A stretch of DNA of 64,000 nucleotides from Syntrophales bacterium (GTDB taxonomy: Bacteria > Desulfobacterota > Syntrophia > Syntrophales > UBA4778), in the NCBI GenBank assembly GCA_963665615.2, contig CAXXQE010000006.1, forward strand, positions 585,165-649,164, in the 5' to 3' direction. Positions within the stretch are counted from its first letter, which is position 1, and each line of letters opens with the position of its first letter. The notes beneath the pieces were generated by a model. That model was not told the origin of the DNA. It worked only from the letters and a program-made list of their open reading frames with translations, and made no database searches. The position numbers were made by a program, and so were the translations under genes. Below, piece by piece: positions 1-64,000 of this stretch.

Positions 1-758
1 CACTTCTCGACGCAGGCCAGACAGGCGTTGCACTTGTTGTGATCCACATAGCGGGCCTTCTGCCTGACCGTAATCTCGAAATTACCGACGTACCCCTTGA
101 CCTCAGCCACTTCGGCGTAGGTCAGCATGACGATCCGCGGATTCTGCAAAACGGCGTCCATCTTGGGCGTCAGGATACAGGCTGAACAATCGAGGGTCGG
201 GAAGGTCTTGTCGAACTGGGCCATGTGACCACCAATGGTCTGACTCTTCTCGACGAGATAAACCGTTTTACCCGTTTCCGCGAGTTCCAGGGCCGCCTGG
301 ATACCGGCGATCCCGCCACCAACCACCATGACATTCGGATTCACATCGATAAAGCGGGAGGTCAGGGGTGCCAGAAGCCGGGCGCGGTAAACCGCGCCAT
401 TGATGAGGGCCTTGGCCTTCTCGGTGGCAACGTCCTGATCGTCCGTGACCCAGGAGGTCTGTTCCCGGATATTGACGATGGTGACCAGATACTGGTTGAG
501 CCCCGCGCTTTCGGCGACCTTGCGGAAGGTCTTTTCATGCATGAGGGGCGAACACGCGGCAATGATGATCCGATCCAGATTATATTTTTTAATATCACTC
601 TGAATCAGTTCCTGCCCCGGCGTGGAGCACATGAATTTGTATTCTTCGGCAACCACGACGTCTGGCAGTGTCCGGGCGAATTCGACCACCTCGGTCACCC
701 GCACGGTCTTGGCTATATTCAATCCGCAGTGGCAGACAAAAACGCCGATTCTGCTCAT
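1..758 (-). CDS. hdrA: Heterodisulfide reductase subunit A-like flavoprotein (HdrA family), N-terminal part; the 3' end lies beyond the left window edge
   Basis: Not in the ORF track because it is open at the window edge. Reverse-strand translation from the ATG at 756-758 reads MSRIGVFVCHCGLNIAKT...VMVVGGGIAGIQAALELAETGKTVYLVEKSQTIGGHMAQFDKTFPTLDCSACILTPKM. This shows the CHCG Fe-S motif, a GGGIAG dinucleotide fold and the DKTFPTxDCSxCIL motif typical of HdrA. AAGGAG lies 6 nt upstream (rc of 765-770). Confidence 0.8.
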   Translation of the reverse strand, partial: MSRIGVFVCHCGLNIAKTVRVTEVVEFARTLPDVVVAEEYKFMCSTPGQELIQSDIKKYNLDRIIIAACSPLMHEKTFRKVAESAGLNQYLVTIVNIREQTSWVTDDQDVATEKAKALINGAVYRARLLAPLTSRFIDVNPNVMVVGGGIAGIQAALELAETGKTVYLVEKSQTIGGHMAQFDKTFPTLDCSACILTPKMDAVLQNPRIVMLTYAEVAEVKGYVGNFEITVRQKARYVDHNKCNACLACVEK

Positions 759-779
759 AAGGAACTCCTTGTTATCCGA

Positions 780-1916
780 TTAAGCCAAACTCTCCAGAAC
801 GAGTTCGGCAACGTCTTTCACCTTGATGCTTTCGTCCGCATTCATCGTCCGGACGCTGTCTTCGAGCATCGCAATGCAATACGGGCAGGCGGTCGAGAGC
901 ACAGACGCCTCCTTGCCCATGGCCTCTTCGACGCGGGTGTCGCTCAAGCGCTCGCCCTTGGCGCGCTCCATCCAGAGGCCACCACCACCACCGCCGCAGC
1001 ACACGCTTTGCTGGCGGGTCCGATCCATTTCAACAAATTCCACCCCCGGAATGGCCTTCAAAATCTCGCGCGGCGCATCGTAGATGCCGCTGTGCCGGCC
1101 GAGGTAGCAGGGATCGTGGAAGGTCACCTTCAGCCCCCCCAGATCTTTGGCGGGCAGGAGTTTCCCCTCTTTGATCCACTGAGAGAGAAGTTCGGAGAAG
1201 TGAATGACGTTATAGCCGTCACCGTACTCCTGCACAAAGGTACTGTAACAGTGCGGCGAGATCACAACGACGTTCTTGACGCCAAGTGCTTTGAAAATGG
1301 CGCGGTTGTTTTCCTTTAGGCGCTGGTAGAGATCCTCGTCGCCGACCTTGCGGGCACTCTCACCGCAGCAGTTGACGTTCGTCCCGGGCAGGCCCCAGCT
1401 CACACCCGCACGGTTCATGAGGTCGGCCGTCGCTTTGGCCACCCGCATGTTGCGCGGATCGTAGGAAACCGTACAGCAGGTGAAGTAGAGATAATCCATG
1501 CCGGGCTCATAAAGGGGATATTTGCCCTGGGCCCAGTCGTTGCGCTTCTCGACATCCCCGGCCCAGGGGTTGCCGCGCGCTGAAAGGCTTCCCACAAACG
1601 CCTTCAGGCTGGACGGCAAAATGCCGCCGCTGGCAAACACGCTCCGGATCGCCTTGACGATATCGATAATTTCAACGCCTCGGGGACAGCGGTCCACACA
1701 GAACTTACAGGTGGAACAACCCCACATATGCTCCTCGATCCCCTCGAAACCGAACTGCCCCATGCGGATCATCTTACGGATATTGAATTCCGTCAGGGGT
1801 CTCCAGGGGCAGGTGCCCGAACAGGTACCACACTGGTAACACTTCTTTAAAGCCTCACCGCCAGCCTCGACGATGACCTGGGCCATTTCGAGATAGGGAA
1901 CAACAATATGTGACAT
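780..1916 (-). CDS. HdrD/GlpC-like Fe-S oxidoreductase (two 4Fe-4S ferredoxin motifs plus two CCG cysteine-rich domains)
   Basis: ORF 780..1958. Cluster motifs CYQCGTCSGTCP and CSTCKFCVDRCP, then CCG-type motifs (NCCGESARK; VCCGGGGGG...CPYC). Preferred start is the ATG at 1916 (MSHIVVPYLE) with GAGGAG 7 nt upstream (rc of 1924-1929); 1958 is the alternative. The 21-nt gap to hdrA suggests an operon. Confidence 0.8.
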   Translation of the reverse strand: MSHIVVPYLEMAQVIVEAGGEALKKCYQCGTCSGTCPWRPLTEFNIRKMIRMGQFGFEGIEEHMWGCSTCKFCVDRCPRGVEIIDIVKAIRSVFASGGILPSSLKAFVGSLSARGNPWAGDVEKRNDWAQGKYPLYEPGMDYLYFTCCTVSYDPRNMRVAKATADLMNRAGVSWGLPGTNVNCCGESARKVGDEDLYQRLKENNRAIFKALGVKNVVVISPHCYSTFVQEYGDGYNVIHFSELLSQWIKEGKLLPAKDLGGLKVTFHDPCYLGRHSGIYDAPREILKAIPGVEFVEMDRTRQQSVCCGGGGGGLWMERAKGERLSDTRVEEAMGKEASVLSTACPYCIAMLEDSVRTMNADESIKVKDVAELVLESLA

Positions 1917-2396
1917 TTTATCGCTCCTCAACAGATTGACCGCAATAGCATGGATCATTCTGTATGATAGGGATTAAATTATTATAATACACTTCGATCG
2001 CCTTACAGACCACCCCGCGCGGGACTGACTTCTATGGCCTCCTGCCGGTCATGCGCAATGTATCGTGCGACTGGATGCCTGCGGCGACTTGTCGCAAAAC
2101 AGAAAATATCTAGGGGGATTTTCAGATATGCGGCAAGATCGAAAACGAATGCAGCGCGCCTGTGACACCAACCACTGAAAAGGCAGCTGATTATGCTCTA
2201 TATTCTATATATAGACGATAACTATTGCACAAGAATTTAATGCGTGTCAAGGTGAATTTTTGGCAATACACCCAATATTTTTAGCCGCTTTCGCAACATG
2301 CTGTTTTCCTGCTGGACGCTGTCTGAGCACAGAACGAACCATTGATCCAACACATGAAAACACAGCAAACAGACAAAAATGTAGTGGGAAGAACGA

Positions 2397-3188
2397 CTAC
2401 ATGATGCCGCGATACCAGCCGCCGTCAATCTGGATGGCCGCCCCCGTGATGTATCCGGCGCCTTCCGAGGCAAGATAGGCGACAAGAGAGGCGAATTCCT
2501 CAGGAGTTCCAAGGCGTTGCATGGGGATTTCCGACTCCCATCCCCCGATCACCGCCTCGGGCGTCGTTCCTTCTTTGGCCGCAATGACCTTGGCAAGATT
2601 GGTCACGCGATCGGTCATGGTGTATCCGGGACAAACGCTGTTGACGGTGATGTTATAAGGCGCCAGCTCCGTGGAGAGGGTCTTTGCAAACCCGATCACG
2701 CCGGAGCGCACGGTGTTCGAAAGGATCAGGCCGTCGATCGGCTGTTTGACCGAAATGGATGTCATATTGATGATCCGACCCCATTTCTTTTCCTTCATGA
2801 CAGGAACGGCCTCGCGGGTCATGGCGATCGTGCTCATCAGATTGAGTTGAACTCCTTTGAGCCACAACTCATCCGGGATTTCGAGAAACTTGGCAGAGGG
2901 AGGCCCGCCGGCATTGTTGACAAGGATGTCGATCGTACCGAAATGGGCGATGGCGGCCTGCATAAAGGAACTGGCCTGATCGAGATCTGAAACGTCCGCC
3001 GGCATGGCGAAGACCTCTGCGCCGGTTTCCTTGCGAATCAACGCCGCGGCCTCGGGCAGGCTCGGATCGTCCAGTGCCGTGATGGCTACCTTGGCCCCTT
3101 CCATCGCCAGCTGAAGCGCCACGGCACGCCCCAATCCCATACTTGCCCCGGAAATGACTGCCACTCGGCCTTTCAGTTTCAGATCCAT
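2397..3188 (-). CDS. Short-chain dehydrogenase/reductase family protein (FabG-like fold, atypical catalytic motif)
   Basis: ORF 2397..3212, with the start moved to MDLKLKGRVAVISGASMGLG (ATG 3188; AGGAGA 6 nt upstream). Gly-rich cofactor motif ISGASMGLG, NNAG motif, and ...ITVNSVCPG. The YxxxK position reads SNTVR (see findings). Confidence 0.85.
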   Translation of the reverse strand: MDLKLKGRVAVISGASMGLGRAVALQLAMEGAKVAITALDDPSLPEAAALIRKETGAEVFAMPADVSDLDQASSFMQAAIAHFGTIDILVNNAGGPPSAKFLEIPDELWLKGVQLNLMSTIAMTREAVPVMKEKKWGRIINMTSISVKQPIDGLILSNTVRSGVIGFAKTLSTELAPYNITVNSVCPGYTMTDRVTNLAKVIAAKEGTTPEAVIGGWESEIPMQRLGTPEEFASLVAYLASEGAGYITGAAIQIDGGWYRGIM

Positions 3189-3491
3189 ACACCGTCTCCT
3201 TTTTCTTTCCAATCATCCGAATGTACGAGCATGTAACAAATCCCCCCGCGCGAGTCAACAAATTGCTCTTGCCCCACGGGACGATTGAGGCACTTTGCAA
3301 AGCGTCTCCATCGCGAGATTAAGTTCTTCGACTTTTCCAGAGGCGCAGTAAAAAGCGCCGCGAGGAGGATATGGCGAAAGATGCTTTCAATTGACTCGCA
3401 AGCGAATAATGACAAACGCGATATTGCCACCCGTCAGGAAGGGTTTTAGAAGCGGGCGAGGTTTGACGCATCACAAATAGGGTATCCGACT

Positions 3492-4361
3492 CTATGATTT
3501 ATTCTTTGAGCTGAACCCATTCGGCATATTGAATCCGCCGACTTTCGAATCAAGTCGGTCCAGCAAACTATTCACCGCATAATCCAGATCTTTTACGTCC
3601 AGCTTGATTGCATCACGCATACACAAAGAAGCGCATCGACCGCATATCTTGCAAATCGAATAATCGATATTTGCCTTTCCATCTTTTATTGTGATGGCAC
3701 CGGTCAGGCATTTATCAGCACAAGAACCGCACCCGATGCAGTTCTCTTTATTCAGGGTGACACGGACCCCTTTAAGAGCTGCCCAGGAATCCCTTTCATC
3801 AAGCGGTTTTAACTTGATCGTATTCATCATAATGCAGCAGCATTGGCAACAAAAACATACCGTGATAAATTTTTTATTTGGGGCGACACCCCAAATCTCG
3901 TTATCTCCTTCAGCCCGTCCGATAAATGGAACAAGCCCCAGGGAAACAGCTTTATGCACATGCATGATTGCCGTTTCAACAGATACACTGGTGGCGACAG
4001 TCGGGGGCTCGTCCTCCGTTGCCTGCCCGATATGCAGGCACCCGATGTTTTTGTCATAGGCCCTGCAATCCCAGGCCTCTCTGCATGTGCAAGTTTTTGT
4101 AATGACGCGATAGGAGGAATGGCGGATGACTTCCTCCAGGATAAGCACTGGAAGCGGCACGTCGGCTGTTTTGACTTCGGCATTAATCGGAATATAAGTA
4201 ATATCCGTGACAAGCTCCGGAGAAAAGACCTTTGCAGGATCCAGCAGGGAAGCATCTTCGGTGGACTGTTCCTGTGGATTTCTCCCGATCGGCGTATACC
4301 ATTGCTTCCAATATTTAGCTAATTTCCCCAGGAAATGCTGATCTCTCAGATTTTCAGGCAT
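3492..4361 (-). CDS. Uncharacterised Cys-rich Fe-S protein, paralog A (N-terminal CxCR / CxCCxCCC module plus C-terminal 2x[4Fe-4S] ferredoxin domain)
   Basis: 289-aa ORF with motifs TCTCREAWDC...IGCLHIG, TVCFCCQCCC, CIGCGSCADKC and CKICGRCASLC. Clearly paralogous to 30798..31664, 7334..8152 and 6373..7206. Sits 24 nt downstream of the CooC-like gene. Confidence 0.8.
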   Translation of the reverse strand: MPENLRDQHFLGKLAKYWKQWYTPIGRNPQEQSTEDASLLDPAKVFSPELVTDITYIPINAEVKTADVPLPVLILEEVIRHSSYRVITKTCTCREAWDCRAYDKNIGCLHIGQATEDEPPTVATSVSVETAIMHVHKAVSLGLVPFIGRAEGDNEIWGVAPNKKFITVCFCCQCCCIMMNTIKLKPLDERDSWAALKGVRVTLNKENCIGCGSCADKCLTGAITIKDGKANIDYSICKICGRCASLCMRDAIKLDVKDLDYAVNSLLDRLDSKVGGFNMPNGFSSKNKS

Positions 4362-4385
4362 TTTCTTATCCCCTAAAATATTATT

Positions 4386-5150
4386 TCAAATCGTATTGGA
4401 AATTACTTTTTCGACCATTCCCGCCACAATTTTCAGGGCCGTGTTGTCCGGCGTCAAATGCAGAAGGCTCTCACCCATCAGATTCAGTGATGCGATCTCC
4501 TGATCCTGGGGAACCAGTCCCAACACGTCAAAGCCTATCTCCTGCGCCATCGTCTCGAACATTTCCTTCTGATCCGCGCCATATCTGCAACCAACGAGGT
4601 ACTGATGGGTGTATGGAAGAGACAGCTCGGTCACCATGGATTTTATTCTCCTGGCCGTATCAAAGCTGAGTCGGGATGGATCACAGGTCACAATCAGGGT
4701 ATCGGTGGGGCTGCCTGACTTTCTGCTGAAATGCTCAAGACCGGCGTCATGATCAATAATGACAATATCGTACATCTTGATCGTCTCAATCAAAATCGAC
4801 GTCAGGACAGAGTTTATTGCACAGTAGCAGCCTTCCCCCCTGGAACGCCCCATGACCAACAGATCGAATCCCTCGCCATGGGAGATGCTGTCCCAGACAG
4901 AAAACCGGAGTTTGGGCCCCTGTTCCCGCTCATCCAGTTCGTACTTTCTCTTGTCCATCAACTGGCCTACCGTCTTCTCAACGGTTACATCGAGTGTTTT
5001 TGACAGATTGGCATCCGGGTCCGCATCAATAATAAGCAGCCTGTCCTTCCGGTTCATTCTTAACAAGACAGATAAAAACATAGAGGCGGTGGTTGTCTTT
5101 CCCGATCCGCCTTTTCCTGAAAAGGATATCACTCTGACATTTTTATTCAT
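4386..5150 (-). CDS. CooC/AcsF-type P-loop NTPase (MinD/ParA superfamily; putative metallocentre maturation ATPase), copy 1
   Basis: Deviant Walker A FSGKGGSGKTT, IIDADPDANL, and a CxC metal-binding motif GEGCYCAINSVL as in CooC. About 254 aa, typical for the family. Confidence 0.85.
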   Translation of the reverse strand: MNKNVRVISFSGKGGSGKTTTASMFLSVLLRMNRKDRLLIIDADPDANLSKTLDVTVEKTVGQLMDKRKYELDEREQGPKLRFSVWDSISHGEGFDLLVMGRSRGEGCYCAINSVLTSILIETIKMYDIVIIDHDAGLEHFSRKSGSPTDTLIVTCDPSRLSFDTARRIKSMVTELSLPYTHQYLVGCRYGADQKEMFETMAQEIGFDVLGLVPQDQEIASLNLMGESLLHLTPDNTALKIVAGMVEKVISNTI

Positions 5151-5171
5151 GTTGAACTCTTCGTCCTGACA

Positions 5172-5831
5172 CTAAATGATTTCGTCTTTTTTGCTAAAGA
5201 CATTCAGAAACAATATATTTTCGGCAATGAGCGCAAAGCGTCTCTTGTCTTCGATTTCAAATAGCTCCGGCGGGATCAATTCGGTAAAGGTCCCCAGCTC
5301 TTCAACGTATTTCATCACGCCGCCCCCTACCGACACAATGACTTCCGTAGATTCGGGTGAAATAAAATAAGGAAACACAAAGTAGCATTTATTGAAGCAG
5401 CCCTGGAGCGTGTGCAGCAGATCGAGTTTCTTTTTAATATCCTGGGTCCCGATGAATGTCAGGACACACTCTTTGGCCGGGATGACATAATTGAGATTGC
5501 GGCACGCCGCCATGCCATCAAGAAACCCGATCTCGACCCACCCGTTATCCCTCGATTCTTCCAGGACCGTCCCGATAAAATCCAGCGGATAGCCGGTCTT
5601 TTCAACCAGCTCATTCAACGTCATCCAGTCATTGCCGATCAGATACTGCATGATGCCGGCCGGCGCAAAGCCCCTCTTCAGGCGAGGCTTCAGCTCTTTC
5701 AATATCGGCTGGATTGACACGACATCCGCAACGATTTCCGTTCCCGGGATCGTATAATCAGAATGGGAATAGTATCCCAGGCCAGAATAATAAGCCGTCG
5801 CAGCCGCACGCATAAGCCGGTCAAATGCCAT
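5172..5831 (-). CDS. Hypothetical protein (no recognisable family) inside the Fe-S/CooC operon
   Basis: ORF 5172..5957 begins at a TTG. The ATG at 5831 (MAFDRLMRAA...) is preceded by GAGAGAGGA. The start is uncertain and I see no motif I can name. Coding is supported by operon position and length. Confidence 0.55.
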   Translation of the reverse strand: MAFDRLMRAAATAYYSGLGYYSHSDYTIPGTEIVADVVSIQPILKELKPRLKRGFAPAGIMQYLIGNDWMTLNELVEKTGYPLDFIGTVLEESRDNGWVEIGFLDGMAACRNLNYVIPAKECVLTFIGTQDIKKKLDLLHTLQGCFNKCYFVFPYFISPESTEVIVSVGGGVMKYVEELGTFTELIPPELFEIEDKRRFALIAENILFLNVFSKKDEII

Positions 5832-5946
5832 GAATCCTCTCTCTTTTATATAAAAGCTATGTGGAAGGAAGAGGGCCTCCATCCCCATAGCCTGTTTGAT
5901 GTCATAACGACAGAATACGCTATTGTTCGCTACCCCTGACGATCCC

Positions 5947-6327
5947 TCATCCTTCAAAATCAGGGGTGACCTTGGTCCCGTCTTTCAGGGTCGCGCACAT
6001 GACCAGATCAGGCGCCTGATGAACCACGGCGCGAGGAACAGGCCGCTGTGCCTTCACCAGCCGGATGGCCTTCTTGGGACAGACTTCCACGCACTTGCCG
6101 CAGGCATTGCACCGCACCATGTACCAGGAGAAGACCCGGTGGGGGATGTCCCACAATTCCTTCGGCGCATCCGGCCCTGTCGTCTTCGGCGTCTCCTTGG
6201 CAACATAACCGATACAGTTGCTCCCGTTTTTGATGCAGGCATCCACGCACTTCAGGCAGCCATTGGCATTCGGACAAGCCTCATAATCAAAATAAATCCG
6301 ATGTCTCGGCGTAACATAACCAGACAT
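5947..6327 (-). CDS. 4Fe-4S ferredoxin-type protein
   Basis: 126 aa. Cys motifs CPNANGCLKCVDAC and CNACGKCVEVCP. GAGGAGG lies upstream of the ATG (rc of about 6333-6340). Confidence 0.8.
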   Translation of the reverse strand: MSGYVTPRHRIYFDYEACPNANGCLKCVDACIKNGSNCIGYVAKETPKTTGPDAPKELWDIPHRVFSWYMVRCNACGKCVEVCPKKAIRLVKAQRPVPRAVVHQAPDLVMCATLKDGTKVTPDFEG

Positions 6328-6372
6328 GTTAGACCTCCTCTTAGATGATTATATGATCAATAAATCTGTTGT

Positions 6373-7206
6373 CTACCATTCATCAGCCAGCGCCGGATAA
6401 GACAGCCGGTCAACAAGGCTGAGCGCCCCATTGGGACAGGCACGCCGGCACAGACCACAGCCGAAACATCTCATGATATTGACATTGACAACATTGCCCA
6501 GCACATCATAGGTCAGGCCGCCGAAGTTGCAACGCTTCATGCACGGGGCCGTCTTGCAACCCTGGCATTTGTCTCTGTCCACCTTGGCAACGTATTCACC
6601 TTTTCGATAGGTATTGCCGCCATAATACACCCGAACCTTTGCGCCCTCGCACGTCGATTCATTACAATGGCATAACGTCAAGGGCGCCGCGCCTTTTTCA
6701 CTCACGCCAACGTGGAAGATGGAATGAACCAGGCCCATCTTATCCACTTCCTTCTCGTAGTCGATGGCCTCCTGCTTGGTCAGGATCTTGCTGTCTTTTT
6801 CCCATGGTCTCTCTTCCAGCGTCTTGTCCATGGCCGTATCAAAGAACATGCAGCCGAGAAAATCAGTGTGCCCGATATACCGGCGGCAGCCGCAGTGCTG
6901 AAGAAACATTCTCTCCCCCGGAGCGATTTCGATGATTTTAATGGCATCTTCCAGCGGAATGACTTGGCCCGCGTGCTGATGCACCGCTTCAAAATGAGGG
7001 TTTAACGAAGGCCCCATCACCTTGATATCCGTCAGCATATCATCCAGCTGATCGCAACCGCCCCACTCATAGATATTTCGGTTGACCCCCATGAGGCCTT
7101 CAAAGCCTTCTTTGTGGCCCGGCTCAGCTAAAAGTTCCTTTCTGTAGTTATCCGGATTGAGGTACCATTTGGTACCGTTTCCGTATTCTACACAGTATCG
7201 ACACAT
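6373..7206 (-). CDS. Uncharacterised Cys-rich Fe-S protein, paralog D (divergent member of the same family)
   Basis: ORF 6373..7296. Preferred start is MCRYCVEYGNGTKWYLN (ATG 7206, AAGGAGG upstream). Motifs HCGCRRYIGHTDFLGCMFFD and LTLCHCNESTCEG, then CQGCKTAPCMKRC and CFGCGLCRRACP. Confidence 0.8.
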   Translation of the reverse strand: MCRYCVEYGNGTKWYLNPDNYRKELLAEPGHKEGFEGLMGVNRNIYEWGGCDQLDDMLTDIKVMGPSLNPHFEAVHQHAGQVIPLEDAIKIIEIAPGERMFLQHCGCRRYIGHTDFLGCMFFDTAMDKTLEERPWEKDSKILTKQEAIDYEKEVDKMGLVHSIFHVGVSEKGAAPLTLCHCNESTCEGAKVRVYYGGNTYRKGEYVAKVDRDKCQGCKTAPCMKRCNFGGLTYDVLGNVVNVNIMRCFGCGLCRRACPNGALSLVDRLSYPALADEW

Positions 7207-7333
7207 AACGACCTCCTTCATAAGGAACAGAGAGGCACATACGTTTCCGCAGCGCCTCTCTGTTATAATGAAACAAACTTTATGATTCCCGACCAAGATT
7301 GGAAGAAAATCTCATATCACGCTAGACTCTTCC

Positions 7334-8152
7334 TCAACTGTTTTTCACCGGCAGTTCCGAAACCCCTTTGATCCATTTAACAAGCTGCTGATACAAAACT
7401 TCTTCATCAACAATGTTCATCGTAACGGCTTTATTCGGGCAGACCTCTACACATTTTCCGCAACCGGAGCACGAGGGCCCATGCTTGGCCTTTCCGTCCA
7501 CGACGGAAATGTTTCCAAGGAAGCACGCCTCCACGCATGTACCACAACCGACGCATTTCTCCTCATCCATGACGATCGATAAACCGGGAAGTTTCTGATA
7601 AACCCCTTCCAGGGCTGGCCCCCGTACTTTCAGATCCGCTCGATATCCGCATTCATTATCGCAAAGGCAGATGAACATGAGATCTTTGAATCGTGTGCCG
7701 AACATAAGCGGATCAATCCAGGCGTGAGCGAAGCAAGCAACCAGTCCTGCCTCCGCTGCACGATCCAAATGCTTCAATGCCTCCTCAGTCGTGACAAACC
7801 GCCCATGAGACGGATGGAGACGCTTGGCAGCCGGACCCAAGCAAAAGCATCCGATATCCTGATACTTATCATTCCTGCCTTCTCTGCATAAGCATTTATC
7901 AAAAACGAATTTATCATCCAGTTCAGTTAAAAGCCTTTTAATGATCCTTCGGGGCATGGCTGACTTGCCTTGGGATTCAACCTCAATATTGAGGGGGATA
8001 TTACTGAGTTCCGTGTATGGCCTCATAAATATAGGATAAAATAACCATTTCCATACCGGGTGCTTATTGTATTTTTTTACGAATGGAATGACCCATGAAA
8101 AGAACATTAAAAACTTAACTAATGTCGGTTTCGACCAGCCATATTGTCCCAT
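7334..8152 (-). CDS. Uncharacterised Cys-rich Fe-S protein, paralog C (with a hydrophobic N-terminal segment)
   Basis: ORF 7334..8170. The ATG at 8152 (MGQYGWSK) has GGAGGA 6 nt upstream. Motifs KCLCREGRND...IGCFCLG, FICLCDNECG, CVGCGTCVEAC and CSGCGKCVEVCP. The N-terminal LVKFLMFFSWVIPFV could be a membrane anchor. Confidence 0.8.
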   Translation of the reverse strand: MGQYGWSKPTLVKFLMFFSWVIPFVKKYNKHPVWKWLFYPIFMRPYTELSNIPLNIEVESQGKSAMPRRIIKRLLTELDDKFVFDKCLCREGRNDKYQDIGCFCLGPAAKRLHPSHGRFVTTEEALKHLDRAAEAGLVACFAHAWIDPLMFGTRFKDLMFICLCDNECGYRADLKVRGPALEGVYQKLPGLSIVMDEEKCVGCGTCVEACFLGNISVVDGKAKHGPSCSGCGKCVEVCPNKAVTMNIVDEEVLYQQLVKWIKGVSELPVKNS

Positions 8153-8263
8153 AACTTTCCTCCATGACATCTCTTTATAATGGATATAGAAATGTTAATT
8201 TATTATATCCCTTGTTTTCAACATCAGCAATGTACAAAAGAAGCTATAAAATCCTGCGGTCCG

Positions 8264-8280
8264 TCGCATTGCGTGTTCCG
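8264..8280 (-). promoter_or_regulatory. Weak sigma-54-like -24/-12 candidate upstream of the Fe-S/CooC operon
   Basis: The reverse strand reads CGGAACacgcaATGCG. GG and GC have the correct 12-nt register, but T1 and C4 of TGGCAC are missing. It lies about 95-110 nt upstream of the operon start. The palindrome GTTGA-ctt-TCAAC (8372-8384) lies about 95 nt further upstream. Confidence 0.25.
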
Positions 8281-8448
8281 TCATGATGTTGTAACCATCG
8301 CCCCGACGGGTGTCGCTTGATTTCGGCACCAATTGGAATGACAGCCTGAATCATATTAGCACTACAACGGTGTTGACTTTCAACGCCCACCCATTATGGG
8401 CTGGCTGGCCTGGCCAGCTTTCATCATTTGTTTTGTTATATATTTTAT

Positions 8449-8892
8449 TTACGTCGTTAATACTTTCCCCAGAGAAAAGCGGTTCCTTTTGATGCGCCAA
8501 CCCTTCTCAGTCTTGACGTAATCGATATTTTCATTTCCATAGGTCAAAACAACCTTATCGTTTACGACGTGCCCGACCAACATCAGCCATTCCACATAGG
8601 CGGTATTGCCACTCACATTGATCACCGGCGTCATAAACGCATGCATATAGAAATCTCCCATCTTGCATGCTTCATCGAGTATGCCTGCAATCTGGTCATG
8701 CCCCCTGGCTATCATGCCGGCAGCTTCGAATTCCCAGGTGCCATCTTCTACGTAAAATTCAGCAGCCTTTCGAGAATGCATTACTCTCCCGGCATATCCC
8801 CTATCTAGATAACTGGCGTAAATACTCTGTAGCTTTATGATTTCATTGATATCTTCTAATTTTTGTACTCGCGCCTCAAGTGTTTCAGTCAT
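8449..8892 (-). CDS. SnoaL-like / NTF2-fold family protein
   Basis: 147 aa. The N-terminal helix ...LEDINEIIKLQSIYASYLD and the overall cone-fold-like pattern are typical of SnoaL_4/NTF2-like proteins. This is a fold-level call only. Confidence 0.65.
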   Translation of the reverse strand: MTETLEARVQKLEDINEIIKLQSIYASYLDRGYAGRVMHSRKAAEFYVEDGTWEFEAAGMIARGHDQIAGILDEACKMGDFYMHAFMTPVINVSGNTAYVEWLMLVGHVVNDKVVLTYGNENIDYVKTEKGWRIKRNRFSLGKVLTT

Positions 8893-9030
8893 ATTCTTTA
8901 TCCTCGCTTTAATTGATGAACTAGAATTGATCTTATATTCTGGTCCGCATTAAAATATGCGTTTTCAGCTCACACGACAGCCAAACATAGTCTAGTTAGA
9001 TATTTTTATATTCGTAAAATCTTCACTTCT

Positions 9031-9975
9031 TTACATAAGCGGCATTAAGGCAAACAAGCCAAATCCCTTAAAGATGGAGATCAATGTAACCCCTAGTGCA
9101 ATGGCAAGCGCCGGTGGATCGATATGCGTATCAGCATGGACCAAAAAAACACCTGCCAGGAACTGACCCAGAAAAGCCGTAATGACACCAAAAAGGCCTC
9201 CCCAGAGCGCGCTCCCGCTGCCAATAGCGGCCAACGCCGCTACCAAGGTTATATGGTGGGTAACCGGAATCATGAGTCCGAACTGCAGGAAGACGAGGCT
9301 TACCAGCGAAAATCCGAAGCCGATAAATGCGCCGCCCCCCTTGGCCCCCATCATCATCGCAATGTAGCTTGAGACAAATCCGGCGGCGATGCCGATAAGC
9401 AGAAGTTCAAAAAAGCCTTGCTGCCAGGGGACCCAAACGCGATCATCTTTAAAGCTAAAGCGGCTCATTCCTTCAGGCACTTTCCCGAAAAGACCCGTCT
9501 TCCCGAAAACCCATCGAGCAATAAACGTGGTAATCGTTAACGCCATGGCCATATTATCTGTCCACGGCAGGCCCTTGATCTTGAACGGGATAAATGTCGC
9601 GAAGACCCACAGAATAGTCGCTGCCAGGACGCCAAAAAGGCCGCCAACGAGCAAGACATCCGGGCGCTTCAATCCCATTAGCGGTGTCGTGAGGTCGCGT
9701 CCTGACGCAATGTAACCCCTTCTGCCGGCATAAGCGGCCGCCGCGCAGGCGCCACCGTATATCATAAAGCCAGACCCATAACTGAGGCCTACATTGAACA
9801 GATATGCCGGGCTTCCCCCGGCAGCCATCGTTGCCGCGCCGGCGAACATAACGACGCCGACAACAGCAAAGACCGGAATGACTCCGAATGCAGTAGCAAA
9901 CATACCACCCGCAAAGGCGAGTAAAATATGGTGAATACTCATACCTCCAAGAGCTATCGACAGTTCATTGGCCAT
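9031..9975 (-). CDS. Polytopic membrane protein of unknown function
   Basis: ORF 9031..10002. The ATG at 9975 (MANELSIAL...) has AAGGAG 9 nt upstream. About 8-9 Gly/Ala-rich hydrophobic segments. No family recognised. Confidence 0.7.
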   Translation of the reverse strand: MANELSIALGGMSIHHILLAFAGGMFATAFGVIPVFAVVGVVMFAGAATMAAGGSPAYLFNVGLSYGSGFMIYGGACAAAAYAGRRGYIASGRDLTTPLMGLKRPDVLLVGGLFGVLAATILWVFATFIPFKIKGLPWTDNMAMALTITTFIARWVFGKTGLFGKVPEGMSRFSFKDDRVWVPWQQGFFELLLIGIAAGFVSSYIAMMMGAKGGGAFIGFGFSLVSLVFLQFGLMIPVTHHITLVAALAAIGSGSALWGGLFGVITAFLGQFLAGVFLVHADTHIDPPALAIALGVTLISIFKGFGLFALMPLM

Positions 9976-10129
9976 AAGATGCAACTCCTTAGTATTTCCC
10001 ACTATTATCTCGCTGATAATAGCGGGTTCTCTAAATTATTGAAGATAGATGCTGCCACTCCATAATAGTCAGTTGCTGATTCAATCGGCGTCGCTATTAT
10101 GGCTAAATGACTACCTTAGAGAATAATAG

Positions 10130-12577
10130 CTATCTTGTTATCCCTCTAAGATAAACCTCGCCCGTTTTCTTGTCGGTCTTGCCCATGATAAAGCGGGACA
10201 GGGCAGGAATGAAAACGAGCGCTCCAATCATGTTATAGAAGAACATAAACGAAAGCAGAACGCCCATGTCGGCCTGGAATTTAATTGGCGACCATGCCCA
10301 GGTGACAACGGCACTGGCCAGTGTGATTCCGACCAAGGCAACGACTTTCCCTGTAAAACGAAGGGACCGCTTGTAGGATTCCCCAAGCGGGAGGCCGTTT
10401 CTCATATGCATCAACATAACGCTAAGCAGATACAAAGCGTAATCGACACCGATCCCGACGCCCAGTGCAATAACCGGAAGGGTAGCCACCTTGACGCCGA
10501 TCCCTAATACCACCATGAGCGCCTCGCACAGGATCGAGGTAAGAACCAGCGGAATAATTGCTACCAGTACTGCTCGCCAGTTGCGGAATGTAATGAAGCA
10601 CAATGCAATAACTGCTAAATACACATAACCCATCATGATGCGGTTTTCCCGCTTGACCACGATGTTGGTGGCCGCATCAATTCCCGCAGTCCCCGCTGCA
10701 AGCAGAAACTGTCTGTCCGGCACAGAGTGCTTCTGTGCAAAGGCAGCGGACGTCTCCACCACGCTTGTCAGCGTATCTGCTTTATGATCCGTCAAATAAC
10801 AAATAACCGGCAGGACAGTCGCCTGGTTGTTGTAGAGGTCCGTATTGTTGGTGCGCGCCAGTTGCACACCATAGTTCAGTTCGTTCTGATTACGGGTGAG
10901 GGAGAACATTTTCGGATTCCCTTCATAGGATGCGGAAATCAGCACACGAGCAGCATCCGGCAGGGCGCTGACAACTTGAACCCCCGGCAGCTTTCGGAGT
11001 TCATGCACAAGGCGATCAACCTCTATAAGTGAATCGTACTTTACGCATCCCTCTCTCGGTGTTTTCACGATAACGGCAAACTGGTCGCTTGAGAGTCCAT
11101 AGTTGGCATTGACAAAAGCGTTATCCTTATTGTAGCGAGAATTGGGTCGAAGCTCGGGCGCCCCTGGATCCAGATCGCCGATTTTGACATGCTCGCCAAT
11201 GATCGAGCCGATCACGGCGAGGGCAACCAAGGCCACCAGTGCGCTTACGGCCCAACTCTTTTTTTCGGCAAAATGATTGAGAATATTCCAGACCGCGCCC
11301 GCCTTTTTACCTTCACTCTCTTCACTCTCCTGCCGTAAGCTCCTCTTGGCCGCTACAGGGCTTACGCCGACATAGGACAGAAGCACCGGCAAAAGAATCA
11401 GGTTCGTAAAGATGACGACGAAAACACCGACGCTGGCCGTCAATGCAAGATCCCGGATGACCGGAATCTCGATCCGCATGAGCACGGCAAATCCAACTGC
11501 CGCCGCAGAAAGCGCGGTCAGACCGGGGAGAAAAAGCCTGCGAAAAGTATATCGTGCCGCTACCAGTTTGTGTGTGCCGCGACCGACATCCTGCATGATA
11601 CCGTTCATCTTCTGAGTGCCGTGTGATACGGCAATGGCAAAAACGAGGAACGGCACCAGGATGGAGTAGGGATCCAGCTCAAAACCTAACATGGTAATGA
11701 TCCCGAGCTGCCAGAGCACCGCGAGTGCGGAACAGCAGATCAACAGAACCGTACTGCGCAGACACCGCGTGAAAATAAAAATGATGATGCCGGCAATGAG
11801 GATCGCGAACAGAAAGAAGGTCATCACCTGCTTCAATCCCGCAATCAGATCGCCAACGATTTTAGCAAATCCGGTGATGTGTATTTTGATGGCGCCTTTC
11901 GACTGAAGTTCATATTTATCGCGGATCTTGTCGAGCGTGTTAGAAAGTTTGCTGTAATCAAGCCGTTTTCCAGTTGTAAAATCTGTGTCCAGCAGGGACA
12001 CCAGCACCATGCTCGATTTGGCATTATCAGCAACAATACTGCCGATGATCGATGCACGGGCGACATTTAATTTAACCTGCTGCAAGCTCTCCGGGGAACC
12101 ATTGTAGCCGTCGCCTATGACAGGGCCGGCTTTAAAGCCTTCCTCGGTAACGATATTCCATCGTACACAGGGCGTCCAGAGCGACTTCATCCACGAGCGA
12201 TCAACGCCGGGAAGCAGAAATATCTCATCACTGACATGCTTGAGTGTCTCCAGGTAGGCGGTATCATAAATATCGCCTTTCGTGGTCTCCACCGCTATAC
12301 GCACGGTGTTGCCGAGGCCGCGCAATTCACTCTGGTTTGCAAGATAATTTTTGATGTAGGGGCTGCTTTGCGGAAGCATCTTCTCGAAGCTTGCATTCAG
12401 TGTGAGCTTCGTAGCTTGATATCCGAGAAAGAGCGTGACAAGCAGACATACGATGATCATAATGTGGCGATTATTAAATATTATTCGCTCAAGCAGAACA
12501 CCGGATGACGTGTCAAAATCTTTCACGTCCTTGACAACGGGCATTTGATCGATTTCTTCTTTTTTTGTAATAGCCAT
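10130..12577 (-). CDS. RND-superfamily (MMPL/HpnN-like, COG1033-type) transporter
   Basis: 815 aa. Two blocks of about 6 TM helices, each preceded by a large soluble loop. It sits in the conserved DUF1302-DUF1329-BNR-RND arrangement. Confidence 0.85.
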   Translation of the reverse strand: MAITKKEEIDQMPVVKDVKDFDTSSGVLLERIIFNNRHIMIIVCLLVTLFLGYQATKLTLNASFEKMLPQSSPYIKNYLANQSELRGLGNTVRIAVETTKGDIYDTAYLETLKHVSDEIFLLPGVDRSWMKSLWTPCVRWNIVTEEGFKAGPVIGDGYNGSPESLQQVKLNVARASIIGSIVADNAKSSMVLVSLLDTDFTTGKRLDYSKLSNTLDKIRDKYELQSKGAIKIHITGFAKIVGDLIAGLKQVMTFFLFAILIAGIIIFIFTRCLRSTVLLICCSALAVLWQLGIITMLGFELDPYSILVPFLVFAIAVSHGTQKMNGIMQDVGRGTHKLVAARYTFRRLFLPGLTALSAAAVGFAVLMRIEIPVIRDLALTASVGVFVVIFTNLILLPVLLSYVGVSPVAAKRSLRQESEESEGKKAGAVWNILNHFAEKKSWAVSALVALVALAVIGSIIGEHVKIGDLDPGAPELRPNSRYNKDNAFVNANYGLSSDQFAVIVKTPREGCVKYDSLIEVDRLVHELRKLPGVQVVSALPDAARVLISASYEGNPKMFSLTRNQNELNYGVQLARTNNTDLYNNQATVLPVICYLTDHKADTLTSVVETSAAFAQKHSVPDRQFLLAAGTAGIDAATNIVVKRENRIMMGYVYLAVIALCFITFRNWRAVLVAIIPLVLTSILCEALMVVLGIGVKVATLPVIALGVGIGVDYALYLLSVMLMHMRNGLPLGESYKRSLRFTGKVVALVGITLASAVVTWAWSPIKFQADMGVLLSFMFFYNMIGALVFIPALSRFIMGKTDKKTGEVYLRGITR

Positions 12578-12588
12578 TTTTCTCTCCG

Positions 12589-13731
12589 TTATTTCAACTT
12601 CTTAACTATATGACCCCCAAAGCCCGCAATGACGATAGTATTCCGGTCTGGTGAAGCAACTGCCGCTGCTCCGAACGGTTTGTCCATTTTAACTTTGTCA
12701 AATGCAGCGCCATTCTCTGAACTCAGGAGAACATCTCCACCCTGGCTCACCACAATGATCCTGCCGTCTTCTGTAACGGCCGCACCTACTAGCCCTGAGT
12801 CGACACTGGTATCGATTTTTTTCCAGCTTGCGCCCTTATTTGTGCTTCTGTATACATTACCGCGCATGCCGTATGCGGCCATGGCGCCGCCCTTCCCGGC
12901 GATCCCGAAGAAGGTCCCCTCGTAAGGCGTTTTAATCGGTCTGAACGTCGATGTCTTGCGATCCAGACGCATGAGCAGTCCACGTTCACCGGTAATATAA
13001 ATATCGCCATCAATGGATCGTACGGAATACATGTGCGGATGCTGCAATGGATCACTCACATGGTCAAGCCATGGCTCCCATGTCTTTCCGCCATCGGTTG
13101 TACGGAAAATAATTCCAAACGTTCCGACCAAAAAGCCGGCTTTTTCATTCTCAAAATAAACATCCAAAAACTCCTTGATCGGCGATACGTCCATCGGCAG
13201 ACCAAAAGCAGACATATCCGCGTTAAATTGATCAAGGTTCGCCGGTCCTGACACATTCATCGGCTTGTGCTCTTTATAGAATTTGGTGATCAGCTCGCCG
13301 ACATTGCGAAAATCAAGCTGCTTCACCCACGTTGCACCGGCATCAGTGCTGTGGAGAACGACACCATCATGTCCTACGGCCCAACCTTTCTGCGGCGTTG
13401 GAAAATGGACAGCCACGAGGTCGGCGCTGACCGGCACGGTGGCGCTGATCCAGGTCTTGCCCTTGTCGTCAGAATATAGAATGGTCCCATACTGGCCCAC
13501 GCTGATCAGACGCTTCCCGGCCATTACAATGCCGTTAAACAAAAGCTTTGTTGAAAGAATATCTTTATTAGCAGGAACATAAAGAACGTCAGTCTTGCCT
13601 AGTTCCGTGGTTTTCAAATTGCTGACGGGCGGTGGCGGGGTATTAAGATCTCCCTGGCCGTCGGCTGCCAAAGCGCTCTGCAAAGCGAAGCAAAGCAACA
13701 TCAACAGCGCACTCAATATTTTTTTGCACAT
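12589..13731 (-). CDS. BNR/Ycf48-like beta-propeller protein (secreted)
   Basis: Signal peptide MCKKILSALLMLLCFALQSALA. Repeated SxDxGxTW-type BNR motifs (SDDKGKTW, STDAGATW, TTDGGKTW, STNKGASW). Confidence 0.8.
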   Translation of the reverse strand: MCKKILSALLMLLCFALQSALAADGQGDLNTPPPPVSNLKTTELGKTDVLYVPANKDILSTKLLFNGIVMAGKRLISVGQYGTILYSDDKGKTWISATVPVSADLVAVHFPTPQKGWAVGHDGVVLHSTDAGATWVKQLDFRNVGELITKFYKEHKPMNVSGPANLDQFNADMSAFGLPMDVSPIKEFLDVYFENEKAGFLVGTFGIIFRTTDGGKTWEPWLDHVSDPLQHPHMYSVRSIDGDIYITGERGLLMRLDRKTSTFRPIKTPYEGTFFGIAGKGGAMAAYGMRGNVYRSTNKGASWKKIDTSVDSGLVGAAVTEDGRIIVVSQGGDVLLSSENGAAFDKVKMDKPFGAAAVASPDRNTIVIAGFGGHIVKKLK

Positions 13732-13815
13732 CTGTCTTCTCCCGATTTAAGCTCCCATTTTAGAAATATCATTTTTCCGGTAAAACATTATCATGCGGCA
13801 ATTTAATGATAGAAG

Positions 13816-13864
13816 GCAGGCACTTCCATTTTTGGCAAGCGAGCCAACGAATGAAAGTGCCTGC
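13816..13864 (-). terminator. Stem-loop between the DUF1329 remnant and the BNR gene (possible attenuator/terminator)
   Basis: GCAGGCACTT (13816-13825) pairs with AAGTGCCTGC (13855-13864). There is an inner TTGGC/GCCAA stem. No clean U-tract. Confidence 0.35.
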
Positions 13865-13905
13865 ACCTCTTTTTCTTGTACTCTTCTTATACTTCTAACA
13901 ACTCT

Positions 13906-15303
13906 TTAACGCAGGCCTTTACCCGCCAAGTTATCCGGGGACCAGAAGGCATCCGACTGCTCCGGCATCGCCTTGACATAGGCGCCTTTGAAGCAGTTGT
14001 TGTAAGCATGTGCCAACACCTGGCTCGGCAAATTGTGGACGAAGAATGTATACGAATACGGGGTCAGGATGTCATAGCACTGGAAGAAGTTCATGAAGTT
14101 CGCATGGAACATCTTCCCCTGGGCATCGTAGTTATCATTAGACAAAATGGACCAGGAATCTTCGTCAACATAGAATGTTCTTCGCGGATAGATGTGCCGT
14201 TTGCCCGGTCTCAGTCTGGCTTCAACGATCCAGACTCTGTGCAGCTCCCAACGATAGAGATCCGGATTCGCATAACCTTTATGCTGGTACATATTGGCTT
14301 TCTTGTCACCCAGGTAGAAGCTCATCCTGTAGGTGCTATAAGGAACGTACATTTCTTTTTTGCCGAGAAGATGGAAGGTGTGGCGTATTCTGTCGCCATT
14401 GAACCCGAACGTCTCGTCGTAAGTCATGTTCCCGTCGCCGTCCGTGTTGGGGGTGTCAAATGCGACTTCCGGCGCCAGTTTGACACGCCGCTGACCGGGC
14501 AGATACAGCCAGTTCGTCGGACCAGTGATGCCCTCGCGAATGGTGTGTTTCCATCCATGCCGCCTTCGCCGGCCTTGCGGACCGGGCCGTCAAAGCGCCA
14601 CTGGATGAGCCAATGAATGCCTTGCTTGGGGGCGGTCTTGTTTTGATCCTTGTAATACCATGGCAGTTTCGTTCCAGATTCTGATCGGATCCGATGTGGC
14701 ATAAACACCACCGTTGGAATCCACGATTTTCTGTCATAGTTTTTTGTTGAATCGCAACACCCCGATAGCGAATCACGTGATTCCACATGACTTCGTCGCC
14801 ACTCTTCGGAATCGGAAATGGAATGCCGCCCGCTTCACCCTTAATGGCCATTGCCGTCAGAGTAAGTCTCCACCGACGTGGCGGTTTTCTTCGTAGCTTC
14901 CAGCACATAATCAGGATAAGCGACGGTTCGGTGTGTCGGATAAACATCCATCCGGAAAACCAGGGTATTGTTTAAACAGGGCCTTGGCGCCGTCTGTCAG
15001 TTTATCGGCGTACTGGGCCATGTTTCTGGCGGGTTAATAGAAAACAAAGGCTTCTCATTTTTAAAGGGATCGGTATAGAAACCGGAACCCGGGACATAGT
15101 CGGCAGGCGCCTTGGGTGAGGGCCGCCTGTATAGGGCGGGATCGTTCCCTCTTTATGTTCCGGCTGCCTCTGCACCAAACAGGGTTAGATTTTTCCCCAA
15201 CTGCGCCGCTTCTTCAGGACTTACCTTGGCAAGCACCAGCCCTGAGAAGCAGGTCATCATGGATGACTGCGGACAGCGCGATAATTTTCATGAATTTTGA
15301 CAT
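13906..15303 (-). pseudogene. DUF1329 (LolA-like outer-membrane lipoprotein-sorting family) gene disrupted by several frameshifts
   Basis: Family-typical segments are spread over all three reverse frames:
- Start MSKFMKIIALSAV (ATG 15303, GGAGG upstream), followed by an early stop.
- ...AGNKEGTIPPYTGG only after a frame change.
- GGIPFPIPKSGDEVMWNHVIRYRG (frame of ORF 14456..14947).
- LPWYYKDQNKTAPKQGIHWLIQWRFDGP (ORF 14424..14786).
- GITGPTNWLYLPGQRRVKLAPEVAFDTPNTDGDGNMTYDETFGF... to the stop (ORF 13906..14427). Confidence 0.75.
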
Positions 15304-15324
15304 TATATTTCTACCTCCTTCCTA

Positions 15325-16998
15325 CTAAAAGTTCGTTTTAAAGGTGAAACTGACCCAGTCGCGGTCATAGAGGTATGCATTCAGTCCACCTCTTGCGGCT
15401 GATATGCCGCCCGACGCATCCGTATCGTGATCGCCATAATAAGTATTGTACGACAGCGTAAAATAATACTTCTGCCTGACTTCCGCGCTCACGCCAATGC
15501 TTGCGCTCCCATTGCCTTCGGCATCGCCGCCGTTGAGCGCCGAGTTGCCGAACAGGCCGCGGCTAAAGCTCACGGGCATTGGACAAATTCACGGCCGGCC
15601 AGACATTGAACCAGGTCGGTGTAAATGAAATGGCGATCCCCCATGGCATCTACGTGTCGTCTTGTTAATGCGCCATGGGCCCGCGTCGTTACCCTGGTAA
15701 TAGGCCTCTCCATCGCTTACGCGCTGTACATGGGCATGACGTGAATTCCAGAATGCCCGTTGACGATTCCCAGAGAGTGCGGTGGGCCCGCCAATCTGGA
15801 AGAAGTTGAGGGTCGCCGTGTGAATGTCACCACGGGTACCCGCGGTCTCTCCCTTACCGGGACGGGTTCCTGGGAACGACTATAAGATCACAATTAAAAG
15901 GCTGGTTAGAACGGTAAGCGTATTCCAATCCGATACTGATGCCGCCAAGAGCAAAAGCCGGCGCTTACGCCATAGAGCTTGATATCGTCAGGATAAACAA
16001 AAAAGTATTGAAGGTTGGTCGTGTCAAGATAGATCTGGGGCAGTTGATCGGTGAAGTTACGGTAATAGAATCCCAACTTACCCGATATCGAGTCCAGAAA
16101 CTCCGGTCTCCAGTTAAGTGCGAAACCATAGTCATGCGTTCCATCCGGTTCAATATCACTCTCATGTCTAAAAATAGCGCCCGCCAGCAAAGACTCGCCA
16201 CCCTTGTGAAAAAAGTCAAGGCCTCCCATGTAGCTGCCGCCGTCAGGAACCCGGGCCGGCTGGAACTGGAGAAATTGCTGAAACTGAATACCTACACTGT
16301 TGCTAAGGGTTGCCTGCAAGGACAAAGCGGCTCGCGGCATGAAAAGTTCCTTGACTTCCGACCCAGGTATGGACAACGCCTTGGCGATATCGACGGGGAA
16401 CTGCCCATAAGACGATAGCGTTAATGAATCCTAAAAAGGACTCACCCCAGTACTGCGTGTGGCGCCCCAATTTAAAGTTCACCGGTACCGAGCCGATATC
16501 AACGGATCCGAATACAAACGCGTCAAGAATTTCTCCATAAGCCCCCCGCTCATAATTCTTAACACGCTGGCTAAGGCCAAGATCCTGTGTGCCTTGGTCA
16601 GTAAGGTGGTTCGAAGTCGCCAGGGAGGTGTTATCCATCGGATCCCGATAGCGTGCATCATACCAGCCCGAAGCACTGATCCTGAATCCCTGCTTTTCTT
16701 TGTAGACAAGATCGAACTCCGACAGGATGTCCAGTCGGTTCGTGACAATGCCCATACTGCGGCCAAAATTACGATCGCCGTCATCGTAATTCGGGCTCTT
16801 CAAGAGTGCGTCATCGGGACTGGCAACACGAATACCCAAATTGTACTTTAGTGTGTTGTCCCAGCGCATTTTAATATTTTCGTTATCCGTTTTAAGTTCC
16901 ATTGCCTGAGCCACGTTGCATATCCCGACAAGGAATACAAGCGCCGTCGCAATGAAGCCGAAGCACCACATTCTACGCTTTCTCATCGCATTTTCCAT
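15325..16998 (-). pseudogene. DUF1302 (outer-membrane beta-barrel family) gene disrupted by several frameshifts
   Basis: N-terminal piece with signal peptide MENAMRKRRMWCFGFIATALVFLVGICNVAQA and ...LRWDNTLKYNLGIR (ORF 16303..17046). Middle piece PGSEVKELFMP... (15906..16376). C-terminal piece ending ...DRDWVSFTFKTNF (15325..15579). The stretch 15580-15905 needs further frame changes. Confidence 0.75.
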
Positions 16999-17796
16999 GT
17001 GCCCTCCAAATTTGATTTTGCAGAGATCTTTATTCGCATATCGCATTTAAACCTAGTGTGCTCTCTTGCATTTTCTTAATGTGTAAACTGAAGTAACGCC
17101 AAACGAGCAAGAGAATTGTTCCCGGCTCTTGTTCTGTTCAGCCCGCGCTGTTTTGTTTCGATCACAAAACAAACCCCTTGAAGATTAACCCCATGTTTAA
17201 TCTTCAAAAATTATTACGACCCTCCTTTCTAACTAAATTTATTAGTTCCCCCGATTCAGTGAACCGTCGATGCCCCCGGCCAGGTAAAGTCAGCGTTCCG
17301 TGTTGCGGACATCGGTCATATCGCCGTCATAAACCGCGCCGGGCTCTTCAAGATGACAGTGCCTATCCAACAAGTTAGGGGAATGTGCTTCAAGTCACTG
17401 GCACCTTGAAGCGCAGGTTATCTTTGCGCATCAGGTACGACATACGGTTTTTGCCTCAGATGTCGGCCTGTTGTTTGAGCTCCGGCTACATATGAGGCCG
17501 CCATTACTCTCATCGCTGTCGTGAAGAATGATATGGATCTTCGCCTGCAGGTCTGCATTGCCTTGCATATGTCAAGATACTGGCCTTTTCTGACAGGCAT
17601 AATAACCGCGCTGCGAGAAACCGAAAACACCCCACATAACCAAAATAGCAAATGCCGTTTCCTGCTCCTGAGGAAACGGAAAAATCATCTTGGGTCGGTC
17701 ATTGAGCCATAATGTCGATGTACATTATTGCGGGCACCCCACCCGCATGGTCAGCCCTTAGATTTTGGGCGTTAGATTTTATGACGATTTTAGATA

Positions 17797-17812
17797 AGCA
17801 CGTTGTATGCCA
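17797..17812 (-). promoter_or_regulatory. Sigma-54 (-24/-12) promoter candidate P4, pointing toward the DUF1302 module
   Basis: The reverse strand reads TGGCATacaacGTGCT, with GG and GC in exact consensus register. The palindrome TTGACAggTGTCAA lies 66-79 nt upstream. The first recognisable gene start (16998) is about 790 nt downstream. Confidence 0.45.
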
Positions 17813-17877
17813 TATGAAATATTTAATATTTTCATGATGTTATATAAAAACCACTGTTTAAAATTTTGGTATGACAG

Positions 17878-17900
17878 TTGACAGGTGTCAATATATTTAC
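17878..17900. promoter_or_regulatory. Palindrome TTGACAggTGTCAA overlapping the 15-mer TGTCAATATATTTAC (candidate activator/operator site)
   Basis: Perfect 6-bp arms at 17878-17883 and 17886-17891. The 15-mer at 17886-17900 recurs (14/15) at 18148-18162. Confidence 0.4.
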
Positions 17901-18147
17901 CGTTATTAACACAATATTAAGCCCCCAAAAACTTAAGACACCAAATGCCAAAATATATTTTGTTGTTATTTCAGTATATTAGAAAAATAAATAAACTGGA
18001 TGCGCTCTTTTGTTTTTAAAAATGAGGATCAATACAGCTCTCCCATGGATAGTTATGATGCACAACATATTATAAATATTATATAAATTATTTAATAAAC
18101 GACTCAGGACAACTTTGAAGAGCACGACAAATCGCCACACTGACACA

Positions 18148-18162
18148 TGTTAATATATTTAC
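18148..18162. promoter_or_regulatory. Second copy of the 15-mer TGTYAATATATTTAC, 65-80 bp upstream of the frameshifted activator gene
   Basis: TGTTAATATATTTAC, flanked by TGACAC (18141-18146) and TTGACAC (18168-18174). Confidence 0.35.
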
Positions 18163-18226
18163 GCATGTTGACACGGCATCTCATATTTGCTAGATTTCAA
18201 AAAAATATGAGCTGGAGCTAAAGACA

Positions 18227-21200
18227 ATGGCGACTATCCGCGAATTTTTATCAACCTTTTCAGATGATGAAAAATCGATTTTTTTCAGCTTCCGAGGCTT
18301 TCCAAATTATTTTTCAGTGGATTGGTTTTCAGAATTCCCTATTTCGACATTGATTGCTGTCATATCCGAAATTGAAAAACAGCAATGGCTTTCGCCTCAG
18401 CCAGGGAAGCGGGGGCACTATTTATGGACTTCAAAATTCCCCCAGCAAGAATGGAGCGCACAAATATCGCCGGAGGAAATGTCTAGACTGCATCGCAACT
18501 CAGTCGACAGACTTTCGAAAATTCTTCCGAAAGATGATGATATTCGTTTGGCTTTAGCCAAACAATGTATTCTGGCGGGATTACAGGAAGACGATTTGGC
18601 TATTATCACGGATGCGGCCCTTATTGAGGAAAACAAGAATAGAATATCAGACGCTATCCATCTTTATGACACCATCCTGTCTTTTATAGAACAATTAGTC
18701 ATCCGTGACGATGATTTATCGGAGACGACATGGAATATTTTTATTGATTCGATTGAACGTCGGGCGTCTCTCTCACTTTTGCACCCCACGCTGAGAAAAG
18801 CGAAACACTTTCTGAAGATCGCGCTGGAGCATGCCTGCAAGCGCAACAATCAAAAGACCCGCGCCTATATCGAGTTGTTAATCGGACAAAATTATTGGAT
18901 GCATTTTCAGCACAATCGGGCCATTGAGCATTTCAACCGCGGCTTGGAGATCATCAACACCCTTGATGACCGTGAACTTTACAAAAGAGCGCTTAAGATT
19001 CAGGGATTGATTCTCGCCGCCAAGGGCCACTACTTTGAAGCAATTAAGAGGTACGAAAACTCGCTGGGCGAATTGGAATCGCCTGAGAACAATGATTTTT
19101 TTCTCGTTGCGGCCCTAAATTTGTCTCTCTGCTACACGGAGGTCGGAATGCCTCAGAGGGGCCTCGGGATTTCAGAATCAATTCAAAAAAAATGTTCTAG
19201 AAATGACAACCTGCCCTTTATTAGCCTTCGCGCACACGACAGCAGGAATTATTTTTCTACATATTAGAAATCTCAAAGAAAGCAGATCAAATTTTGAAAA
19301 GGCCGCTGAACTTGCCAAATCCGCGCAACTCCCCATGATGGAAGGCCCTGGCGGGGATCGGCCTTGCCAATGTATGCTACTTTGAAGATGATAAGGACCG
19401 TGCCGCCGAGCATTTCAAATCTCTCTGGAAGATCTCAGAATCCGACTGGTATTGTTTTCTGAATTTCAGTCCTCTTTTAGAGGTGTTCTTTGCATTAAGA
19501 CCTAAATTTATCAATGATGGCATAGAGCATTTTTTTGATGTGCTTCGCACCATCAACCCCGAGGAAGTAGATCCTTTTGTTTATTCGGCCACTCAGCGCC
19601 TTTTACTTTTATCATCAGAAAATGAAAGCCCGCTCCAAGACAAAATTAATACCTTGTTAGCGTTAGAAGAAATGATAGAGGCGATGGGCGAGAGCATAGA
19701 AGCGTCCTTAATCAGGGCAGAACTGGCCAGACTATTCATGGTGGAGCGCGATATGCCGAAGGCGCAAGAATATGCATTAAAATCCTGGAAATTTCTCAAC
19801 TACAAAGCCAAGGCTTGTTTTCCTCTCGATTTGTTTCATTTGCTTCCTAAAGACTGCAAGGAATCCGAAAACACGATACTTGAACTGGTCATGACCATGG
19901 GTCGAGCGCTCGGTTATCAGGAAAATCCCGAAGAGACGCTTGTAAATATGATTTCTTTGATCGCCCAAATCGGCGGGGCAGAAAAAACGGGGCTTTTTGT
20001 AAAAGAAAAGAATTCATCAAATCTCAGACTGATTGCCTCCAGAAATCTTTTTCAGGAGGATGTAGAGGATGAGAGTTTTCATGAGAGCATGGAACTGATA
20101 AAATCTGCGGCCAATAACGCCGACAGCCTCCAATTTCTGCATTATGAGTTCGTCGGGAAAAAACGGATACTCCTTTCACCCATTATGCTGTCGCGAAAAA
20201 TTATTGGCGTACTTTATAAGGAGGGTCGTTTTCTCAACGTGGATATTGACATGGAAGACGATAACGAAAAATATATACCCATTCTCAACTCTCAAATTGC
20301 GCTCTCGATACAGCACCTTTTAGCGACTGCCGAAATCATGCAGTTGAACAAGAAATTACTTTCCGAAAATTTATACTATCTGGAGACGATGGACGAAATT
20401 CGCCCGTTCCGGGATATCGTCGGGACCAGCAAAGGGATTATGGAGGTACAGGCGCTTATCCGAAAAGTCGCCCCGACCCAATCAACGGTTTTAGTGCATG
20501 GAGAAACAGGGGTCGGAAAGGAGCTTGTTGCTCGAGCGATCCACCGAGAGAGTCCGAGAAAGGATGGGCCTTTCATTCGTGTTAATTGCGCCGCCCTTCC
20601 GGATACATTAATCGACAGTGAGCTCTTCGGACATGAAAAAGGGGCATTTACAGGCGCCACGCACACCAAGGCAGGTCGCTTTGAGCTCGCGAATAATGGA
20701 ACGATTTTTCTTGATGAGATTTCCGAACTTCCTCCCTCAACGCAAGCAAGATTGCTTAGGATTCTGCAAGAAAAGGAATTCCAGCGAGTAGGCGGCACCA
20801 AAACCCTGAGTTCGAATTTCCGGTTAGTCGCAGCGACGAACAAGGATTTATCCGATGCAGTCGAAAAGGGAAATTTTAGGGCGGATCTCTATTATCGATT
20901 GAATGTCTTTCCGATCAATGTTCCACCTCTCAGAGAGAGAATAGCGGATATCCCTCTACTCGTAGATCACTTTGTCAAATTCCATTGTACCCAAAATTCG
21001 AAAGAGTATCTCGGTATCTCCAATGCAGATATGGAAAATTTCAAGGCCTATTCCTGGCCGGGCAATATTCGTGAACTTTCGAATACAATCGAACTTGCCG
21101 TCATTATGGGAGGGGCAAAGCTTACGTTCCCTAAATTTAAACAGTATGATGATCGTGTTAAGCCAAGTCTCAACGAAAAATTTAATCTCAAAGATGGTGA

Positions 21201-21369
21201 ACGAGCGCGAATTTTGGAGGCTCTTGAAAAAAGTGGCGGAAAAATAGGCGGCAATGATGGGGCGGCTGCACTTGTAGGCCTAAATCGAACAACCCTCATC
21301 CATCGCATGAAAAAGCTGGGAATCAAAATCGAAAATCGGCAGACAATCTCCATTCAGAAGAGTGCCTAA
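18227..21369 (+). pseudogene. Sigma-54-dependent transcriptional activator (TPR-like N-terminal region, GAF-like domain, AAA+ domain, HTH) interrupted by two frameshifts
   Basis: ORFs 18227..19267, 19203..19385 and 19483..21369 lie in three different frames. Joined, they are collinear with the intact paralog 21522..24662 (MATIREFLSTFSDDEKSIFFSF...SVDWFS versus MNAVEDFFSGISEHDKEVFLSL...SIDWFS). The first shift is at or near the A8 run at 19185-19192; the second is near 19335-19350. The C-terminal part has GETGVGKE, GAFTGA and a C-terminal HTH. Confidence 0.75.
20668..20807. repeat. 140-bp block, 139/140 identical to the reverse complement of 22060-22199 (left copy)
   Basis: Checked base by base. 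There is a single mismatch (gagctc versus gaactc). Flanking paralogous sequence is only about 70 percent identical. Confidence 0.9.
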
Positions 21370-21521
21370 GGCATCCTTAATCCAAGCCTCTCTTTGCAAG
21401 AAGATGGGCTTGATTGTCAGTTGGATAAAAAAGGCGTGTCAACAAAGGCCCTTCGAGATTATGTGAAGAACACGGTACGGGCATCGATTCGAATTACAAC
21501 AGGCCCTCCTATCTATTTGGT

Positions 21522-24500
21522 TTACGAAACAACTTTTTTTACCGAGATATTGTGCCTTTTAATACGAGACGCGAGCGTTGTTCGATTTAGGCCCAAAAGC
21601 GAAGCGGCACCGCTCGGTCCGCCAATTGTGCCATTCGTCAGCCTTAATGCCTTTAATATTTGTGCCTTCTCAAATTCCTTGGAATCCATAAACTCATTAT
21701 GGATGTTGTCGACTTTTTTTCTGTTTACAATATCACTAAATGAAATTTTGTCTTTTCCAAGAATTACGGATCGTTCGATAATGTTGGAAAGCTCCCGAAT
21801 ATTGCCCGGCCAGTTATAGTTGACAAGCTTATCCATCTCAGACTCTGGAATACCATCGAAGTGCTTGTTGAATTGAGAGCAATGTTGATGAAAGAAATGA
21901 ATTGCAAGCGGGGGAATGTCTTCTTTTCTCTCTCGCAAAGGCGGAACGAATATTGGGAAAATGTTAAGTCTGTAGAAAAGATCCGCCCTGAATTTTCCTT
22001 TCGCAACTTCTCTTTCCAGATCCTTGTTTGTTGCTGCAATCAGCCGGAAATCAGAAGAGAGGGTTTTGGTGCCGCCTACTCGCTGGAATTCCTTTTCTTG
22101 CAGAATCCTAAGCAATCTTGCTTGCGTTGAGGGAGGAAGTTCGGAAATCTCATCAAGAAAAATCGTTCCATTATTCGCGAGTTCAAAGCGACCTGCCTTT
22201 GTTTTTATTGCGCCGGTAAAAGCGCCCTTTTCATGACCAAACAATTCACTATCAATCAGGGTATCGGGCAATGCAGCACAATTTACTCGGATAAAGGGCT
22301 TGTCGCATCTTGGACTGTTATTGTGAATGGCTCTGGCAATGAGTTCTTTCCCAACCCCTGTTTCTCCATGGATTAGAACAGTAGACTGTGTCGAAGCAAC
22401 TTTTTGAATAAGCACTTGAACCTGTAAGATTGCACCGCTGATTCCGATAATGTTGCCGAAGGGGCGTAATTCCTTCTGTTCATCTTGGTAATACTGATTT
22501 TCTCGAATCAAATTTTTATTCAACTGCAGGATTTCATCATATGCCTGCGCCCGATCAACGGAAACGGCGATTTGTGTTCCCAATGCAGACAAAAGTTTAT
22601 GCTTTTGAGTGATGTTGTCAAAGGGAAGAAAACGGCTATCCAGATAAAGAACCCCCGTAACTCTTTTATTGAGAACGAGCGGCGTAATGCAAATATGAAG
22701 GGCATCATCGGAATCGTTAAACGAAATTTTCTTTTCGATTACACAACTATCTCGGCTTTCAGCAGTTAATTTTATTTTTTCTGAAACAGCCTTAAACCAT
22801 CGTTCATTCATATGTTCATACGTAAAGTTCCTGGAGGCTGTAATCTGCAATTCGGAAGAAAATTTATCCTTGATAAAAAGAGCTGTACGTTCAGCGCCCA
22901 TCATTCTTGATATTGACGTAATAATACTGCAAAGAAGCTGCTCCAGGTTTTCCTGATTCGATAGTGCTTCTCCAATTTCGATGATGAGTTCAGATAACTT
23001 GTTTTCATCCGTATTTTCCTCCTCATGAATAAAGTGTCTGAGATTGTTTGGAAAAAGATTTTTACAGATGGGCTTTAAAAACTTCCAAGCTGATTGCGCA
23101 TACAACTCCGCCGCTTCCCAATCATTTACTTGCAATGACATTGAAGCAATATCAGTTCTAAGTTTTGCCAATTCTATCGTTTCACCAATTTGACAAATGG
23201 AGGTTTCGATAGCCTTGAATTCTTCCAGCTTATCCTTGACCTGCAGATTCGGTTCTAAATATTTCAGGTGTTGCAACTTAATGAGGCCATGCAAAAAAGG
23301 ATTCAGCTGTTCTGCTCGAAGTCGATCCACATGATTGAGAAATAACTCGAGTTCTTTTGTATAAACATTTTGCGCATACAAAATATATCCAACATCAAAA
23401 ACAGGATATAGATTAAAAAAATGCAACCACTTTGATTTATGGATTTTGGCGAGGATTCTAAAGTGGTCGGCGGCGGCGGTATAATTTCCCTTCAAGCATT
23501 CGATTTTGGCCAGCCCAAGACTTGCAATCACCTCCTGCCTAGGAAGTCTTTCTTGAACCGAAAGGTTTAGTCCCTTTTCGAAATAGGTGCGGCTATTCTC
23601 CAGTTGCATGATTTCAAGGAGAATGCTTCCCATGGTCACCAGGGCATAGCTGGCCATAGGCCAATGTTTTTGTTTCTCTGTCTTGCTTAATATCGTTTCT
23701 GCTATTCCCAAACCACGTTGCGGCATCCCGATCTCAGCATATGATTGGGCAAGGTGAAGAGCCGTCACATAGGTGAGATCATCAGCTTCGAAATCCTCCG
23801 TTTTACCCAGAGATTCTTCATAGATTCGAATGGATTCATGAACCTGCCCTTTGAGCCAGAGTGAAAGACCTTGCAGTTGAAACCCCTTTCGATAGAGCAC
23901 CTGATCGTTAATCGTCTGGATCATTGCCCAGCCCCCATCGAAGTGGTCTGTTGAGGCTTTGTATTCGAGCTCCGTCCAGTAGTAAAGCCCCATGCAAAGA
24001 TGGAGAAACGCCTCATGTGCCTTCTCTTCGAGTTCCGCCGCAATAACCAGTCCTTTTGACAGCCAACGATAAATTTTTTCTTTATTAGGATCAAAAATGG
24101 TCGAATACGTTACGACCCGGGCTAATGCTTTTAAAAAAGTATAGAGCATTTCTTTGGGCGGTTTTGTCTCGGTTGTCTCCAGATAATTGTCAATAAACGA
24201 TAAGAGCGTATGAAGCAGGTTAATTGCCGATGAAATCCTATGCTGTTTTCTTTCAGTAACAGCCGCTCGGTAAATAATATTGATGTGAGATGGTTCCAGG
24301 CCGGCGGACAGACATTGGTGAGCGATGCTGAGAATCCCTTGATCATTCATGGGCAGATGTTCTTGAAGCATAGATACGGAATTTCGATAATAGGGCATCA
24401 TTATTTCTGGAGGAATTGCTTTCAAAAATGCGGAACGAGGAAAGTCTTTTGCCCATCGATAAAAACCGGGGTCATCCGAAATAGATGCGACCCATTTCTT

Positions 24501-24662
24501 TTGACTGAGAGCGCTAACCATCGTAAACAATTGTGACAAGAGAAAATTTGGATTACCGGAAAACCAATCAATTGAAAAATATTCTTTGAAAGCCAGGAGA
24601 CTTAAAAAGACTTCTTTATCATGTTCACTTATGCCTGAAAAAAAATCCTCAACGGCATTCAT
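21522..24662 (-). CDS. Sigma-54-dependent transcriptional activator, 1046 aa (TPR-like N-terminal region, GAF-like domain, AAA+ domain, Fis-type HTH)
   Basis: GETGVGKE Walker A, ELFGHEKGAFTGA sigma-54 contact motif, and ...GGPSGAASLLGLNRTTLASRIKRH HTH. Divergent from the 25168 operon and its -24/-12 promoter. Confidence 0.9.
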   Translation of the reverse strand: MNAVEDFFSGISEHDKEVFLSLLAFKEYFSIDWFSGNPNFLLSQLFTMVSALSQKKWVASISDDPGFYRWAKDFPRSAFLKAIPPEIMMPYYRNSVSMLQEHLPMNDQGILSIAHQCLSAGLEPSHINIIYRAAVTERKQHRISSAINLLHTLLSFIDNYLETTETKPPKEMLYTFLKALARVVTYSTIFDPNKEKIYRWLSKGLVIAAELEEKAHEAFLHLCMGLYYWTELEYKASTDHFDGGWAMIQTINDQVLYRKGFQLQGLSLWLKGQVHESIRIYEESLGKTEDFEADDLTYVTALHLAQSYAEIGMPQRGLGIAETILSKTEKQKHWPMASYALVTMGSILLEIMQLENSRTYFEKGLNLSVQERLPRQEVIASLGLAKIECLKGNYTAAADHFRILAKIHKSKWLHFFNLYPVFDVGYILYAQNVYTKELELFLNHVDRLRAEQLNPFLHGLIKLQHLKYLEPNLQVKDKLEEFKAIETSICQIGETIELAKLRTDIASMSLQVNDWEAAELYAQSAWKFLKPICKNLFPNNLRHFIHEEENTDENKLSELIIEIGEALSNQENLEQLLCSIITSISRMMGAERTALFIKDKFSSELQITASRNFTYEHMNERWFKAVSEKIKLTAESRDSCVIEKKISFNDSDDALHICITPLVLNKRVTGVLYLDSRFLPFDNITQKHKLLSALGTQIAVSVDRAQAYDEILQLNKNLIRENQYYQDEQKELRPFGNIIGISGAILQVQVLIQKVASTQSTVLIHGETGVGKELIARAIHNNSPRCDKPFIRVNCAALPDTLIDSELFGHEKGAFTGAIKTKAGRFELANNGTIFLDEISELPPSTQARLLRILQEKEFQRVGGTKTLSSDFRLIAATNKDLEREVAKGKFRADLFYRLNIFPIFVPPLRERKEDIPPLAIHFFHQHCSQFNKHFDGIPESEMDKLVNYNWPGNIRELSNIIERSVILGKDKISFSDIVNRKKVDNIHNEFMDSKEFEKAQILKALRLTNGTIGGPSGAASLLGLNRTTLASRIKRHNISVKKVVS
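22060..22199. repeat. 140-bp block (right copy, inverted) matching 20668-20807
   Basis: See the left copy. It covers the AAA+ segment ...KAGRFELANNGTIFLDEISELPPSTQARLLRILQEKEFQRVGGTKT in both genes. Confidence 0.9.
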
Positions 24663-24711
24663 TTGAGTCCTTTCTTCATTTTCCTTTTACCATACTTTGC
24701 CAATGGCTAGA

Positions 24712-24729
24712 TGTCAACGAAAGTTGATA
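24712..24729. promoter_or_regulatory. Inverted repeat TGTCAAC-gaaa-GTTGATA (candidate upstream activator site for P1)
   Basis: 6/7 complementary arms, about 100-117 bp upstream of the -24 element at 24829. Confidence 0.3.
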
Positions 24730-24828
24730 ATTCGTCACACGCCGAGTTATCGGCACACATGAAGAGCCGCAATGCGCCTTGTGGCAATATAAGTAATTGT
24801 TTTATTTAGTATTATTATAAATTACGCA

Positions 24829-24844
24829 TGGCATAAGATATGCA
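24829..24844 (+). promoter_or_regulatory. Sigma-54 (-24/-12) promoter candidate P1 for the 25168..30135 operon
   Basis: TGGCATaagatATGCA, with GG and GC in exact consensus register. It is divergent from the intact activator gene. The first start codon is about 325 nt downstream. Confidence 0.55.
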
Positions 24845-25096
24845 GACTCATAGGCACGAGTTTATCCTGTTAGAGATTCACGGACAAATCCAGGCCAGTG
24901 CGATGCCAAAGTTGATGGTTGGTTGGGCGACCATAGGCCAATGTCTGGTCGTCAGGAAATGGCGTTCGTAGCTAATACGGATTGCATCGATAGTGCTATC
25001 TGCATCGGCATACCCGGACGAAGAAGTCGCAATGCTTCTCAGAAGGGCAAACGATCCCGGATGATGATTAAACAAGCATGAATAGAGCGCGATTAG

Positions 25097-25135
25097 CTTT
25101 TGAATGGCCTCTCAATTTGAGAGGCCATTCAAAAG
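25097..25135. repeat. Perfect 39-bp palindrome (19-bp arms, 1-nt centre) in the operon leader
   Basis: CTTTTGAATGGCCTCTCAA-t-TTGAGAGGCCATTCAAAAG. It ends 32 nt before the GTG start at 25168 and lies just upstream of the GGAGAGGAGAAG Shine-Dalgarno. Confidence 0.85.
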
Positions 25136-25167
25136 AATAAAGATGCTCTTGGAGAGGAGAAGTCGAA

Positions 25168-26313
25168 GTGCAAAACAAATCCAGATTGGAAGCGCTTAAA
25201 GAACTCACATATCCAGCAAAAACCCTCTTTAATTCCCATTTAGAGGACTGGAGAAACAAAGGGGGGAAGGTTGTAGGATATTTTTGTTCCTTTGTGCCGC
25301 CGGAAATCATTTCCGCCGCCGGTCTTCTTCCCGTGAGAATGAGAGCTACCGGGAATAAAGGAACAGAACTATCGGATGCATATATGGGAAGCATAAGTTG
25401 TAGTTTTTCGAGAAACTGTCTCAATATGGCCCTGAAAGGAGACTATGACTTTTTAGATGGGATTATTTTTGGCAACACCTGTGATCAAGTCCGGCGGCTA
25501 TATGACATCTGGGAACGAAAGATGAGGCCGTGTATTAAAATATTGAGTATCCCTCGAAAGACGGGCAACGACCAAATCCAATGGTATCGTGACGAACTGG
25601 CTTCTTTAAGACTAGCACTCGGCAATCATTTCGGCGTTGAGATTAGCGATAAGTGCCTAAGAAAACAAATATGGATATATAATGAGACACGTCATCTGCA
25701 AAAGATGATTTTCCATCTTCTGAAAGCTAAGACCCCGCCCCTTAAAGGATCCGAAGTCTTATCTATTTTGGTTGCAGGAACGGCTATGCCAATTGAGCGT
25801 TACAATATTCTTTTGAAGAACTATCTTGATACCGTTACCAACGTCGAGGACACGGCCGATGCCAGACCGAGATTGATGATTATAGGTAGTATTTTAGATG
25901 ATCCAGATTATGTGAAAGTCATTGAGGATGTTGGTGCTCATGTCGTTGCTGGATATCATTGCTTCGCAAAGGCCGCCTGGAAAGATGCCATTGATGGTTC
26001 CGGAGACCCTTTGCAGGCTCTTGCGCATAGCTATATTGCGGATCTGCCATACTGCCCGCGGATGTTTGGCGTCTTTCCGAAGACGGCCGAGTATCTAAAA
26101 ACAATGATCAAAGAATTTAAAGTGGACGGTGTAATAGGCGAACGCATGCAATTCTGTGATTCGTCCGGTTTTCAAATGACCATGCTTGAGGATGAATTTA
26201 AGAAAGAGAATATCCCCTTTTTGGTTTTGGACAGGGAATACGTATTGGGCGGTATCGGTCAAATGAAGACGAGGGTGCAGGCGTTTCTTGAGACGTTGGA
26301 AGGAGGTAATTAG
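25168..26313 (+). CDS. 2-hydroxyacyl-CoA dehydratase / benzoyl-CoA reductase family (HGD-D) subunit 1
   Basis: 381 aa. Family-typical Cys motifs GYFCSFVPPEI, GNTCDQV and MQFCDSSG. GTG start with GGAGAGGAGAAG upstream. Confidence 0.85.
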   Translation: MQNKSRLEALKELTYPAKTLFNSHLEDWRNKGGKVVGYFCSFVPPEIISAAGLLPVRMRATGNKGTELSDAYMGSISCSFSRNCLNMALKGDYDFLDGIIFGNTCDQVRRLYDIWERKMRPCIKILSIPRKTGNDQIQWYRDELASLRLALGNHFGVEISDKCLRKQIWIYNETRHLQKMIFHLLKAKTPPLKGSEVLSILVAGTAMPIERYNILLKNYLDTVTNVEDTADARPRLMIIGSILDDPDYVKVIEDVGAHVVAGYHCFAKAAWKDAIDGSGDPLQALAHSYIADLPYCPRMFGVFPKTAEYLKTMIKEFKVDGVIGERMQFCDSSGFQMTMLEDEFKKENIPFLVLDREYVLGGIGQMKTRVQAFLETLEGGN

Positions 26314-27602
26314 TGGTGTTACAAAGCGCTAAAACGATGGAACATCTGAACGGGTTTCTTAAGGAGTATACCGCTATGGCCAGACACATGGCGAAGAGTT
26401 CAGACGAGGAACTTCAGTTGCAGGTCCCCATGCTCCAGCTTCTTATAGATGAGACTGAATTGCTCATTCAGTGTGCTGAAAAAGAGAAACCAATCGTAAT
26501 GAGCTGGTACAATCTCGCACCAGAGATATTTTCCGCCATGGATATCGTCTGGTATGATTTATCTCAGCTCATCGCGCCAACGTCACGATCAGTCGTAAAG
26601 AAATGGGCCGATGCCGATCAACTCTCACTCCCAAAAGACATTTGCAGTTTACATCGGTTAATGATGTCTGTGATTAAAAATGAGGAAGTTCCGGTTCCAA
26701 CGGCAATGATAGCCCTGCTCTATCCCTGCGACGGCGTTTCACCCTTTCACGATGCCGTGCTTCAGCGATGGCGCAATGTGCCTTATTTCGCCATAGATCC
26801 CCCCTATGAGGATGACGAGCGCTCAATCGCCTATGCCGCTGGAGAATTCAGGCATATGATCTCATTTCTCGAAGAACAAACAGGAATAAAAATGGATTTC
26901 CGCAGATTGAAACAAGCCGTGGAGGAATCCAATGCTCAATATCGGTTATTTATGGAGTACAACGAACTGAAACGGGCAATTCCCTGTCCCCATCAGTCTT
27001 TCTTCGGTACGGTATTAGGCCCAATAACCCAATGTTTTTATCTGTCAGCCGGAAAGCCGCGGGGCACGGCGCTTTTGAAAAGTTTTGTTGAGCACGCAGA
27101 AAAGCGCGTAAAAGAGAAAAAAGGGTCTTCATTCAAAGAAAGAATCCGGGTTTATTGGGCTGACTTGCCGCCCAATGCCATCATGGGAGAACTGAGACCC
27201 TGGCTGCAGGAAGAATGGGGCGCAAACGTGGTCATGGACTATGTGAGTGATTGTCCATATGAACTCATTGATACATCGAGTGAAGAAACCATTCTGCATG
27301 GACTGGCGGATAGATCTCTGAATCATTCCTGGATGATCAGACAGGCGCGGGGGCGTATAGATACGATCATTGATGACTATATACGGATCGTTAATGATTA
27401 CAAAATCGACTGTGTCTTCATTCCAGGTCACATGGGGCACAAAGATGGATCAGCTGCGCTGGGGCTTCTCAAAGAAGTATGTCGTGAGTTGGGGGTCCCG
27501 TCCCTGTATATTGGCATGGACCTTTGGGATCCGAGATATACCCCTATAGACGAAATGAAGGACAAGATTTCGACATTCTTCTCTACAATGGAATTGGGAT
27601 AA
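26313..27602 (+). CDS. HGD-D family subunit 2 (divergent; lacks Cys at two of the three expected ligand positions by eye)
   Basis: 429 aa. The GTG start overlaps the TAG stop of subunit 1 by 1 nt, with GGAGG upstream. It aligns with subunit 1: SWYNLAPEIF versus GYFCSFVPPEI, LYPCDGV versus GNTCDQV, and PGHMGHKDGS versus RMQFCDSSG. Confidence 0.8.
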   Translation: MVLQSAKTMEHLNGFLKEYTAMARHMAKSSDEELQLQVPMLQLLIDETELLIQCAEKEKPIVMSWYNLAPEIFSAMDIVWYDLSQLIAPTSRSVVKKWADADQLSLPKDICSLHRLMMSVIKNEEVPVPTAMIALLYPCDGVSPFHDAVLQRWRNVPYFAIDPPYEDDERSIAYAAGEFRHMISFLEEQTGIKMDFRRLKQAVEESNAQYRLFMEYNELKRAIPCPHQSFFGTVLGPITQCFYLSAGKPRGTALLKSFVEHAEKRVKEKKGSSFKERIRVYWADLPPNAIMGELRPWLQEEWGANVVMDYVSDCPYELIDTSSEETILHGLADRSLNHSWMIRQARGRIDTIIDDYIRIVNDYKIDCVFIPGHMGHKDGSAALGLLKEVCRELGVPSLYIGMDLWDPRYTPIDEMKDKISTFFSTMELG

Positions 27603-27651
27603 GGTTTATTTGGGTTAGAGAAGACTTGATATAAGAATAAGGAGCTATCGC

Positions 27652-28464
27652 ATGAATGTCAGCATGAATGGTTATTATTTTGGAGGCTGTGATGTAGGAT
27701 CCACTACAGGGAAAGCTGTGATTATGAAAGATGGAAATATTATCTCCCATTCAATTGTCAGATCCACCACGAAACCAGAGTTGACGGCACACATAGCGAC
27801 GGATGATGCAATCACGAAGGCGGGGTTAGGTTCGATAGATGATCTGACGTTCATTGTTGGGACAGGATATGGTCGCCTCAAGATCCCTTTTGCTAATGAG
27901 AATATTTCCGAGATAACGTGTCACGCCCGGGGTGCGAAGTGGCTGTCCCCTTCCGTTGGCACTGTGATCGATATCGGGGGGCAAGATTGTAAAGTCATGT
28001 CATTGGACGAGAAGGGCAAGGTTAAGGAATTTCTCATGAATGATAAGTGCGCTTCTGGAACCGGGCGCTTCTTCGAAGCTATGACACGGGTTCTTTCTTG
28101 CGATCTGGATGCGTTCTCATTACTCTCGCTCAATTCAAAAAAACCGGCAACCATTACTTCTCAGTGCAGTGTGTTTGCTGAGTCTGAAGTCATAACCCTG
28201 ATTAACGAAGGGGTCGATTTAGGTGAAATCTGTGCAGGCATTAATGAATCAATTGCGATTAGGTTAATTGCGATGGTGAGAAGAATAGGTTTCAATGGAG
28301 ATTTAACTGTAACGGGCGGTTGCGCAAAGAATGCGGGATTGATAGATGCGCTGGAGAAGCGGTTTGAAATAAGCATAAAAAGACTATCAGTGGATACCCA
28401 AATAGTTGGGGCAATAGGCGCATCGTTGATCGCCGCGGAAAAATGGCAAAAGAACAACAGCTGA
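27652..28464 (+). CDS. BcrAD/BadFG-type ATPase: activase of HGD/BCR-family enzymes (HgdC-like)
   Basis: GGCDVGSTTGKAV phosphate-1 motif, IDIGGQDCKV, and the two cluster-bridging Cys contexts NDKCASGTGRFFE and SQCSVFAESEV. AAGGAG upstream. Confidence 0.9.
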   Translation: MNVSMNGYYFGGCDVGSTTGKAVIMKDGNIISHSIVRSTTKPELTAHIATDDAITKAGLGSIDDLTFIVGTGYGRLKIPFANENISEITCHARGAKWLSPSVGTVIDIGGQDCKVMSLDEKGKVKEFLMNDKCASGTGRFFEAMTRVLSCDLDAFSLLSLNSKKPATITSQCSVFAESEVITLINEGVDLGEICAGINESIAIRLIAMVRRIGFNGDLTVTGGCAKNAGLIDALEKRFEISIKRLSVDTQIVGAIGASLIAAEKWQKNNS

Positions 28465-28503
28465 GTAAGATTTGACAAAAAGAGTTTACTTGAGGAATAG
28501 CAC

Positions 28504-29301
28504 ATGGCTGTCTTTGATGTGTATGTGGCAAAGCTAACTCAGTATATCGAGAATATGCGGGAGTGCGGCAGGCAAGTTCGAGAAATCAATTGTCCTTCCA
28601 CAAGCACTGAACTGCTGGAGGACCTTCCTGTTCGAATAGGCGAGCAACCTTGCCATGGGATCATCACTCGAGAAGATACTTATGTTGAAATGGGGAGCCA
28701 AGATGCAGGCTCCTGTTCTTTTCTTTTGTGGACGAAAAATCCATCTTTAATTTCTGGCGGGAAAATTACCGTAATTGGTCCAGATATCCTGGATTCACCG
28801 GGAGCCTGTTTGCCGTTTGGTCAGATTCTGATGATAGGGGGAGGAGACCTTTGCAATGAGGATCATGGTGTTCTAGAGCGAAAACAGTATATTTCAGACC
28901 AGATCGAAGGATATATGGCCAAGATCTTATCTCATCGTATCTGGGCCAGGGTGAGCAAGGATGCCGCATCAAAGGGTTTTAGCTTTGAAACCTTGGGAAG
29001 AGGGTTGATGGCCCTGTATAAATCAGGGCTCCCCAAGGTCGAGGATGTGGAGATTGTTTTTGTCACCTCAAGTAGAGATGATTTGAGACCCTTGCAGAGA
29101 ATGTCAAAAGAAGTTCGCAAAATAACAAAAAAGATCATGCGAGAAAACTGGAGTGCCAAAGGCTTTGACATAGAGTGCATTCTGGATTGCAGCCGCTGCC
29201 AAAATGCAACTGTATGCGATGAAATTAGAGAAGTCGTCTCAATCAGCAAACAACAAAGCGATGTTGTTATTAAGCAGTCCATAATAGAAAGGACGGGATG
29301 A
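28504..29301 (+). CDS. Protein resembling the central domain of acetyl-CoA synthase (AcsB/CdhC) without the N-terminal CODH-docking domain or the Ni-binding C-terminal part
   Basis: By-eye matches to remembered AcsB/CdhC segments: DTYVEMGS, GKITVIGPDI, VLERKQYISDQIEGYM, RIWARVSKDAASKGFSFETLG and VEIVFVTS. It ends shortly after LDCSRCQNATVC. The assignment relies on memory of ACS sequences, not on a search. Confidence 0.6.
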   Translation: MAVFDVYVAKLTQYIENMRECGRQVREINCPSTSTELLEDLPVRIGEQPCHGIITREDTYVEMGSQDAGSCSFLLWTKNPSLISGGKITVIGPDILDSPGACLPFGQILMIGGGDLCNEDHGVLERKQYISDQIEGYMAKILSHRIWARVSKDAASKGFSFETLGRGLMALYKSGLPKVEDVEIVFVTSSRDDLRPLQRMSKEVRKITKKIMRENWSAKGFDIECILDCSRCQNATVCDEIREVVSISKQQSDVVIKQSIIERTG

Positions 29302-29367
29302 TGTCCGACTTTGTAAATATTCAACGACGGCTTAAAGGCTGTATATACGGTTGGAAGGAGAATTTCC

Positions 29368-30135
29368 ATGTCCGAACCTGAAGGGAAATTAATAGCCATA
29401 TGCGGTAAGGGAGGTACAGGAAAGACTGCTTTAGCCGCTATGATGGCCAAAGTTATTCTGGACAGTGGTCAGAGGAGAAAACTATTGCTCATTGATGCCG
29501 ATCCAGCCACTGGTCTGGCTATTGCTCTTGGAGTAAAAATTAAACGCACCGTCGGGCAGATTCGAGAAAAAATTATCAGAACTGCTAAAGCAGGAGACAA
29601 AGGAGAAAAAAATCGGATAGCGGATAGCCTCGATTATATGGTCTTTGAGGCACTTAACGAGGTAAACGGCTTTACCCTTCTGGCCATGGGACGTACCGAA
29701 ACACTCGGTTGCTTTTGTCCTGTCAACGAGCTGTTGAGAGATATCTTGGGAAAGCTCTCCAGAAGTTTCGATATAATTATTATTGATTGTGAAGCCGGTC
29801 TGGAACAAATTAACAGACAAGTTGTGCATGCTGTGCATACACTTATTGTCGTCAGCGATCCTTCAATGAGAGGTTTGCAGACCGTATCCCTGATAAAGAA
29901 TATGGTGGAAACAGACAAAGTGATACGCTGCGAGAAAATGGGTTTGGTTTTCAATAGGCTGCAAGGCGAGGAGAATCAAATGAAACATTTCTCAGGGATG
30001 GAAATACTTGGATATGTTCCTCAAGACGAAAACATTATATATCACGATTCATCTGGAAAACCTTTATTGACGCTCCCAGATTCTTCACCTGCCCTCATTG
30101 AGGTTCGCAAAATTACAGAAAAGTGTTTGAACTGA
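29368..30135 (+). CDS. CooC/AcsF-type P-loop NTPase, copy 2
   Basis: ICGKGGTGKTA deviant Walker A, LIDADPATGL, and CxC motif LGCFCPVNELLR. GGAAGGAG upstream. Confidence 0.85.
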   Translation: MSEPEGKLIAICGKGGTGKTALAAMMAKVILDSGQRRKLLLIDADPATGLAIALGVKIKRTVGQIREKIIRTAKAGDKGEKNRIADSLDYMVFEALNEVNGFTLLAMGRTETLGCFCPVNELLRDILGKLSRSFDIIIIDCEAGLEQINRQVVHAVHTLIVVSDPSMRGLQTVSLIKNMVETDKVIRCEKMGLVFNRLQGEENQMKHFSGMEILGYVPQDENIIYHDSSGKPLLTLPDSSPALIEVRKITEKCLN

Positions 30136-30305
30136 TTGCCGCGATGAATGTTCTTCCCAGAAAAGTGGGGGCACCATTAGGCTGCCATATCTGACATCGG
30201 ACTTTTGAATACAAGAGGCGGCAAATAAACCAGTGGGACAGTAAGCCGCCCTGTCAAGTGGACCGTTAAAAAAATAGAGTCCCTGGCATAGTGTTCTAAA
30301 ACGTC

Positions 30306-30350
30306 ATTCGGCCGCATGTCTCACTTGGACATACGGCCGAATTTCATTTT
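30306..30350. terminator. Bidirectional intrinsic terminator between the plus-strand operon and the convergent EthD gene
   Basis: ATTCGGCCGCATGTC...GACATACGGCCGAAT (14/15 bp stem, 30306-30342) followed by TTCATTTT. On the other strand it is followed by GACGTTTT. Confidence 0.7.
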
Positions 30351-30454
30351 AAAATGGCTGTAACGTTAAACGTTCTGAACCGACGAGCGCCACACAAACT
30401 GTCACTTGCAAAATCTACCGCCCATTTTTTTAATATAGCACCATTGTCTATTAT

Positions 30455-30757
30455 TTATATTATTATAGTGCTGGCTTGGATTTTCGGCGTAATGTCTGTA
30501 AAATTCGGAATATCTGACGCGATCTCTTTGGCACACTTAACTGCTGAATAAATCAATGAATCAGCCGACTCGAACTGCAGGGATACAATCGCCAGATAGG
30601 GCGAAGGGTAAAACTCCTGCGTTCCTTCTTCCACGGACATTCCTTTACATGCATCCCCGAAAAGCCTTTTAATCAGGACAACGTGTTTGTTGCAAAAATA
30701 GTCCATATCGAATTTATTGCCGGGGATATTGGGATATAAAATGCTCACCTTAATCAT
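30455..30757 (-). CDS. EthD-family protein (dimeric alpha/beta-barrel)
   Basis: 100 aa. The N-terminus MIKVSILYPNIPGNKFDMDYFCNKHVVLIKRL matches the EthD/TIGR02118-type pattern as I remember it. Confidence 0.65.
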   Translation of the reverse strand: MIKVSILYPNIPGNKFDMDYFCNKHVVLIKRLFGDACKGMSVEEGTQEFYPSPYLAIVSLQFESADSLIYSAVKCAKEIASDIPNFTDITPKIQASTIII

Positions 30758-30797
30758 GTCTCAGTTCCCTTTCGTTTCTCTCACTACGGACCAGGCC

Positions 30798-31664
30798 CTA
30801 TTTTGTTTTTTTGTCAAAGTTATATTCTTCAATCGTCGGTAGACCGCCAACACGCGATGTCAGGCTCTTCAGAAAATCATCCACTGCTTCTTTGAGATTT
30901 TCGATCCGCATTGTTCTCGCCCCGACCGGGCACTCTCGAACGCAGACACCGCAGCCACTGCACTGTTCCTGATTGGTTTTGGATTTCCCATCCTCGATGG
31001 TGATGCAGGACCCAAAACAGTCGGGAATACACTGACCGCATCCGATACACTTTTCCTCATCAACAAATACCTGGAGCCCCTTGAGTCGATGGAAAATCTG
31101 CCTGTCCGGGCCCTTCGGCATCTGCCTTCTGAGCTTGATGGTACCGCAGCAGCACGTGCAGCACAGACAAACCGTGAAGAACGGCTGGGAAATGTCCCAA
31201 ATCTGAAGATCGGCTTCGAAGTGACCGACCATCGGGATTAAGCCAGCATCAACGCATTTGCGCACGTGAGCGATGGTTTCTTCCACTGTGGCATGCTTGA
31301 CATTGTCGTCGTTATGCTCAGCGGTGGAGGTGCCGATATGGATACAACCATATTCATTGTAAGGGTATTTCTTGCACTTCTTGCCTTCCCGGCAGTTGCA
31401 GACATTGCAGATCACTCTGTGGGGCGACCGTCTGATAATTTCTTCCAGGATGACCAATGGCAAGGGAGTGCTGACAGAATTAATCTCGACATTCATTGGA
31501 ATATGATACAGGCTGAAAAGATCAGGCTGGGCCAGCGCCTCCGCCCGTTCTTTCGCTGCTTCACCCAACACGGGCACATCGAGGTCATCAAACAACTTCC
31601 AGGATACGGCCATCAGTTCAAGTTCCTTCGGCGTTCTTTTACTTTTTCTTTTCGGTTCATCCAT
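30798..31664 (-). CDS. Uncharacterised Cys-rich Fe-S protein, paralog B
   Basis: 288 aa. Closest to paralog A: PLPLVILEEIIRRSPHRVICNVCNCREGKKC...YGCIHIG, TVCLCCTCCC, CIGCGQCIPDC, CSGCGVCVRECP, and tail ...SRVGG as in A. Confidence 0.8.
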   Translation of the reverse strand: MDEPKRKSKRTPKELELMAVSWKLFDDLDVPVLGEAAKERAEALAQPDLFSLYHIPMNVEINSVSTPLPLVILEEIIRRSPHRVICNVCNCREGKKCKKYPYNEYGCIHIGTSTAEHNDDNVKHATVEETIAHVRKCVDAGLIPMVGHFEADLQIWDISQPFFTVCLCCTCCCGTIKLRRQMPKGPDRQIFHRLKGLQVFVDEEKCIGCGQCIPDCFGSCITIEDGKSKTNQEQCSGCGVCVRECPVGARTMRIENLKEAVDDFLKSLTSRVGGLPTIEEYNFDKKTK

Positions 31665-31720
31665 CTTTCCTGTTCTCCTTATTCATTGCTAATCGCCTAT
31701 GCAGATTGAAAAGAAACTCT

Positions 31721-31736
31721 TCCAAGTCTTGTGCCA
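31721..31736 (-). promoter_or_regulatory. Weak internal sigma-54-like element upstream of paralog B
   Basis: The reverse strand reads TGGCACaagacTTGGA. The -24 element is perfect, but -12 reads GG instead of GC. It lies 57-72 nt upstream of the ATG at 31664. Confidence 0.25.
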
Positions 31737-31873
31737 AACAGCGGCGCTTTTTTTGTTCTGTTAACACCTGTTCACAAGAAACATGCGCCGATTTGCTACC
31801 ATGCTTCTCACATAGTTGTCTCTTCGCAGGTAACTATACGGTGGGGCCTTATATGCGTGAAACAGAAACCATC

Positions 31874-33112
31874 TTAGCAATAGTCCAGCACCACTTTGAT
31901 GGCATTCGTTTTCCCCTTTGAGTGAACACACCGTACTGCATCCTGATATTGCTCAATCGGAAAGGCATGCGTGACCAGGCCCGCAAAGGCTGACGGGTCC
32001 TGCGCCATGACTTCGAGCGCAAAAGCAAAGGGCTCCGGCGTCCGTCCCGCCAAAGGAATTTTCCCGGAAAAGACAGCGCCAGACACTGTGATCTCTTTCC
32101 AGACCACCAGCGACCAGTCCACTTTTTTCGTCACTTCGAAGGCCAAGCCGACAATCACGACCCGGCCATTACTCCTGACCAGCCGGAGACAGTCATCCAG
32201 CGAATCTTCCGAACCAACTGTATCATAAATGACGTCAGGACCTTTGTTGCCATAAAGCACCCGCTTGCTCATAATCGGGCTGAAAAGCGGACCGCCGGTC
32301 AAGTCAGCAACCTTGTCATACAGCTTCTCGCTATCGCGTTCCACAATGACGTCGTTGGAACCAAGCTGGGAAGCCTTTTCCGCCTGCGATGGGTAACGCG
32401 CCAGGGTGATGATCCGACACTTCGAACCAAGTGCCCGCAGCGCCTTGATCGTCATCAGACCAATGATCCCGGCCCCGACAACAACGACCGTGTCGCTGTC
32501 CTTCGGCATATTCCGCGCCACAGCATGCAGCCCGATGGTGAAGGGTTCGGAAAGGACCGCCACATTATCCGCCACATTATCCGGCACCAGGTGGAATTGC
32601 TGCTCGAAACCAATCAGCTTCTCGCTGAACCCGCCGCCACCGAACCCGCCGAACCCGCCGCGGCCGCCATACGCCTGTTCCTTGTCCGTTCCGTCACCGA
32701 CGCCAACCATACAGAAGCACTCCTCATAATTGCCGTTCTCGCAACAGTTGCAGGGTTTGAATCCATAGAAGCTGCAGCGGGCCAGGGGATTGAGCACGAC
32801 CCGGTCTCCCGGTCGCAGACTGCTGACAGCCGGTCCGACGTCCTCAACGGTGCCAACAACTTCATGCCCCAGCGGCGATGGATTCATGGGCAAAGCCAGC
32901 ATAGTGGTATAGAGAGACCACGCCGCATCTATCGAATGCAGATCGGAGGCGCAGATGCCCCCCAATCGCGTCTTGACGACAACCTGGTTAGGATGAAGAA
33001 TCTTCGGATCGGGCCAATCGTCACGATACTCGATTAAAATGAACTCGCCACCCTGACCTTTTTGCTTCTGTTCGAGTCTTTCGGGACTGCAATTAAACAT
33101 TGCTGCTTTCAT
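31874..33112 (-). CDS. Zinc-dependent medium-chain alcohol dehydrogenase family protein with a Gly-rich insertion
   Basis: ORF 31874..33124. The ATG at 33112 (MKAAMF...) has GGAGG 5 nt upstream. Motifs GICASDLH, GHEVVGTV, structural-Zn Cys cluster CNCCENGNYEEC, and Rossmann VVVVGAGIIG. Confidence 0.85.
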   Translation of the reverse strand: MKAAMFNCSPERLEQKQKGQGGEFILIEYRDDWPDPKILHPNQVVVKTRLGGICASDLHSIDAAWSLYTTMLALPMNPSPLGHEVVGTVEDVGPAVSSLRPGDRVVLNPLARCSFYGFKPCNCCENGNYEECFCMVGVGDGTDKEQAYGGRGGFGGFGGGGFSEKLIGFEQQFHLVPDNVADNVAVLSEPFTIGLHAVARNMPKDSDTVVVVGAGIIGLMTIKALRALGSKCRIITLARYPSQAEKASQLGSNDVIVERDSEKLYDKVADLTGGPLFSPIMSKRVLYGNKGPDVIYDTVGSEDSLDDCLRLVRSNGRVVIVGLAFEVTKKVDWSLVVWKEITVSGAVFSGKIPLAGRTPEPFAFALEVMAQDPSAFAGLVTHAFPIEQYQDAVRCVHSKGKTNAIKVVLDYC

Positions 33113-33211
33113 AAATGCCTCCAAAATAACAATCTGATCGCAATAAAATGGAATTCAGGGGGATGGTTCATCTATCTAATTGTTAAATTACACATATCCA
33201 TCCATAACTGA

Positions 33212-33227
33212 TGCACACTACATGCCA
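33212..33227 (-). promoter_or_regulatory. Sigma-54 (-24/-12) promoter candidate P2 for the ADH - Fe-S paralog B - EthD unit
   Basis: The reverse strand reads TGGCATgtagtGTGCA in exact register, about 100-115 nt upstream of the ATG at 33112. Confidence 0.55.
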
Positions 33228-33258
33228 TCATCAAAACATCATAAAGACAAAGAACTTA

Positions 33259-33297
33259 TGTCAATTTTAGTCTCTATATATAGAATCTTGTTTGACA
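33259..33297. promoter_or_regulatory. Near-symmetric composite site TGTCAA-N8-TCTATATATAGA-N7-TTGACA upstream of P2
   Basis: Half-sites at 33259-33264 and 33292-33297 flank the perfect 12-bp palindrome at 33273-33284. Further TGACA repeats follow at 33310-33330. Confidence 0.4.
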
Positions 33298-33623
33298 GGT
33301 GTTGAATGAATGACATTTTTTGACAATTTTAAAAGGCGAACTTCTCTTTAAAATTATTATTGGAAATCAATTGATGGGCATAGTGTGAGACACCTTGGTA
33401 AAAAAGTTTGAAAATATTTATGAATGGAAATAAAAGTGCCCCGACTGAACTTAGAGTTTACAATTAGTTGATTTTTGCATTTGGAAGCCGATGGGAGGTG
33501 TAGTTTTTGCATATATAAATGTCTCTTTAACTCGAAGAAATCGACGTAAGATATTTTTAGTAAATTTCGATGTATCGAGAATTGCGCACAATCTCGTAAG
33601 AGTTTCTTTGATTCAAAACATAA

Positions 33624-33653
33624 TTGACAGAAAAAAACGTGGGAATGTATAAT
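33624..33653 (+). promoter_or_regulatory. Near-consensus sigma-70 promoter (TTGACA-N18-TATAAT)
   Basis: TTGACA at 33624-33629 and TATAAT at 33648-33653, in an AT-rich region without long ORFs of convincing composition. Confidence 0.5.
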
Positions 33654-33782
33654 ATAAAAATAGGGGAAGTCATGCTGACGCCTACAGCGTGCGACTTCCA
33701 AACCAGAGGGTTGCGGGATTACAACACTTAAAAGTATAAAGGTTCATTGACATACTAGCCCATATAACAAGGAGAAGGAGAA

Positions 33783-33908
33783 ATGAAGTCTGACAACATT
33801 TTTAGAAGAGTATTTTTAGTAGTAACCTTGGGTTTGCTCTTTTCCTGTGCATCTATCATAACAGGCATAATGAAACTCTTTTGCAAGCAGCAGGCAGCCC
33901 CGAATTAA
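33783..33908 (+). CDS. Possible 41-aa lipoprotein-like micro-ORF
   Basis: AAGGAGAAGGAG lies directly upstream of the ATG. MKSDNIFRRVFLVVTLGLLFSCAS... has a basic N-region, a hydrophobic core and a lipobox-like LFSC. It is too short for the ORF track and I know of no homology. Confidence 0.35.
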   Translation: MKSDNIFRRVFLVVTLGLLFSCASIITGIMKLFCKQQAAPN

Positions 33909-34093
33909 CAGTTGCTCACCGAGGTGTGTCAAATTACTTTGTCTTAAATTACGCCAATAATCATAAGAGAGGCATTATTATCTCCTATCTGAGATATGGT
34001 GTCTTTCCAAGCATGTCTGTCGGATATAATTGGAGCTAATGCGTTATATCAAATCAAAATTAAATCTCCCGAACAAGCTTTGATATCCTATTT

Positions 34094-34136
34094 ATGACAA
34101 AGAGGCACGCACGATTCCGTGGTGCCTCTTTGTCAT
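34094..34136. terminator. Strong hairpin (15-bp perfect stem) downstream of the Fe-S relic / FAD-oxidoreductase unit
   Basis: ATGACAAAGAGGCAC (34094-34108) pairs with GTGCCTCTTTGTCAT (34122-34136). There is no clear U-tract on either strand. Confidence 0.45.
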
Positions 34137-34180
34137 AATGAAACTACCTCTGTGGTTCCTGCCCCAAGATAGTTAAAAAA

Positions 34181-34394
34181 TCATCCATCCTGATAGACGC
34201 GTCCGCAGCTGTCTCTTACAGGCAGTGCCGATACCCCTTTGATCCATTGGACGAGTTGCCGGCATAAAGCTTCCTCATTCTCAATATTCATGATAGCAGC
34301 CTGATTCGGACATGCCCCATACATTACATTGAGCACATCCAGAACATGGTCGCCCGTGAGTTGCTTTCCCGTTTACAATCGTATCAACGACGCC
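34181..34394 (-). pseudogene. 5'-truncated, frameshifted relic of a fifth Cys-rich Fe-S paralog (C-terminal about 70 codons only)
   Basis: The reverse strand reads GVVDTIVNGKATHGRPCSGCAQCNV... After a 1-nt frame change it continues ACPNQAAIMNIENEEALCRQLVQWIKGVSALPV. This is collinear with paralog C (...VVDGKAKHGPSCSGCGKCVEVCPNKAVTMNIVDEEVLYQQLVKWIKGVSELPVKNS). Stops TGA TAG lie immediately upstream (34395-34400). Confidence 0.65.
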
Positions 34395-34434
34395 CTATCA
34401 CGATGGTGAGACGTAATTCACGTCACGAGCAAAT

Positions 34435-35835
34435 CTATTTTCCTAAATCCTTCAGGATCAAGTCCGCGCACTTCATGCCGCTCAATGCAGCGCCGTTGAT
34501 CGCCAACCCGCGCCCCAGATAGGTGTCCCCTGCAAAGAACAGATTCGGAATACCCGGCGCCTGCAGGGCCGGCTTGAAATTGCCCACCAGACCCGGCTGA
34601 CGCGCCAGACCGTCGCAACCGTCTACGTAATACGGCAATCGCCACTCCAGCTTCTCCTCCAGACCCGGGAACATCTCTTTCAAGTCTTCCCACATCAGCT
34701 TCAGCAGACGCTCTCTTTCAAACTTGTCAGACGCCTCCGCATGCTCCACAACGATGTCCGTGTGGAACAGCTGCTTGCCCGCCGGCGCCACCGCATCGGT
34801 AAAGTTCGATACGGGGCAACCCTGGAAGGGAAAGCCGCTGTGCTTCAACTTCAACGCACTGTAAAAAACCTTCTTGTTCGGATCCACCAACGGTTCTTTC
34901 GTACCGAACAGGAATCCGATCAGACCGGTGACTTCATGCTGGATGTCCTCTATGCGCTTGATCCACCACCTGGGCAGCGGACTCGTCTTCGGATTGAAAT
35001 CAAGAACCTTGGAAAGTTTGTAGATGGGAAGGGCGCAAACCACGCGATCTGCGGCGATGAACTCTGTCTCGTAAATGCGGTATTCTTCCTGGTAGATGTG
35101 CTTGGCCGAGGGCACGCGAACGCCGATGGCTCTTTTGTCCTGAACGACGACTTCCTGAACGTCGCAGTTGAGGCGGATCTCGCCGCCGTTTTCCTTGATG
35201 ACTTCGACTAAACCGCGGGTCAAGCCTTCCATCCCGTCAATCGGGTAGCTGGCCGCCAACGCCTGACGGATCTTGAGAAGATTGTGCTTCGCGATCCACA
35301 ACACCTCCCCCGCCGCCATGTCGATGGCATTGGGTATGGTCGTCATGATCATCCCCAGATCGGTCAAAAGCTCCCGCACCGCCTGCTGCGGAACATTCTC
35401 AACCATCCACTCTTCCAGCGACCGGTTGTCCCACTTCTCGATCTCGGCGTCGCTCAACGTCGCGATCGCCTGCAGCAGATCCCGGAAGGCGATCTTGTCG
35501 TCCTTGGTCATGGGAACCAGTTCCGCGATGTTGATGAACTGCTCCCCCGTCCATATGTCCACCGTCTCGCTAAACGGACCCCACGCTACCTGCTTCCCAA
35601 CACGCTCGTTCAACTCCGTACACGAGGCCTTGTCCCCCAGCTCCACCACATGCAAACCGATATCCGCTCGCCAGCCCGGACCCGGATAACCTTCATAACT
35701 CATCGTCCGGCCACCAATCTTCGGAAACCGGTCTAACACCAATACCTTCTGCTTCCCCTCTTTCGCTAATATCGCCCCGACACCCAACCCCGCTATCCCT
35801 GCACCAACAATAATCACATCGTATCTATCTTCCAC
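34435..35835 (-). CDS. FAD/NAD(P)-binding oxidoreductase (phytoene-desaturase/amine-oxidase-like family)
   Basis: ORF 34435..35871. The preferred start is GTG at 35835 (VEDRYDVIIVGAGIAGLG...) with GAAGGAAGGA upstream. It has a GxGxxG dinucleotide fold followed by VLVLDRFPKIGGR. Confidence 0.85.
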   Translation of the reverse strand: MEDRYDVIIVGAGIAGLGVGAILAKEGKQKVLVLDRFPKIGGRTMSYEGYPGPGWRADIGLHVVELGDKASCTELNERVGKQVAWGPFSETVDIWTGEQFINIAELVPMTKDDKIAFRDLLQAIATLSDAEIEKWDNRSLEEWMVENVPQQAVRELLTDLGMIMTTIPNAIDMAAGEVLWIAKHNLLKIRQALAASYPIDGMEGLTRGLVEVIKENGGEIRLNCDVQEVVVQDKRAIGVRVPSAKHIYQEEYRIYETEFIAADRVVCALPIYKLSKVLDFNPKTSPLPRWWIKRIEDIQHEVTGLIGFLFGTKEPLVDPNKKVFYSALKLKHSGFPFQGCPVSNFTDAVAPAGKQLFHTDIVVEHAEASDKFERERLLKLMWEDLKEMFPGLEEKLEWRLPYYVDGCDGLARQPGLVGNFKPALQAPGIPNLFFAGDTYLGRGLAINGAALSGMKCADLILKDLGK

Positions 35836-35893
35836 GAGTCGTCCTTCCTTCTTTTTTAATTTTACAGACAATTATCTAAAATGTTTTAAGAAA

Positions 35894-35909
35894 AGCAAAA
35901 CATGTACCA
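35894..35909 (-). promoter_or_regulatory. Sigma-54 (-24/-12) promoter candidate P3 for the FAD oxidoreductase gene
   Basis: The reverse strand reads TGGTACatgttTTGCT in exact register. The inverted repeat TGTTAATAT-N8-ATATTGACA (35984-36009) lies about 75-100 nt upstream. Confidence 0.55.
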
Positions 35910-36202
35910 CTGCTAATTTTTACATAATATCGATACAATACGGGGGTTCCTCTATCGTCAACCCACACCGGAATATTAGCAACTGTTAATATATCAGCAA
36001 ATATTGACACATCATTTGAACAGGATCACATTTTAACAAGGCCCACGGTTTTCAATGCCCAAGGCATGCATGGCTGCTAAAATGAATATGTCAATCAGCG
36101 GCCGGCGTCTGATTCGAATCCTTACTGCGCAGTGAACAGGTTTGGGTGAACCAAACCAGAACGCCTGCCCTGCGCGTTTTAGACGAACGTATCGAAATGT
36201 CC

Positions 36203-36991
36203 TTATCGCTTCGCTACGATCAGCATCCATTCCTGCAAGAGGTTTAATCGGCGCGTTTGAACTTCTTCCAACAATTCGTCCAATTTGACCAGCCTCTCCG
36301 AAGGTGAATATTTGGGGAAGAGACCTGCCAGCAGTGCCGGTATCGCATAGATGTCTCTGAGTGTCTCCTCCGGCAGAGAAATCTGGATAAGGGTGTTAGC
36401 AACGCCAAAAAATAACCCCTCCAAGTAGTTCCGCAGCTTATCGTTATGAACAATTCCCGGAAGCCCCGACAAGGTGAGAATGGGCGTGTTGTCGCTGTCC
36501 CGAACCCCGAGAATCATGCTGGCTGCGACAACGCCACCTCCCTTTAACACCATCTGCGCCTGCCCCAAAGCCTGTTCCTGCCTTGGCAGGAGGAATAGGG
36601 ACGCTGGATAAATGACCAGATCAAAGTGCTCCCGTGGGAAATACTCCGCCAGTCGCTCCGCGTCCCCGCAAACAAACTCAACCTCCGGGCACTGCACCCG
36701 GGCGGCCTCCAGCATGTTCCGGGATAAATCAAGACCCGTCAGGACTGCTTGCTTAAACCTTCTTTGAAGACGCTTTGTTGAATTGCCAATGCCGCAGCCG
36801 ACATCCAGAATCTTAAGCGGCTGTTGCTCCCAGCCAGGCGGAACCGAAGCTGCTTCAAAAATATAATCCATCAGATGATCGGTTAACTTGCCGTAAAAAT
36901 CGTGCTTCTCTTCAAACTGCACATACTGCTCTTTACTGACGTCGAAATTGGACCGGACCTGGTCCTTGAACCGGTTAGCAAAATCTGTCAT
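36203..36991 (-). CDS. Class I SAM-dependent methyltransferase
   Basis: ORF 36203..37090. The ATG at 36991 (MTDFANRF...) has GGAGG 7 nt upstream. Motif I ILDVGCGIGNST. Confidence 0.8.
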   Translation of the reverse strand: MTDFANRFKDQVRSNFDVSKEQYVQFEEKHDFYGKLTDHLMDYIFEAASVPPGWEQQPLKILDVGCGIGNSTKRLQRRFKQAVLTGLDLSRNMLEAARVQCPEVEFVCGDAERLAEYFPREHFDLVIYPASLFLLPRQEQALGQAQMVLKGGGVVAASMILGVRDSDNTPILTLSGLPGIVHNDKLRNYLEGLFFGVANTLIQISLPEETLRDIYAIPALLAGLFPKYSPSERLVKLDELLEEVQTRRLNLLQEWMLIVAKR

Positions 36992-37155
36992 CCGCACACC
37001 TCCAATCACTCCTAGCGCTTCTAGACCTACCATATTCAATCCGACTTGCATACACCAAAACACCCCGCCAGACCGCTTGCCTCCGGGCATATTCGGTGCT
37101 AAAGAAGGCCATCAAGGCAATCCATTTCTCGGGAGAAAAGGAGCGGTGATCTTCC

Positions 37156-37602
37156 ATGAAATATTCTCAAGCAAAGCAGGGCAGGATCTTTATCATTCGC
37201 CTCGAAGATGGCGAAATCATCCATGAGGTCATTGAATCCTTTGCCCGCCAACAGAATATACGGGCAGCGGCCCTGATCGCCCTGGGCGGGGCGGATCGGG
37301 AAAGCCATCTCGTCGTAGGCCCTAAGGAAGACCGTGCCCTGCCGGTTGAACCGATGACTCATATCCTGAACAACGCTCACGAAATCGCCGGGACGGGCAC
37401 CCTCTTTCCGGATGAAAAGGGCAATCCCATCCTGCATATGCATGCGGCCTTCGGCCGCGGGGACCGAACCGTTACGGGCTGCATCCGCGCCGGCGTAAAG
37501 GTCTGGCGCGTCGTCGAAGTCATCCTGATGGAACTGGTGGATACGAAAGCGGTCCGCAGGGTTGAGCCACCAACCAACTTCAGCCTCCTGCAACCGGAAT
37601 AA
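37156..37602 (+). CDS. PPC (DUF296) domain protein
   Basis: 148 aa. GRIFIIRLEDGEIIHEVIESFARQQNIRAAALIALGG and ...HMHAAFG are typical of the PPC/DUF296 fold. Confidence 0.75.
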   Translation: MKYSQAKQGRIFIIRLEDGEIIHEVIESFARQQNIRAAALIALGGADRESHLVVGPKEDRALPVEPMTHILNNAHEIAGTGTLFPDEKGNPILHMHAAFGRGDRTVTGCIRAGVKVWRVVEVILMELVDTKAVRRVEPPTNFSLLQPE

Positions 37603-37904
37603 GTCTGAGCAGACGGCGTCATCTTTCCTTCCGCGGGTTTCTCGGGCTTGTCATTTCACGGATTTTGCCGCAGCAGATGCTTTGCCCCCTCCGCCGCCGA
37701 AAAGACGCGACCACGCCCTTCCTCCCTGTCAAAAGATCCTCCATCGCTTCACAATTTTGATTGACACCAAACAGGTCTGGCGACAGAATAAGTCGTTCAA
37801 TCGGGCGATACTGAATAAGGCAAATCATTTCATCGACGTTTTGCGTCTCGCGATTACCAGCGCCGGTCTTTCCCGATAACATAAACCGTTTAACAGGTTC
37901 ACCC

Positions 37905-38756
37905 ATGTCGAATCGCTACATCCTCCTGCTCGTTTTTTTTCTTCTGTTCTGTTTCATGCCGCTCCGCGCGTCGGCCTTTACTCACGCTACGCCTGAATTT
38001 ACCGCCTTCGCATCGGAGCTCAAACAACACTTCGCCAAACTGGGATGGACCGATCTGCACCCGGAGCGCGTTGCCTGGTCTTATTACAGAAAAACGCAGC
38101 TCAAGCGGCCCCTCATCTTCTCCACCTTCGGGGAGGACGACAAAGACATCATCCTGCTGCTGGCAGGTGTGCACGGCGACGAAAGCCCTTCAGTTTACGT
38201 TATGTTCCGACTGGCCGAGTTTTTGAAAGACCATCCGGAGTTGTACCGAAACAAGAAGATCATCCTGGCCCCCCTGGTCAATCCAGACGGCTTTTTCAAG
38301 CCGACACAGACAAGAACCAATGCATCCGGGGTCGATATCAACCGTAACTTCCCGACCCGGGACTGGCACCCGGGGAAACGAAACCGCTACTACCCGGGCC
38401 CCACGGCTAGCAGCGAAAACGAGACCAAATTTCAGATCGCCCTGCTCAACCACTACCGGCCATCGCGGATCATCAGCGTTCATTCGCCGCTGGGATGTTA
38501 CGACTACGACGGTCCCTGTTCGAACATCGACGCCATGATGGTCTGGCTTAAAAAAATGAGCAAGGACAGCGGCCTGCCCCTAAGGCGCTACAAGGTCTTC
38601 CCGGGGTCTCTCGGAAATTATGCTGGAATGGAACGCAAGATCCATACCCTGACGATTGAATTGCCGTCGTCGGCGCCCAATCAGGGACAGATCTCTTTCG
38701 ATCGTCTGCGTAAAACGTTTATCAGCATGACGGAGTTGGCCTTCTTATCAAAATGA
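37905..38756 (+). CDS. Secreted M14-family zinc carboxypeptidase / MpaA-like murein peptide amidase
   Basis: Signal peptide MSNRYILLLVFFLLFCFMPLRASA. Zinc and catalytic motifs GVHGDES, DINRNFP, SVHSP, and ...LTIELP. Confidence 0.8.
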   Translation: MSNRYILLLVFFLLFCFMPLRASAFTHATPEFTAFASELKQHFAKLGWTDLHPERVAWSYYRKTQLKRPLIFSTFGEDDKDIILLLAGVHGDESPSVYVMFRLAEFLKDHPELYRNKKIILAPLVNPDGFFKPTQTRTNASGVDINRNFPTRDWHPGKRNRYYPGPTASSENETKFQIALLNHYRPSRIISVHSPLGCYDYDGPCSNIDAMMVWLKKMSKDSGLPLRRYKVFPGSLGNYAGMERKIHTLTIELPSSAPNQGQISFDRLRKTFISMTELAFLSK

Positions 38757-40069
38757 AAAAATCGGATCCGAAAAGAATCGACGCCCCCCCGCCAACACCA
38801 GCAATGCAAGGCCGAACTACCAAGGGCACAGCTCGTCCTTCGGCGACGCTGGCAACGCGTTATCGGCTCATCATGGACCATGCCCGCGATATCATCCTCT
38901 TCGTCCGCAGACGCGACGGAGGGATCTTGGAGGCCAATGCAGCCGCCCTCAAGACCTACGGTTACACGCGCGATGAAATCCTGCGTCTGACCATTTTCGA
39001 CCTTCGGATCCCCAAAGAACGCCGGCAGGTCAGCGTCCAGATGGAAAAGGCGGATATAGCCCCCAGCGGCATCCTCTTCGAAACCGTGCATATCCGCAAG
39101 GACGGAACTACTTTCCCGGTTGAGGTCAGTTCCCGAAGCATCCATATCGGCAGCGAGGCGATCCTGTTGAGCATCGTTCGCGATATTGCCGACCGGAAAA
39201 AGACGGAAGAGAAGATGCGCTCCAGCGAAGAAACCCTGCGTGCCCTGGTAAACGCAACTGCAGAGGCCTTTTTTCTCATGAACACCAACGGCGTCCTACT
39301 GCAAGTCAATGAAGCCATGACCAGATGGTTGGGCTTTGAACACCCGGAAGAAATCATCGGGAAGAACCATTACGATCTGGTTCCCGCAATATACGCCGCA
39401 CAGAGCCGGGCACAGGTTGACAAGGTCCTTCAGACCGGCAAGCCCCTGCGATTCGAAGACAGGCGCGGAGGACGCCATATCAATCACGTTCTCTACCCAC
39501 TTTTCGACGATGCCGGTCGGGTGGACCGCATCGCAGCGTTCGGGTCGGACATCACAGAATACCGACGGCTGGAAGAGAAGCTGCACCTGCAGGCCCTGAC
39601 CGATCAGTTGACGGGCCTGTACAACCGGCGGGGATTTTACTTTCTTGCCGAACAGCAGCTGAAGGTCGCCAAACGCACGGGCGGCAAGATCGTCCTGTTT
39701 TATATCGATCTGGACGGCATGAAGGAGATCAACGATACCCTCGGTCATGCCGAAGGAGACAAAGCACTGATCGCAGCAGCCCGCATCCTCCGAGAGACCT
39801 TCCGGGAAGCCGACACCATCGCCCGACTGGGAGGGGACGAATTCGCCGTGCTGGCGGTGAATATCAAGGCCGAATTCCGCCGGACGTTGATTGATCGTCT
39901 CTATGCCCGTATCAACACCTATAACGCGGCGAGGACTAGACGTAAGTTTAAACTGTCGATGAGCCTCGGCATTGCTGAATTCCAGAAAGGCAACGCCGCC
40001 TCGCTTCAGGACCTCATCTCCAGGGCAGACAAGTTAATGTATTTACAGAAGAAGAAAAAGAAGGGATAG
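38753..40069 (+). CDS. PAS/PAS-GGDEF diguanylate cyclase
   Basis: The ATGA overlaps the preceding stop. Two PAS-like segments, then LTGLYNRRGF, an RLGGDEFAV active site and an RxxD-like I-site context. Confidence 0.9.
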   Translation: MKKSDPKRIDAPPPTPAMQGRTTKGTARPSATLATRYRLIMDHARDIILFVRRRDGGILEANAAALKTYGYTRDEILRLTIFDLRIPKERRQVSVQMEKADIAPSGILFETVHIRKDGTTFPVEVSSRSIHIGSEAILLSIVRDIADRKKTEEKMRSSEETLRALVNATAEAFFLMNTNGVLLQVNEAMTRWLGFEHPEEIIGKNHYDLVPAIYAAQSRAQVDKVLQTGKPLRFEDRRGGRHINHVLYPLFDDAGRVDRIAAFGSDITEYRRLEEKLHLQALTDQLTGLYNRRGFYFLAEQQLKVAKRTGGKIVLFYIDLDGMKEINDTLGHAEGDKALIAAARILRETFREADTIARLGGDEFAVLAVNIKAEFRRTLIDRLYARINTYNAARTRRKFKLSMSLGIAEFQKGNAASLQDLISRADKLMYLQKKKKKG

Positions 40070-40306
40070 AACTCGCCGAAACAGTTTCAATCTCCAGCTT
40101 CTTTATGAAAGAATTGTCAGCTTTCTTTACAAAAATTTACAAAACCGATCGGAATTCCTACTATTCTGTTATTATTAAGTTTTAGTAAATTGATGCGTTT
40201 ATTTTTTTACCTTCTCTTTGTAATGACCCGCAAATGCTTTACACATTTTACCCTTTTTCCCAATGGCATCTCATAAAAACAATACAAATACAGATAGATA
40301 GAAGCA

Positions 40307-40322
40307 TGGCATGGCATATGCT
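40307..40322 (+). promoter_or_regulatory. Sigma-54 (-24/-12) promoter candidate P6 upstream of the PEP-CTERM protein gene
   Basis: TGGCATggcatATGCT in exact register, about 270 nt upstream of the ATG at 40595. Confidence 0.45.
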
Positions 40323-40594
40323 GCGTTTTAAGAAATAAAGGGAACGCACGTTACGTTTTCTTCTTCTTTCTCGACGCAAAGCTTCTGAAGACACTACCAC
40401 AACGATCTCCTCTTACTCCGATTATTGAAAAGCGAACCTGACATTGATCATTGAGCTCACCAGCGTTTCTAATATGGTTTAGTTTGCTGCCCGTTTTGAA
40501 GTGAAGAAAGGGGGGATGGAATCAGGCACGCAATCTTGGGATAGTATTTTATTGGAAAGCATCTGAACAATAATCGAGAAAGGAGGGTCCCCGG

Positions 40595-41887
40595 ATGAAA
40601 AAATTTAGAGAATTCATTACGCTGAGTCTGTTTTTCTTTGCCGCGTTCACCTACCTGGCAACACCAACCTGGGCCGCAACAGAGGCGCAAAAACAGACAG
40701 CAATTGATGGGGGGCTTGCCTACCTGGCAAGCATTCAAAACGCCGACGGCTCATGGAATTATGCCTATGACGGCTCACGAGCATCGGCTACCGGCGCGGC
40801 CCTTTTGGCTTTTACAGAACAGAAGTACAAGCCGCTTGGCTGGAATGGAGCCGACTACTCGTCCGTGGTCACCAAAGCAACTCAGTACCTGCTGAACAAC
40901 GCTCACGCTTACGATATCAGCGGGGGAGCGTGGTTCGGGAACTCCAGCAAGGACGGGAGCAATCAAGGGCTGAGTTTTGGGTACGGAACCGGGGAGGAAA
41001 CGTATATTACCGGTATCGTACTTCCGGCCCTTTCACGGCTGACCGCGGGAATCGTTACCCCTGGCACAGTCATTTCCAGCCCTAATGCAGCGGTCAACGG
41101 CCTGACCTACGGCCAGGTGATCCAGCGTACCGTTGACATGTTTGCCTGGGGGCAAAATGGCGGCACCAATCAGTGGTATGACGGCGGCTGGCGATATACG
41201 CCGAAGCAGGCCTCCGCAGATGGGTCGACCACCCAATGGCCTGCCATAGGCACGCTCTTTGCTCAAGCCGCTGGAGCGACCGCCTGGTCGCAGACAAAAA
41301 CAGAACTGGTTAAATGGATGAAGTACGACCAGTACGCTGCTGCAGGATTTTACAATGGCGCCTCAGGCTATGATCAGCCCGGCTATATCCCGAACGCATC
41401 AAAGACCGGCGGCTTCCTGGTGGAGGTTGCCTTTACGGGACATGACACGGCACTGGATGGCATGCCCGGCAAGGCCGGCGCTCTCGCTTTTCTGAATCGC
41501 GACTGGCAGGAGGGGGCCAATGGCACCTGGGATGGCAATTTCGGTCACCCCTATGCGATGTGGTCTGTGTACAAAGGACTTGCCTCGACGATCGGTCTCA
41601 GCGACGATACGTTCATCACCAATCTCCACGCGCCCGGTGTGATGGATCCCGGTGATGAGTGGAACTGGTGGGAAGATTATTGTGAATACCTCGTGGATAC
41701 GCAGAGCGGCAATGGCTCCTGGGACGGCTATTCATACTGGTATGGTCCTATGGCAACCGCCTGGTACATCAATATTCTGAACGCCACGGAGATCCCCAAC
41801 AACAATGTTCCCGAGCCGACTACCCTGCTCTTGCTCGGCCTGGGCCTCGTCGGACTCACGGGACTGAAGCGAACATTCCACAGCTGA
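40595..41887 (+). CDS. PEP-CTERM-anchored secreted protein with prenyltransferase/terpenoid-cyclase-like alpha/alpha-toroid repeats
   Basis: Signal peptide. The GGLAYLASIQNADGSW repeat motif recurs. The C-terminal VPEPTTLLLLGLGLVGLTGLKRTFHS is a canonical PEP-CTERM sorting signal. Confidence 0.85.
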   Translation: MKKFREFITLSLFFFAAFTYLATPTWAATEAQKQTAIDGGLAYLASIQNADGSWNYAYDGSRASATGAALLAFTEQKYKPLGWNGADYSSVVTKATQYLLNNAHAYDISGGAWFGNSSKDGSNQGLSFGYGTGEETYITGIVLPALSRLTAGIVTPGTVISSPNAAVNGLTYGQVIQRTVDMFAWGQNGGTNQWYDGGWRYTPKQASADGSTTQWPAIGTLFAQAAGATAWSQTKTELVKWMKYDQYAAAGFYNGASGYDQPGYIPNASKTGGFLVEVAFTGHDTALDGMPGKAGALAFLNRDWQEGANGTWDGNFGHPYAMWSVYKGLASTIGLSDDTFITNLHAPGVMDPGDEWNWWEDYCEYLVDTQSGNGSWDGYSYWYGPMATAWYINILNATEIPNNNVPEPTTLLLLGLGLVGLTGLKRTFHS

Positions 41888-41909
41888 TAACATCCATCAG
41901 TATATTCCA

Positions 41910-41944
41910 ACGAGAAGGGGAGCCCCAAGGGCTCCCCTTCTCGT
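41910..41944 (+). terminator. Terminator-like hairpin after the PEP-CTERM gene
   Basis: 16-bp perfect stem: ACGAGAAGGGGAGCCC-caa-GGGCTCCCCTTCTCGT. No U-tract. Confidence 0.55.
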
Positions 41945-42072
41945 CATAGACCATCCCATCCGACATTAAGCGACTCCTTCGCTGAATATCGAGCATTGAC
42001 ACCGCCCTGCGTTCCTCATATATTTGCCGAACCGATCCGAACCCAAGTCGCTATATGAACAGGAGGATGACG

Positions 42073-43134
42073 ATGTGTCCCCATCCACATTACCGATCCC
42101 AAAAAACGGGGTTGGCACCCGGCAGCCTGGTGCATGTCGGCAGGCAATTTTCAGAAGAGACCGCCATCACACTGATCCGGTATGATGAGACCGGCATCAT
42201 CGAAAAGCCCATTGCGTCCATAGCAGATCTCAAGACAGAGAAGGATCTACCTGGCGTCAGTTGGGTCAATATCGACGGCCTCAAAAATATCGCAATGCTT
42301 GGAGAGCTTGGCGAGATTTTCTGTCTGCATCCTCTTATCCTCGAAGACATTCTCAATACGGAGCAACGCCCGAAGATAGAGGACATGACGGATTACCTCT
42401 ACGTCGTCCTGCGAAACTTTCACAATCATACGGGCGACACCGTGCTTTCGGAACAGGTCAGTCTGGTCCTCGGGAAGCATTTTGTCCTGTCCTTTCAGGA
42501 AAAGCCGAGTACCCTCTTCGACTCGGTCCGCGAAAGGTTGCGCACCGCCAAGGGCAGGCTCCGCAAGGCGGGCAGCGACTATCTGTTGCATGCCCTTATC
42601 GACAACGTCGTCGACAACTACTTCATCCTGCTCGAAGACATCGAAGACCGGATCGAGCAGATCGAAGACGGCCTGGTGCGCCGTCCGACCCCCCAGAAAC
42701 TTCAGGCGCTCCACCGTCTAAAACGGGAGTTGATCCTCCTTCGAAAGGCCATCTGGCCCCTGAGGGAAACGGTCAGTTCGCTGCAACGAGCCGACTCGCC
42801 GCTGATCGAGGGATCCAACGCCCTCTACTTCAAGGACATCTTCGACCACATCATCGCCATCATCGATACCGTGGACACCTTCCGCGACATGCTCTCCGGC
42901 ATGCTCGACCTTTACCTCTCCACGATCAGCATCCGCCTCAACGAGGTCATGAAGGTCCTGACCATCATCGCGACGATCTTTATGCCACTGAGCTTCATCG
43001 TCGGAATCTACGGCATGAATTTCGAATTCATCCCGGAACTGAAATGGCACTGGGGCTATTTCGCCGTGTGGGGAGTGATGCTAGGGGTGGTTGGGGGAAT
43101 GATGATATACTTCAAAAGAAAGAAATGGATCTAG
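42073..43134 (+). CDS. corA: CorA magnesium/cobalt transporter
   Basis: YGMNF (GMN) motif followed by two C-terminal TM helices. ORF 42055..43134. The ATG at 42073 has AGGAGG 6 nt upstream; 42055 is the alternative. Confidence 0.9.
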   Translation: MCPHPHYRSQKTGLAPGSLVHVGRQFSEETAITLIRYDETGIIEKPIASIADLKTEKDLPGVSWVNIDGLKNIAMLGELGEIFCLHPLILEDILNTEQRPKIEDMTDYLYVVLRNFHNHTGDTVLSEQVSLVLGKHFVLSFQEKPSTLFDSVRERLRTAKGRLRKAGSDYLLHALIDNVVDNYFILLEDIEDRIEQIEDGLVRRPTPQKLQALHRLKRELILLRKAIWPLRETVSSLQRADSPLIEGSNALYFKDIFDHIIAIIDTVDTFRDMLSGMLDLYLSTISIRLNEVMKVLTIIATIFMPLSFIVGIYGMNFEFIPELKWHWGYFAVWGVMLGVVGGMMIYFKRKKWI

Positions 43135-43146
43135 GGCAGGCTATTG
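43126..43146 (+). repeat. Copy of the 21-nt motif GCAGGSTRTTGAAAAAGGCTC immediately after corA
   Basis: GCAGGCTATTGAAAAAGGCTC is 20/21 identical to the reverse complement of 57042-57062. A degenerate inverted partner may lie at 43274-43297. Confidence 0.6.
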
Positions 43147-43564
43147 AAAAAGGCTCATATGCTGAGTCTGTCCTCGCGCAGACGGGGATTGCGCCTCAAA
43201 TTTCGCACGCTCACATACGCCAACTGTATGCTCCGCCGCTCAATTCCCCCCGATAACAAACTCGGGACAAGCGCACCGTCTTGTCTCTGAACCTTCTTGC
43301 ACGCCTGAAAAAATATGAGCTATCGCAGCAACTCTGAAAATTCTCAGTTCTCTAATCGTTACCGAATACTGACACCCTTTGGAATTGTACTTGATACTGC
43401 GTGACGTTCATCAGATCTGATAAAAATTCGATAGCACTTGCCAATGTTTGAAATAAAAATAGAACAGCAGTTTACCGATTACCATTTGAATGAGAATGTC
43501 AGAACTCAGCCACGCGGAATCGGAGTTGGTTGTAACAACTGATTTGGCATCTCTTTTCCATGTG

Positions 43565-44071
43565 TTACCAGCGCAACAACTCCTCAGAGTCTGGTTGGTC
43601 CTTATAACCGGCGATCAGTTCCCATTGTCTCTGGAACTCGGCCGCCTGTACCTGTCTCTCGCGAAGTGCCTTCAGCGTCTCTCGCCTGATCAGAACATCG
43701 GCAACGCCGACAACATTTCGGGCGCTTGGGGGCATCCGCCCGAAGTCGCAGAACAGACGCACTTCAGTAAAATCCCACTGAATGCTGATTTCGTCCTTTG
43801 CGAGAGCTGCAAACATCCGCGCAGCGAGACTTTGTTCCAAATCGAGGTTCCGTACGTAATCACTTGGAGGGCGTGCCACCCACACTTCGACATCTAAGCC
43901 ATGCCCATATCCAGGACTCCAGTGGGTGTAGGCTCGTATCTTCTGAACCTGAAAGTCGATCTGCGCCACACGAAGTGTCGCTTCGACCTTGGGACTCATG
44001 AAATTCGGATTCGAAGAGCATCCCTCTATAAGCGCTCCAATGATCAATGCAAAGCAAAGAACTCGTCTCAT
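43565..44071 (-). CDS. Hypothetical lipoprotein
   Basis: ORF 43565..44122. The internal start MRRVLCFALIIGALIEGCSS gives a signal peptide with a lipobox. No family recognised. Confidence 0.55.
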   Translation of the reverse strand: MRRVLCFALIIGALIEGCSSNPNFMSPKVEATLRVAQIDFQVQKIRAYTHWSPGYGHGLDVEVWVARPPSDYVRNLDLEQSLAARMFAALAKDEISIQWDFTEVRLFCDFGRMPPSARNVVGVADVLIRRETLKALRERQVQAAEFQRQWELIAGYKDQPDSEELLRW

Positions 44072-44505
44072 CTTTGTTTCCCTAACAATGTTTATATGAA
44101 TCTCAAATATGAACCTAAACATCGCAATAATTGCGGTATAACACCCCTTGACGGCACTTTATTTTTAATCGATTTCAAACAGTGCTCCTCTTGTTTAATT
44201 GAATCACTAAGGAAGATTTGTGTGAAGCTTCGGGAAAACAGCTGATTCTTTTGCCGGCTCTTAGGTATCAATCCGATATACTTTAAGCGAGTGTGTTGTT
44301 ATCACTTTTTCGAATTCTACCGTATCCTACAACGTTGGCATGTAGACTATTTCAGAAAGTAACACCATTGAATATATCCCCAACTCGATATAACAGATAT
44401 ACACGGAACCGCCTTTTATACCGATATGGCGGCGCCTATTGTGGATCCTGGATTCCAGCCTGAGTGACGAACGTGACGACGTTTTTTCTCTAACCCCATC
44501 ACCTG

Positions 44506-46059
44506 TCACTCCTTACCCGTCACTATCTGTTGTTTCTTCCCCGTATGATCCTTCCCCAGATAATAGTTCTGCCAGGAGGAGGTTTGATAGAGATCCCAGT
44601 TACAGGGGGAGACTGAACTCGCTTCGAGTTGTGACTCCTGGCCGCGCGCTTTCAACCTGGCATAGGCTCTGACATAGATACAGCGCCGCTTCCCGGGGTG
44701 GACTTCGCACCAGCCTTGGAAGCTCCCGCCGCAGGCGCCGTTGCGCTGGTTTTTTGGGCACTGCGACATGGGGCAGAGATAGGCCGTATCGATGAGCGCG
44801 CAGTCCCCGCAGTCCTTGCAGTCAAAGAGAACGACCTTGGTGAGATGTTCGAGTTTGTGGAAGGGCCGATCCAGCTTTGTTCCGGCGACGCGGCGATAGA
44901 ATCCCCGCATGAGATTGTAGAAGCGCTTGCCCGGTTCAAACATCAGCCAGTGAAGAAAAAGCGACAAACTGTAATTGATTCCGATAGGCACATCGGGAAC
45001 GCTTGACGACCGCTTTGTCGGAATATCCTGGTTGAGCCCCGTTTCGGGATCGCACTCGTAGTAATAGAATCCACCGGAGATCGGATCGTCGAAATAACGC
45101 ACCAGTTCGCGCCACCGAGGAATCAACGCCTCGCCCTGTTCGATGATCTCCAACACCTGTTCGTAGCGGACGTTGTGACCGCCGATGTGGACGCCGTCGT
45201 AGCCCATGCCCTTGAGGATCGCATAGAGACGGGCGGCGCGCAGAATTCGAGCCGCCACACCTTTATCCGGCGCCGTTCGTTCCCGGTCGATTTCTGCGAG
45301 GAGTTTGTCCGTTACGACGGAGCCGGGCAGTTCGTTGCGGTTCATCATCTGCGCTGCGCCGTAGGGCAGGATGTAGATGTTGCCGACGAGCGGCACGTTC
45401 AAATCGTTCTGTTTCATGAAAAGCAGCACTTCATGAAACTTCCGGGCGTCGTAGCCCAACTGCGTCACAATGAACTGCGCGCCGGCGGCGATCTTCTTTT
45501 TGAGCTTGTAGTACTGCGCCAGTTGCTCGGCCTCGGTCGCCTTGAAAGACGATACGGCCGCTCCTGCGAAGAAGTCGCTCGGCAGGTGCCGCACGGTTCC
45601 CTTGCCTGCCGCATACTCCAGCCCGCGGTTCATGTCCGTGATGAGTTGTAAAGTGTGGATGGGATCGAGATCGAAGACGGGCGCTGGACGGCCCTGATAG
45701 CCGCCGACGGGGTAATCGCCGGTCATGACGAGGAGGTTTCGTACACCGGCGCGATCCAGCGCGTAGAGCTGACTTTCGATCTGGCTGCGGTTCTTGTCCT
45801 TGCCGGTGAAATGAACGAGCGGCTCGATGCCGAGCTTCAGAATCTCGCCGCCCATGAAGTCGGCGGACATAGCGGGACTGCCGCCGGGATTGTCCGTTAC
45901 CGTCAGCGCGGCAATCCGACCGCCAGCCGCAGCCTGCCCCGCCAGCGTCAGAGCCTTTTCCTGCGCCTCTTCCCGCGCGCCACGCCCAGGTACGAGTTCC
46001 CACGTCACAGGGAATCGGTTCGGATCGAGCAGAGCCTCTTTAAATCGGTTCTCAGTCAC
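44506..46059 (-). CDS. metF: Methylenetetrahydrofolate reductase fused to a C-terminal MetV-like Cys-rich domain
   Basis: The N-terminal about 300 aa is a MetF TIM barrel (...TVTDNPGG, LLVMTGD, IVTQLGYD). The C-terminal part has VVLFDCKDCGDCALIDTAYLCPMSQCPKNQRNGACGG, typical of the MTHFR C-terminal/MetV domain. GTG start 13 nt after the folD stop. Confidence 0.85.
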   Translation of the reverse strand: MTENRFKEALLDPNRFPVTWELVPGRGAREEAQEKALTLAGQAAAGGRIAALTVTDNPGGSPAMSADFMGGEILKLGIEPLVHFTGKDKNRSQIESQLYALDRAGVRNLLVMTGDYPVGGYQGRPAPVFDLDPIHTLQLITDMNRGLEYAAGKGTVRHLPSDFFAGAAVSSFKATEAEQLAQYYKLKKKIAAGAQFIVTQLGYDARKFHEVLLFMKQNDLNVPLVGNIYILPYGAAQMMNRNELPGSVVTDKLLAEIDRERTAPDKGVAARILRAARLYAILKGMGYDGVHIGGHNVRYEQVLEIIEQGEALIPRWRELVRYFDDPISGGFYYYECDPETGLNQDIPTKRSSSVPDVPIGINYSLSLFLHWLMFEPGKRFYNLMRGFYRRVAGTKLDRPFHKLEHLTKVVLFDCKDCGDCALIDTAYLCPMSQCPKNQRNGACGGSFQGWCEVHPGKRRCIYVRAYARLKARGQESQLEASSVSPCNWDLYQTSSWQNYYLGKDHTGKKQQIVTGKE

Positions 46060-46072
46060 GTTTCCCCGCGCT

Positions 46073-46960
46073 TCACGCCAACCCCGCGGCCCGCTTCGCC
46101 GCCTTCAGAGTATTGACCATCAGCATCGTGATCGTCATCGGGCCGACGCCGCCGGGCACCGGGGTGATCATGGACGCCTTCTGGCTGACCGTCTCGAAAT
46201 CCACATCGCCGCAGAGCTTCGCCTTTCCCTCCGGTGTCACGCCGATCCGGTTGACGCCGACATCGATCACGACGGCGCCGGCTTTTACCATATCCGCCGT
46301 AATAGCCTTGGGACGCCCCGCCGCAACAATCAAAATATCCGCCTCGCGGGTGTGACGGGCCATGTCCTTCGTTCCCGTGTGACAGATCGTGACCGTCGCA
46401 TTGGCGCCGGCCTTCTTCTGCAAGAGGATGTTGGCAATGGGTTTTCCGACAATGTTAGAACGGCCAACCACGACCACCTCGGCACCGCTGGTCTCAGCGC
46501 CGGAGCGCTTCAGGAGCTCCTGGATGCCCGCTGGCGTGCACGGCAGAAAGCACTCCTCGCCGATCACCATCTTGCCGACGTTGACCGGATGGAAGCCGTC
46601 AACATCCTTGCCGGGGTCGATGGCGTAGAGGACCTTGGTCTCGTCGATGTGCTTGGGCAGGGGAAGCTGCACGAGGATGCCGTGGATCTGCGGATCGCGG
46701 TTGTACTTGTCGATCAACGCCAGCAGGTCCGCCTCCAAGATCGTCGCCGGCAGGGTATCCTGAATGGAATGAAACCCAAGGGTCTTGGCGGTCTTTTGTT
46801 TGCCCGTCACATAACTCATCGAGGCCGGGTCCTCCCCGACCAGAATCGTCACCAGACCGGGGACAACGCCGTGTTGTTCTTTCAATCTCGCCGTCTCCAT
46901 CCTTAACTCCTCCCGAATGGTTTGGGCGATCTCATTGCCGCTGATCAGCTTGGCCGTCAT
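46073..46960 (-). CDS. folD: Bifunctional 5,10-methylene-THF dehydrogenase / 5,10-methenyl-THF cyclohydrolase
   Basis: ORF 46073..46978; start at MTAKLISGNEIAQTIREEL (GGAGGAAG upstream). Motifs VILVGEDPAS-like (TILVGEDPASMSYV), GILVQLPLP, VVVVGRSNIVGKP and TPVPGGVGPMT. Confidence 0.92.
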   Translation of the reverse strand: MTAKLISGNEIAQTIREELRMETARLKEQHGVVPGLVTILVGEDPASMSYVTGKQKTAKTLGFHSIQDTLPATILEADLLALIDKYNRDPQIHGILVQLPLPKHIDETKVLYAIDPGKDVDGFHPVNVGKMVIGEECFLPCTPAGIQELLKRSGAETSGAEVVVVGRSNIVGKPIANILLQKKAGANATVTICHTGTKDMARHTREADILIVAAGRPKAITADMVKAGAVVIDVGVNRIGVTPEGKAKLCGDVDFETVSQKASMITPVPGGVGPMTITMLMVNTLKAAKRAAGLA

Positions 46961-46986
46961 CATCTTCCTCCAGAGCATATTTCCGA

Positions 46987-47062
46987 GTCATTGCGGGTGA
47001 AGGAAGCAATCTCGTCCACTTTCTTCCTGAGATTGCTTCGTCACTACGTTCCTCGCAATGAC
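46987..47062. repeat. Nested inverted repeats in the fhs-folD intergenic region
   Basis: Outer arms GTCATTGCG (46987-46995) and CGCAATGAC (47054-47062). Inner arms GAAGCAATCTC (47003-47013) and GAGATTGCTTC (47029-47039). Confidence 0.8.
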
Positions 47063-47143
47063 AGGTTCACACATATTTTAATGGCCCGTCGCTCAGCGAC
47101 TGCGACGTCAGCCGCTGCCTGTCTTATCACAAATTGTCGATTT

Positions 47144-48847
47144 TCAGAAGAGGCCGCTGATCTTTCCGTCATCGTCAACATCGATCAGCTCGGCGGCGGG
47201 AATCCGGGGCATCCCCGGCATGATCATGATGTCGCCGCAATAGACGATGAGATACTCCGCGCCGGTTGCTACCTGGATGTCGCGGATCTGGAGGTTAAAG
47301 TGTTTCGGCCGTCCCAACAGGTGCGGATCGGTCGAAAAGGAGTACTGTGTCTTGGCCATGCAGATGGGCAGGTGACCCAGCCCCTGATCCTGAAGGGCTC
47401 TGAACTTCGCCCGGACATTTTTATCCGCTTCGAGTTCGCTGGCGCCGTAAATCTCCTGTGCAATCCGTTCCGTCTTGTCCCAAAGCGGGAGGCTGTCGTC
47501 GTATAGCAGATTGAAGGCACTTGGCACCCGGTCAATGGTCTCGACGACAGCTCGCGCCAGGTCCAGGCCGCCTTCACCGCCTTGCGCCCAAACGCGGGTA
47601 TCGACGATCGGCACATTGAGATGGGCGCAGCGATCCTGGATCAGTCCGAGTTCCGCCGCCGTATCCCTTTGGAAGTGGTTGACAGCCACGACAACCGGCA
47701 CGCCGAAACTGTGCATATTCTCGATGTGTTTCTTGAGATTTCCCAATCCTTTCTCCAAGGCGCCGAGATTCTCCGAATGCAGTTCCTCGCGGGCCACACC
47801 GCCATGCATCTTGAGCGCCCGGACCGAGGCCACGATCACCACACAGTCGGGGCGGAAGCCCGCCTTGCGACAGACGATATTCATGAACTTTTCGCCGCCG
47901 AGATCGGAGCCGAAACCCGCCTCGGTTACCACGTAATCCGCGAGCTTCAGCGCGCAGCGGGTGGCAATGACGGAGTTGGTGCCGTGGGCGATATTGGCGA
48001 AGGGGCCGCCGTGAACGAAGGCCGGGGTGTGTTCGATGGTCTGAACCAGGTTGGGACGAATGGCCTCTTTCAGCAGGGCCGCCATGGTGCCGTGAACCTT
48101 GAGATCGCGGACGTAAACGGGTTTTTTGTCGAAGGTATAGGCGCACAAAATATTACCCAGCCGCCGCTTCAGATCAGCCAGGTCTGTCGCCAGGCAAAAG
48201 ATCGCCATGACCTCCGAGGCCACGGTGATCTGGAATCCACCCTCCCGGGGCATGCCGTTTACCGAACCGCCCAGTCCGATTACGACATCGCGCAGGGCTC
48301 GATCGTTCATATCCAGAACGCGCCTCCAGGCAATGCGTCTGGAATCGATGTTGAGGGCGTTGCCCTGATGGATGTGGTTGTCGATGACGGCTGACAGGAG
48401 GTTGTTGGCCAGCCCGATGGCGTGGATGTCGCCGGTAAAGTGAAGATTGATGTCCTCCATAGGCAGGACCTGCGCATAACCGCCCCCGGCGGCACCCCCT
48501 TTGAGACCGAAGCAGGGCCCCATAGACGGCTCCCTGAGACAGAGCATGGATGTCTTTCCAATGCGTCTGAGTGCATCGGCCAAGCCGATGGAGGCCGTCG
48601 TCTTCCCTTCGCCTGCCGGGGTCGGCGTAATGGCGCTTACCAGAACGAGTTTGCCGTCAGGCCGGCCATTCGTGATCAGGTCCCGGACTTTCTCGCGCGT
48701 CAGTTTCGCGATGTATCGCCCGTAATAGTCGAAGTCCTCCTCGTCGATACCGATGGAAGAGGCGATGTCCCGAATGGGGCGAAGTGCCGTCGCTTGGGCG
48801 ATTTCGATGTCGCTCGGCATATGGCCATGTCCATTGTCTTCCGTCAT
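47144..48847 (-). CDS. fhs: Formate-tetrahydrofolate ligase
   Basis: ORF 47144..49060. The likely start is the ATG at 48847 ([18 protein letters not shown]..., GGGAG upstream). Motifs [12 protein letters not shown], ...GGAAGGGY and GFQITVASE. Confidence 0.92.
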
Positions 48848-49157
48848 AAAATACTCCCGAATGATTTTATACGCCCCGCCGACCAGTGGCCGGCGCCCTT
48901 GCGCGTCACGAGTGCGCGATGGGATCGGGTTCGCCCGCTTGCTACACGAGCAAAGAGCCGATTTATTAAAGCATCCCCTGTCACACCTTGTCAAAGGGAT
49001 TTGCGCCAAAGGTTGTTGACCGAGACACCGCCCGATCGGCAGGACCTCAGGCTGAGGCACAGTCGGCCGACGTGTCGTTTAATTGTCTTGACATAAACCC
49101 TTGTCTATCGGATAGACTGATATCTAATACGCTTGAACACAAGGCCATAAGGATTCT

Positions 49158-50342
49158 ATGAAACGGCAGATCATTTTTTACCTCCTCCTGGTTGCTGCCA
49201 CGGCGGGGGCTTTTCATATCTCCACAACCGCTGTGGCGTCCCAGTTGCACCCCGACCTTCTCAAAGGCTACCTCCGGTCCGGCGTTGCCGCCTCCTTTAA
49301 CATGGAATACCAGAAGGCGCACAGCTTGATCCAGAAGGCCATCGAACTGGATGCGGATAACCCGATCGGCTATGCCTATATGACGATGGTTCATCTCATG
49401 GCCTATGAGGGGACCTTCGATGAAAAGGGACGCCAGGCCCAGCAGCAGAGCGTCCTGTCCTATGCGGATGGGGCCGTTTCCAGGGGAAAGCAGCGGCTTG
49501 CCGCACTGCCGAAGGACGCCCAGTCTTATATGGCTATTGCCATGGCAAGGCTCGCCAAGGCGCGCTGCGCCCTGTATGAAAAAAAGTACCTTGATATGTT
49601 CAGCGAAACCGCCGGCGCGTGGGATTATATAAAAAAATCGGAAGAATTCGATCCTCAGAATTACGACTGCTATTTCCTGATGGGGCTCTTCCGATATCAC
49701 ATCGACCATCTGCCCGGTCCGACCCGCTTTCTGTCCTTCTGTTTCATCACAGGCGGCGACCGGCGTCTGGGATTGGAGGAACTGGAGACCGCTGCCAACA
49801 AGGGAGACCTGCTCAAGGCCGCGGCCCTGGCAGAGTTGTCCAACGATTATCTCCAGTTTGAGCAGCAGGCGGACAAGGCTCTGCCGATCATTCAGGAACT
49901 GAAAAGAACCTTCCCGGGCAACTTCAATTTCTCGTTTGCGCTGGGACACACCCTTGCCGAAGTTCGCCATTTTGACGAGGCTTATGCCGTGGCTGGAGAA
50001 ATCGAAAGGTGCATCCGCTCGGCAACGCCACCCTATTCGTCATTGTTGCAGTCGAGATACGACTACCTGATGGGAAACATCCTGTTTGCGCAGGGAGACT
50101 ATGCCCGTTCGAAGGATTACCTCCAGAGGGTTCTGACGGACACCTCACCCGCCAGCGGACGGGTGCGCGCGGCTGCCCTCGTGCGAATGGGCATGATCAG
50201 CGATATCTATCAGGAGCGGAAACAGGCCTGTCAATACTATACGGCGTCCCTCGAGATCGGCGGTGACGGGGCGGCGCAAGTCCATGCAAAAAAATATCTG
50301 GATACCCCCTATACCCCACCTGACGGACAACGGATCTTTTAA
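49158..50342 (+). CDS. Secreted TPR-repeat protein
   Basis: Signal peptide MKRQIIFYLLLVAATAGAFH, and repeated TPR-like helical pairs through the C-terminus. Confidence 0.7.
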   Translation: MKRQIIFYLLLVAATAGAFHISTTAVASQLHPDLLKGYLRSGVAASFNMEYQKAHSLIQKAIELDADNPIGYAYMTMVHLMAYEGTFDEKGRQAQQQSVLSYADGAVSRGKQRLAALPKDAQSYMAIAMARLAKARCALYEKKYLDMFSETAGAWDYIKKSEEFDPQNYDCYFLMGLFRYHIDHLPGPTRFLSFCFITGGDRRLGLEELETAANKGDLLKAAALAELSNDYLQFEQQADKALPIIQELKRTFPGNFNFSFALGHTLAEVRHFDEAYAVAGEIERCIRSATPPYSSLLQSRYDYLMGNILFAQGDYARSKDYLQRVLTDTSPASGRVRAAALVRMGMISDIYQERKQACQYYTASLEIGGDGAAQVHAKKYLDTPYTPPDGQRIF

Positions 50343-50354
50343 AACGGTAAGTGT

Positions 50355-50603
50355 ATGGATATGACATCCCTGACCGGCTCGCTCGGTGTGGCCTTGTTGT
50401 TGCTGGCCTTCTTTCTCAACCTGTTCAATTTCCTTTCCCGGGAAGGCGCCCTTTACAAGGTGATCAACCTGGTCGGTGCGGGACTGGCGGGCTATGCTTC
50501 ATGGTTGTTGCATTTCATGCCGTTCGTCATTCTGGAGGCCATCTGGTTTATCGTGACGGCGCTGTCGCTGTGGCCGAATCTGAAAAAGAAAATGAACGCC
50601 TAG
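50355..50603 (+). CDS. Small three-TM membrane protein
   Basis: 82 aa with three hydrophobic segments, starting 13 nt after the TPR gene. The family is uncertain. Confidence 0.5.
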   Translation: MDMTSLTGSLGVALLLLAFFLNLFNFLSREGALYKVINLVGAGLAGYASWLLHFMPFVILEAIWFIVTALSLWPNLKKKMNA

Positions 50604-50807
50604 CGCCTTTAATCTGTAGACAACCGTCTCGATAGGATATTTCATTCACAACTCCCACGCGAAATATGGCTACAAAATATCCGCCGCTCCGGGGCCGAAG
50701 AGACGGATCAGTTAAATCATTAATTATGATAAACAGATACGTTTCAGGCACGACCATTGCTTTCTAACGAGTAAAAACTCATTCGGGCGATAGAAGGAGG
50801 ACGGGAT

Positions 50808-51398
50808 ATGAAACATATCATGTCGCACAGAATCTCCGGGGCGTTATTGAGCCTCGCACTGCTGCTCGTCCCCGTAATGGTTGCGGCGCAAAGCTCTCAG
50901 ACCCCGCCGCCGATCCTCAAAAAGAGCGAACCGCCTCCGAAACCAGATCGGCCGGGAGGGACACGGAAGCCGCAGGTCGACATGCCATCGACCAACGGCT
51001 CCTCCAGACATTCGGACGCATCTACCATCAAAAAGGACAGCAGGCAGGAAAGAACTGAAACCGCAAACCAGGCGCCAACCAGTGCAGGCGAACGGCATCG
51101 TATCGAGATTCATCAGCCGGTGGCTCTGCCCCCAGCTCCGCTCAAACCGGTTACGCCCCCCGCAATATCGCCCTCCAGGGAGCGTGATGCACATCCGGAA
51201 TCGCAAACGGACCAAGGACGCGGGCGCACGCTAGCCCCTTCTTCTTCCAATCCTCAGCCCTTGGGGCTGAAACCGGCAACGGGATCTGACACAAAACCAA
51301 TAGTCGTAACGGACGGATTGCAAAGGGAACCAGCTAAAAAAGAGCAGGAGCCAAAGGCGAAAAACACTGATGGCCCCACTGATCGACGCAAGCCGTAG
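50808..51398 (+). CDS. Secreted proline-rich low-complexity protein
   Basis: GAAGGAGGA Shine-Dalgarno. Signal peptide ...LLLVPVMVAAQ, followed by a P/K/T/S-rich sequence predicted to be disordered. Confidence 0.5.
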   Translation: MKHIMSHRISGALLSLALLLVPVMVAAQSSQTPPPILKKSEPPPKPDRPGGTRKPQVDMPSTNGSSRHSDASTIKKDSRQERTETANQAPTSAGERHRIEIHQPVALPPAPLKPVTPPAISPSRERDAHPESQTDQGRGRTLAPSSSNPQPLGLKPATGSDTKPIVVTDGLQREPAKKEQEPKAKNTDGPTDRRKP

Positions 51399-51663
51399 GA
51401 ACTGGGTGGGGTATAAGCAGCGCGGCAATGGGACGATTTTGTCTGACGAGATGTAAATATTTCTACATTTGTGTAGCTGTCTTCCTTGTCAAGAAACAAT
51501 ATTGTTGTTTTATTTTTATCTCGATCGAGGACCAAATAAATTATCCCCGTAAAAACAAAAGGTTGCAAACACAACGGAATCACTCCTGGCGGAACATTTT
51601 TTGCACAAATATCTAAAGTCTTCTACATCATTCACAACAACAAGCACAAGCAAGGGAACCAAC

Positions 51664-54270
51664 ATGACCGTGAAAAAAGCCTTGGGTAGAGCCAGCACCG
51701 GTTTTAACGGCCTGGACGATGTCATTGACGGGCTGCGGATCGGCGACAACGTCATCTGGCAGGTTGATGCCATCGATGTCTATACGCAATTCGTCACCGC
51801 CTTTGTCGAACGGGCACTTTCCGAAAATCGCAGGATCATCTACATCCGGTTTGCCAAACACGAACCGCTGCTGAAACCGGATCCACGAATCACGATTTAC
51901 AAGCTCGACGCACGCAGCGGTTTTGAATCCTTTACGACTCAGGTTCACAAGATCGCGACGCTCGCCGGAGAGGGCGTCTATTACGTTTTTGATTGCCTCT
52001 CCTATCTGCTGTCCGCGTGGGCCACCGACCTCATGATCGGCAACTTTTTTCTGGTCACCTGTCCTTATCTCTTCCAGCTCAACACGATCGCCTACTTCTC
52101 CATCCTGCGCGACAGCCATTCCTTCAAAACCGTGGCACGGATTCGCGAAACGACTCAGGTTCTCATCGATGTCTACAACCCCGACAATACGCTCTACATC
52201 CACCCCCTGAAGGTGTGGCACCGCTATTCTTCAACGATGTTTCTGCCGCACATGCGGGTCGAGGACCGCTTTGCCCCCTGCACCAGCAGCATCGATGCAA
52301 CCCGGTTCTTTACTTACCTGTCCGGCAAGGAAACTGAATTGGCCAAACGAAATCTGGATTTCTGGGACAGGCTTTTTCTGGAGGCGGATGAACTGGTGAA
52401 AAACAACGCAGCCGCCGCCAGAAAGACAAAGATGATCGACCGGCTCTGTCAGATCATGATCGGCCGGGAAGACCGCATCCTCGATTTGGCCAAAAAGGCC
52501 TTTACGCTCGAGGATCTTCTGGAAATCAAATCCAGACTGATCGGGACCGGCTATATCGGCGGGAAATCCGCCGGCATGCTGATATCGCGAAAACTTTTGT
52601 GCCAGGACGCCTCCAGAAACTGGAATGATCTGCTGGAGCCGCACGACTCTTTCTACATCGGTTCGGATGTCTTCTACACCTATCTCGTCGAAAACGGGTG
52701 GTGGAAGCTACGTATGGAGCAGAGAACCAAGGAAGGCTTTTTCGAGGCGGGACGGATCCTCTCGGACGAAATGCTCCACGGGGAGTTTCCGGACGAAATC
52801 AAGGAGCAGCTCTGGCGCATCATCGAATATTTCGGTCAGTCGCCGATCATCATCCGCTCCAGCAGTTTTCTGGAAGATGCCTTCGGAAATGCCTTTGCCG
52901 GAAAATACGAGAGCCTCTTCTGTGTCAATCAGGGTTCGCCTGAGGAACGTTTTCAACGTTTTGTCGAATATGTCCGTCGCGTTTACGCCAGCACGATGAA
53001 TGAGGACGCCCTGGCCTATCGTCTTCAGAGAGGCCTGGATCAGCAGGATGAACAGATGTCCCTGCTCGTTCAGCGCGTTTCGGGCTCCTATCGCAAACAC
53101 TTCTTCTTCCCCGATTTGGCAGGAGTCGGCTTCTCCTTCAATACCTTCGTCTGGAAAAACAATCTCGACCCCAAGGCCGGCATGGTGCGGCTGGTTCTCG
53201 GATTAGGAACGCGGGCCGTCAACCGGTTAGAAAATGATTACCCCAGGGTCGTCGCCCTTGACGCGCCCCTTCTGCGACCTCAAGCCGGGATTGCGGAGGT
53301 CCGGCGGTTTTCCCAGCATGAAGTCGATCTGCTCAACACCGAATCCAACCAGTTGGAAGCCATGTCCCTGGAAGAACTGCTTGCTCAGGATATCGGTATC
53401 GATATGGAGGTACTCGGAAGCTGGGATGTGGAAACCGCCGAAAAGCAGCGGGAGCGGGGCATTTCATCCGAACCGCACTGGGTTCTGACCTTCGACCGTT
53501 TCCTCTCTGAAGGTCCCTTTACCCACGATATGAACGCCATCCTGAAGGTGCTCGAAGAGAAATATCACTACCCGGTCGATATCGAATTCACTCTGAACTT
53601 CACCGGGGACAGCGCATACCGGATCAATCTCGTTCAGTGCCGCCCGCTCCAAACCAAGGGGCAGCAGCAGGATGTGACGCTGCCGACCCATGTGGCCAAG
53701 AAGAACATTCTATTCAAATCAGAAGGAAACTTCATGGGCGGTAGCATCTCGCAGCCAATCAAGCGAATCATTTATGTGAATCCCAAACGCTACAACGAAC
53801 TGAATCTATATGAAAAGCATGATATCGCACGGCTCATCGGAAAATTGAACCGCCAGATTCTGGACCGAAACGAACTGCCGACCCTCCTTGTTGGCCCCGG
53901 CCGCTGGGGAACGACAACGCCGTCGCTTGGCGTGCCGGTCCGGTTCTCCGAAATCAATCAGGTGACGGCCATGGTCGAACTGGAATACCAGAGCGGCAGC
54001 CTGCTGCCGGAGTTGTCCTTCGGTACCCACTTTTTCCAGGATCTCGTCGAAACAGACATCTTCTACGTCGCCATCTTTTCAATACAGGGCAAGGCGCTGT
54101 TCAACAGTGAATGGTTTGCCGCACATCCCAACAAATTGTGGGATCTAATCCCGGAAGACGGTCGTTATGAGGATTGTGTTCAGGTCTGCGATCTGGAGGG
54201 AGAAGAGGTCTATCTGAAATCGGATATCCTGTCTCAGCAGGTCATCTGCTATCAGGAAGGGAAAAAGTGA
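51664..54270 (+). CDS. PEP/pyruvate-binding (PPDK_N ATP-grasp) domain protein with an N-terminal KaiC/RecA-like domain lacking a Walker A motif
   Basis: ORF 51601..54270; the ATG at 51664 is preferred. N-terminus ASTGFNGLDDVIDGLRIGDNVIWQV (KaiC-like, no GxxxxGKT). Centre IGGKSAGMLI and IIRSSSFLEDAFGNAFAGKYES, typical of the PEP synthase/PPDK nucleotide-binding domain. I recognise no phosphohistidine swivel or PEP-binding TIM domain. Confidence 0.75.
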   Translation: MTVKKALGRASTGFNGLDDVIDGLRIGDNVIWQVDAIDVYTQFVTAFVERALSENRRIIYIRFAKHEPLLKPDPRITIYKLDARSGFESFTTQVHKIATLAGEGVYYVFDCLSYLLSAWATDLMIGNFFLVTCPYLFQLNTIAYFSILRDSHSFKTVARIRETTQVLIDVYNPDNTLYIHPLKVWHRYSSTMFLPHMRVEDRFAPCTSSIDATRFFTYLSGKETELAKRNLDFWDRLFLEADELVKNNAAAARKTKMIDRLCQIMIGREDRILDLAKKAFTLEDLLEIKSRLIGTGYIGGKSAGMLISRKLLCQDASRNWNDLLEPHDSFYIGSDVFYTYLVENGWWKLRMEQRTKEGFFEAGRILSDEMLHGEFPDEIKEQLWRIIEYFGQSPIIIRSSSFLEDAFGNAFAGKYESLFCVNQGSPEERFQRFVEYVRRVYASTMNEDALAYRLQRGLDQQDEQMSLLVQRVSGSYRKHFFFPDLAGVGFSFNTFVWKNNLDPKAGMVRLVLGLGTRAVNRLENDYPRVVALDAPLLRPQAGIAEVRRFSQHEVDLLNTESNQLEAMSLEELLAQDIGIDMEVLGSWDVETAEKQRERGISSEPHWVLTFDRFLSEGPFTHDMNAILKVLEEKYHYPVDIEFTLNFTGDSAYRINLVQCRPLQTKGQQQDVTLPTHVAKKNILFKSEGNFMGGSISQPIKRIIYVNPKRYNELNLYEKHDIARLIGKLNRQILDRNELPTLLVGPGRWGTTTPSLGVPVRFSEINQVTAMVELEYQSGSLLPELSFGTHFFQDLVETDIFYVAIFSIQGKALFNSEWFAAHPNKLWDLIPEDGRYEDCVQVCDLEGEEVYLKSDILSQQVICYQEGKK

Positions 54271-54330
54271 CGATTCACGAGTGACAAGAAGTACCTTGAA
54301 CTCCGAACTTTAAACTCAGAACTCAAAACG

Positions 54331-54373
54331 ATCGGTGGAGAGCAGATCGTTACCGATCCCACTCTCCACCGAT
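54331..54373. terminator. Bidirectional terminator hairpin between convergent genes
   Basis: 12-bp stem: ATCGGTGGAGAG (54331-54342) pairs with CTCTCCACCGAT (54362-54373). On the minus strand it is followed by CGTTTTGAGTT. Confidence 0.6.
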
Positions 54374-54380
54374 TCAAAAC

Positions 54381-56817
<2,437 letters not shown>

Positions 56818-56831
56818 ATCGGCTCGGCAAA

Positions 56832-56847
56832 CGGCAATGTATTGCCG
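56832..56847. promoter_or_regulatory. Palindrome CGGCAAT-gt-ATTGCCG immediately upstream of nrpR (candidate operator)
   Basis: Perfect 7-bp arms, 15-30 nt upstream of the nrpR ATG. A 13-bp direct repeat AATACAATTTTGT occurs at 56878-56890 and 56910-56922. Confidence 0.35.
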
Positions 56848-57004
56848 ATTGTGCTACCACCCGGCCGCCGCCAAGTCAATACAATTTTGTCATTTAACAT
56901 CACTATTTTAATACAATTTTGTTGTTTCATTGATTTTACTGCATTTGCGGCCAACTCAACATAACGCCTATGCCTGCAGACAGGGTGTTGAGAACCCTCA
57001 TTAT

Positions 57005-57062
57005 GCAGGGTGTTGAAAAAGGCTCAGAGACAAGGCGCTCCGAGCCTTTTTCAACAGCCTGC
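57005..57062. repeat. Hairpin made of two inverted copies of GCAGGSTRTTGAAAAAGGCTC (terminator-like) in a divergent intergenic region
   Basis: 57005-57025 pairs with 57042-57062 (20/21). The loop is 16 nt. An A5 run precedes the GC core and a T5 run follows it. A partial third copy, CAGGGTGTTGAGAA, lies at 56981-56994. Confidence 0.8.
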
Positions 57063-57227
57063 TAAAGACATCTGTCAGAATTGCCGATAGACGAAAGGTG
57101 CAACGAATGCACTGTGTTAAAACGCCTCCAAAGCATCATCAGACAGGGATCTTGATCTTGCGGCCTTCTCCGTGCTAAAGAGACAAATCCCTGCAAGAAG
57201 TCAACTTATACAAAGGAGATCCGCAAT

Positions 57228-58586
57228 ATGAGTCGTACGTCTGCCAAGAGTCTTTCAACCGCCTCCCAAAAGAAAGCGCGAAAAGCCGCCAAGAAATCCC
57301 TTCCCCTGCTGGAAAAGATTACCGCCAAGAAAGCCGCCATCGGTGTCGTGGGGTTGGGCTACGTCGGCCTGCCGCTTGTTTTGGCCTTTTGCAAGGCAGG
57401 CTTCAAAGTGATGGGTTTCGACATCGACAAAAACAAGATCGATGCCCTGAACAAAGGAAAGAGCTATATCCGGCACATCGATGTCGCTGCACTCCACGGC
57501 AATCCAAACTTTGCGGCAACCTATGATTTCAGCAAGCTCAAGGCGATGGACTGCGTCATCATTGCGGTGCCGACGCCGCTTAACAAATACCGCGAACCCG
57601 ATATGACCTACGTCTTCGAGACGGCGAAGACAATCGCAAAATATCTGGGCAAGGGGCAGCTTATCATCCTGGAATCGACAACCTATCCGGGCACTACGGA
57701 CGGCGACGTGAGGGAAATTCTGGAAGCCGGCGGACTCAAGGCGGGAAAGGATTTCCAGCTGGCGTTCTCCCCGGAGCGGGAAGACCCGAACAATAGGGAT
57801 TTCAGCATCCGCACCATCCCGAAGATCGTAGGAGGCTATACAAAAGATTGCCTGGCGGCGGCCAAGGCATTGTACGAGAATATCGTGGATCGCACGGTTC
57901 CCGTCTCTTCCACGCGTGTAGCCGAGTCCGCCAAGCTTCTGGAGAATATTTATCGGGCCATCAATATCGCCATGGTCAACGAACTGAAGATGCTCTTCGA
58001 TAAGATGAACATCGACATTTGGGAGGTCATCGCAGCGGCCAACACGAAGCCCTTCGGTTTCCAGGCCTTCTATCCGGGACCGGGACTCGGGGGACATTGC
58101 ATCCCCATCGATCCCTTCTATCTGACGTGGAAGGCGCGTGAATACGAATTCAGCACAAAGTTCATCGAACTGGCAGGTGAGATCAATACCAGCATGCCGG
58201 ACTACGTGGTCATGAAGGTTATGACGGCCTTAAACGACTGCGGCAAGCAGGTCAAGGGTGCAAAAATCCTGATGCTCGGCCTGGCCTATAAGGCCAACGT
58301 GGACGACTGCCGAGAATCGCCATCCTATCGCCTTCTTGAGAAACTAGAAGCGCTCGGGGCCAAGGTGTCCTATAATGACCCCTATTTGCCGGAGATCCCA
58401 TTTTCGCGTGAGTTTCCTCATTTTGCGGGCCGAAAATCTGCAGCGGTCTCCGGAAAATACGACCTCTTCCTCATCGCGACCGCACACGACACTTACAAGG
58501 CGATGGATCTGACCTCGTACAAGGTCCCGATCGTCGATACGCGCAACCTGATCTCAAAGCCCTGCAAGTGGCTGTATAAGGCTTAA
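57228..58586 (+). CDS. Nucleotide-sugar dehydrogenase (UDP-glucose/GDP-mannose dehydrogenase family, WecC/WbpA/Cap5O-like)
   Basis: IGVVGLGYVGLPL Rossmann motif, catalytic Cys context GLGGHCIPIDP, and a C-terminal UDP-binding domain. It has a basic about 35-aa N-terminal extension. Confidence 0.85.
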   Translation: MSRTSAKSLSTASQKKARKAAKKSLPLLEKITAKKAAIGVVGLGYVGLPLVLAFCKAGFKVMGFDIDKNKIDALNKGKSYIRHIDVAALHGNPNFAATYDFSKLKAMDCVIIAVPTPLNKYREPDMTYVFETAKTIAKYLGKGQLIILESTTYPGTTDGDVREILEAGGLKAGKDFQLAFSPEREDPNNRDFSIRTIPKIVGGYTKDCLAAAKALYENIVDRTVPVSSTRVAESAKLLENIYRAINIAMVNELKMLFDKMNIDIWEVIAAANTKPFGFQAFYPGPGLGGHCIPIDPFYLTWKAREYEFSTKFIELAGEINTSMPDYVVMKVMTALNDCGKQVKGAKILMLGLAYKANVDDCRESPSYRLLEKLEALGAKVSYNDPYLPEIPFSREFPHFAGRKSAAVSGKYDLFLIATAHDTYKAMDLTSYKVPIVDTRNLISKPCKWLYKA

Positions 58587-58630
58587 CGACAGTAAATAGT
58601 GAACGGTTAACAGTCAACAGTAAAAGATTA

Positions 58631-58670
58631 AAAAAAGGCACTGGATATTCAATCGCAGTGCCTTTCTTGT
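58631..58670. terminator. Bidirectional intrinsic terminator between the sugar dehydrogenase gene and cysS
   Basis: AAAGGCACTG (58634-58643) pairs with CAGTGCCTTT (58656-58665). An A-run lies 5' and TCTTGTCTTT lies 3'. Confidence 0.7.
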
Positions 58671-58709
58671 CTTTCACCATTTACTGTTTACTATTTACTG
58701 TTCACCCTC

Positions 58710-60179
58710 TTATTGTATGCGCCAGGTCGTCCCCTGCGGGGAATCCATCAGAATGACCCGTTTTTCGGCCAACTCTACACGAATCTGATCCGCCCGTTGC
58801 CAATTCTTTTCAGTCCTTGCCCGCACGCGCTCGCCGATGAGCGCTTCGATAGCGCGGACATCCAGACCCAGCTTCATCGCTTCGCGGTCGCGATCCTTGA
58901 GGAAGTACTGCTCGGGGTCTTCATGAAAGAGACCTAGTACCCGGCCCGTTTCCAGAAGGGCCTTGCGGGCGGCTTCCAGCGTGACCATCAGGGTCGGCGT
59001 CACCTTGCCCCCCTCTTCACCTACAAGCCCGTTGATCATGCGGACGACATCGAAGAGATAGCCCAGCACGCGGGCGGTGTTGAAATCGTCGTCCATGGAC
59101 TCGGTGAACTTCGCCGGAAGTTCGGCCACCTTCTGCGCGAGTTCCTGCTCCTTCGGCGCCGGTGCCTTGTCCGGCGCGGGTTTTACGGATTTCAGCGCGT
59201 CGATGCGGCGCAGGGTCGAATAACACCGCTCCATCCCGGCTCTTGCCTCGGAGAGGGATTCGTCGGAGAAATCCAGCGCGCTGCGATAGTGACCCTGCAG
59301 GAAGAAGAAGCGAACAACCTCCGGATGGTACTGTTTCAGGATATCGCGAATGGTAAAGACATTGCCGAGCGACTTCGACATCTTCTCGCTGTTGATCTTG
59401 ATGAAACCGTTATGCAGCCAGTATTTGGCCAGGGGCTTGCCGTTGGCGCCCTCCGACTGCGCGATCTCGTTTTCGTGATGCGGAAAGACCAAGTCCTCGC
59501 CGCCGCCGTGAATATCGAAGGTATCGCCGAGGAGCTTCTGGCTCATCACGGAGCACTCGATATGCCATCCCGGGCGTCCCTGACCCCACGGGCTTTCCCA
59601 CCAAGGTTCCCCTTCCTTGCTCGCCTTCCACAATGCGAAATCAAAGGGGTTGCGCTTTCGGTCATCGACGTCCACGCGCGCCCCGGCGGACATGTCCGTC
59701 AGGTTTCTCCCGGAAAGCTTGCCGTATGAAGGGAAGGCCTCGACGGCATAGTACACATCGCCGTCCACCACATAGGCCAGCCCCTTATTCAAAAGGGTTT
59801 CGATGAGAGCGATCATCTCCGGGATATAGTCGGTGGCCTTCGGCGTGTGCGTCGGCCGCTCGATGCACAGATCATCCATATCTTGGTTGTGCTCGGCGAT
59901 ATACCGTTCCGAGATTTCGCGAATTGTCGTCTTTTCCGCATTGGCTCGCGCGATGATCTTGTCATCGACATCGGTAAAATTCTTGACCAGTTCGACGGTG
60001 TATCCCCTGTACTTGAGATAGCGAACGATCACGTCGAAGACAACGGCGGAGCGGGCATGACCGACATGGCACATATCGTAGGCCGTCACGCCGCAGACAT
60101 ACATTCCGACCTTGCCTTCCTGAACCGGGACAAAGACTTCCTTGCGCCTCGTCAGGGTATTGTGGATTTTCAGGGTCAT
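58710..60179 (-). CDS. cysS: Cysteine-tRNA ligase
   Basis: HIGH-type motif CHVGHARS, KMSKS motif KMSKSLGN, and the zinc-binding Cys context YVCGVTAYD. Confidence 0.95.
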   Translation of the reverse strand: MTLKIHNTLTRRKEVFVPVQEGKVGMYVCGVTAYDMCHVGHARSAVVFDVIVRYLKYRGYTVELVKNFTDVDDKIIARANAEKTTIREISERYIAEHNQDMDDLCIERPTHTPKATDYIPEMIALIETLLNKGLAYVVDGDVYYAVEAFPSYGKLSGRNLTDMSAGARVDVDDRKRNPFDFALWKASKEGEPWWESPWGQGRPGWHIECSVMSQKLLGDTFDIHGGGEDLVFPHHENEIAQSEGANGKPLAKYWLHNGFIKINSEKMSKSLGNVFTIRDILKQYHPEVVRFFFLQGHYRSALDFSDESLSEARAGMERCYSTLRRIDALKSVKPAPDKAPAPKEQELAQKVAELPAKFTESMDDDFNTARVLGYLFDVVRMINGLVGEEGGKVTPTLMVTLEAARKALLETGRVLGLFHEDPEQYFLKDRDREAMKLGLDVRAIEALIGERVRARTEKNWQRADQIRVELAEKRVILMDSPQGTTWRIQ

Positions 60180-60194
60180 AGGTGTGCTCGCTGA

Positions 60195-61232
60195 TTACGG
60201 AAAGGCAGCAATCATCTCCAGGCCGGTCGTTTCTTTCAGGCCCGTCATGATGTTCATGTTCTGAACCGCCTGCCCGGCCGCGCCCTTCACCAGATTGTCA
60301 ATAGCTGAAACGATTACAATCCGCTTCGTGTTCTTGTCGGCCATCAGGCCAATGTCGCAGTAATTGGTTCCCCTCACTGAAGAAATACTCGGATAGTTGC
60401 CTTCGCGATAGACGCGGACAAAGGGCTCGTCGCGATAAAACTCCTGATAGATGTCGATCAAATCAGGCGTTGATATATCCGTTTGCAGCGTCGCATACAT
60501 GGTAGTCAGGATGCCACGATTCACAGGTAGAAGGTGCGGCACGAAGGAAATACGAATCTCCGAGCCGGCAATCCCGGAAAGCTCCTGCTCCATCTCGGGA
60601 CTATGGCGATGCTTCAGAACGTTATACGCTTTGAAGCCCTCATTGGCCTCGCAAAAGAGCGAGCCCGTCTTTGGCTCGCGTCCCGCGCCGCTTACACCAG
60701 ACTTGGAATCGATGATAATGGAGGCCTCGTCAAGCAGCGCTGCCTTGAGGGCCGGGGCCAGTCCCAGAATAGCGCTCGTCGGATAGCAGCCCGGATTGGC
60801 GACCAAGACCGCCGATTTGATTTCAGTACGGTGAATCTCTGGAAGTCCATAAACCGCCTGTTTCAGGAGTTCCGGCGAGGTGTGCTTGTTGTAGGTTCGC
60901 TCGTAGCGGCTGAGATCACGCAAACGGTAATCAGCGCTCAAATCGATCACCCGCTGCCCCGCCTTGATAAACTCCGGAATGACCGACATCGCATCCCCGT
61001 GAGGCAGACAGGAAAAAACGATATCGACCTTGCCGACAAGCTCTTCGGGCGCGGCATCAGTGAATGCCAGATCGGTCAAACCTTCAAGAGCCGGATAGAT
61101 CTGGGAAACCGGCGTCCCCTTGTAGCGCCTTGACGTGGTGACCAGAACCTTCGCTTCAGGATGTCTGAGCAGAAGCCGCAGGAGTTCCTGGCCTGTGTAA
61201 CCGCTACCGCCGTAAATACCTACCTTCAGCAT
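60195..61232 (-). CDS. argC: N-acetyl-gamma-glutamyl-phosphate reductase
   Basis: MLKVGIYGGSGYTGQELLRLL N-terminus, active-site context ANPGCYPTS, and 345 aa. Confidence 0.93.
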   Translation of the reverse strand: MLKVGIYGGSGYTGQELLRLLLRHPEAKVLVTTSRRYKGTPVSQIYPALEGLTDLAFTDAAPEELVGKVDIVFSCLPHGDAMSVIPEFIKAGQRVIDLSADYRLRDLSRYERTYNKHTSPELLKQAVYGLPEIHRTEIKSAVLVANPGCYPTSAILGLAPALKAALLDEASIIIDSKSGVSGAGREPKTGSLFCEANEGFKAYNVLKHRHSPEMEQELSGIAGSEIRISFVPHLLPVNRGILTTMYATLQTDISTPDLIDIYQEFYRDEPFVRVYREGNYPSISSVRGTNYCDIGLMADKNTKRIVIVSAIDNLVKGAAGQAVQNMNIMTGLKETTGLEMIAAFP

Positions 61233-61247
61233 GTCTTCCTCCAGACA

Positions 61248-61274
61248 TAAAAAAGGAGGCCAAAGCCCCCTTTT
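61248..61274 (-). terminator. Intrinsic terminator after rpsI
   Basis: The minus strand reads AAAAGGGGGCTTTGGCCTCCTTTTTT: a GC-rich stem followed by T6. It lies immediately upstream of the argC Shine-Dalgarno. Confidence 0.65.
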
Positions 61275-61287
61275 AAGCCCAGTATGG

Positions 61288-61701
61288 TTAACGTTTCGAG
61301 AACTGGAATCTCTTCCTCGCTCCGGGCTGACCGTATTTCTTTCTTTCCTTGATGCGTGAATCGCGGGTTAAAAAACCCGCCTTTTTCAAGACCGGTCTCA
61401 GATCAAGATCGAATTCGACCAGGGCCTTTGAAATGCCCTGTTTGACGGCCCCCGCCTGGCCGGTAATACCGCCGCCCTGGACATTGATATAGAGATCGAA
61501 TTTTCCTTTTTTCCCGGTGATCTCCAGGGGCTGATTGATAAGCCGCTTGAGGCTCTCTCTACAGAAATAGTCTTCGACACTCTTTTTGTTGACCTGGACC
61601 TGACCGCTACCCTCTTTCATCCAGACCCTCGCAATAGAGGTTTTCCTCTTTCCCGTCGCGTAAAATTTCTTTTCCGTCATTGTCTTTTCTGCCGTTGTCA
61701 T
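61288..61701 (-). CDS. rpsI: 30S ribosomal protein S9
   Basis: ...[14 protein letters not shown]... and the C-terminal ...[17 protein letters not shown]. Confidence 0.95.
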
Positions 61702-61748
61702 CGACCGTTATTCAATCCTTTCTTGCCGGATAGGTGAAACGTTCTGTA

Positions 61749-62177
61749 TTAAATGTCCAGCGTCTTGGGAACCTGGGCCTCGTGAGGATGACCGTTGCCC
61801 TTGTAGATCTTCAATTTTTTCAACATGGCCCGACCGAGTGTGTTCTTCGGGAGCATTCCCTTGACCGCTGTCCGCAACAGATCCTCCGGTTTCGTCTGGA
61901 GCAATTTCCCCGCCGTTATCGATTTGATTCCACCCGGATAACCTGAATGGTGATGATAAAGCTTGTCCGACAATTTCTTGCCCGTAAGCGATATCTTGTC
62001 CGCATTGACGACCACAATGAAATCGCCGGTATCGGTATACGGCGTATAAACGGGTTTGTGTTTGCCGCGCAGCCGCCGCGCAATCTCGCTCGCCAGCCTA
62101 CCGAGCACCTTGCCTTCAGCGTCAACGACAAACCAATCTCTTTCGACTTCTTCCTTTTTTGCAATGAACGTCTTCAT
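61749..62177 (-). CDS. rplM: 50S ribosomal protein L13
   Basis: [46 protein letters not shown]... Confidence 0.95.
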
Positions 62178-62276
62178 CGTGCCACCTTACCCTTGAGTTA
62201 AAGGGGTAAATTACGTAATCCGTCTTTTTTTGTCAAGAGAAAAAATTCTTCCAGTACCTTCAAATGTCCAGGATGC

Positions 62277-64000
62277 TTAGTTCGACTCATTTCCACTTCT
62301 GCCAAAAACACTCGCGGGCTTCGCCTCTACCTGGCCGATCTTGCCGATACCCAGTAGTGTAAAGGTTACCATGATCCTGCGATCATTGTCGAGTTCCGAA
62401 TAGCTCAACAGCGCCGACCAGCATTGCTGTTTGTAATCCAGGCCGAAGGCCTGCTCTAGGGTTTTATCCTCATAGAGGTTTTTACGCAGGAGATAGAGGA
62501 GATCTATCTTCCGGCTGACCCGTGTCTTGAGATTCAAATTCAAGGACTTGAGCTGATCTTGGGTATAGCGGTATCCGATAGACGCCGAATCGCCGCGATC
62601 GTCTTTGAGGCTGATGTCATGATTGAAACGCTTCCACGCTCCGTTATTAGGATCATAGGTCATCTCAGAACGTAGCGAGACGTACTGGCCGGGCAGGACA
62701 TCAGCCTCGACATCGACGCCACTGAAGCGTCTCCGATCTTTTTGCGGATCCGGATCGCGAACCTCGGTTATGTTATAGGTCTGAGAAACCTTGAATCTCA
62801 GGAATTCGATGTAGCGGTAGTCGCCTCCTTGCTTTATCTTGGCGGTCAGGTAGTTGGACAAGGCATAGGTCAAGGCATTCATCTCCGAGAGCACCGGCAC
62901 AAAGTCCGGAACGTTCTGCGTGACATTGGGCCGGTAGGCATAGGTGATTTCCGGTCTAATGGCATGTTTGATCTTCTCAATCGAGCCGATTCGAACTGGG
63001 AAGATCCGCTCAACTTCCGTAGCAGTATAGAGTCCCAAGGTATAGAGAGACCGGCCGTGATTGTTGTCTTCACCGCCACCCTTGGCTTCCCAGGCGGTTT
63101 CCGTAAAGCCGACGGATGGCGTCAATTGCAGATAGTCCCCAAAGCTGACCGGCAGTGACAGGGTCGGGGCCACCTCAACAACATGCCCCTTTTGCCCCTC
63201 GTTGCGATAGGCATACAAATAGGAGGAGGCCAGGTCAAAGTTCAATGGGGTCCCGAAGAGAGGTTGGCGAATACCCGTGAAGGTGATCTGCGGGTAATAC
63301 TGAAGGGTTGCATCGTTAGAGGCTGTGGAGAGATTGTCGGTATAGCGCGTTAGAATCGTTAGATTGTACAGCGACCAGTCCTTGACGATCCGGGCGGTGG
63401 AGTCCAGCGCAGCAAGGGATTGATCCCCCAAAAAGGAGACGTGCTGGAACTTCATCGATTCATCTTTGGAATAATTCTGGAGATAATAATTATTGTTCGA
63501 GAAATCCCTGAAATACCAGTGATCGGAGACCTTCGCCAGATCCATCCGGAGATAAAAGCCGGAGCTGAAGGTTGTCTGGTGGTTCCCGAAATAGGACCAT
63601 CGGTTGTGGGTTCCCGTCCAATCTCGATAAAGCCCATCCTCGGCGCCGGTGACTTCTTTGCCATCGCTGAGAAAATCTCCATACCATGTGCCGAAGGTGT
63701 CCCTGGAGGGGTAATAGCGGAATTCAACTCCTTCCTTCCATCCCCGCTTGCTCATAACCCGCTGATAAAAGGTGGCGTCCATATCCTCTGAAATGGCCCA
63801 GAAGAAAGGAACCTCCATATCAAAACCATTCGTATCGGAGTATGAGACCCCGGTCGGCGGCAAGAGGCCCGTCTGCCTCTTTGTCTTCGCGGGAAAGACC
63901 ATGTACGGGGCATAGACAATAGGCCAGTCGTTTACCTGAAAGGTGCCCCCCTTGAGGGTTCCGTATCCCTCGACAGTAACGTCCAATTCACGCGCCGTAA
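62277..64000 (-). CDS. lptD: LPS-assembly protein LptD (OstA family), C-terminal beta-barrel part; the 5' end lies beyond the right window edge
   Basis: ORF 62277..63986 begins at a TTG, but the frame stays open to position 64000. Long amphipathic beta-strand-rich sequence with the ...PPTGVSYSDTNGFDMEVPFFWAI... motif typical of the LptD C-terminal domain. Confidence 0.75.
   Translation of the reverse strand, partial: TARELDVTVEGYGTLKGGTFQVNDWPIVYAPYMVFPAKTKRQTGLLPPTGVSYSDTNGFDMEVPFFWAISEDMDATFYQRVMSKRGWKEGVEFRYYPSRDTFGTWYGDFLSDGKEVTGAEDGLYRDWTGTHNRWSYFGNHQTTFSSGFYLRMDLAKVSDHWYFRDFSNNNYYLQNYSKDESMKFQHVSFLGDQSLAALDSTARIVKDWSLYNLTILTRYTDNLSTASNDATLQYYPQITFTGIRQPLFGTPLNFDLASSYLYAYRNEGQKGHVVEVAPTLSLPVSFGDYLQLTPSVGFTETAWEAKGGGEDNNHGRSLYTLGLYTATEVERIFPVRIGSIEKIKHAIRPEITYAYRPNVTQNVPDFVPVLSEMNALTYALSNYLTAKIKQGGDYRYIEFLRFKVSQTYNITEVRDPDPQKDRRRFSGVDVEADVLPGQYVSLRSEMTYDPNNGAWKRFNHDISLKDDRGDSASIGYRYTQDQLKSLNLNLKTRVSRKIDLLYLLRKNLYEDKTLEQAFGLDYKQQCWSALLSYSELDNDRRIMVTFTLLGIGKIGQVEAKPASVFGRSGNESN

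Follow-up and report, generated by a model that had tools for sequence, protein, structure and literature searches.

A stand-alone homolog of the acetyl-CoA synthase A2 domain, encoded with a CooC-like ATPase in a gene cassette of the benzoyl-CoA reductase/2-hydroxyacyl-CoA dehydratase type

Described ACS forms, radical enzymes and the locus

Acetyl-CoA synthase (ACS; AcsB/CdhC, EC 2.3.1.169) is considered specific to the Wood-Ljungdahl pathway, with the CooC/AcsF ATPases serving as its dedicated nickel chaperones. The cubane of its A-cluster is held by four cysteines with the spacing C-x2-C-x8-C-x9-C (Cys506, Cys509, Cys518 and Cys528 in Moorella), the Ni-Ni site, with a proximal and a distal Ni, is formed at Cys595-Gly-Cys597, and CoA is bound by the A2 domain. 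The only function of the CooC/AcsF family known to us is the ATP-dependent insertion of Ni into the clusters of CODH and ACS. ACS folds without its N-terminal domain in PDB 3git, an engineered truncated ACS without A1, and in the natural A2-A3 CdhC; both keep A3 and the full A-cluster. A recent phylogeny of ACS presents several natural domain variants, an A2-only form not being mentioned among them (PMC13370988).

The 64 kb stretch of DNA analysed here (the window) encodes a short CdhC-like protein, mini-ACS, within a cassette of five genes (Table 1), the others being a BzdN-like [8Fe-9S] subunit (HGDa), a BzdO/HadB-like putative catalytic subunit (HGDb), an HgdC-like activase and a CooC-like ATPase. 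The cassette resembles BzdNOPQ, HadBC-HadI and DCCP in that HGDa has the six Cys of BzdN, HGDb matches BzdO and HadB, and the activase is of the HgdC/HadI kind, but it adds two obligatory genes, those of mini-ACS and the CooC-like ATPase; to our knowledge, the canonical BCR, HAD and DCCP enzymes need neither. As for ACS, mini-ACS has the same fold as its A2 domain, shares with it the motifs D-x-[FY]-V-E-[LM]-G, GPD[IL], [EQ]-G-x-[WM] and W-x-R-[IV]-S-K-D-A-x-x-K-G-F, and is likewise paired with a CooC/AcsF-type ATPase. Unlike ACS, mini-ACS is devoid of A1, A3, Cys528 and Cys595-Gly-Cys597, its second and third Cys are separated by a loop with 3 residues fewer, it has an extra upstream Cys, it belongs to a separate clade and it never lies beside CODH or the corrinoid Fe-S protein (CFeSP) in the loci examined. 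Whereas 3git and the A2-A3 CdhC conserve A3, mini-ACS is reduced to A2 and a 14-residue Cys motif. We propose, with a probability of about one half, that mini-ACS is a functional auxiliary Fe-S subunit of an ATP-dependent radical-enzyme cassette of the BCR/HAD type, to which it would have been recruited together with the CooC/AcsF-type ATPase.

Table 1. Position of the cassette genes and associated features in the window
Feature	Position	Strand	Remarks
Candidate sigma-54 -24/-12 element	24829..24843	+	TGGCATAAGATATGC; GG-N10-GC; pattern match, tentative
Perfect 19-bp inverted repeat, 1-nt centre	25097..25135	.	Read from the sequence; 33 nt 5' of the HGDa GTG
HGDa, HGD-D family subunit, BzdN-like	25168..26313	+	381 aa; GTG start; Pfam HGD-D 3e-84
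HGDb, HGD-D family, divergent BzdO/HadB-like putative catalytic subunit	26313..27602	+	429 aa; Pfam HGD-D 4e-46
Activase ATPase, BcrAD/BadFG-type, HgdC/HadI-like	27652..28464	+	270 aa; Pfam BcrAD_BadFG 6e-52
mini-ACS (short CdhC-like protein)	28504..29301	+	265 aa; ATG start
ACS A2-like domain of mini-ACS	28606..29163	+	aa ~35-220; PDB alignments, AF2, Foldseek
Four-Cys motif C225-x3-C229-x2-C232-x5-C238	29176..29217	+	Predicted [4Fe-4S] site
CooC/AcsF-like P-loop ATPase	29368..30135	+	255 aa; deviant Walker A GKGGTGKT; C115-F-C117

A short protein related to the middle domain of ACS

The ORF of mini-ACS is a real gene, with a ribosome-binding site (GAGGAA) 8 nt 5' of its start codon, and its similarity to the middle (A2) domain of ACS is far above chance. 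The Pfam CdhC profile PF03598 aligns its positions 11-152 of 155 with aa 51-190 (E=1.1e-20; 74.6 bits, cutoff 24), phmmer against PDB retrieves CdhC 9c0s_E (7e-18) and Moorella ACS (9.5e-17), and the profile of the mini-ACS family reaches 2.5e-21 against PDB. In the PDB alignments residues 35-210 correspond to 314-490 of Moorella ACS, identity with ACS being 21-33%, and an EGYM motif at 135-138 falls within the A2-like domain. The AF2 model (pLDDT 83.9, pTM 0.78) is confident for residues 1-220 and of low confidence for 225-265. Foldseek significantly matched it to ACS/CdhC chains only, the best being Moorella ACS 1oao_C (E=9.4e-14, rmsd 2.0 A over 183 columns) and the next unrelated match having an E-value of 0.3. 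Profile, phmmer and structure searches therefore bear out the preliminary description of this protein as a stand-alone homolog of the ACS central domain. It had also been described as stopping before the Ni-Ni site and without the N-terminal domain; in agreement, Pfam/NCBIfam profiles and the alignment revealed no A1, A3 (PF19436) or Cys-Gly-Cys in mini-ACS. The protein ends 27 aa past C238, close to the 25 aa estimated previously, and a 66-nt spacer separates it from the CooC-like gene. A tblastn search of the whole window with 70 ACS fragments gave no further ACS-like segment, the alignments stopping at 29205, so that the earlier statement that no continuous ACS frame precedes the CooC-like gene also holds.

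A protein of about one third of an ACS, which scores far under the NCBIfam ACS cutoffs (85 against 372 bits for NF003379, 72 against 356 for TIGR00316 and 73 against 800 for NF040764), could be taken for the decaying remnant of a truncated or frameshifted ACS gene that has lost its function. This explanation is effectively refuted by hundreds of homologs of the same length that carry invariant motifs in several phyla, by conserved synteny and by the lack of downstream ACS-like sequence in any frame, which rule out a frameshift or pseudogene, and also by the intact start codon and ribosome-binding site. Our search found 339 homologs. The best 120, with identities of 49-76%, are all 229-284 aa long, and 118 fall within 250-285 aa. 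At 50% identity there are at least 150 clusters with E<1e-30, all of them short (235-290 aa). The phylogeny proposed with the preliminary description places these short proteins in a clade apart from bacterial ACS and archaeal CdhC, and the clade is more divergent than ACS, with an internal identity of 30-39% against 55%. Mini-ACS is a full-length member of an old and diverse family. The initial wording of a "fragment" with a "partial cluster motif" does not fit a family of at least 150 clusters with a clade of its own and four invariant Cys in the subfamily.

The cassette occurs mostly in uncultured Dehalococcoidia, and further in Desulfobacterota, Binatia, Myxococcota and archaeal-looking contigs. 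Its mini-ACS genes are at present annotated as "CO dehydrogenase/acetyl-CoA synthase beta subunit" or as "carbon monoxide dehydrogenase". Among open-access papers and bioRxiv we found no publication in which a short CdhC is associated with CooC and HGD-D genes and, judged from this literature, mini-ACS would represent a large, undescribed family of putative Fe-S proteins.

Cysteine motif and predicted CoA-binding surface

C225, C229, C232 and C238 are invariant in sets of 118 and 40 family members, and this conservation predicts that the motif binds a [4Fe-4S] cluster. A MAFFT alignment equates C229, C232 and C238 with Cys506, Cys509 and Cys518 of ACS, Cys232 thus being the equivalent of the bridging Cys509, and the conserved Trp precedes the CxxC by similar distances, with 82 aa to its first Cys in mini-ACS and 79 aa in ACS. 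The C-x2-C-x8-C spacing first read by eye has to be corrected to C-x2-C-x5-C, which implies a deletion of 3 residues with respect to the CxxCQSFAPxHxC of ACS. Of the A-cluster ligands considered in the preliminary description, the first three are therefore present and Cys528 has no counterpart; its remark that the fourth cubane Cys is absent is right for Cys528 but overlooked the invariant C225, located 3 residues upstream of the other Cys, which could replace it. In this sense, mini-ACS may be envisaged as an ACS A2 domain followed by a compact Cys motif that would have its origin in the first portion of the cubane site of the A-cluster and most likely carries one [4Fe-4S] cluster. The first spacer of the motif ranges from x3 to x5 across the family (x3, x4 and x5 in 7, 38 and 61 representatives respectively), and about 40 of 150 representatives have only three Cys, so that the ligand set may be incomplete or shared between mini-ACS and a partner, or the site may be something other than a plain cubane. 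Cys-Gly-Cys is absent from mini-ACS and from every family member inspected. A radical SAM site (a fixed CX3CX2C in a partial TIM barrel), whose spacing mini-ACS matches by chance, was ruled out given the variable spacer and the A2 fold; the radical SAM Pfam profile has no match in mini-ACS.

The segment most conserved between mini-ACS and ACS is that of W147 and R149. W147-x-R149 is invariant in the family and corresponds to Moorella W427/R429 in a mixed alignment, and W-x-R-[IVL] is kept in 34/34 aligned ACS and short sequences. Trp405 of Clostridium autoethanogenum ACS stacks the adenine of acetyl-CoA (bioRxiv 10.1101/2024.08.05.606187). We mapped the CoA residues onto mini-ACS through sequence offsets and coordinates; with an offset of about 22 between the C. 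autoethanogenum and Moorella numbering, that Trp405 equals Moorella Trp427 and W147. On this mapping, mini-ACS keeps the predicted adenine-stacking CoA surface of ACS. The same offset rules out M138, at the position of Moorella Trp418, as the stacking counterpart; archaeal CdhC likewise has a Met at this position. The equivalents of Arg405 and His408, which are implicated in acetyl transfer in ACS, are not conserved in the alignment of the mini-ACS family, and this argues against an ACS-like chemistry.

One could think that mini-ACS only handles CoA, binding CoA or acyl-CoA in order to present, gate or sense the substrate, while the Cys motif would be structural (e.g. a Zn site) or redox-sensing. 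The prominence of W147/R149 and its equivalence to the adenine-stacking Trp are what such a module should display, and the characterised relatives of the HGD-type partner enzyme all act on CoA thioesters (PMC11971306). BzdNO, however, binds its own CoA moiety (PMC11971306), the four invariant cubane-derived Cys favour an Fe-S role, as does one natural protein in which a short CdhC is fused to a ferredoxin domain of the 2x[4Fe-4S] type, and the CooC-like ATPase would be left without a function. We consider this alternative very unlikely.

The five-gene cassette and the possible role of mini-ACS

The best PDB match of HGDa is BzdN (8s02_B, 1.1e-40), whose cluster Cys are 36/73/100/263/293/327 (PMC11971306). 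All six align with HGDa C40/78/105/265/296/330, whose conservation across 62 orthologs is 98-100%, with no exception at five of the positions, and HGDa is accordingly predicted to bind a double-cubane [8Fe-9S] cluster. The profile of HGDb orthologs matches BzdO (4.8e-17), HadB (1.6e-15) and DCCP (1.6e-14). C111 and C139 of HGDb are invariant and align with BzdO Cys95 and Cys128, while in place of the third Cys ligand, BzdO Cys380, an invariant PGHMGHKD is found, with C390 (98% conserved) 12 residues on, in a region where the alignment is of low confidence. PGHMGHKD or GH(P/H)ACK occurs at this cluster-ligand position in both subfamilies. The activase scores 237 bits with TIGR00241 (acyl-CoA dehydratase activase; cutoff 125), the Cys pair of its bridging cluster (C133 and C172) is invariant and, being encoded by a single gene, it is presumably a homodimer. 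The cassette subfamily thus joins a single activase gene, as in HAD, to a BzdN-like double-cubane subunit, as in BCR. The CooC-like ATPase has its best PDB match in CooC1 (3kje, 1.1e-14) with the CXC motifs aligned, and its CXC and P-loop are invariant in 66 orthologs. It shares with CooC1/AcsF the deviant Walker A, the CXC and a gene located beside that of an ACS-derived protein, as acsF is beside acsB, but its putative client mini-ACS has no Ni-Ni site. The conservation of the [8Fe-9S] Cys, of the activase Cys and of the CXC and P-loop makes the partners of mini-ACS look functional.

Synteny was studied in 78 non-redundant loci, mostly from Dehalococcoidia metagenome-assembled genomes (MAGs). 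Of the 58 with enough upstream DNA, all encode HGDb, 57 encode HGDa and 55 the activase. The CooC-like gene lies directly 3' of mini-ACS in 56 of 64 loci and is truly absent from only 3; the gap between both genes has a median of 39 nt, with several overlaps. There are two gene orders with the same membership, and the recurrent neighbours at 81 loci include no sixth conserved gene, no conserved nickel transporter or Ni uptake gene, and neither CODH nor CFeSP. CODH (AcsA/CdhA) and CFeSP are also absent among the window ORFs of at least 150 aa, which agrees with the non-CODH operon noted at the outset. A Cys-rich Fer4 protein (30798-31664) was discarded as a cassette member, its homolog being found in 0/81 loci. 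The distant three-Cys subfamily keeps the association with HGD-D and CooC genes, including one archaeal-looking contig. Taken together, conservation and synteny show that this ACS domain was recruited to another system, outside CODH/ACS, as had been suspected; scaffold, cluster carrier and docking module are possible roles for it.

A mirror-tree analysis, in which shared phylogeny confounds an already weak signal, gave partial correlations of mini-ACS with the activase of 0.40 [0.11-0.51], with HGDa of 0.33 [0.23-0.48] and with HGDb of -0.15, the positive control HGDa-HGDb reaching 0.58. These values and the ferredoxin fusion are hints of electron transfer. In the role that we propose for mini-ACS as an auxiliary Fe-S subunit, mini-ACS and the CooC/AcsF-type ATPase would have entered as a pair into a self-contained five-gene cassette encoding an ATP-dependent radical enzyme of the class I benzoyl-CoA reductase/2-hydroxyacyl-CoA dehydratase type. 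There, mini-ACS may sit on the electron-input side, touching the activase and/or the [8Fe-9S] subunit and perhaps relaying electrons, while the CooC-like ATPase would consume ATP in filling or building a metal site of the complex. The ATPase may target the cluster of mini-ACS, much as AcsF acts on ACS, or else the unusual His-containing site of HGDb.

In a different explanation, the CooC-like ATPase would place Ni, or some other metal, beside the cubane of mini-ACS by way of the bridging Cys232. The simplified Ni-[4Fe-4S] site so formed would act in tandem with the radical enzyme, and its metal would catalyse thioester or C-C chemistry on a CoA ester bound to the A2-like domain. Ni insertion is the one activity known for CooC/AcsF and CooC1 is the closest structure to the neighbour ATPase, both genes are strictly adjacent and often overlap, the bridging Cys and the CoA-adenine Trp are kept together, and the joint recruitment of an ACS piece and its maturase is simplest if both still interact. 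Nevertheless, mini-ACS offers neither Cys-Gly-Cys nor any other conserved thiolate pair for Ni, the three-Cys subfamily has no Cys to spare, the catalytic Arg and His of ACS and nearby Ni uptake genes are not conserved, and CooC co-varies with HGDb (0.30) about as much as with mini-ACS (0.23 [-0.02, 0.58], not clearly above zero). We therefore judge such a minimal A-cluster unlikely. Less likely still is that a stripped-down A-cluster, i.e. a Cys232-bridged cubane plus Ni or another metal on a CoA-binding domain, carries out with the ATP-driven ketyl-radical enzyme a novel organometallic chemistry of acyl-CoA; this would be, for example, a reversible decarbonylation/carbonylation or an acyl transfer, foreign to both parent systems. 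If true, uncultured Dehalococcoidia would commonly possess this activity, which would also occur in archaea.

It is also conceivable that mini-ACS and the CooC-like ATPase are assembly factors only, that is, a dedicated maturation pair outside the mature enzyme. As a cluster carrier and an Mrp/NifH-like ATPase, they would build or insert one of the clusters of the HGD-type enzyme, either the [8Fe-9S] or the catalytic one. Cluster carriers typically coordinate their cluster through three Cys or in a labile manner, as the three-Cys members would, and SIMIBI ATPases related to CooC (Mrp/Nbp35, NifH) act in Fe-S delivery and P-cluster maturation. The unusual PGHMGHKD or GH(P/H)ACK at the cluster-ligand position of HGDb and the co-variation of CooC with HGDb fit this possibility. 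On the other hand, canonical BzdNO, HadBC and DCCP are not known to rely on such factors for cluster assembly, and a simple carrier has no need for the strongly conserved A2-like domain and CoA-type Trp. The short or overlapping junctions, measured for mini-ACS and the CooC-like gene only, do not distinguish subunits from assembly factors. On balance we find this explanation unlikely.

In the cassette, a domain derived from ACS and an ATPase of the CooC type belong as obligatory members to another enzyme system, one that is very widespread and of the ATP-dependent BCR/HAD type. If this is confirmed, the A2-only form would be the fourth domain architecture of the ACS superfamily, CooC-type ATPases would gain a client outside CODH/ACS, ketyl-radical enzymes with additional metallo-subunits would be defined as a new subclass, and a systematic annotation error would be corrected. 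Labelling these proteins as a CODH/ACS subunit inflates Wood-Ljungdahl predictions in MAGs, and their neighbours will probably be interpreted as benzoyl-CoA reductase genes and hence as signs of aromatic degradation.

The window contains a second CooC-like paralog (35% identical) in another context. The 260-aa ORF adjoining it (5172-5957) was rejected as a second mini-ACS (hhalign probability 0.2). LptD, sigma-54 regulators and PEP-CTERM hint at a diderm host, probably one resembling Desulfobacterota. Rfam had no matches in the window, and thus no RNA element or Ni/Co riboswitch was detected there. The candidate sigma-54 element lies about 325 nt 5' of the first cassette gene; matches to its pattern are not enriched across the window, and it is plausible only because sigma-54 activators are encoded at 21522-24662 (- strand, divergent) and 19483-21369 (+ strand). 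Between this element and HGDa, the inverted repeat is a possible operator or RNA hairpin.

ACS homology and cysteine motif of mini-ACS

The similarity of the short CdhC-like protein mini-ACS to acetyl-CoA synthase (ACS) is statistically solid. PF03598 (CdhC), the Pfam family of the middle ACS domain (A2), matches residues 51-190 (E=1.1e-20), and phmmer against PDB sequences retrieved Methanosarcina CdhC (7e-18) and Moorella ACS (9.5e-17), aligning residues 35-210 with ACS 314-490; with a 40-member family profile the similarity to ACS reached up to 2.5e-21. The AF2 model (pLDDT 83.9, pTM 0.78) is confident over residues 1-220 and matches only ACS/CdhC chains of the PDB (1oao_C, E=9.4e-14, rmsd 2.0 A, 183 columns), the top non-ACS match being at E=0.3. 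The N-terminal domain (A1), the C-terminal domain (A3, PF19436) and the Cys-Gly-Cys are missing, the stop codon falls 27 residues past the final motif Cys, and tblastn with 70 ACS fragments found no further ACS-like sequence anywhere in the 64 kb. Given this significant homology and these absences, the preliminary description of an ACS middle-domain homolog without the Ni-Ni site holds. NCBIfam ACS models gave partial matches only, all far under their cutoffs. Mini-ACS is a member of PF03598 but not an ACS, since, of seven defining features of ACS that were tested, it lacks five.

Four cysteines, C225, C229, C232 and C238, are invariant in 118 close relatives (C-x3-C-x2-C-x5-C, then a conserved Asp), and the CxxC lies 82 residues after a conserved Trp, compared with 79 in ACS. 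A mixed MAFFT alignment pairs C229 with ACS Cys506, C232 with Cys509 (the bridge to Ni) and, past a deletion of 3 residues, C238 with Cys518; where ACS has CxxCQSFAPxHxC, the short form reads CxxCxxxxxC. A minimal Ni-[4Fe-4S] A-cluster, with the Cys509 equivalent kept and the Cys-Gly-Cys lost, is unlikely. ACS Cys528 has no counterpart, and the mini-ACS subfamily has instead an extra Cys 3-5 residues upstream of the CxxC. In this sense, the partial motif described initially was right about the missing fourth cubane Cys of ACS and overlooked the additional invariant Cys upstream. The four-Cys form (spacers x3, x4 or x5) is found in about 106 of 150 family representatives, while about 40 have only C-x2-C-x5-C (three-Cys subfamily). 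Because the four invariant Cys are inherited from the cubane site, a [4Fe-4S] cluster is the most likely predicted cofactor; the AF2 model is unconfident over this region.

The short family and its predicted CoA-binding face

A search of 5.8 billion proteins retrieved 339 homologs, the best 120 of which are all 229-284 aa long (118 at 250-285 aa), with 49-76% identity and PF03598 as sole domain. When a profile was run exhaustively against 1.84 billion cluster representatives, 721 matches came up (465 under 1e-10 and 150 under 1e-30), and every protein among the top 150 is short, either 235-310 aa long or a piece truncated by its contig. A neighbour-joining tree of the common region, distance-based, midpoint-rooted and with few ACS sequences sampled, places the short proteins in a clade of their own, divided into two sub-clades, apart from a clade that unites bacterial ACS fragments with archaeal CdhC. 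Members of the two short sub-clades share on average 36% and 39% identity among themselves, against 55% among ACS sequences, and the mean drops to 21% when ACS is compared with the short proteins. Judged by this own clade and its high internal divergence, the short form would be a deep, diverse sister lineage and not a recent truncation. The term fragment, used initially, does not suit a family of this size, uniform shortness and separate clade, and a gene remnant is hardly worth considering. A recent ACS phylogeny describes A1-A3 forms, A2-A3 forms and several variants, and no A2-only form (PMC13370988). Databases label the short proteins as 'CO dehydrogenase/acetyl-CoA synthase beta subunit', 'carbon monoxide dehydrogenase' or 'hypothetical'.

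In the C. autoethanogenum CODH/ACS complex acetyl-CoA is bound mainly by A2, where Trp405 stacks the adenine, a Lys/Arg patch faces the diphosphate, and Arg383 and His386 have proposed acetyl-transfer roles (bioRxiv 10.1101/2024.08.05.606187). Using an offset of about 22 residues between C. autoethanogenum and Moorella numbering, taken from alignment coordinates, Trp405, Arg383 and His386 map by sequence only to Moorella Trp427, Arg405 and His408, and to W147 and positions 125/126 and 128/129 of mini-ACS. W147 and R149 (W-x-R-[IVL]-S) are invariant across every aligned ACS and short protein, and the equivalents of the acetyl-transfer Arg and His are not conserved in the short proteins; the family thus appears to keep the nucleotide-binding face of A2 and not the acetyl-transfer residues. 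As a reading of this face, a CoA-handling or regulatory module is quite improbable.

The five-gene cassette and the proposed role

Mini-ACS homologs on unrelated contigs have the same five-gene surroundings as in the window (table below). With one genome scanned per GTDB species, 72 loci were obtained, every one from a metagenome-assembled genome, as are all the related loci; the majority belong to Dehalococcoidia/Chloroflexota and others are labelled Deltaproteobacteria/Thermodesulfobacteriota, Binatia, Myxococcales, Spirochaetales, Acidobacteria, Bacteroidales and Gammaproteobacteria. For synteny we used 78 non-redundant loci, limiting upstream counts to the 58 whose upstream DNA spans 4 kb or more: HGDb precedes mini-ACS in 58, HGDa in 57 and the activase in 55. 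The CooC-like gene starts directly downstream in 56 of 64 loci (median gap 39 nt, several overlaps); the other eight comprise two partial matches with a CooC-like gene, one truncated copy, two lying slightly further on, and three without it in the fetched DNA. Of the two gene orders, a-b-activase-miniACS-CooC was seen at 32 loci and activase-a-b-miniACS-CooC at 20. Clustering of all neighbouring ORFs revealed no sixth recurrent gene (next commonest family in at most 12 loci), and no recurrent ferredoxin, CoA-transferase or nickel transporter. In locus L070 (7844-8278) the CooC-like ORF is truncated to 144 aa, which may be a frameshift or an assembly error; L050, L052 and L060, a related group, lack the CooC-like gene in the fetched DNA, L050 also lacking the activase.

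Features of the window, in window coordinates
Feature	Position	Strand	Remarks
HdrD-like CCG/Fer4 protein	780-1958	-	around second CooC-like gene
SDR	2397-3212	-	around second CooC-like gene
Cys-rich Fer4 proteins	3492-4361, 6373-7296, 7334-8170	-	around second CooC-like gene
Second CooC-like ATPase	4386-5150	-	
260-aa ORF	5172-5957	-	no Pfam match; second CooC-like cluster
Sigma-54 enhancer-binding protein	19483-21369	+	GAF domain
Sigma-54 enhancer-binding protein	21522-24662	-	1046 aa, TPR + GAF domains; divergent
Candidate GG-N10-GC element (TGGCATAAGATATGC)	24829-24843		intergenic
Perfect 19-bp inverted repeat, 1-nt centre (CTTTTGAATGGCCTCTCAA T TTGAGAGGCCATTCAAAAG)	25097-25135		33 nt before GTG of first cassette gene
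HGD-D 'a' (HGDa)	25168-26313	+	first in co-directional block
HGD-D 'b' (HGDb)	26313-27602	+	second in block
PGHMGHKD motif	27427-27450		HGDb aa 371-378; low-confidence alignment to BzdO Cys380 region
BcrAD/BadFG activase	27652-28464	+	third in block
Mini-ACS	28504-29301	+	fourth in block; 265 aa, ATG start, ribosome-binding site GAGGAA
CooC-like ATPase	29368-30135	+	fifth in block
MTHFR with its C-terminal domain	44506-46059	-	
FolD	46073-46978	-	
Formate-THF ligase	47144-49060	-	
Glutamate dehydrogenase	54381-55793	-	
NrpR-type regulator (HTH_12 + NRD1_2)	55753-56817	-	archaeal nitrogen repressor family
LptD	62277-63986		

In the distant three-Cys subfamily the association recurs, here with 3-4 HGD-D paralogs and a pair of activase-type ATPases. 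Since this subfamily, including a contig with archaeal-type genes, keeps it, mini-ACS, the CooC-like ATPase and the HGD-type enzyme are joined by an old and robust link. The three-Cys cassettes are larger (L082, GCA_030605385.1, 1272-8490; L083, 1-8466), their two BcrAD/BadFG ATPases are BCR-like and differ from each other, and in both loci the short CdhC stop overlaps the CooC-like start by 4 nt; the L082 neighbours NAC and PUA/TGT look archaeal.

HGDa is BzdN-like by its best PDB match (8s02_B, 1.1e-40) and conserves, as a site predicted by alignment, all six [8Fe-9S] double-cubane Cys of BzdN (ligand list in PMC11971306). HGDb is divergent, its ortholog profile matching BzdO (4.8e-17), HadB (1.6e-15) and DCCP (1.6e-14) in the PDB, with C111 and C139 as the counterparts of BzdO Cys95 and Cys128. 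At the position of BzdO Cys380 (NRGC380EG) the low-confidence alignment places, instead, the PGHMGHKD invariant in the HGDb family, with C390 twelve residues on, and CGH(P/H)ACKQ in the HGD-D paralogs of L082 and L083. This replacement of the third BzdO ligand suggests an unusual active-site cluster, possibly His-ligated, specific to the enzymes accompanied by mini-ACS and CooC. The activase exceeds the TIGR00241 cutoff and keeps two cluster Cys; the CooC-like protein has CooC1 as best PDB match (1.1e-14, CXC motif aligned), and its CXC and deviant Walker A motifs are invariant. Neither the review on double-cubane proteins nor the paper on the BzdNO structure (PMC11971306) mentions a CooC or ACS-like partner.

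The data show an ACS A2 fold with four invariant Cys that is almost always encoded together with a complete BCR/HAD-type enzyme and a CooC-type ATPase. The simplest history would be the joint recruitment of an ACS piece and its cognate maturase, which suggests that mini-ACS and the CooC-like ATPase still interact; that both form a pure assembly-factor pair is somewhat unlikely. Two weak lines would put mini-ACS on the side where electrons enter the enzyme. One representative (P0197, 308 aa), the only such case among 150, is a natural fusion in which a short CdhC of the three-Cys type (FDCTSCDYQEVCDD) carries a 2x[4Fe-4S] ferredoxin domain at its C-terminus. The other is a mirror-tree analysis of 51 loci, in which mini-ACS has partial correlations (bootstrap intervals) of 0.40 (0.11-0.51) for the activase, 0.33 (0.23-0.48) for HGDa and 0.23 (-0.02-0.58) for CooC, and of -0.15 for HGDb; CooC versus HGDb gave 0.30 (0.08-0.55) and the HGDa-HGDb control 0.58. 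On the presumed joint recruitment, the ferredoxin fusion and the mirror-tree signal, we favour, with a probability of about 0.5, that mini-ACS is an auxiliary [4Fe-4S] subunit or adaptor with a CoA-type binding face and that the CooC-like ATPase matures a metal site in the complex. Within the open-access papers and bioRxiv preprints covered, the ACS-superfamily architecture and the five-component subclass of BCR/HAD-type enzymes are new here.

Regulatory elements and other genes of the window

The cassette may be sigma-54-dependent, because two sigma-54 enhancer-binding proteins are encoded upstream and a candidate GG-N10-GC element lies in the intergenic region. For the perfect inverted repeat, a role as operator or as leader hairpin is conceivable.

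A second cluster (780-8170, minus strand) holds another CooC-like ATPase, 35% identical to the cassette copy and keeping the CXC as GCYC. Its 260-aa ORF was ruled out as mini-ACS-like (hhalign probability 0.2). Three paralogs of about 280 aa (3492-4361, 7334-8170 and 30798-31664, all on the minus strand; mutual identity 31-38%) combine a Cys-rich N-terminal part (CxCRE...GC, CLCCxCCC) with a C-terminal 2x[4Fe-4S] domain, and two of them adjoin one CooC-like gene each; in the 81 other loci the cassette is not accompanied by any homolog. Inspection of window ORFs of 150 aa or longer turned up no CODH, corrinoid protein or full ACS; Wood-Ljungdahl/C1-folate methyl-branch genes are grouped at 44506-49060 (minus strand). 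Judging from LptD, the host genome is apparently diderm bacterial, and it carries the NrpR-type gene directly upstream of, and overlapping, the glutamate dehydrogenase gene.
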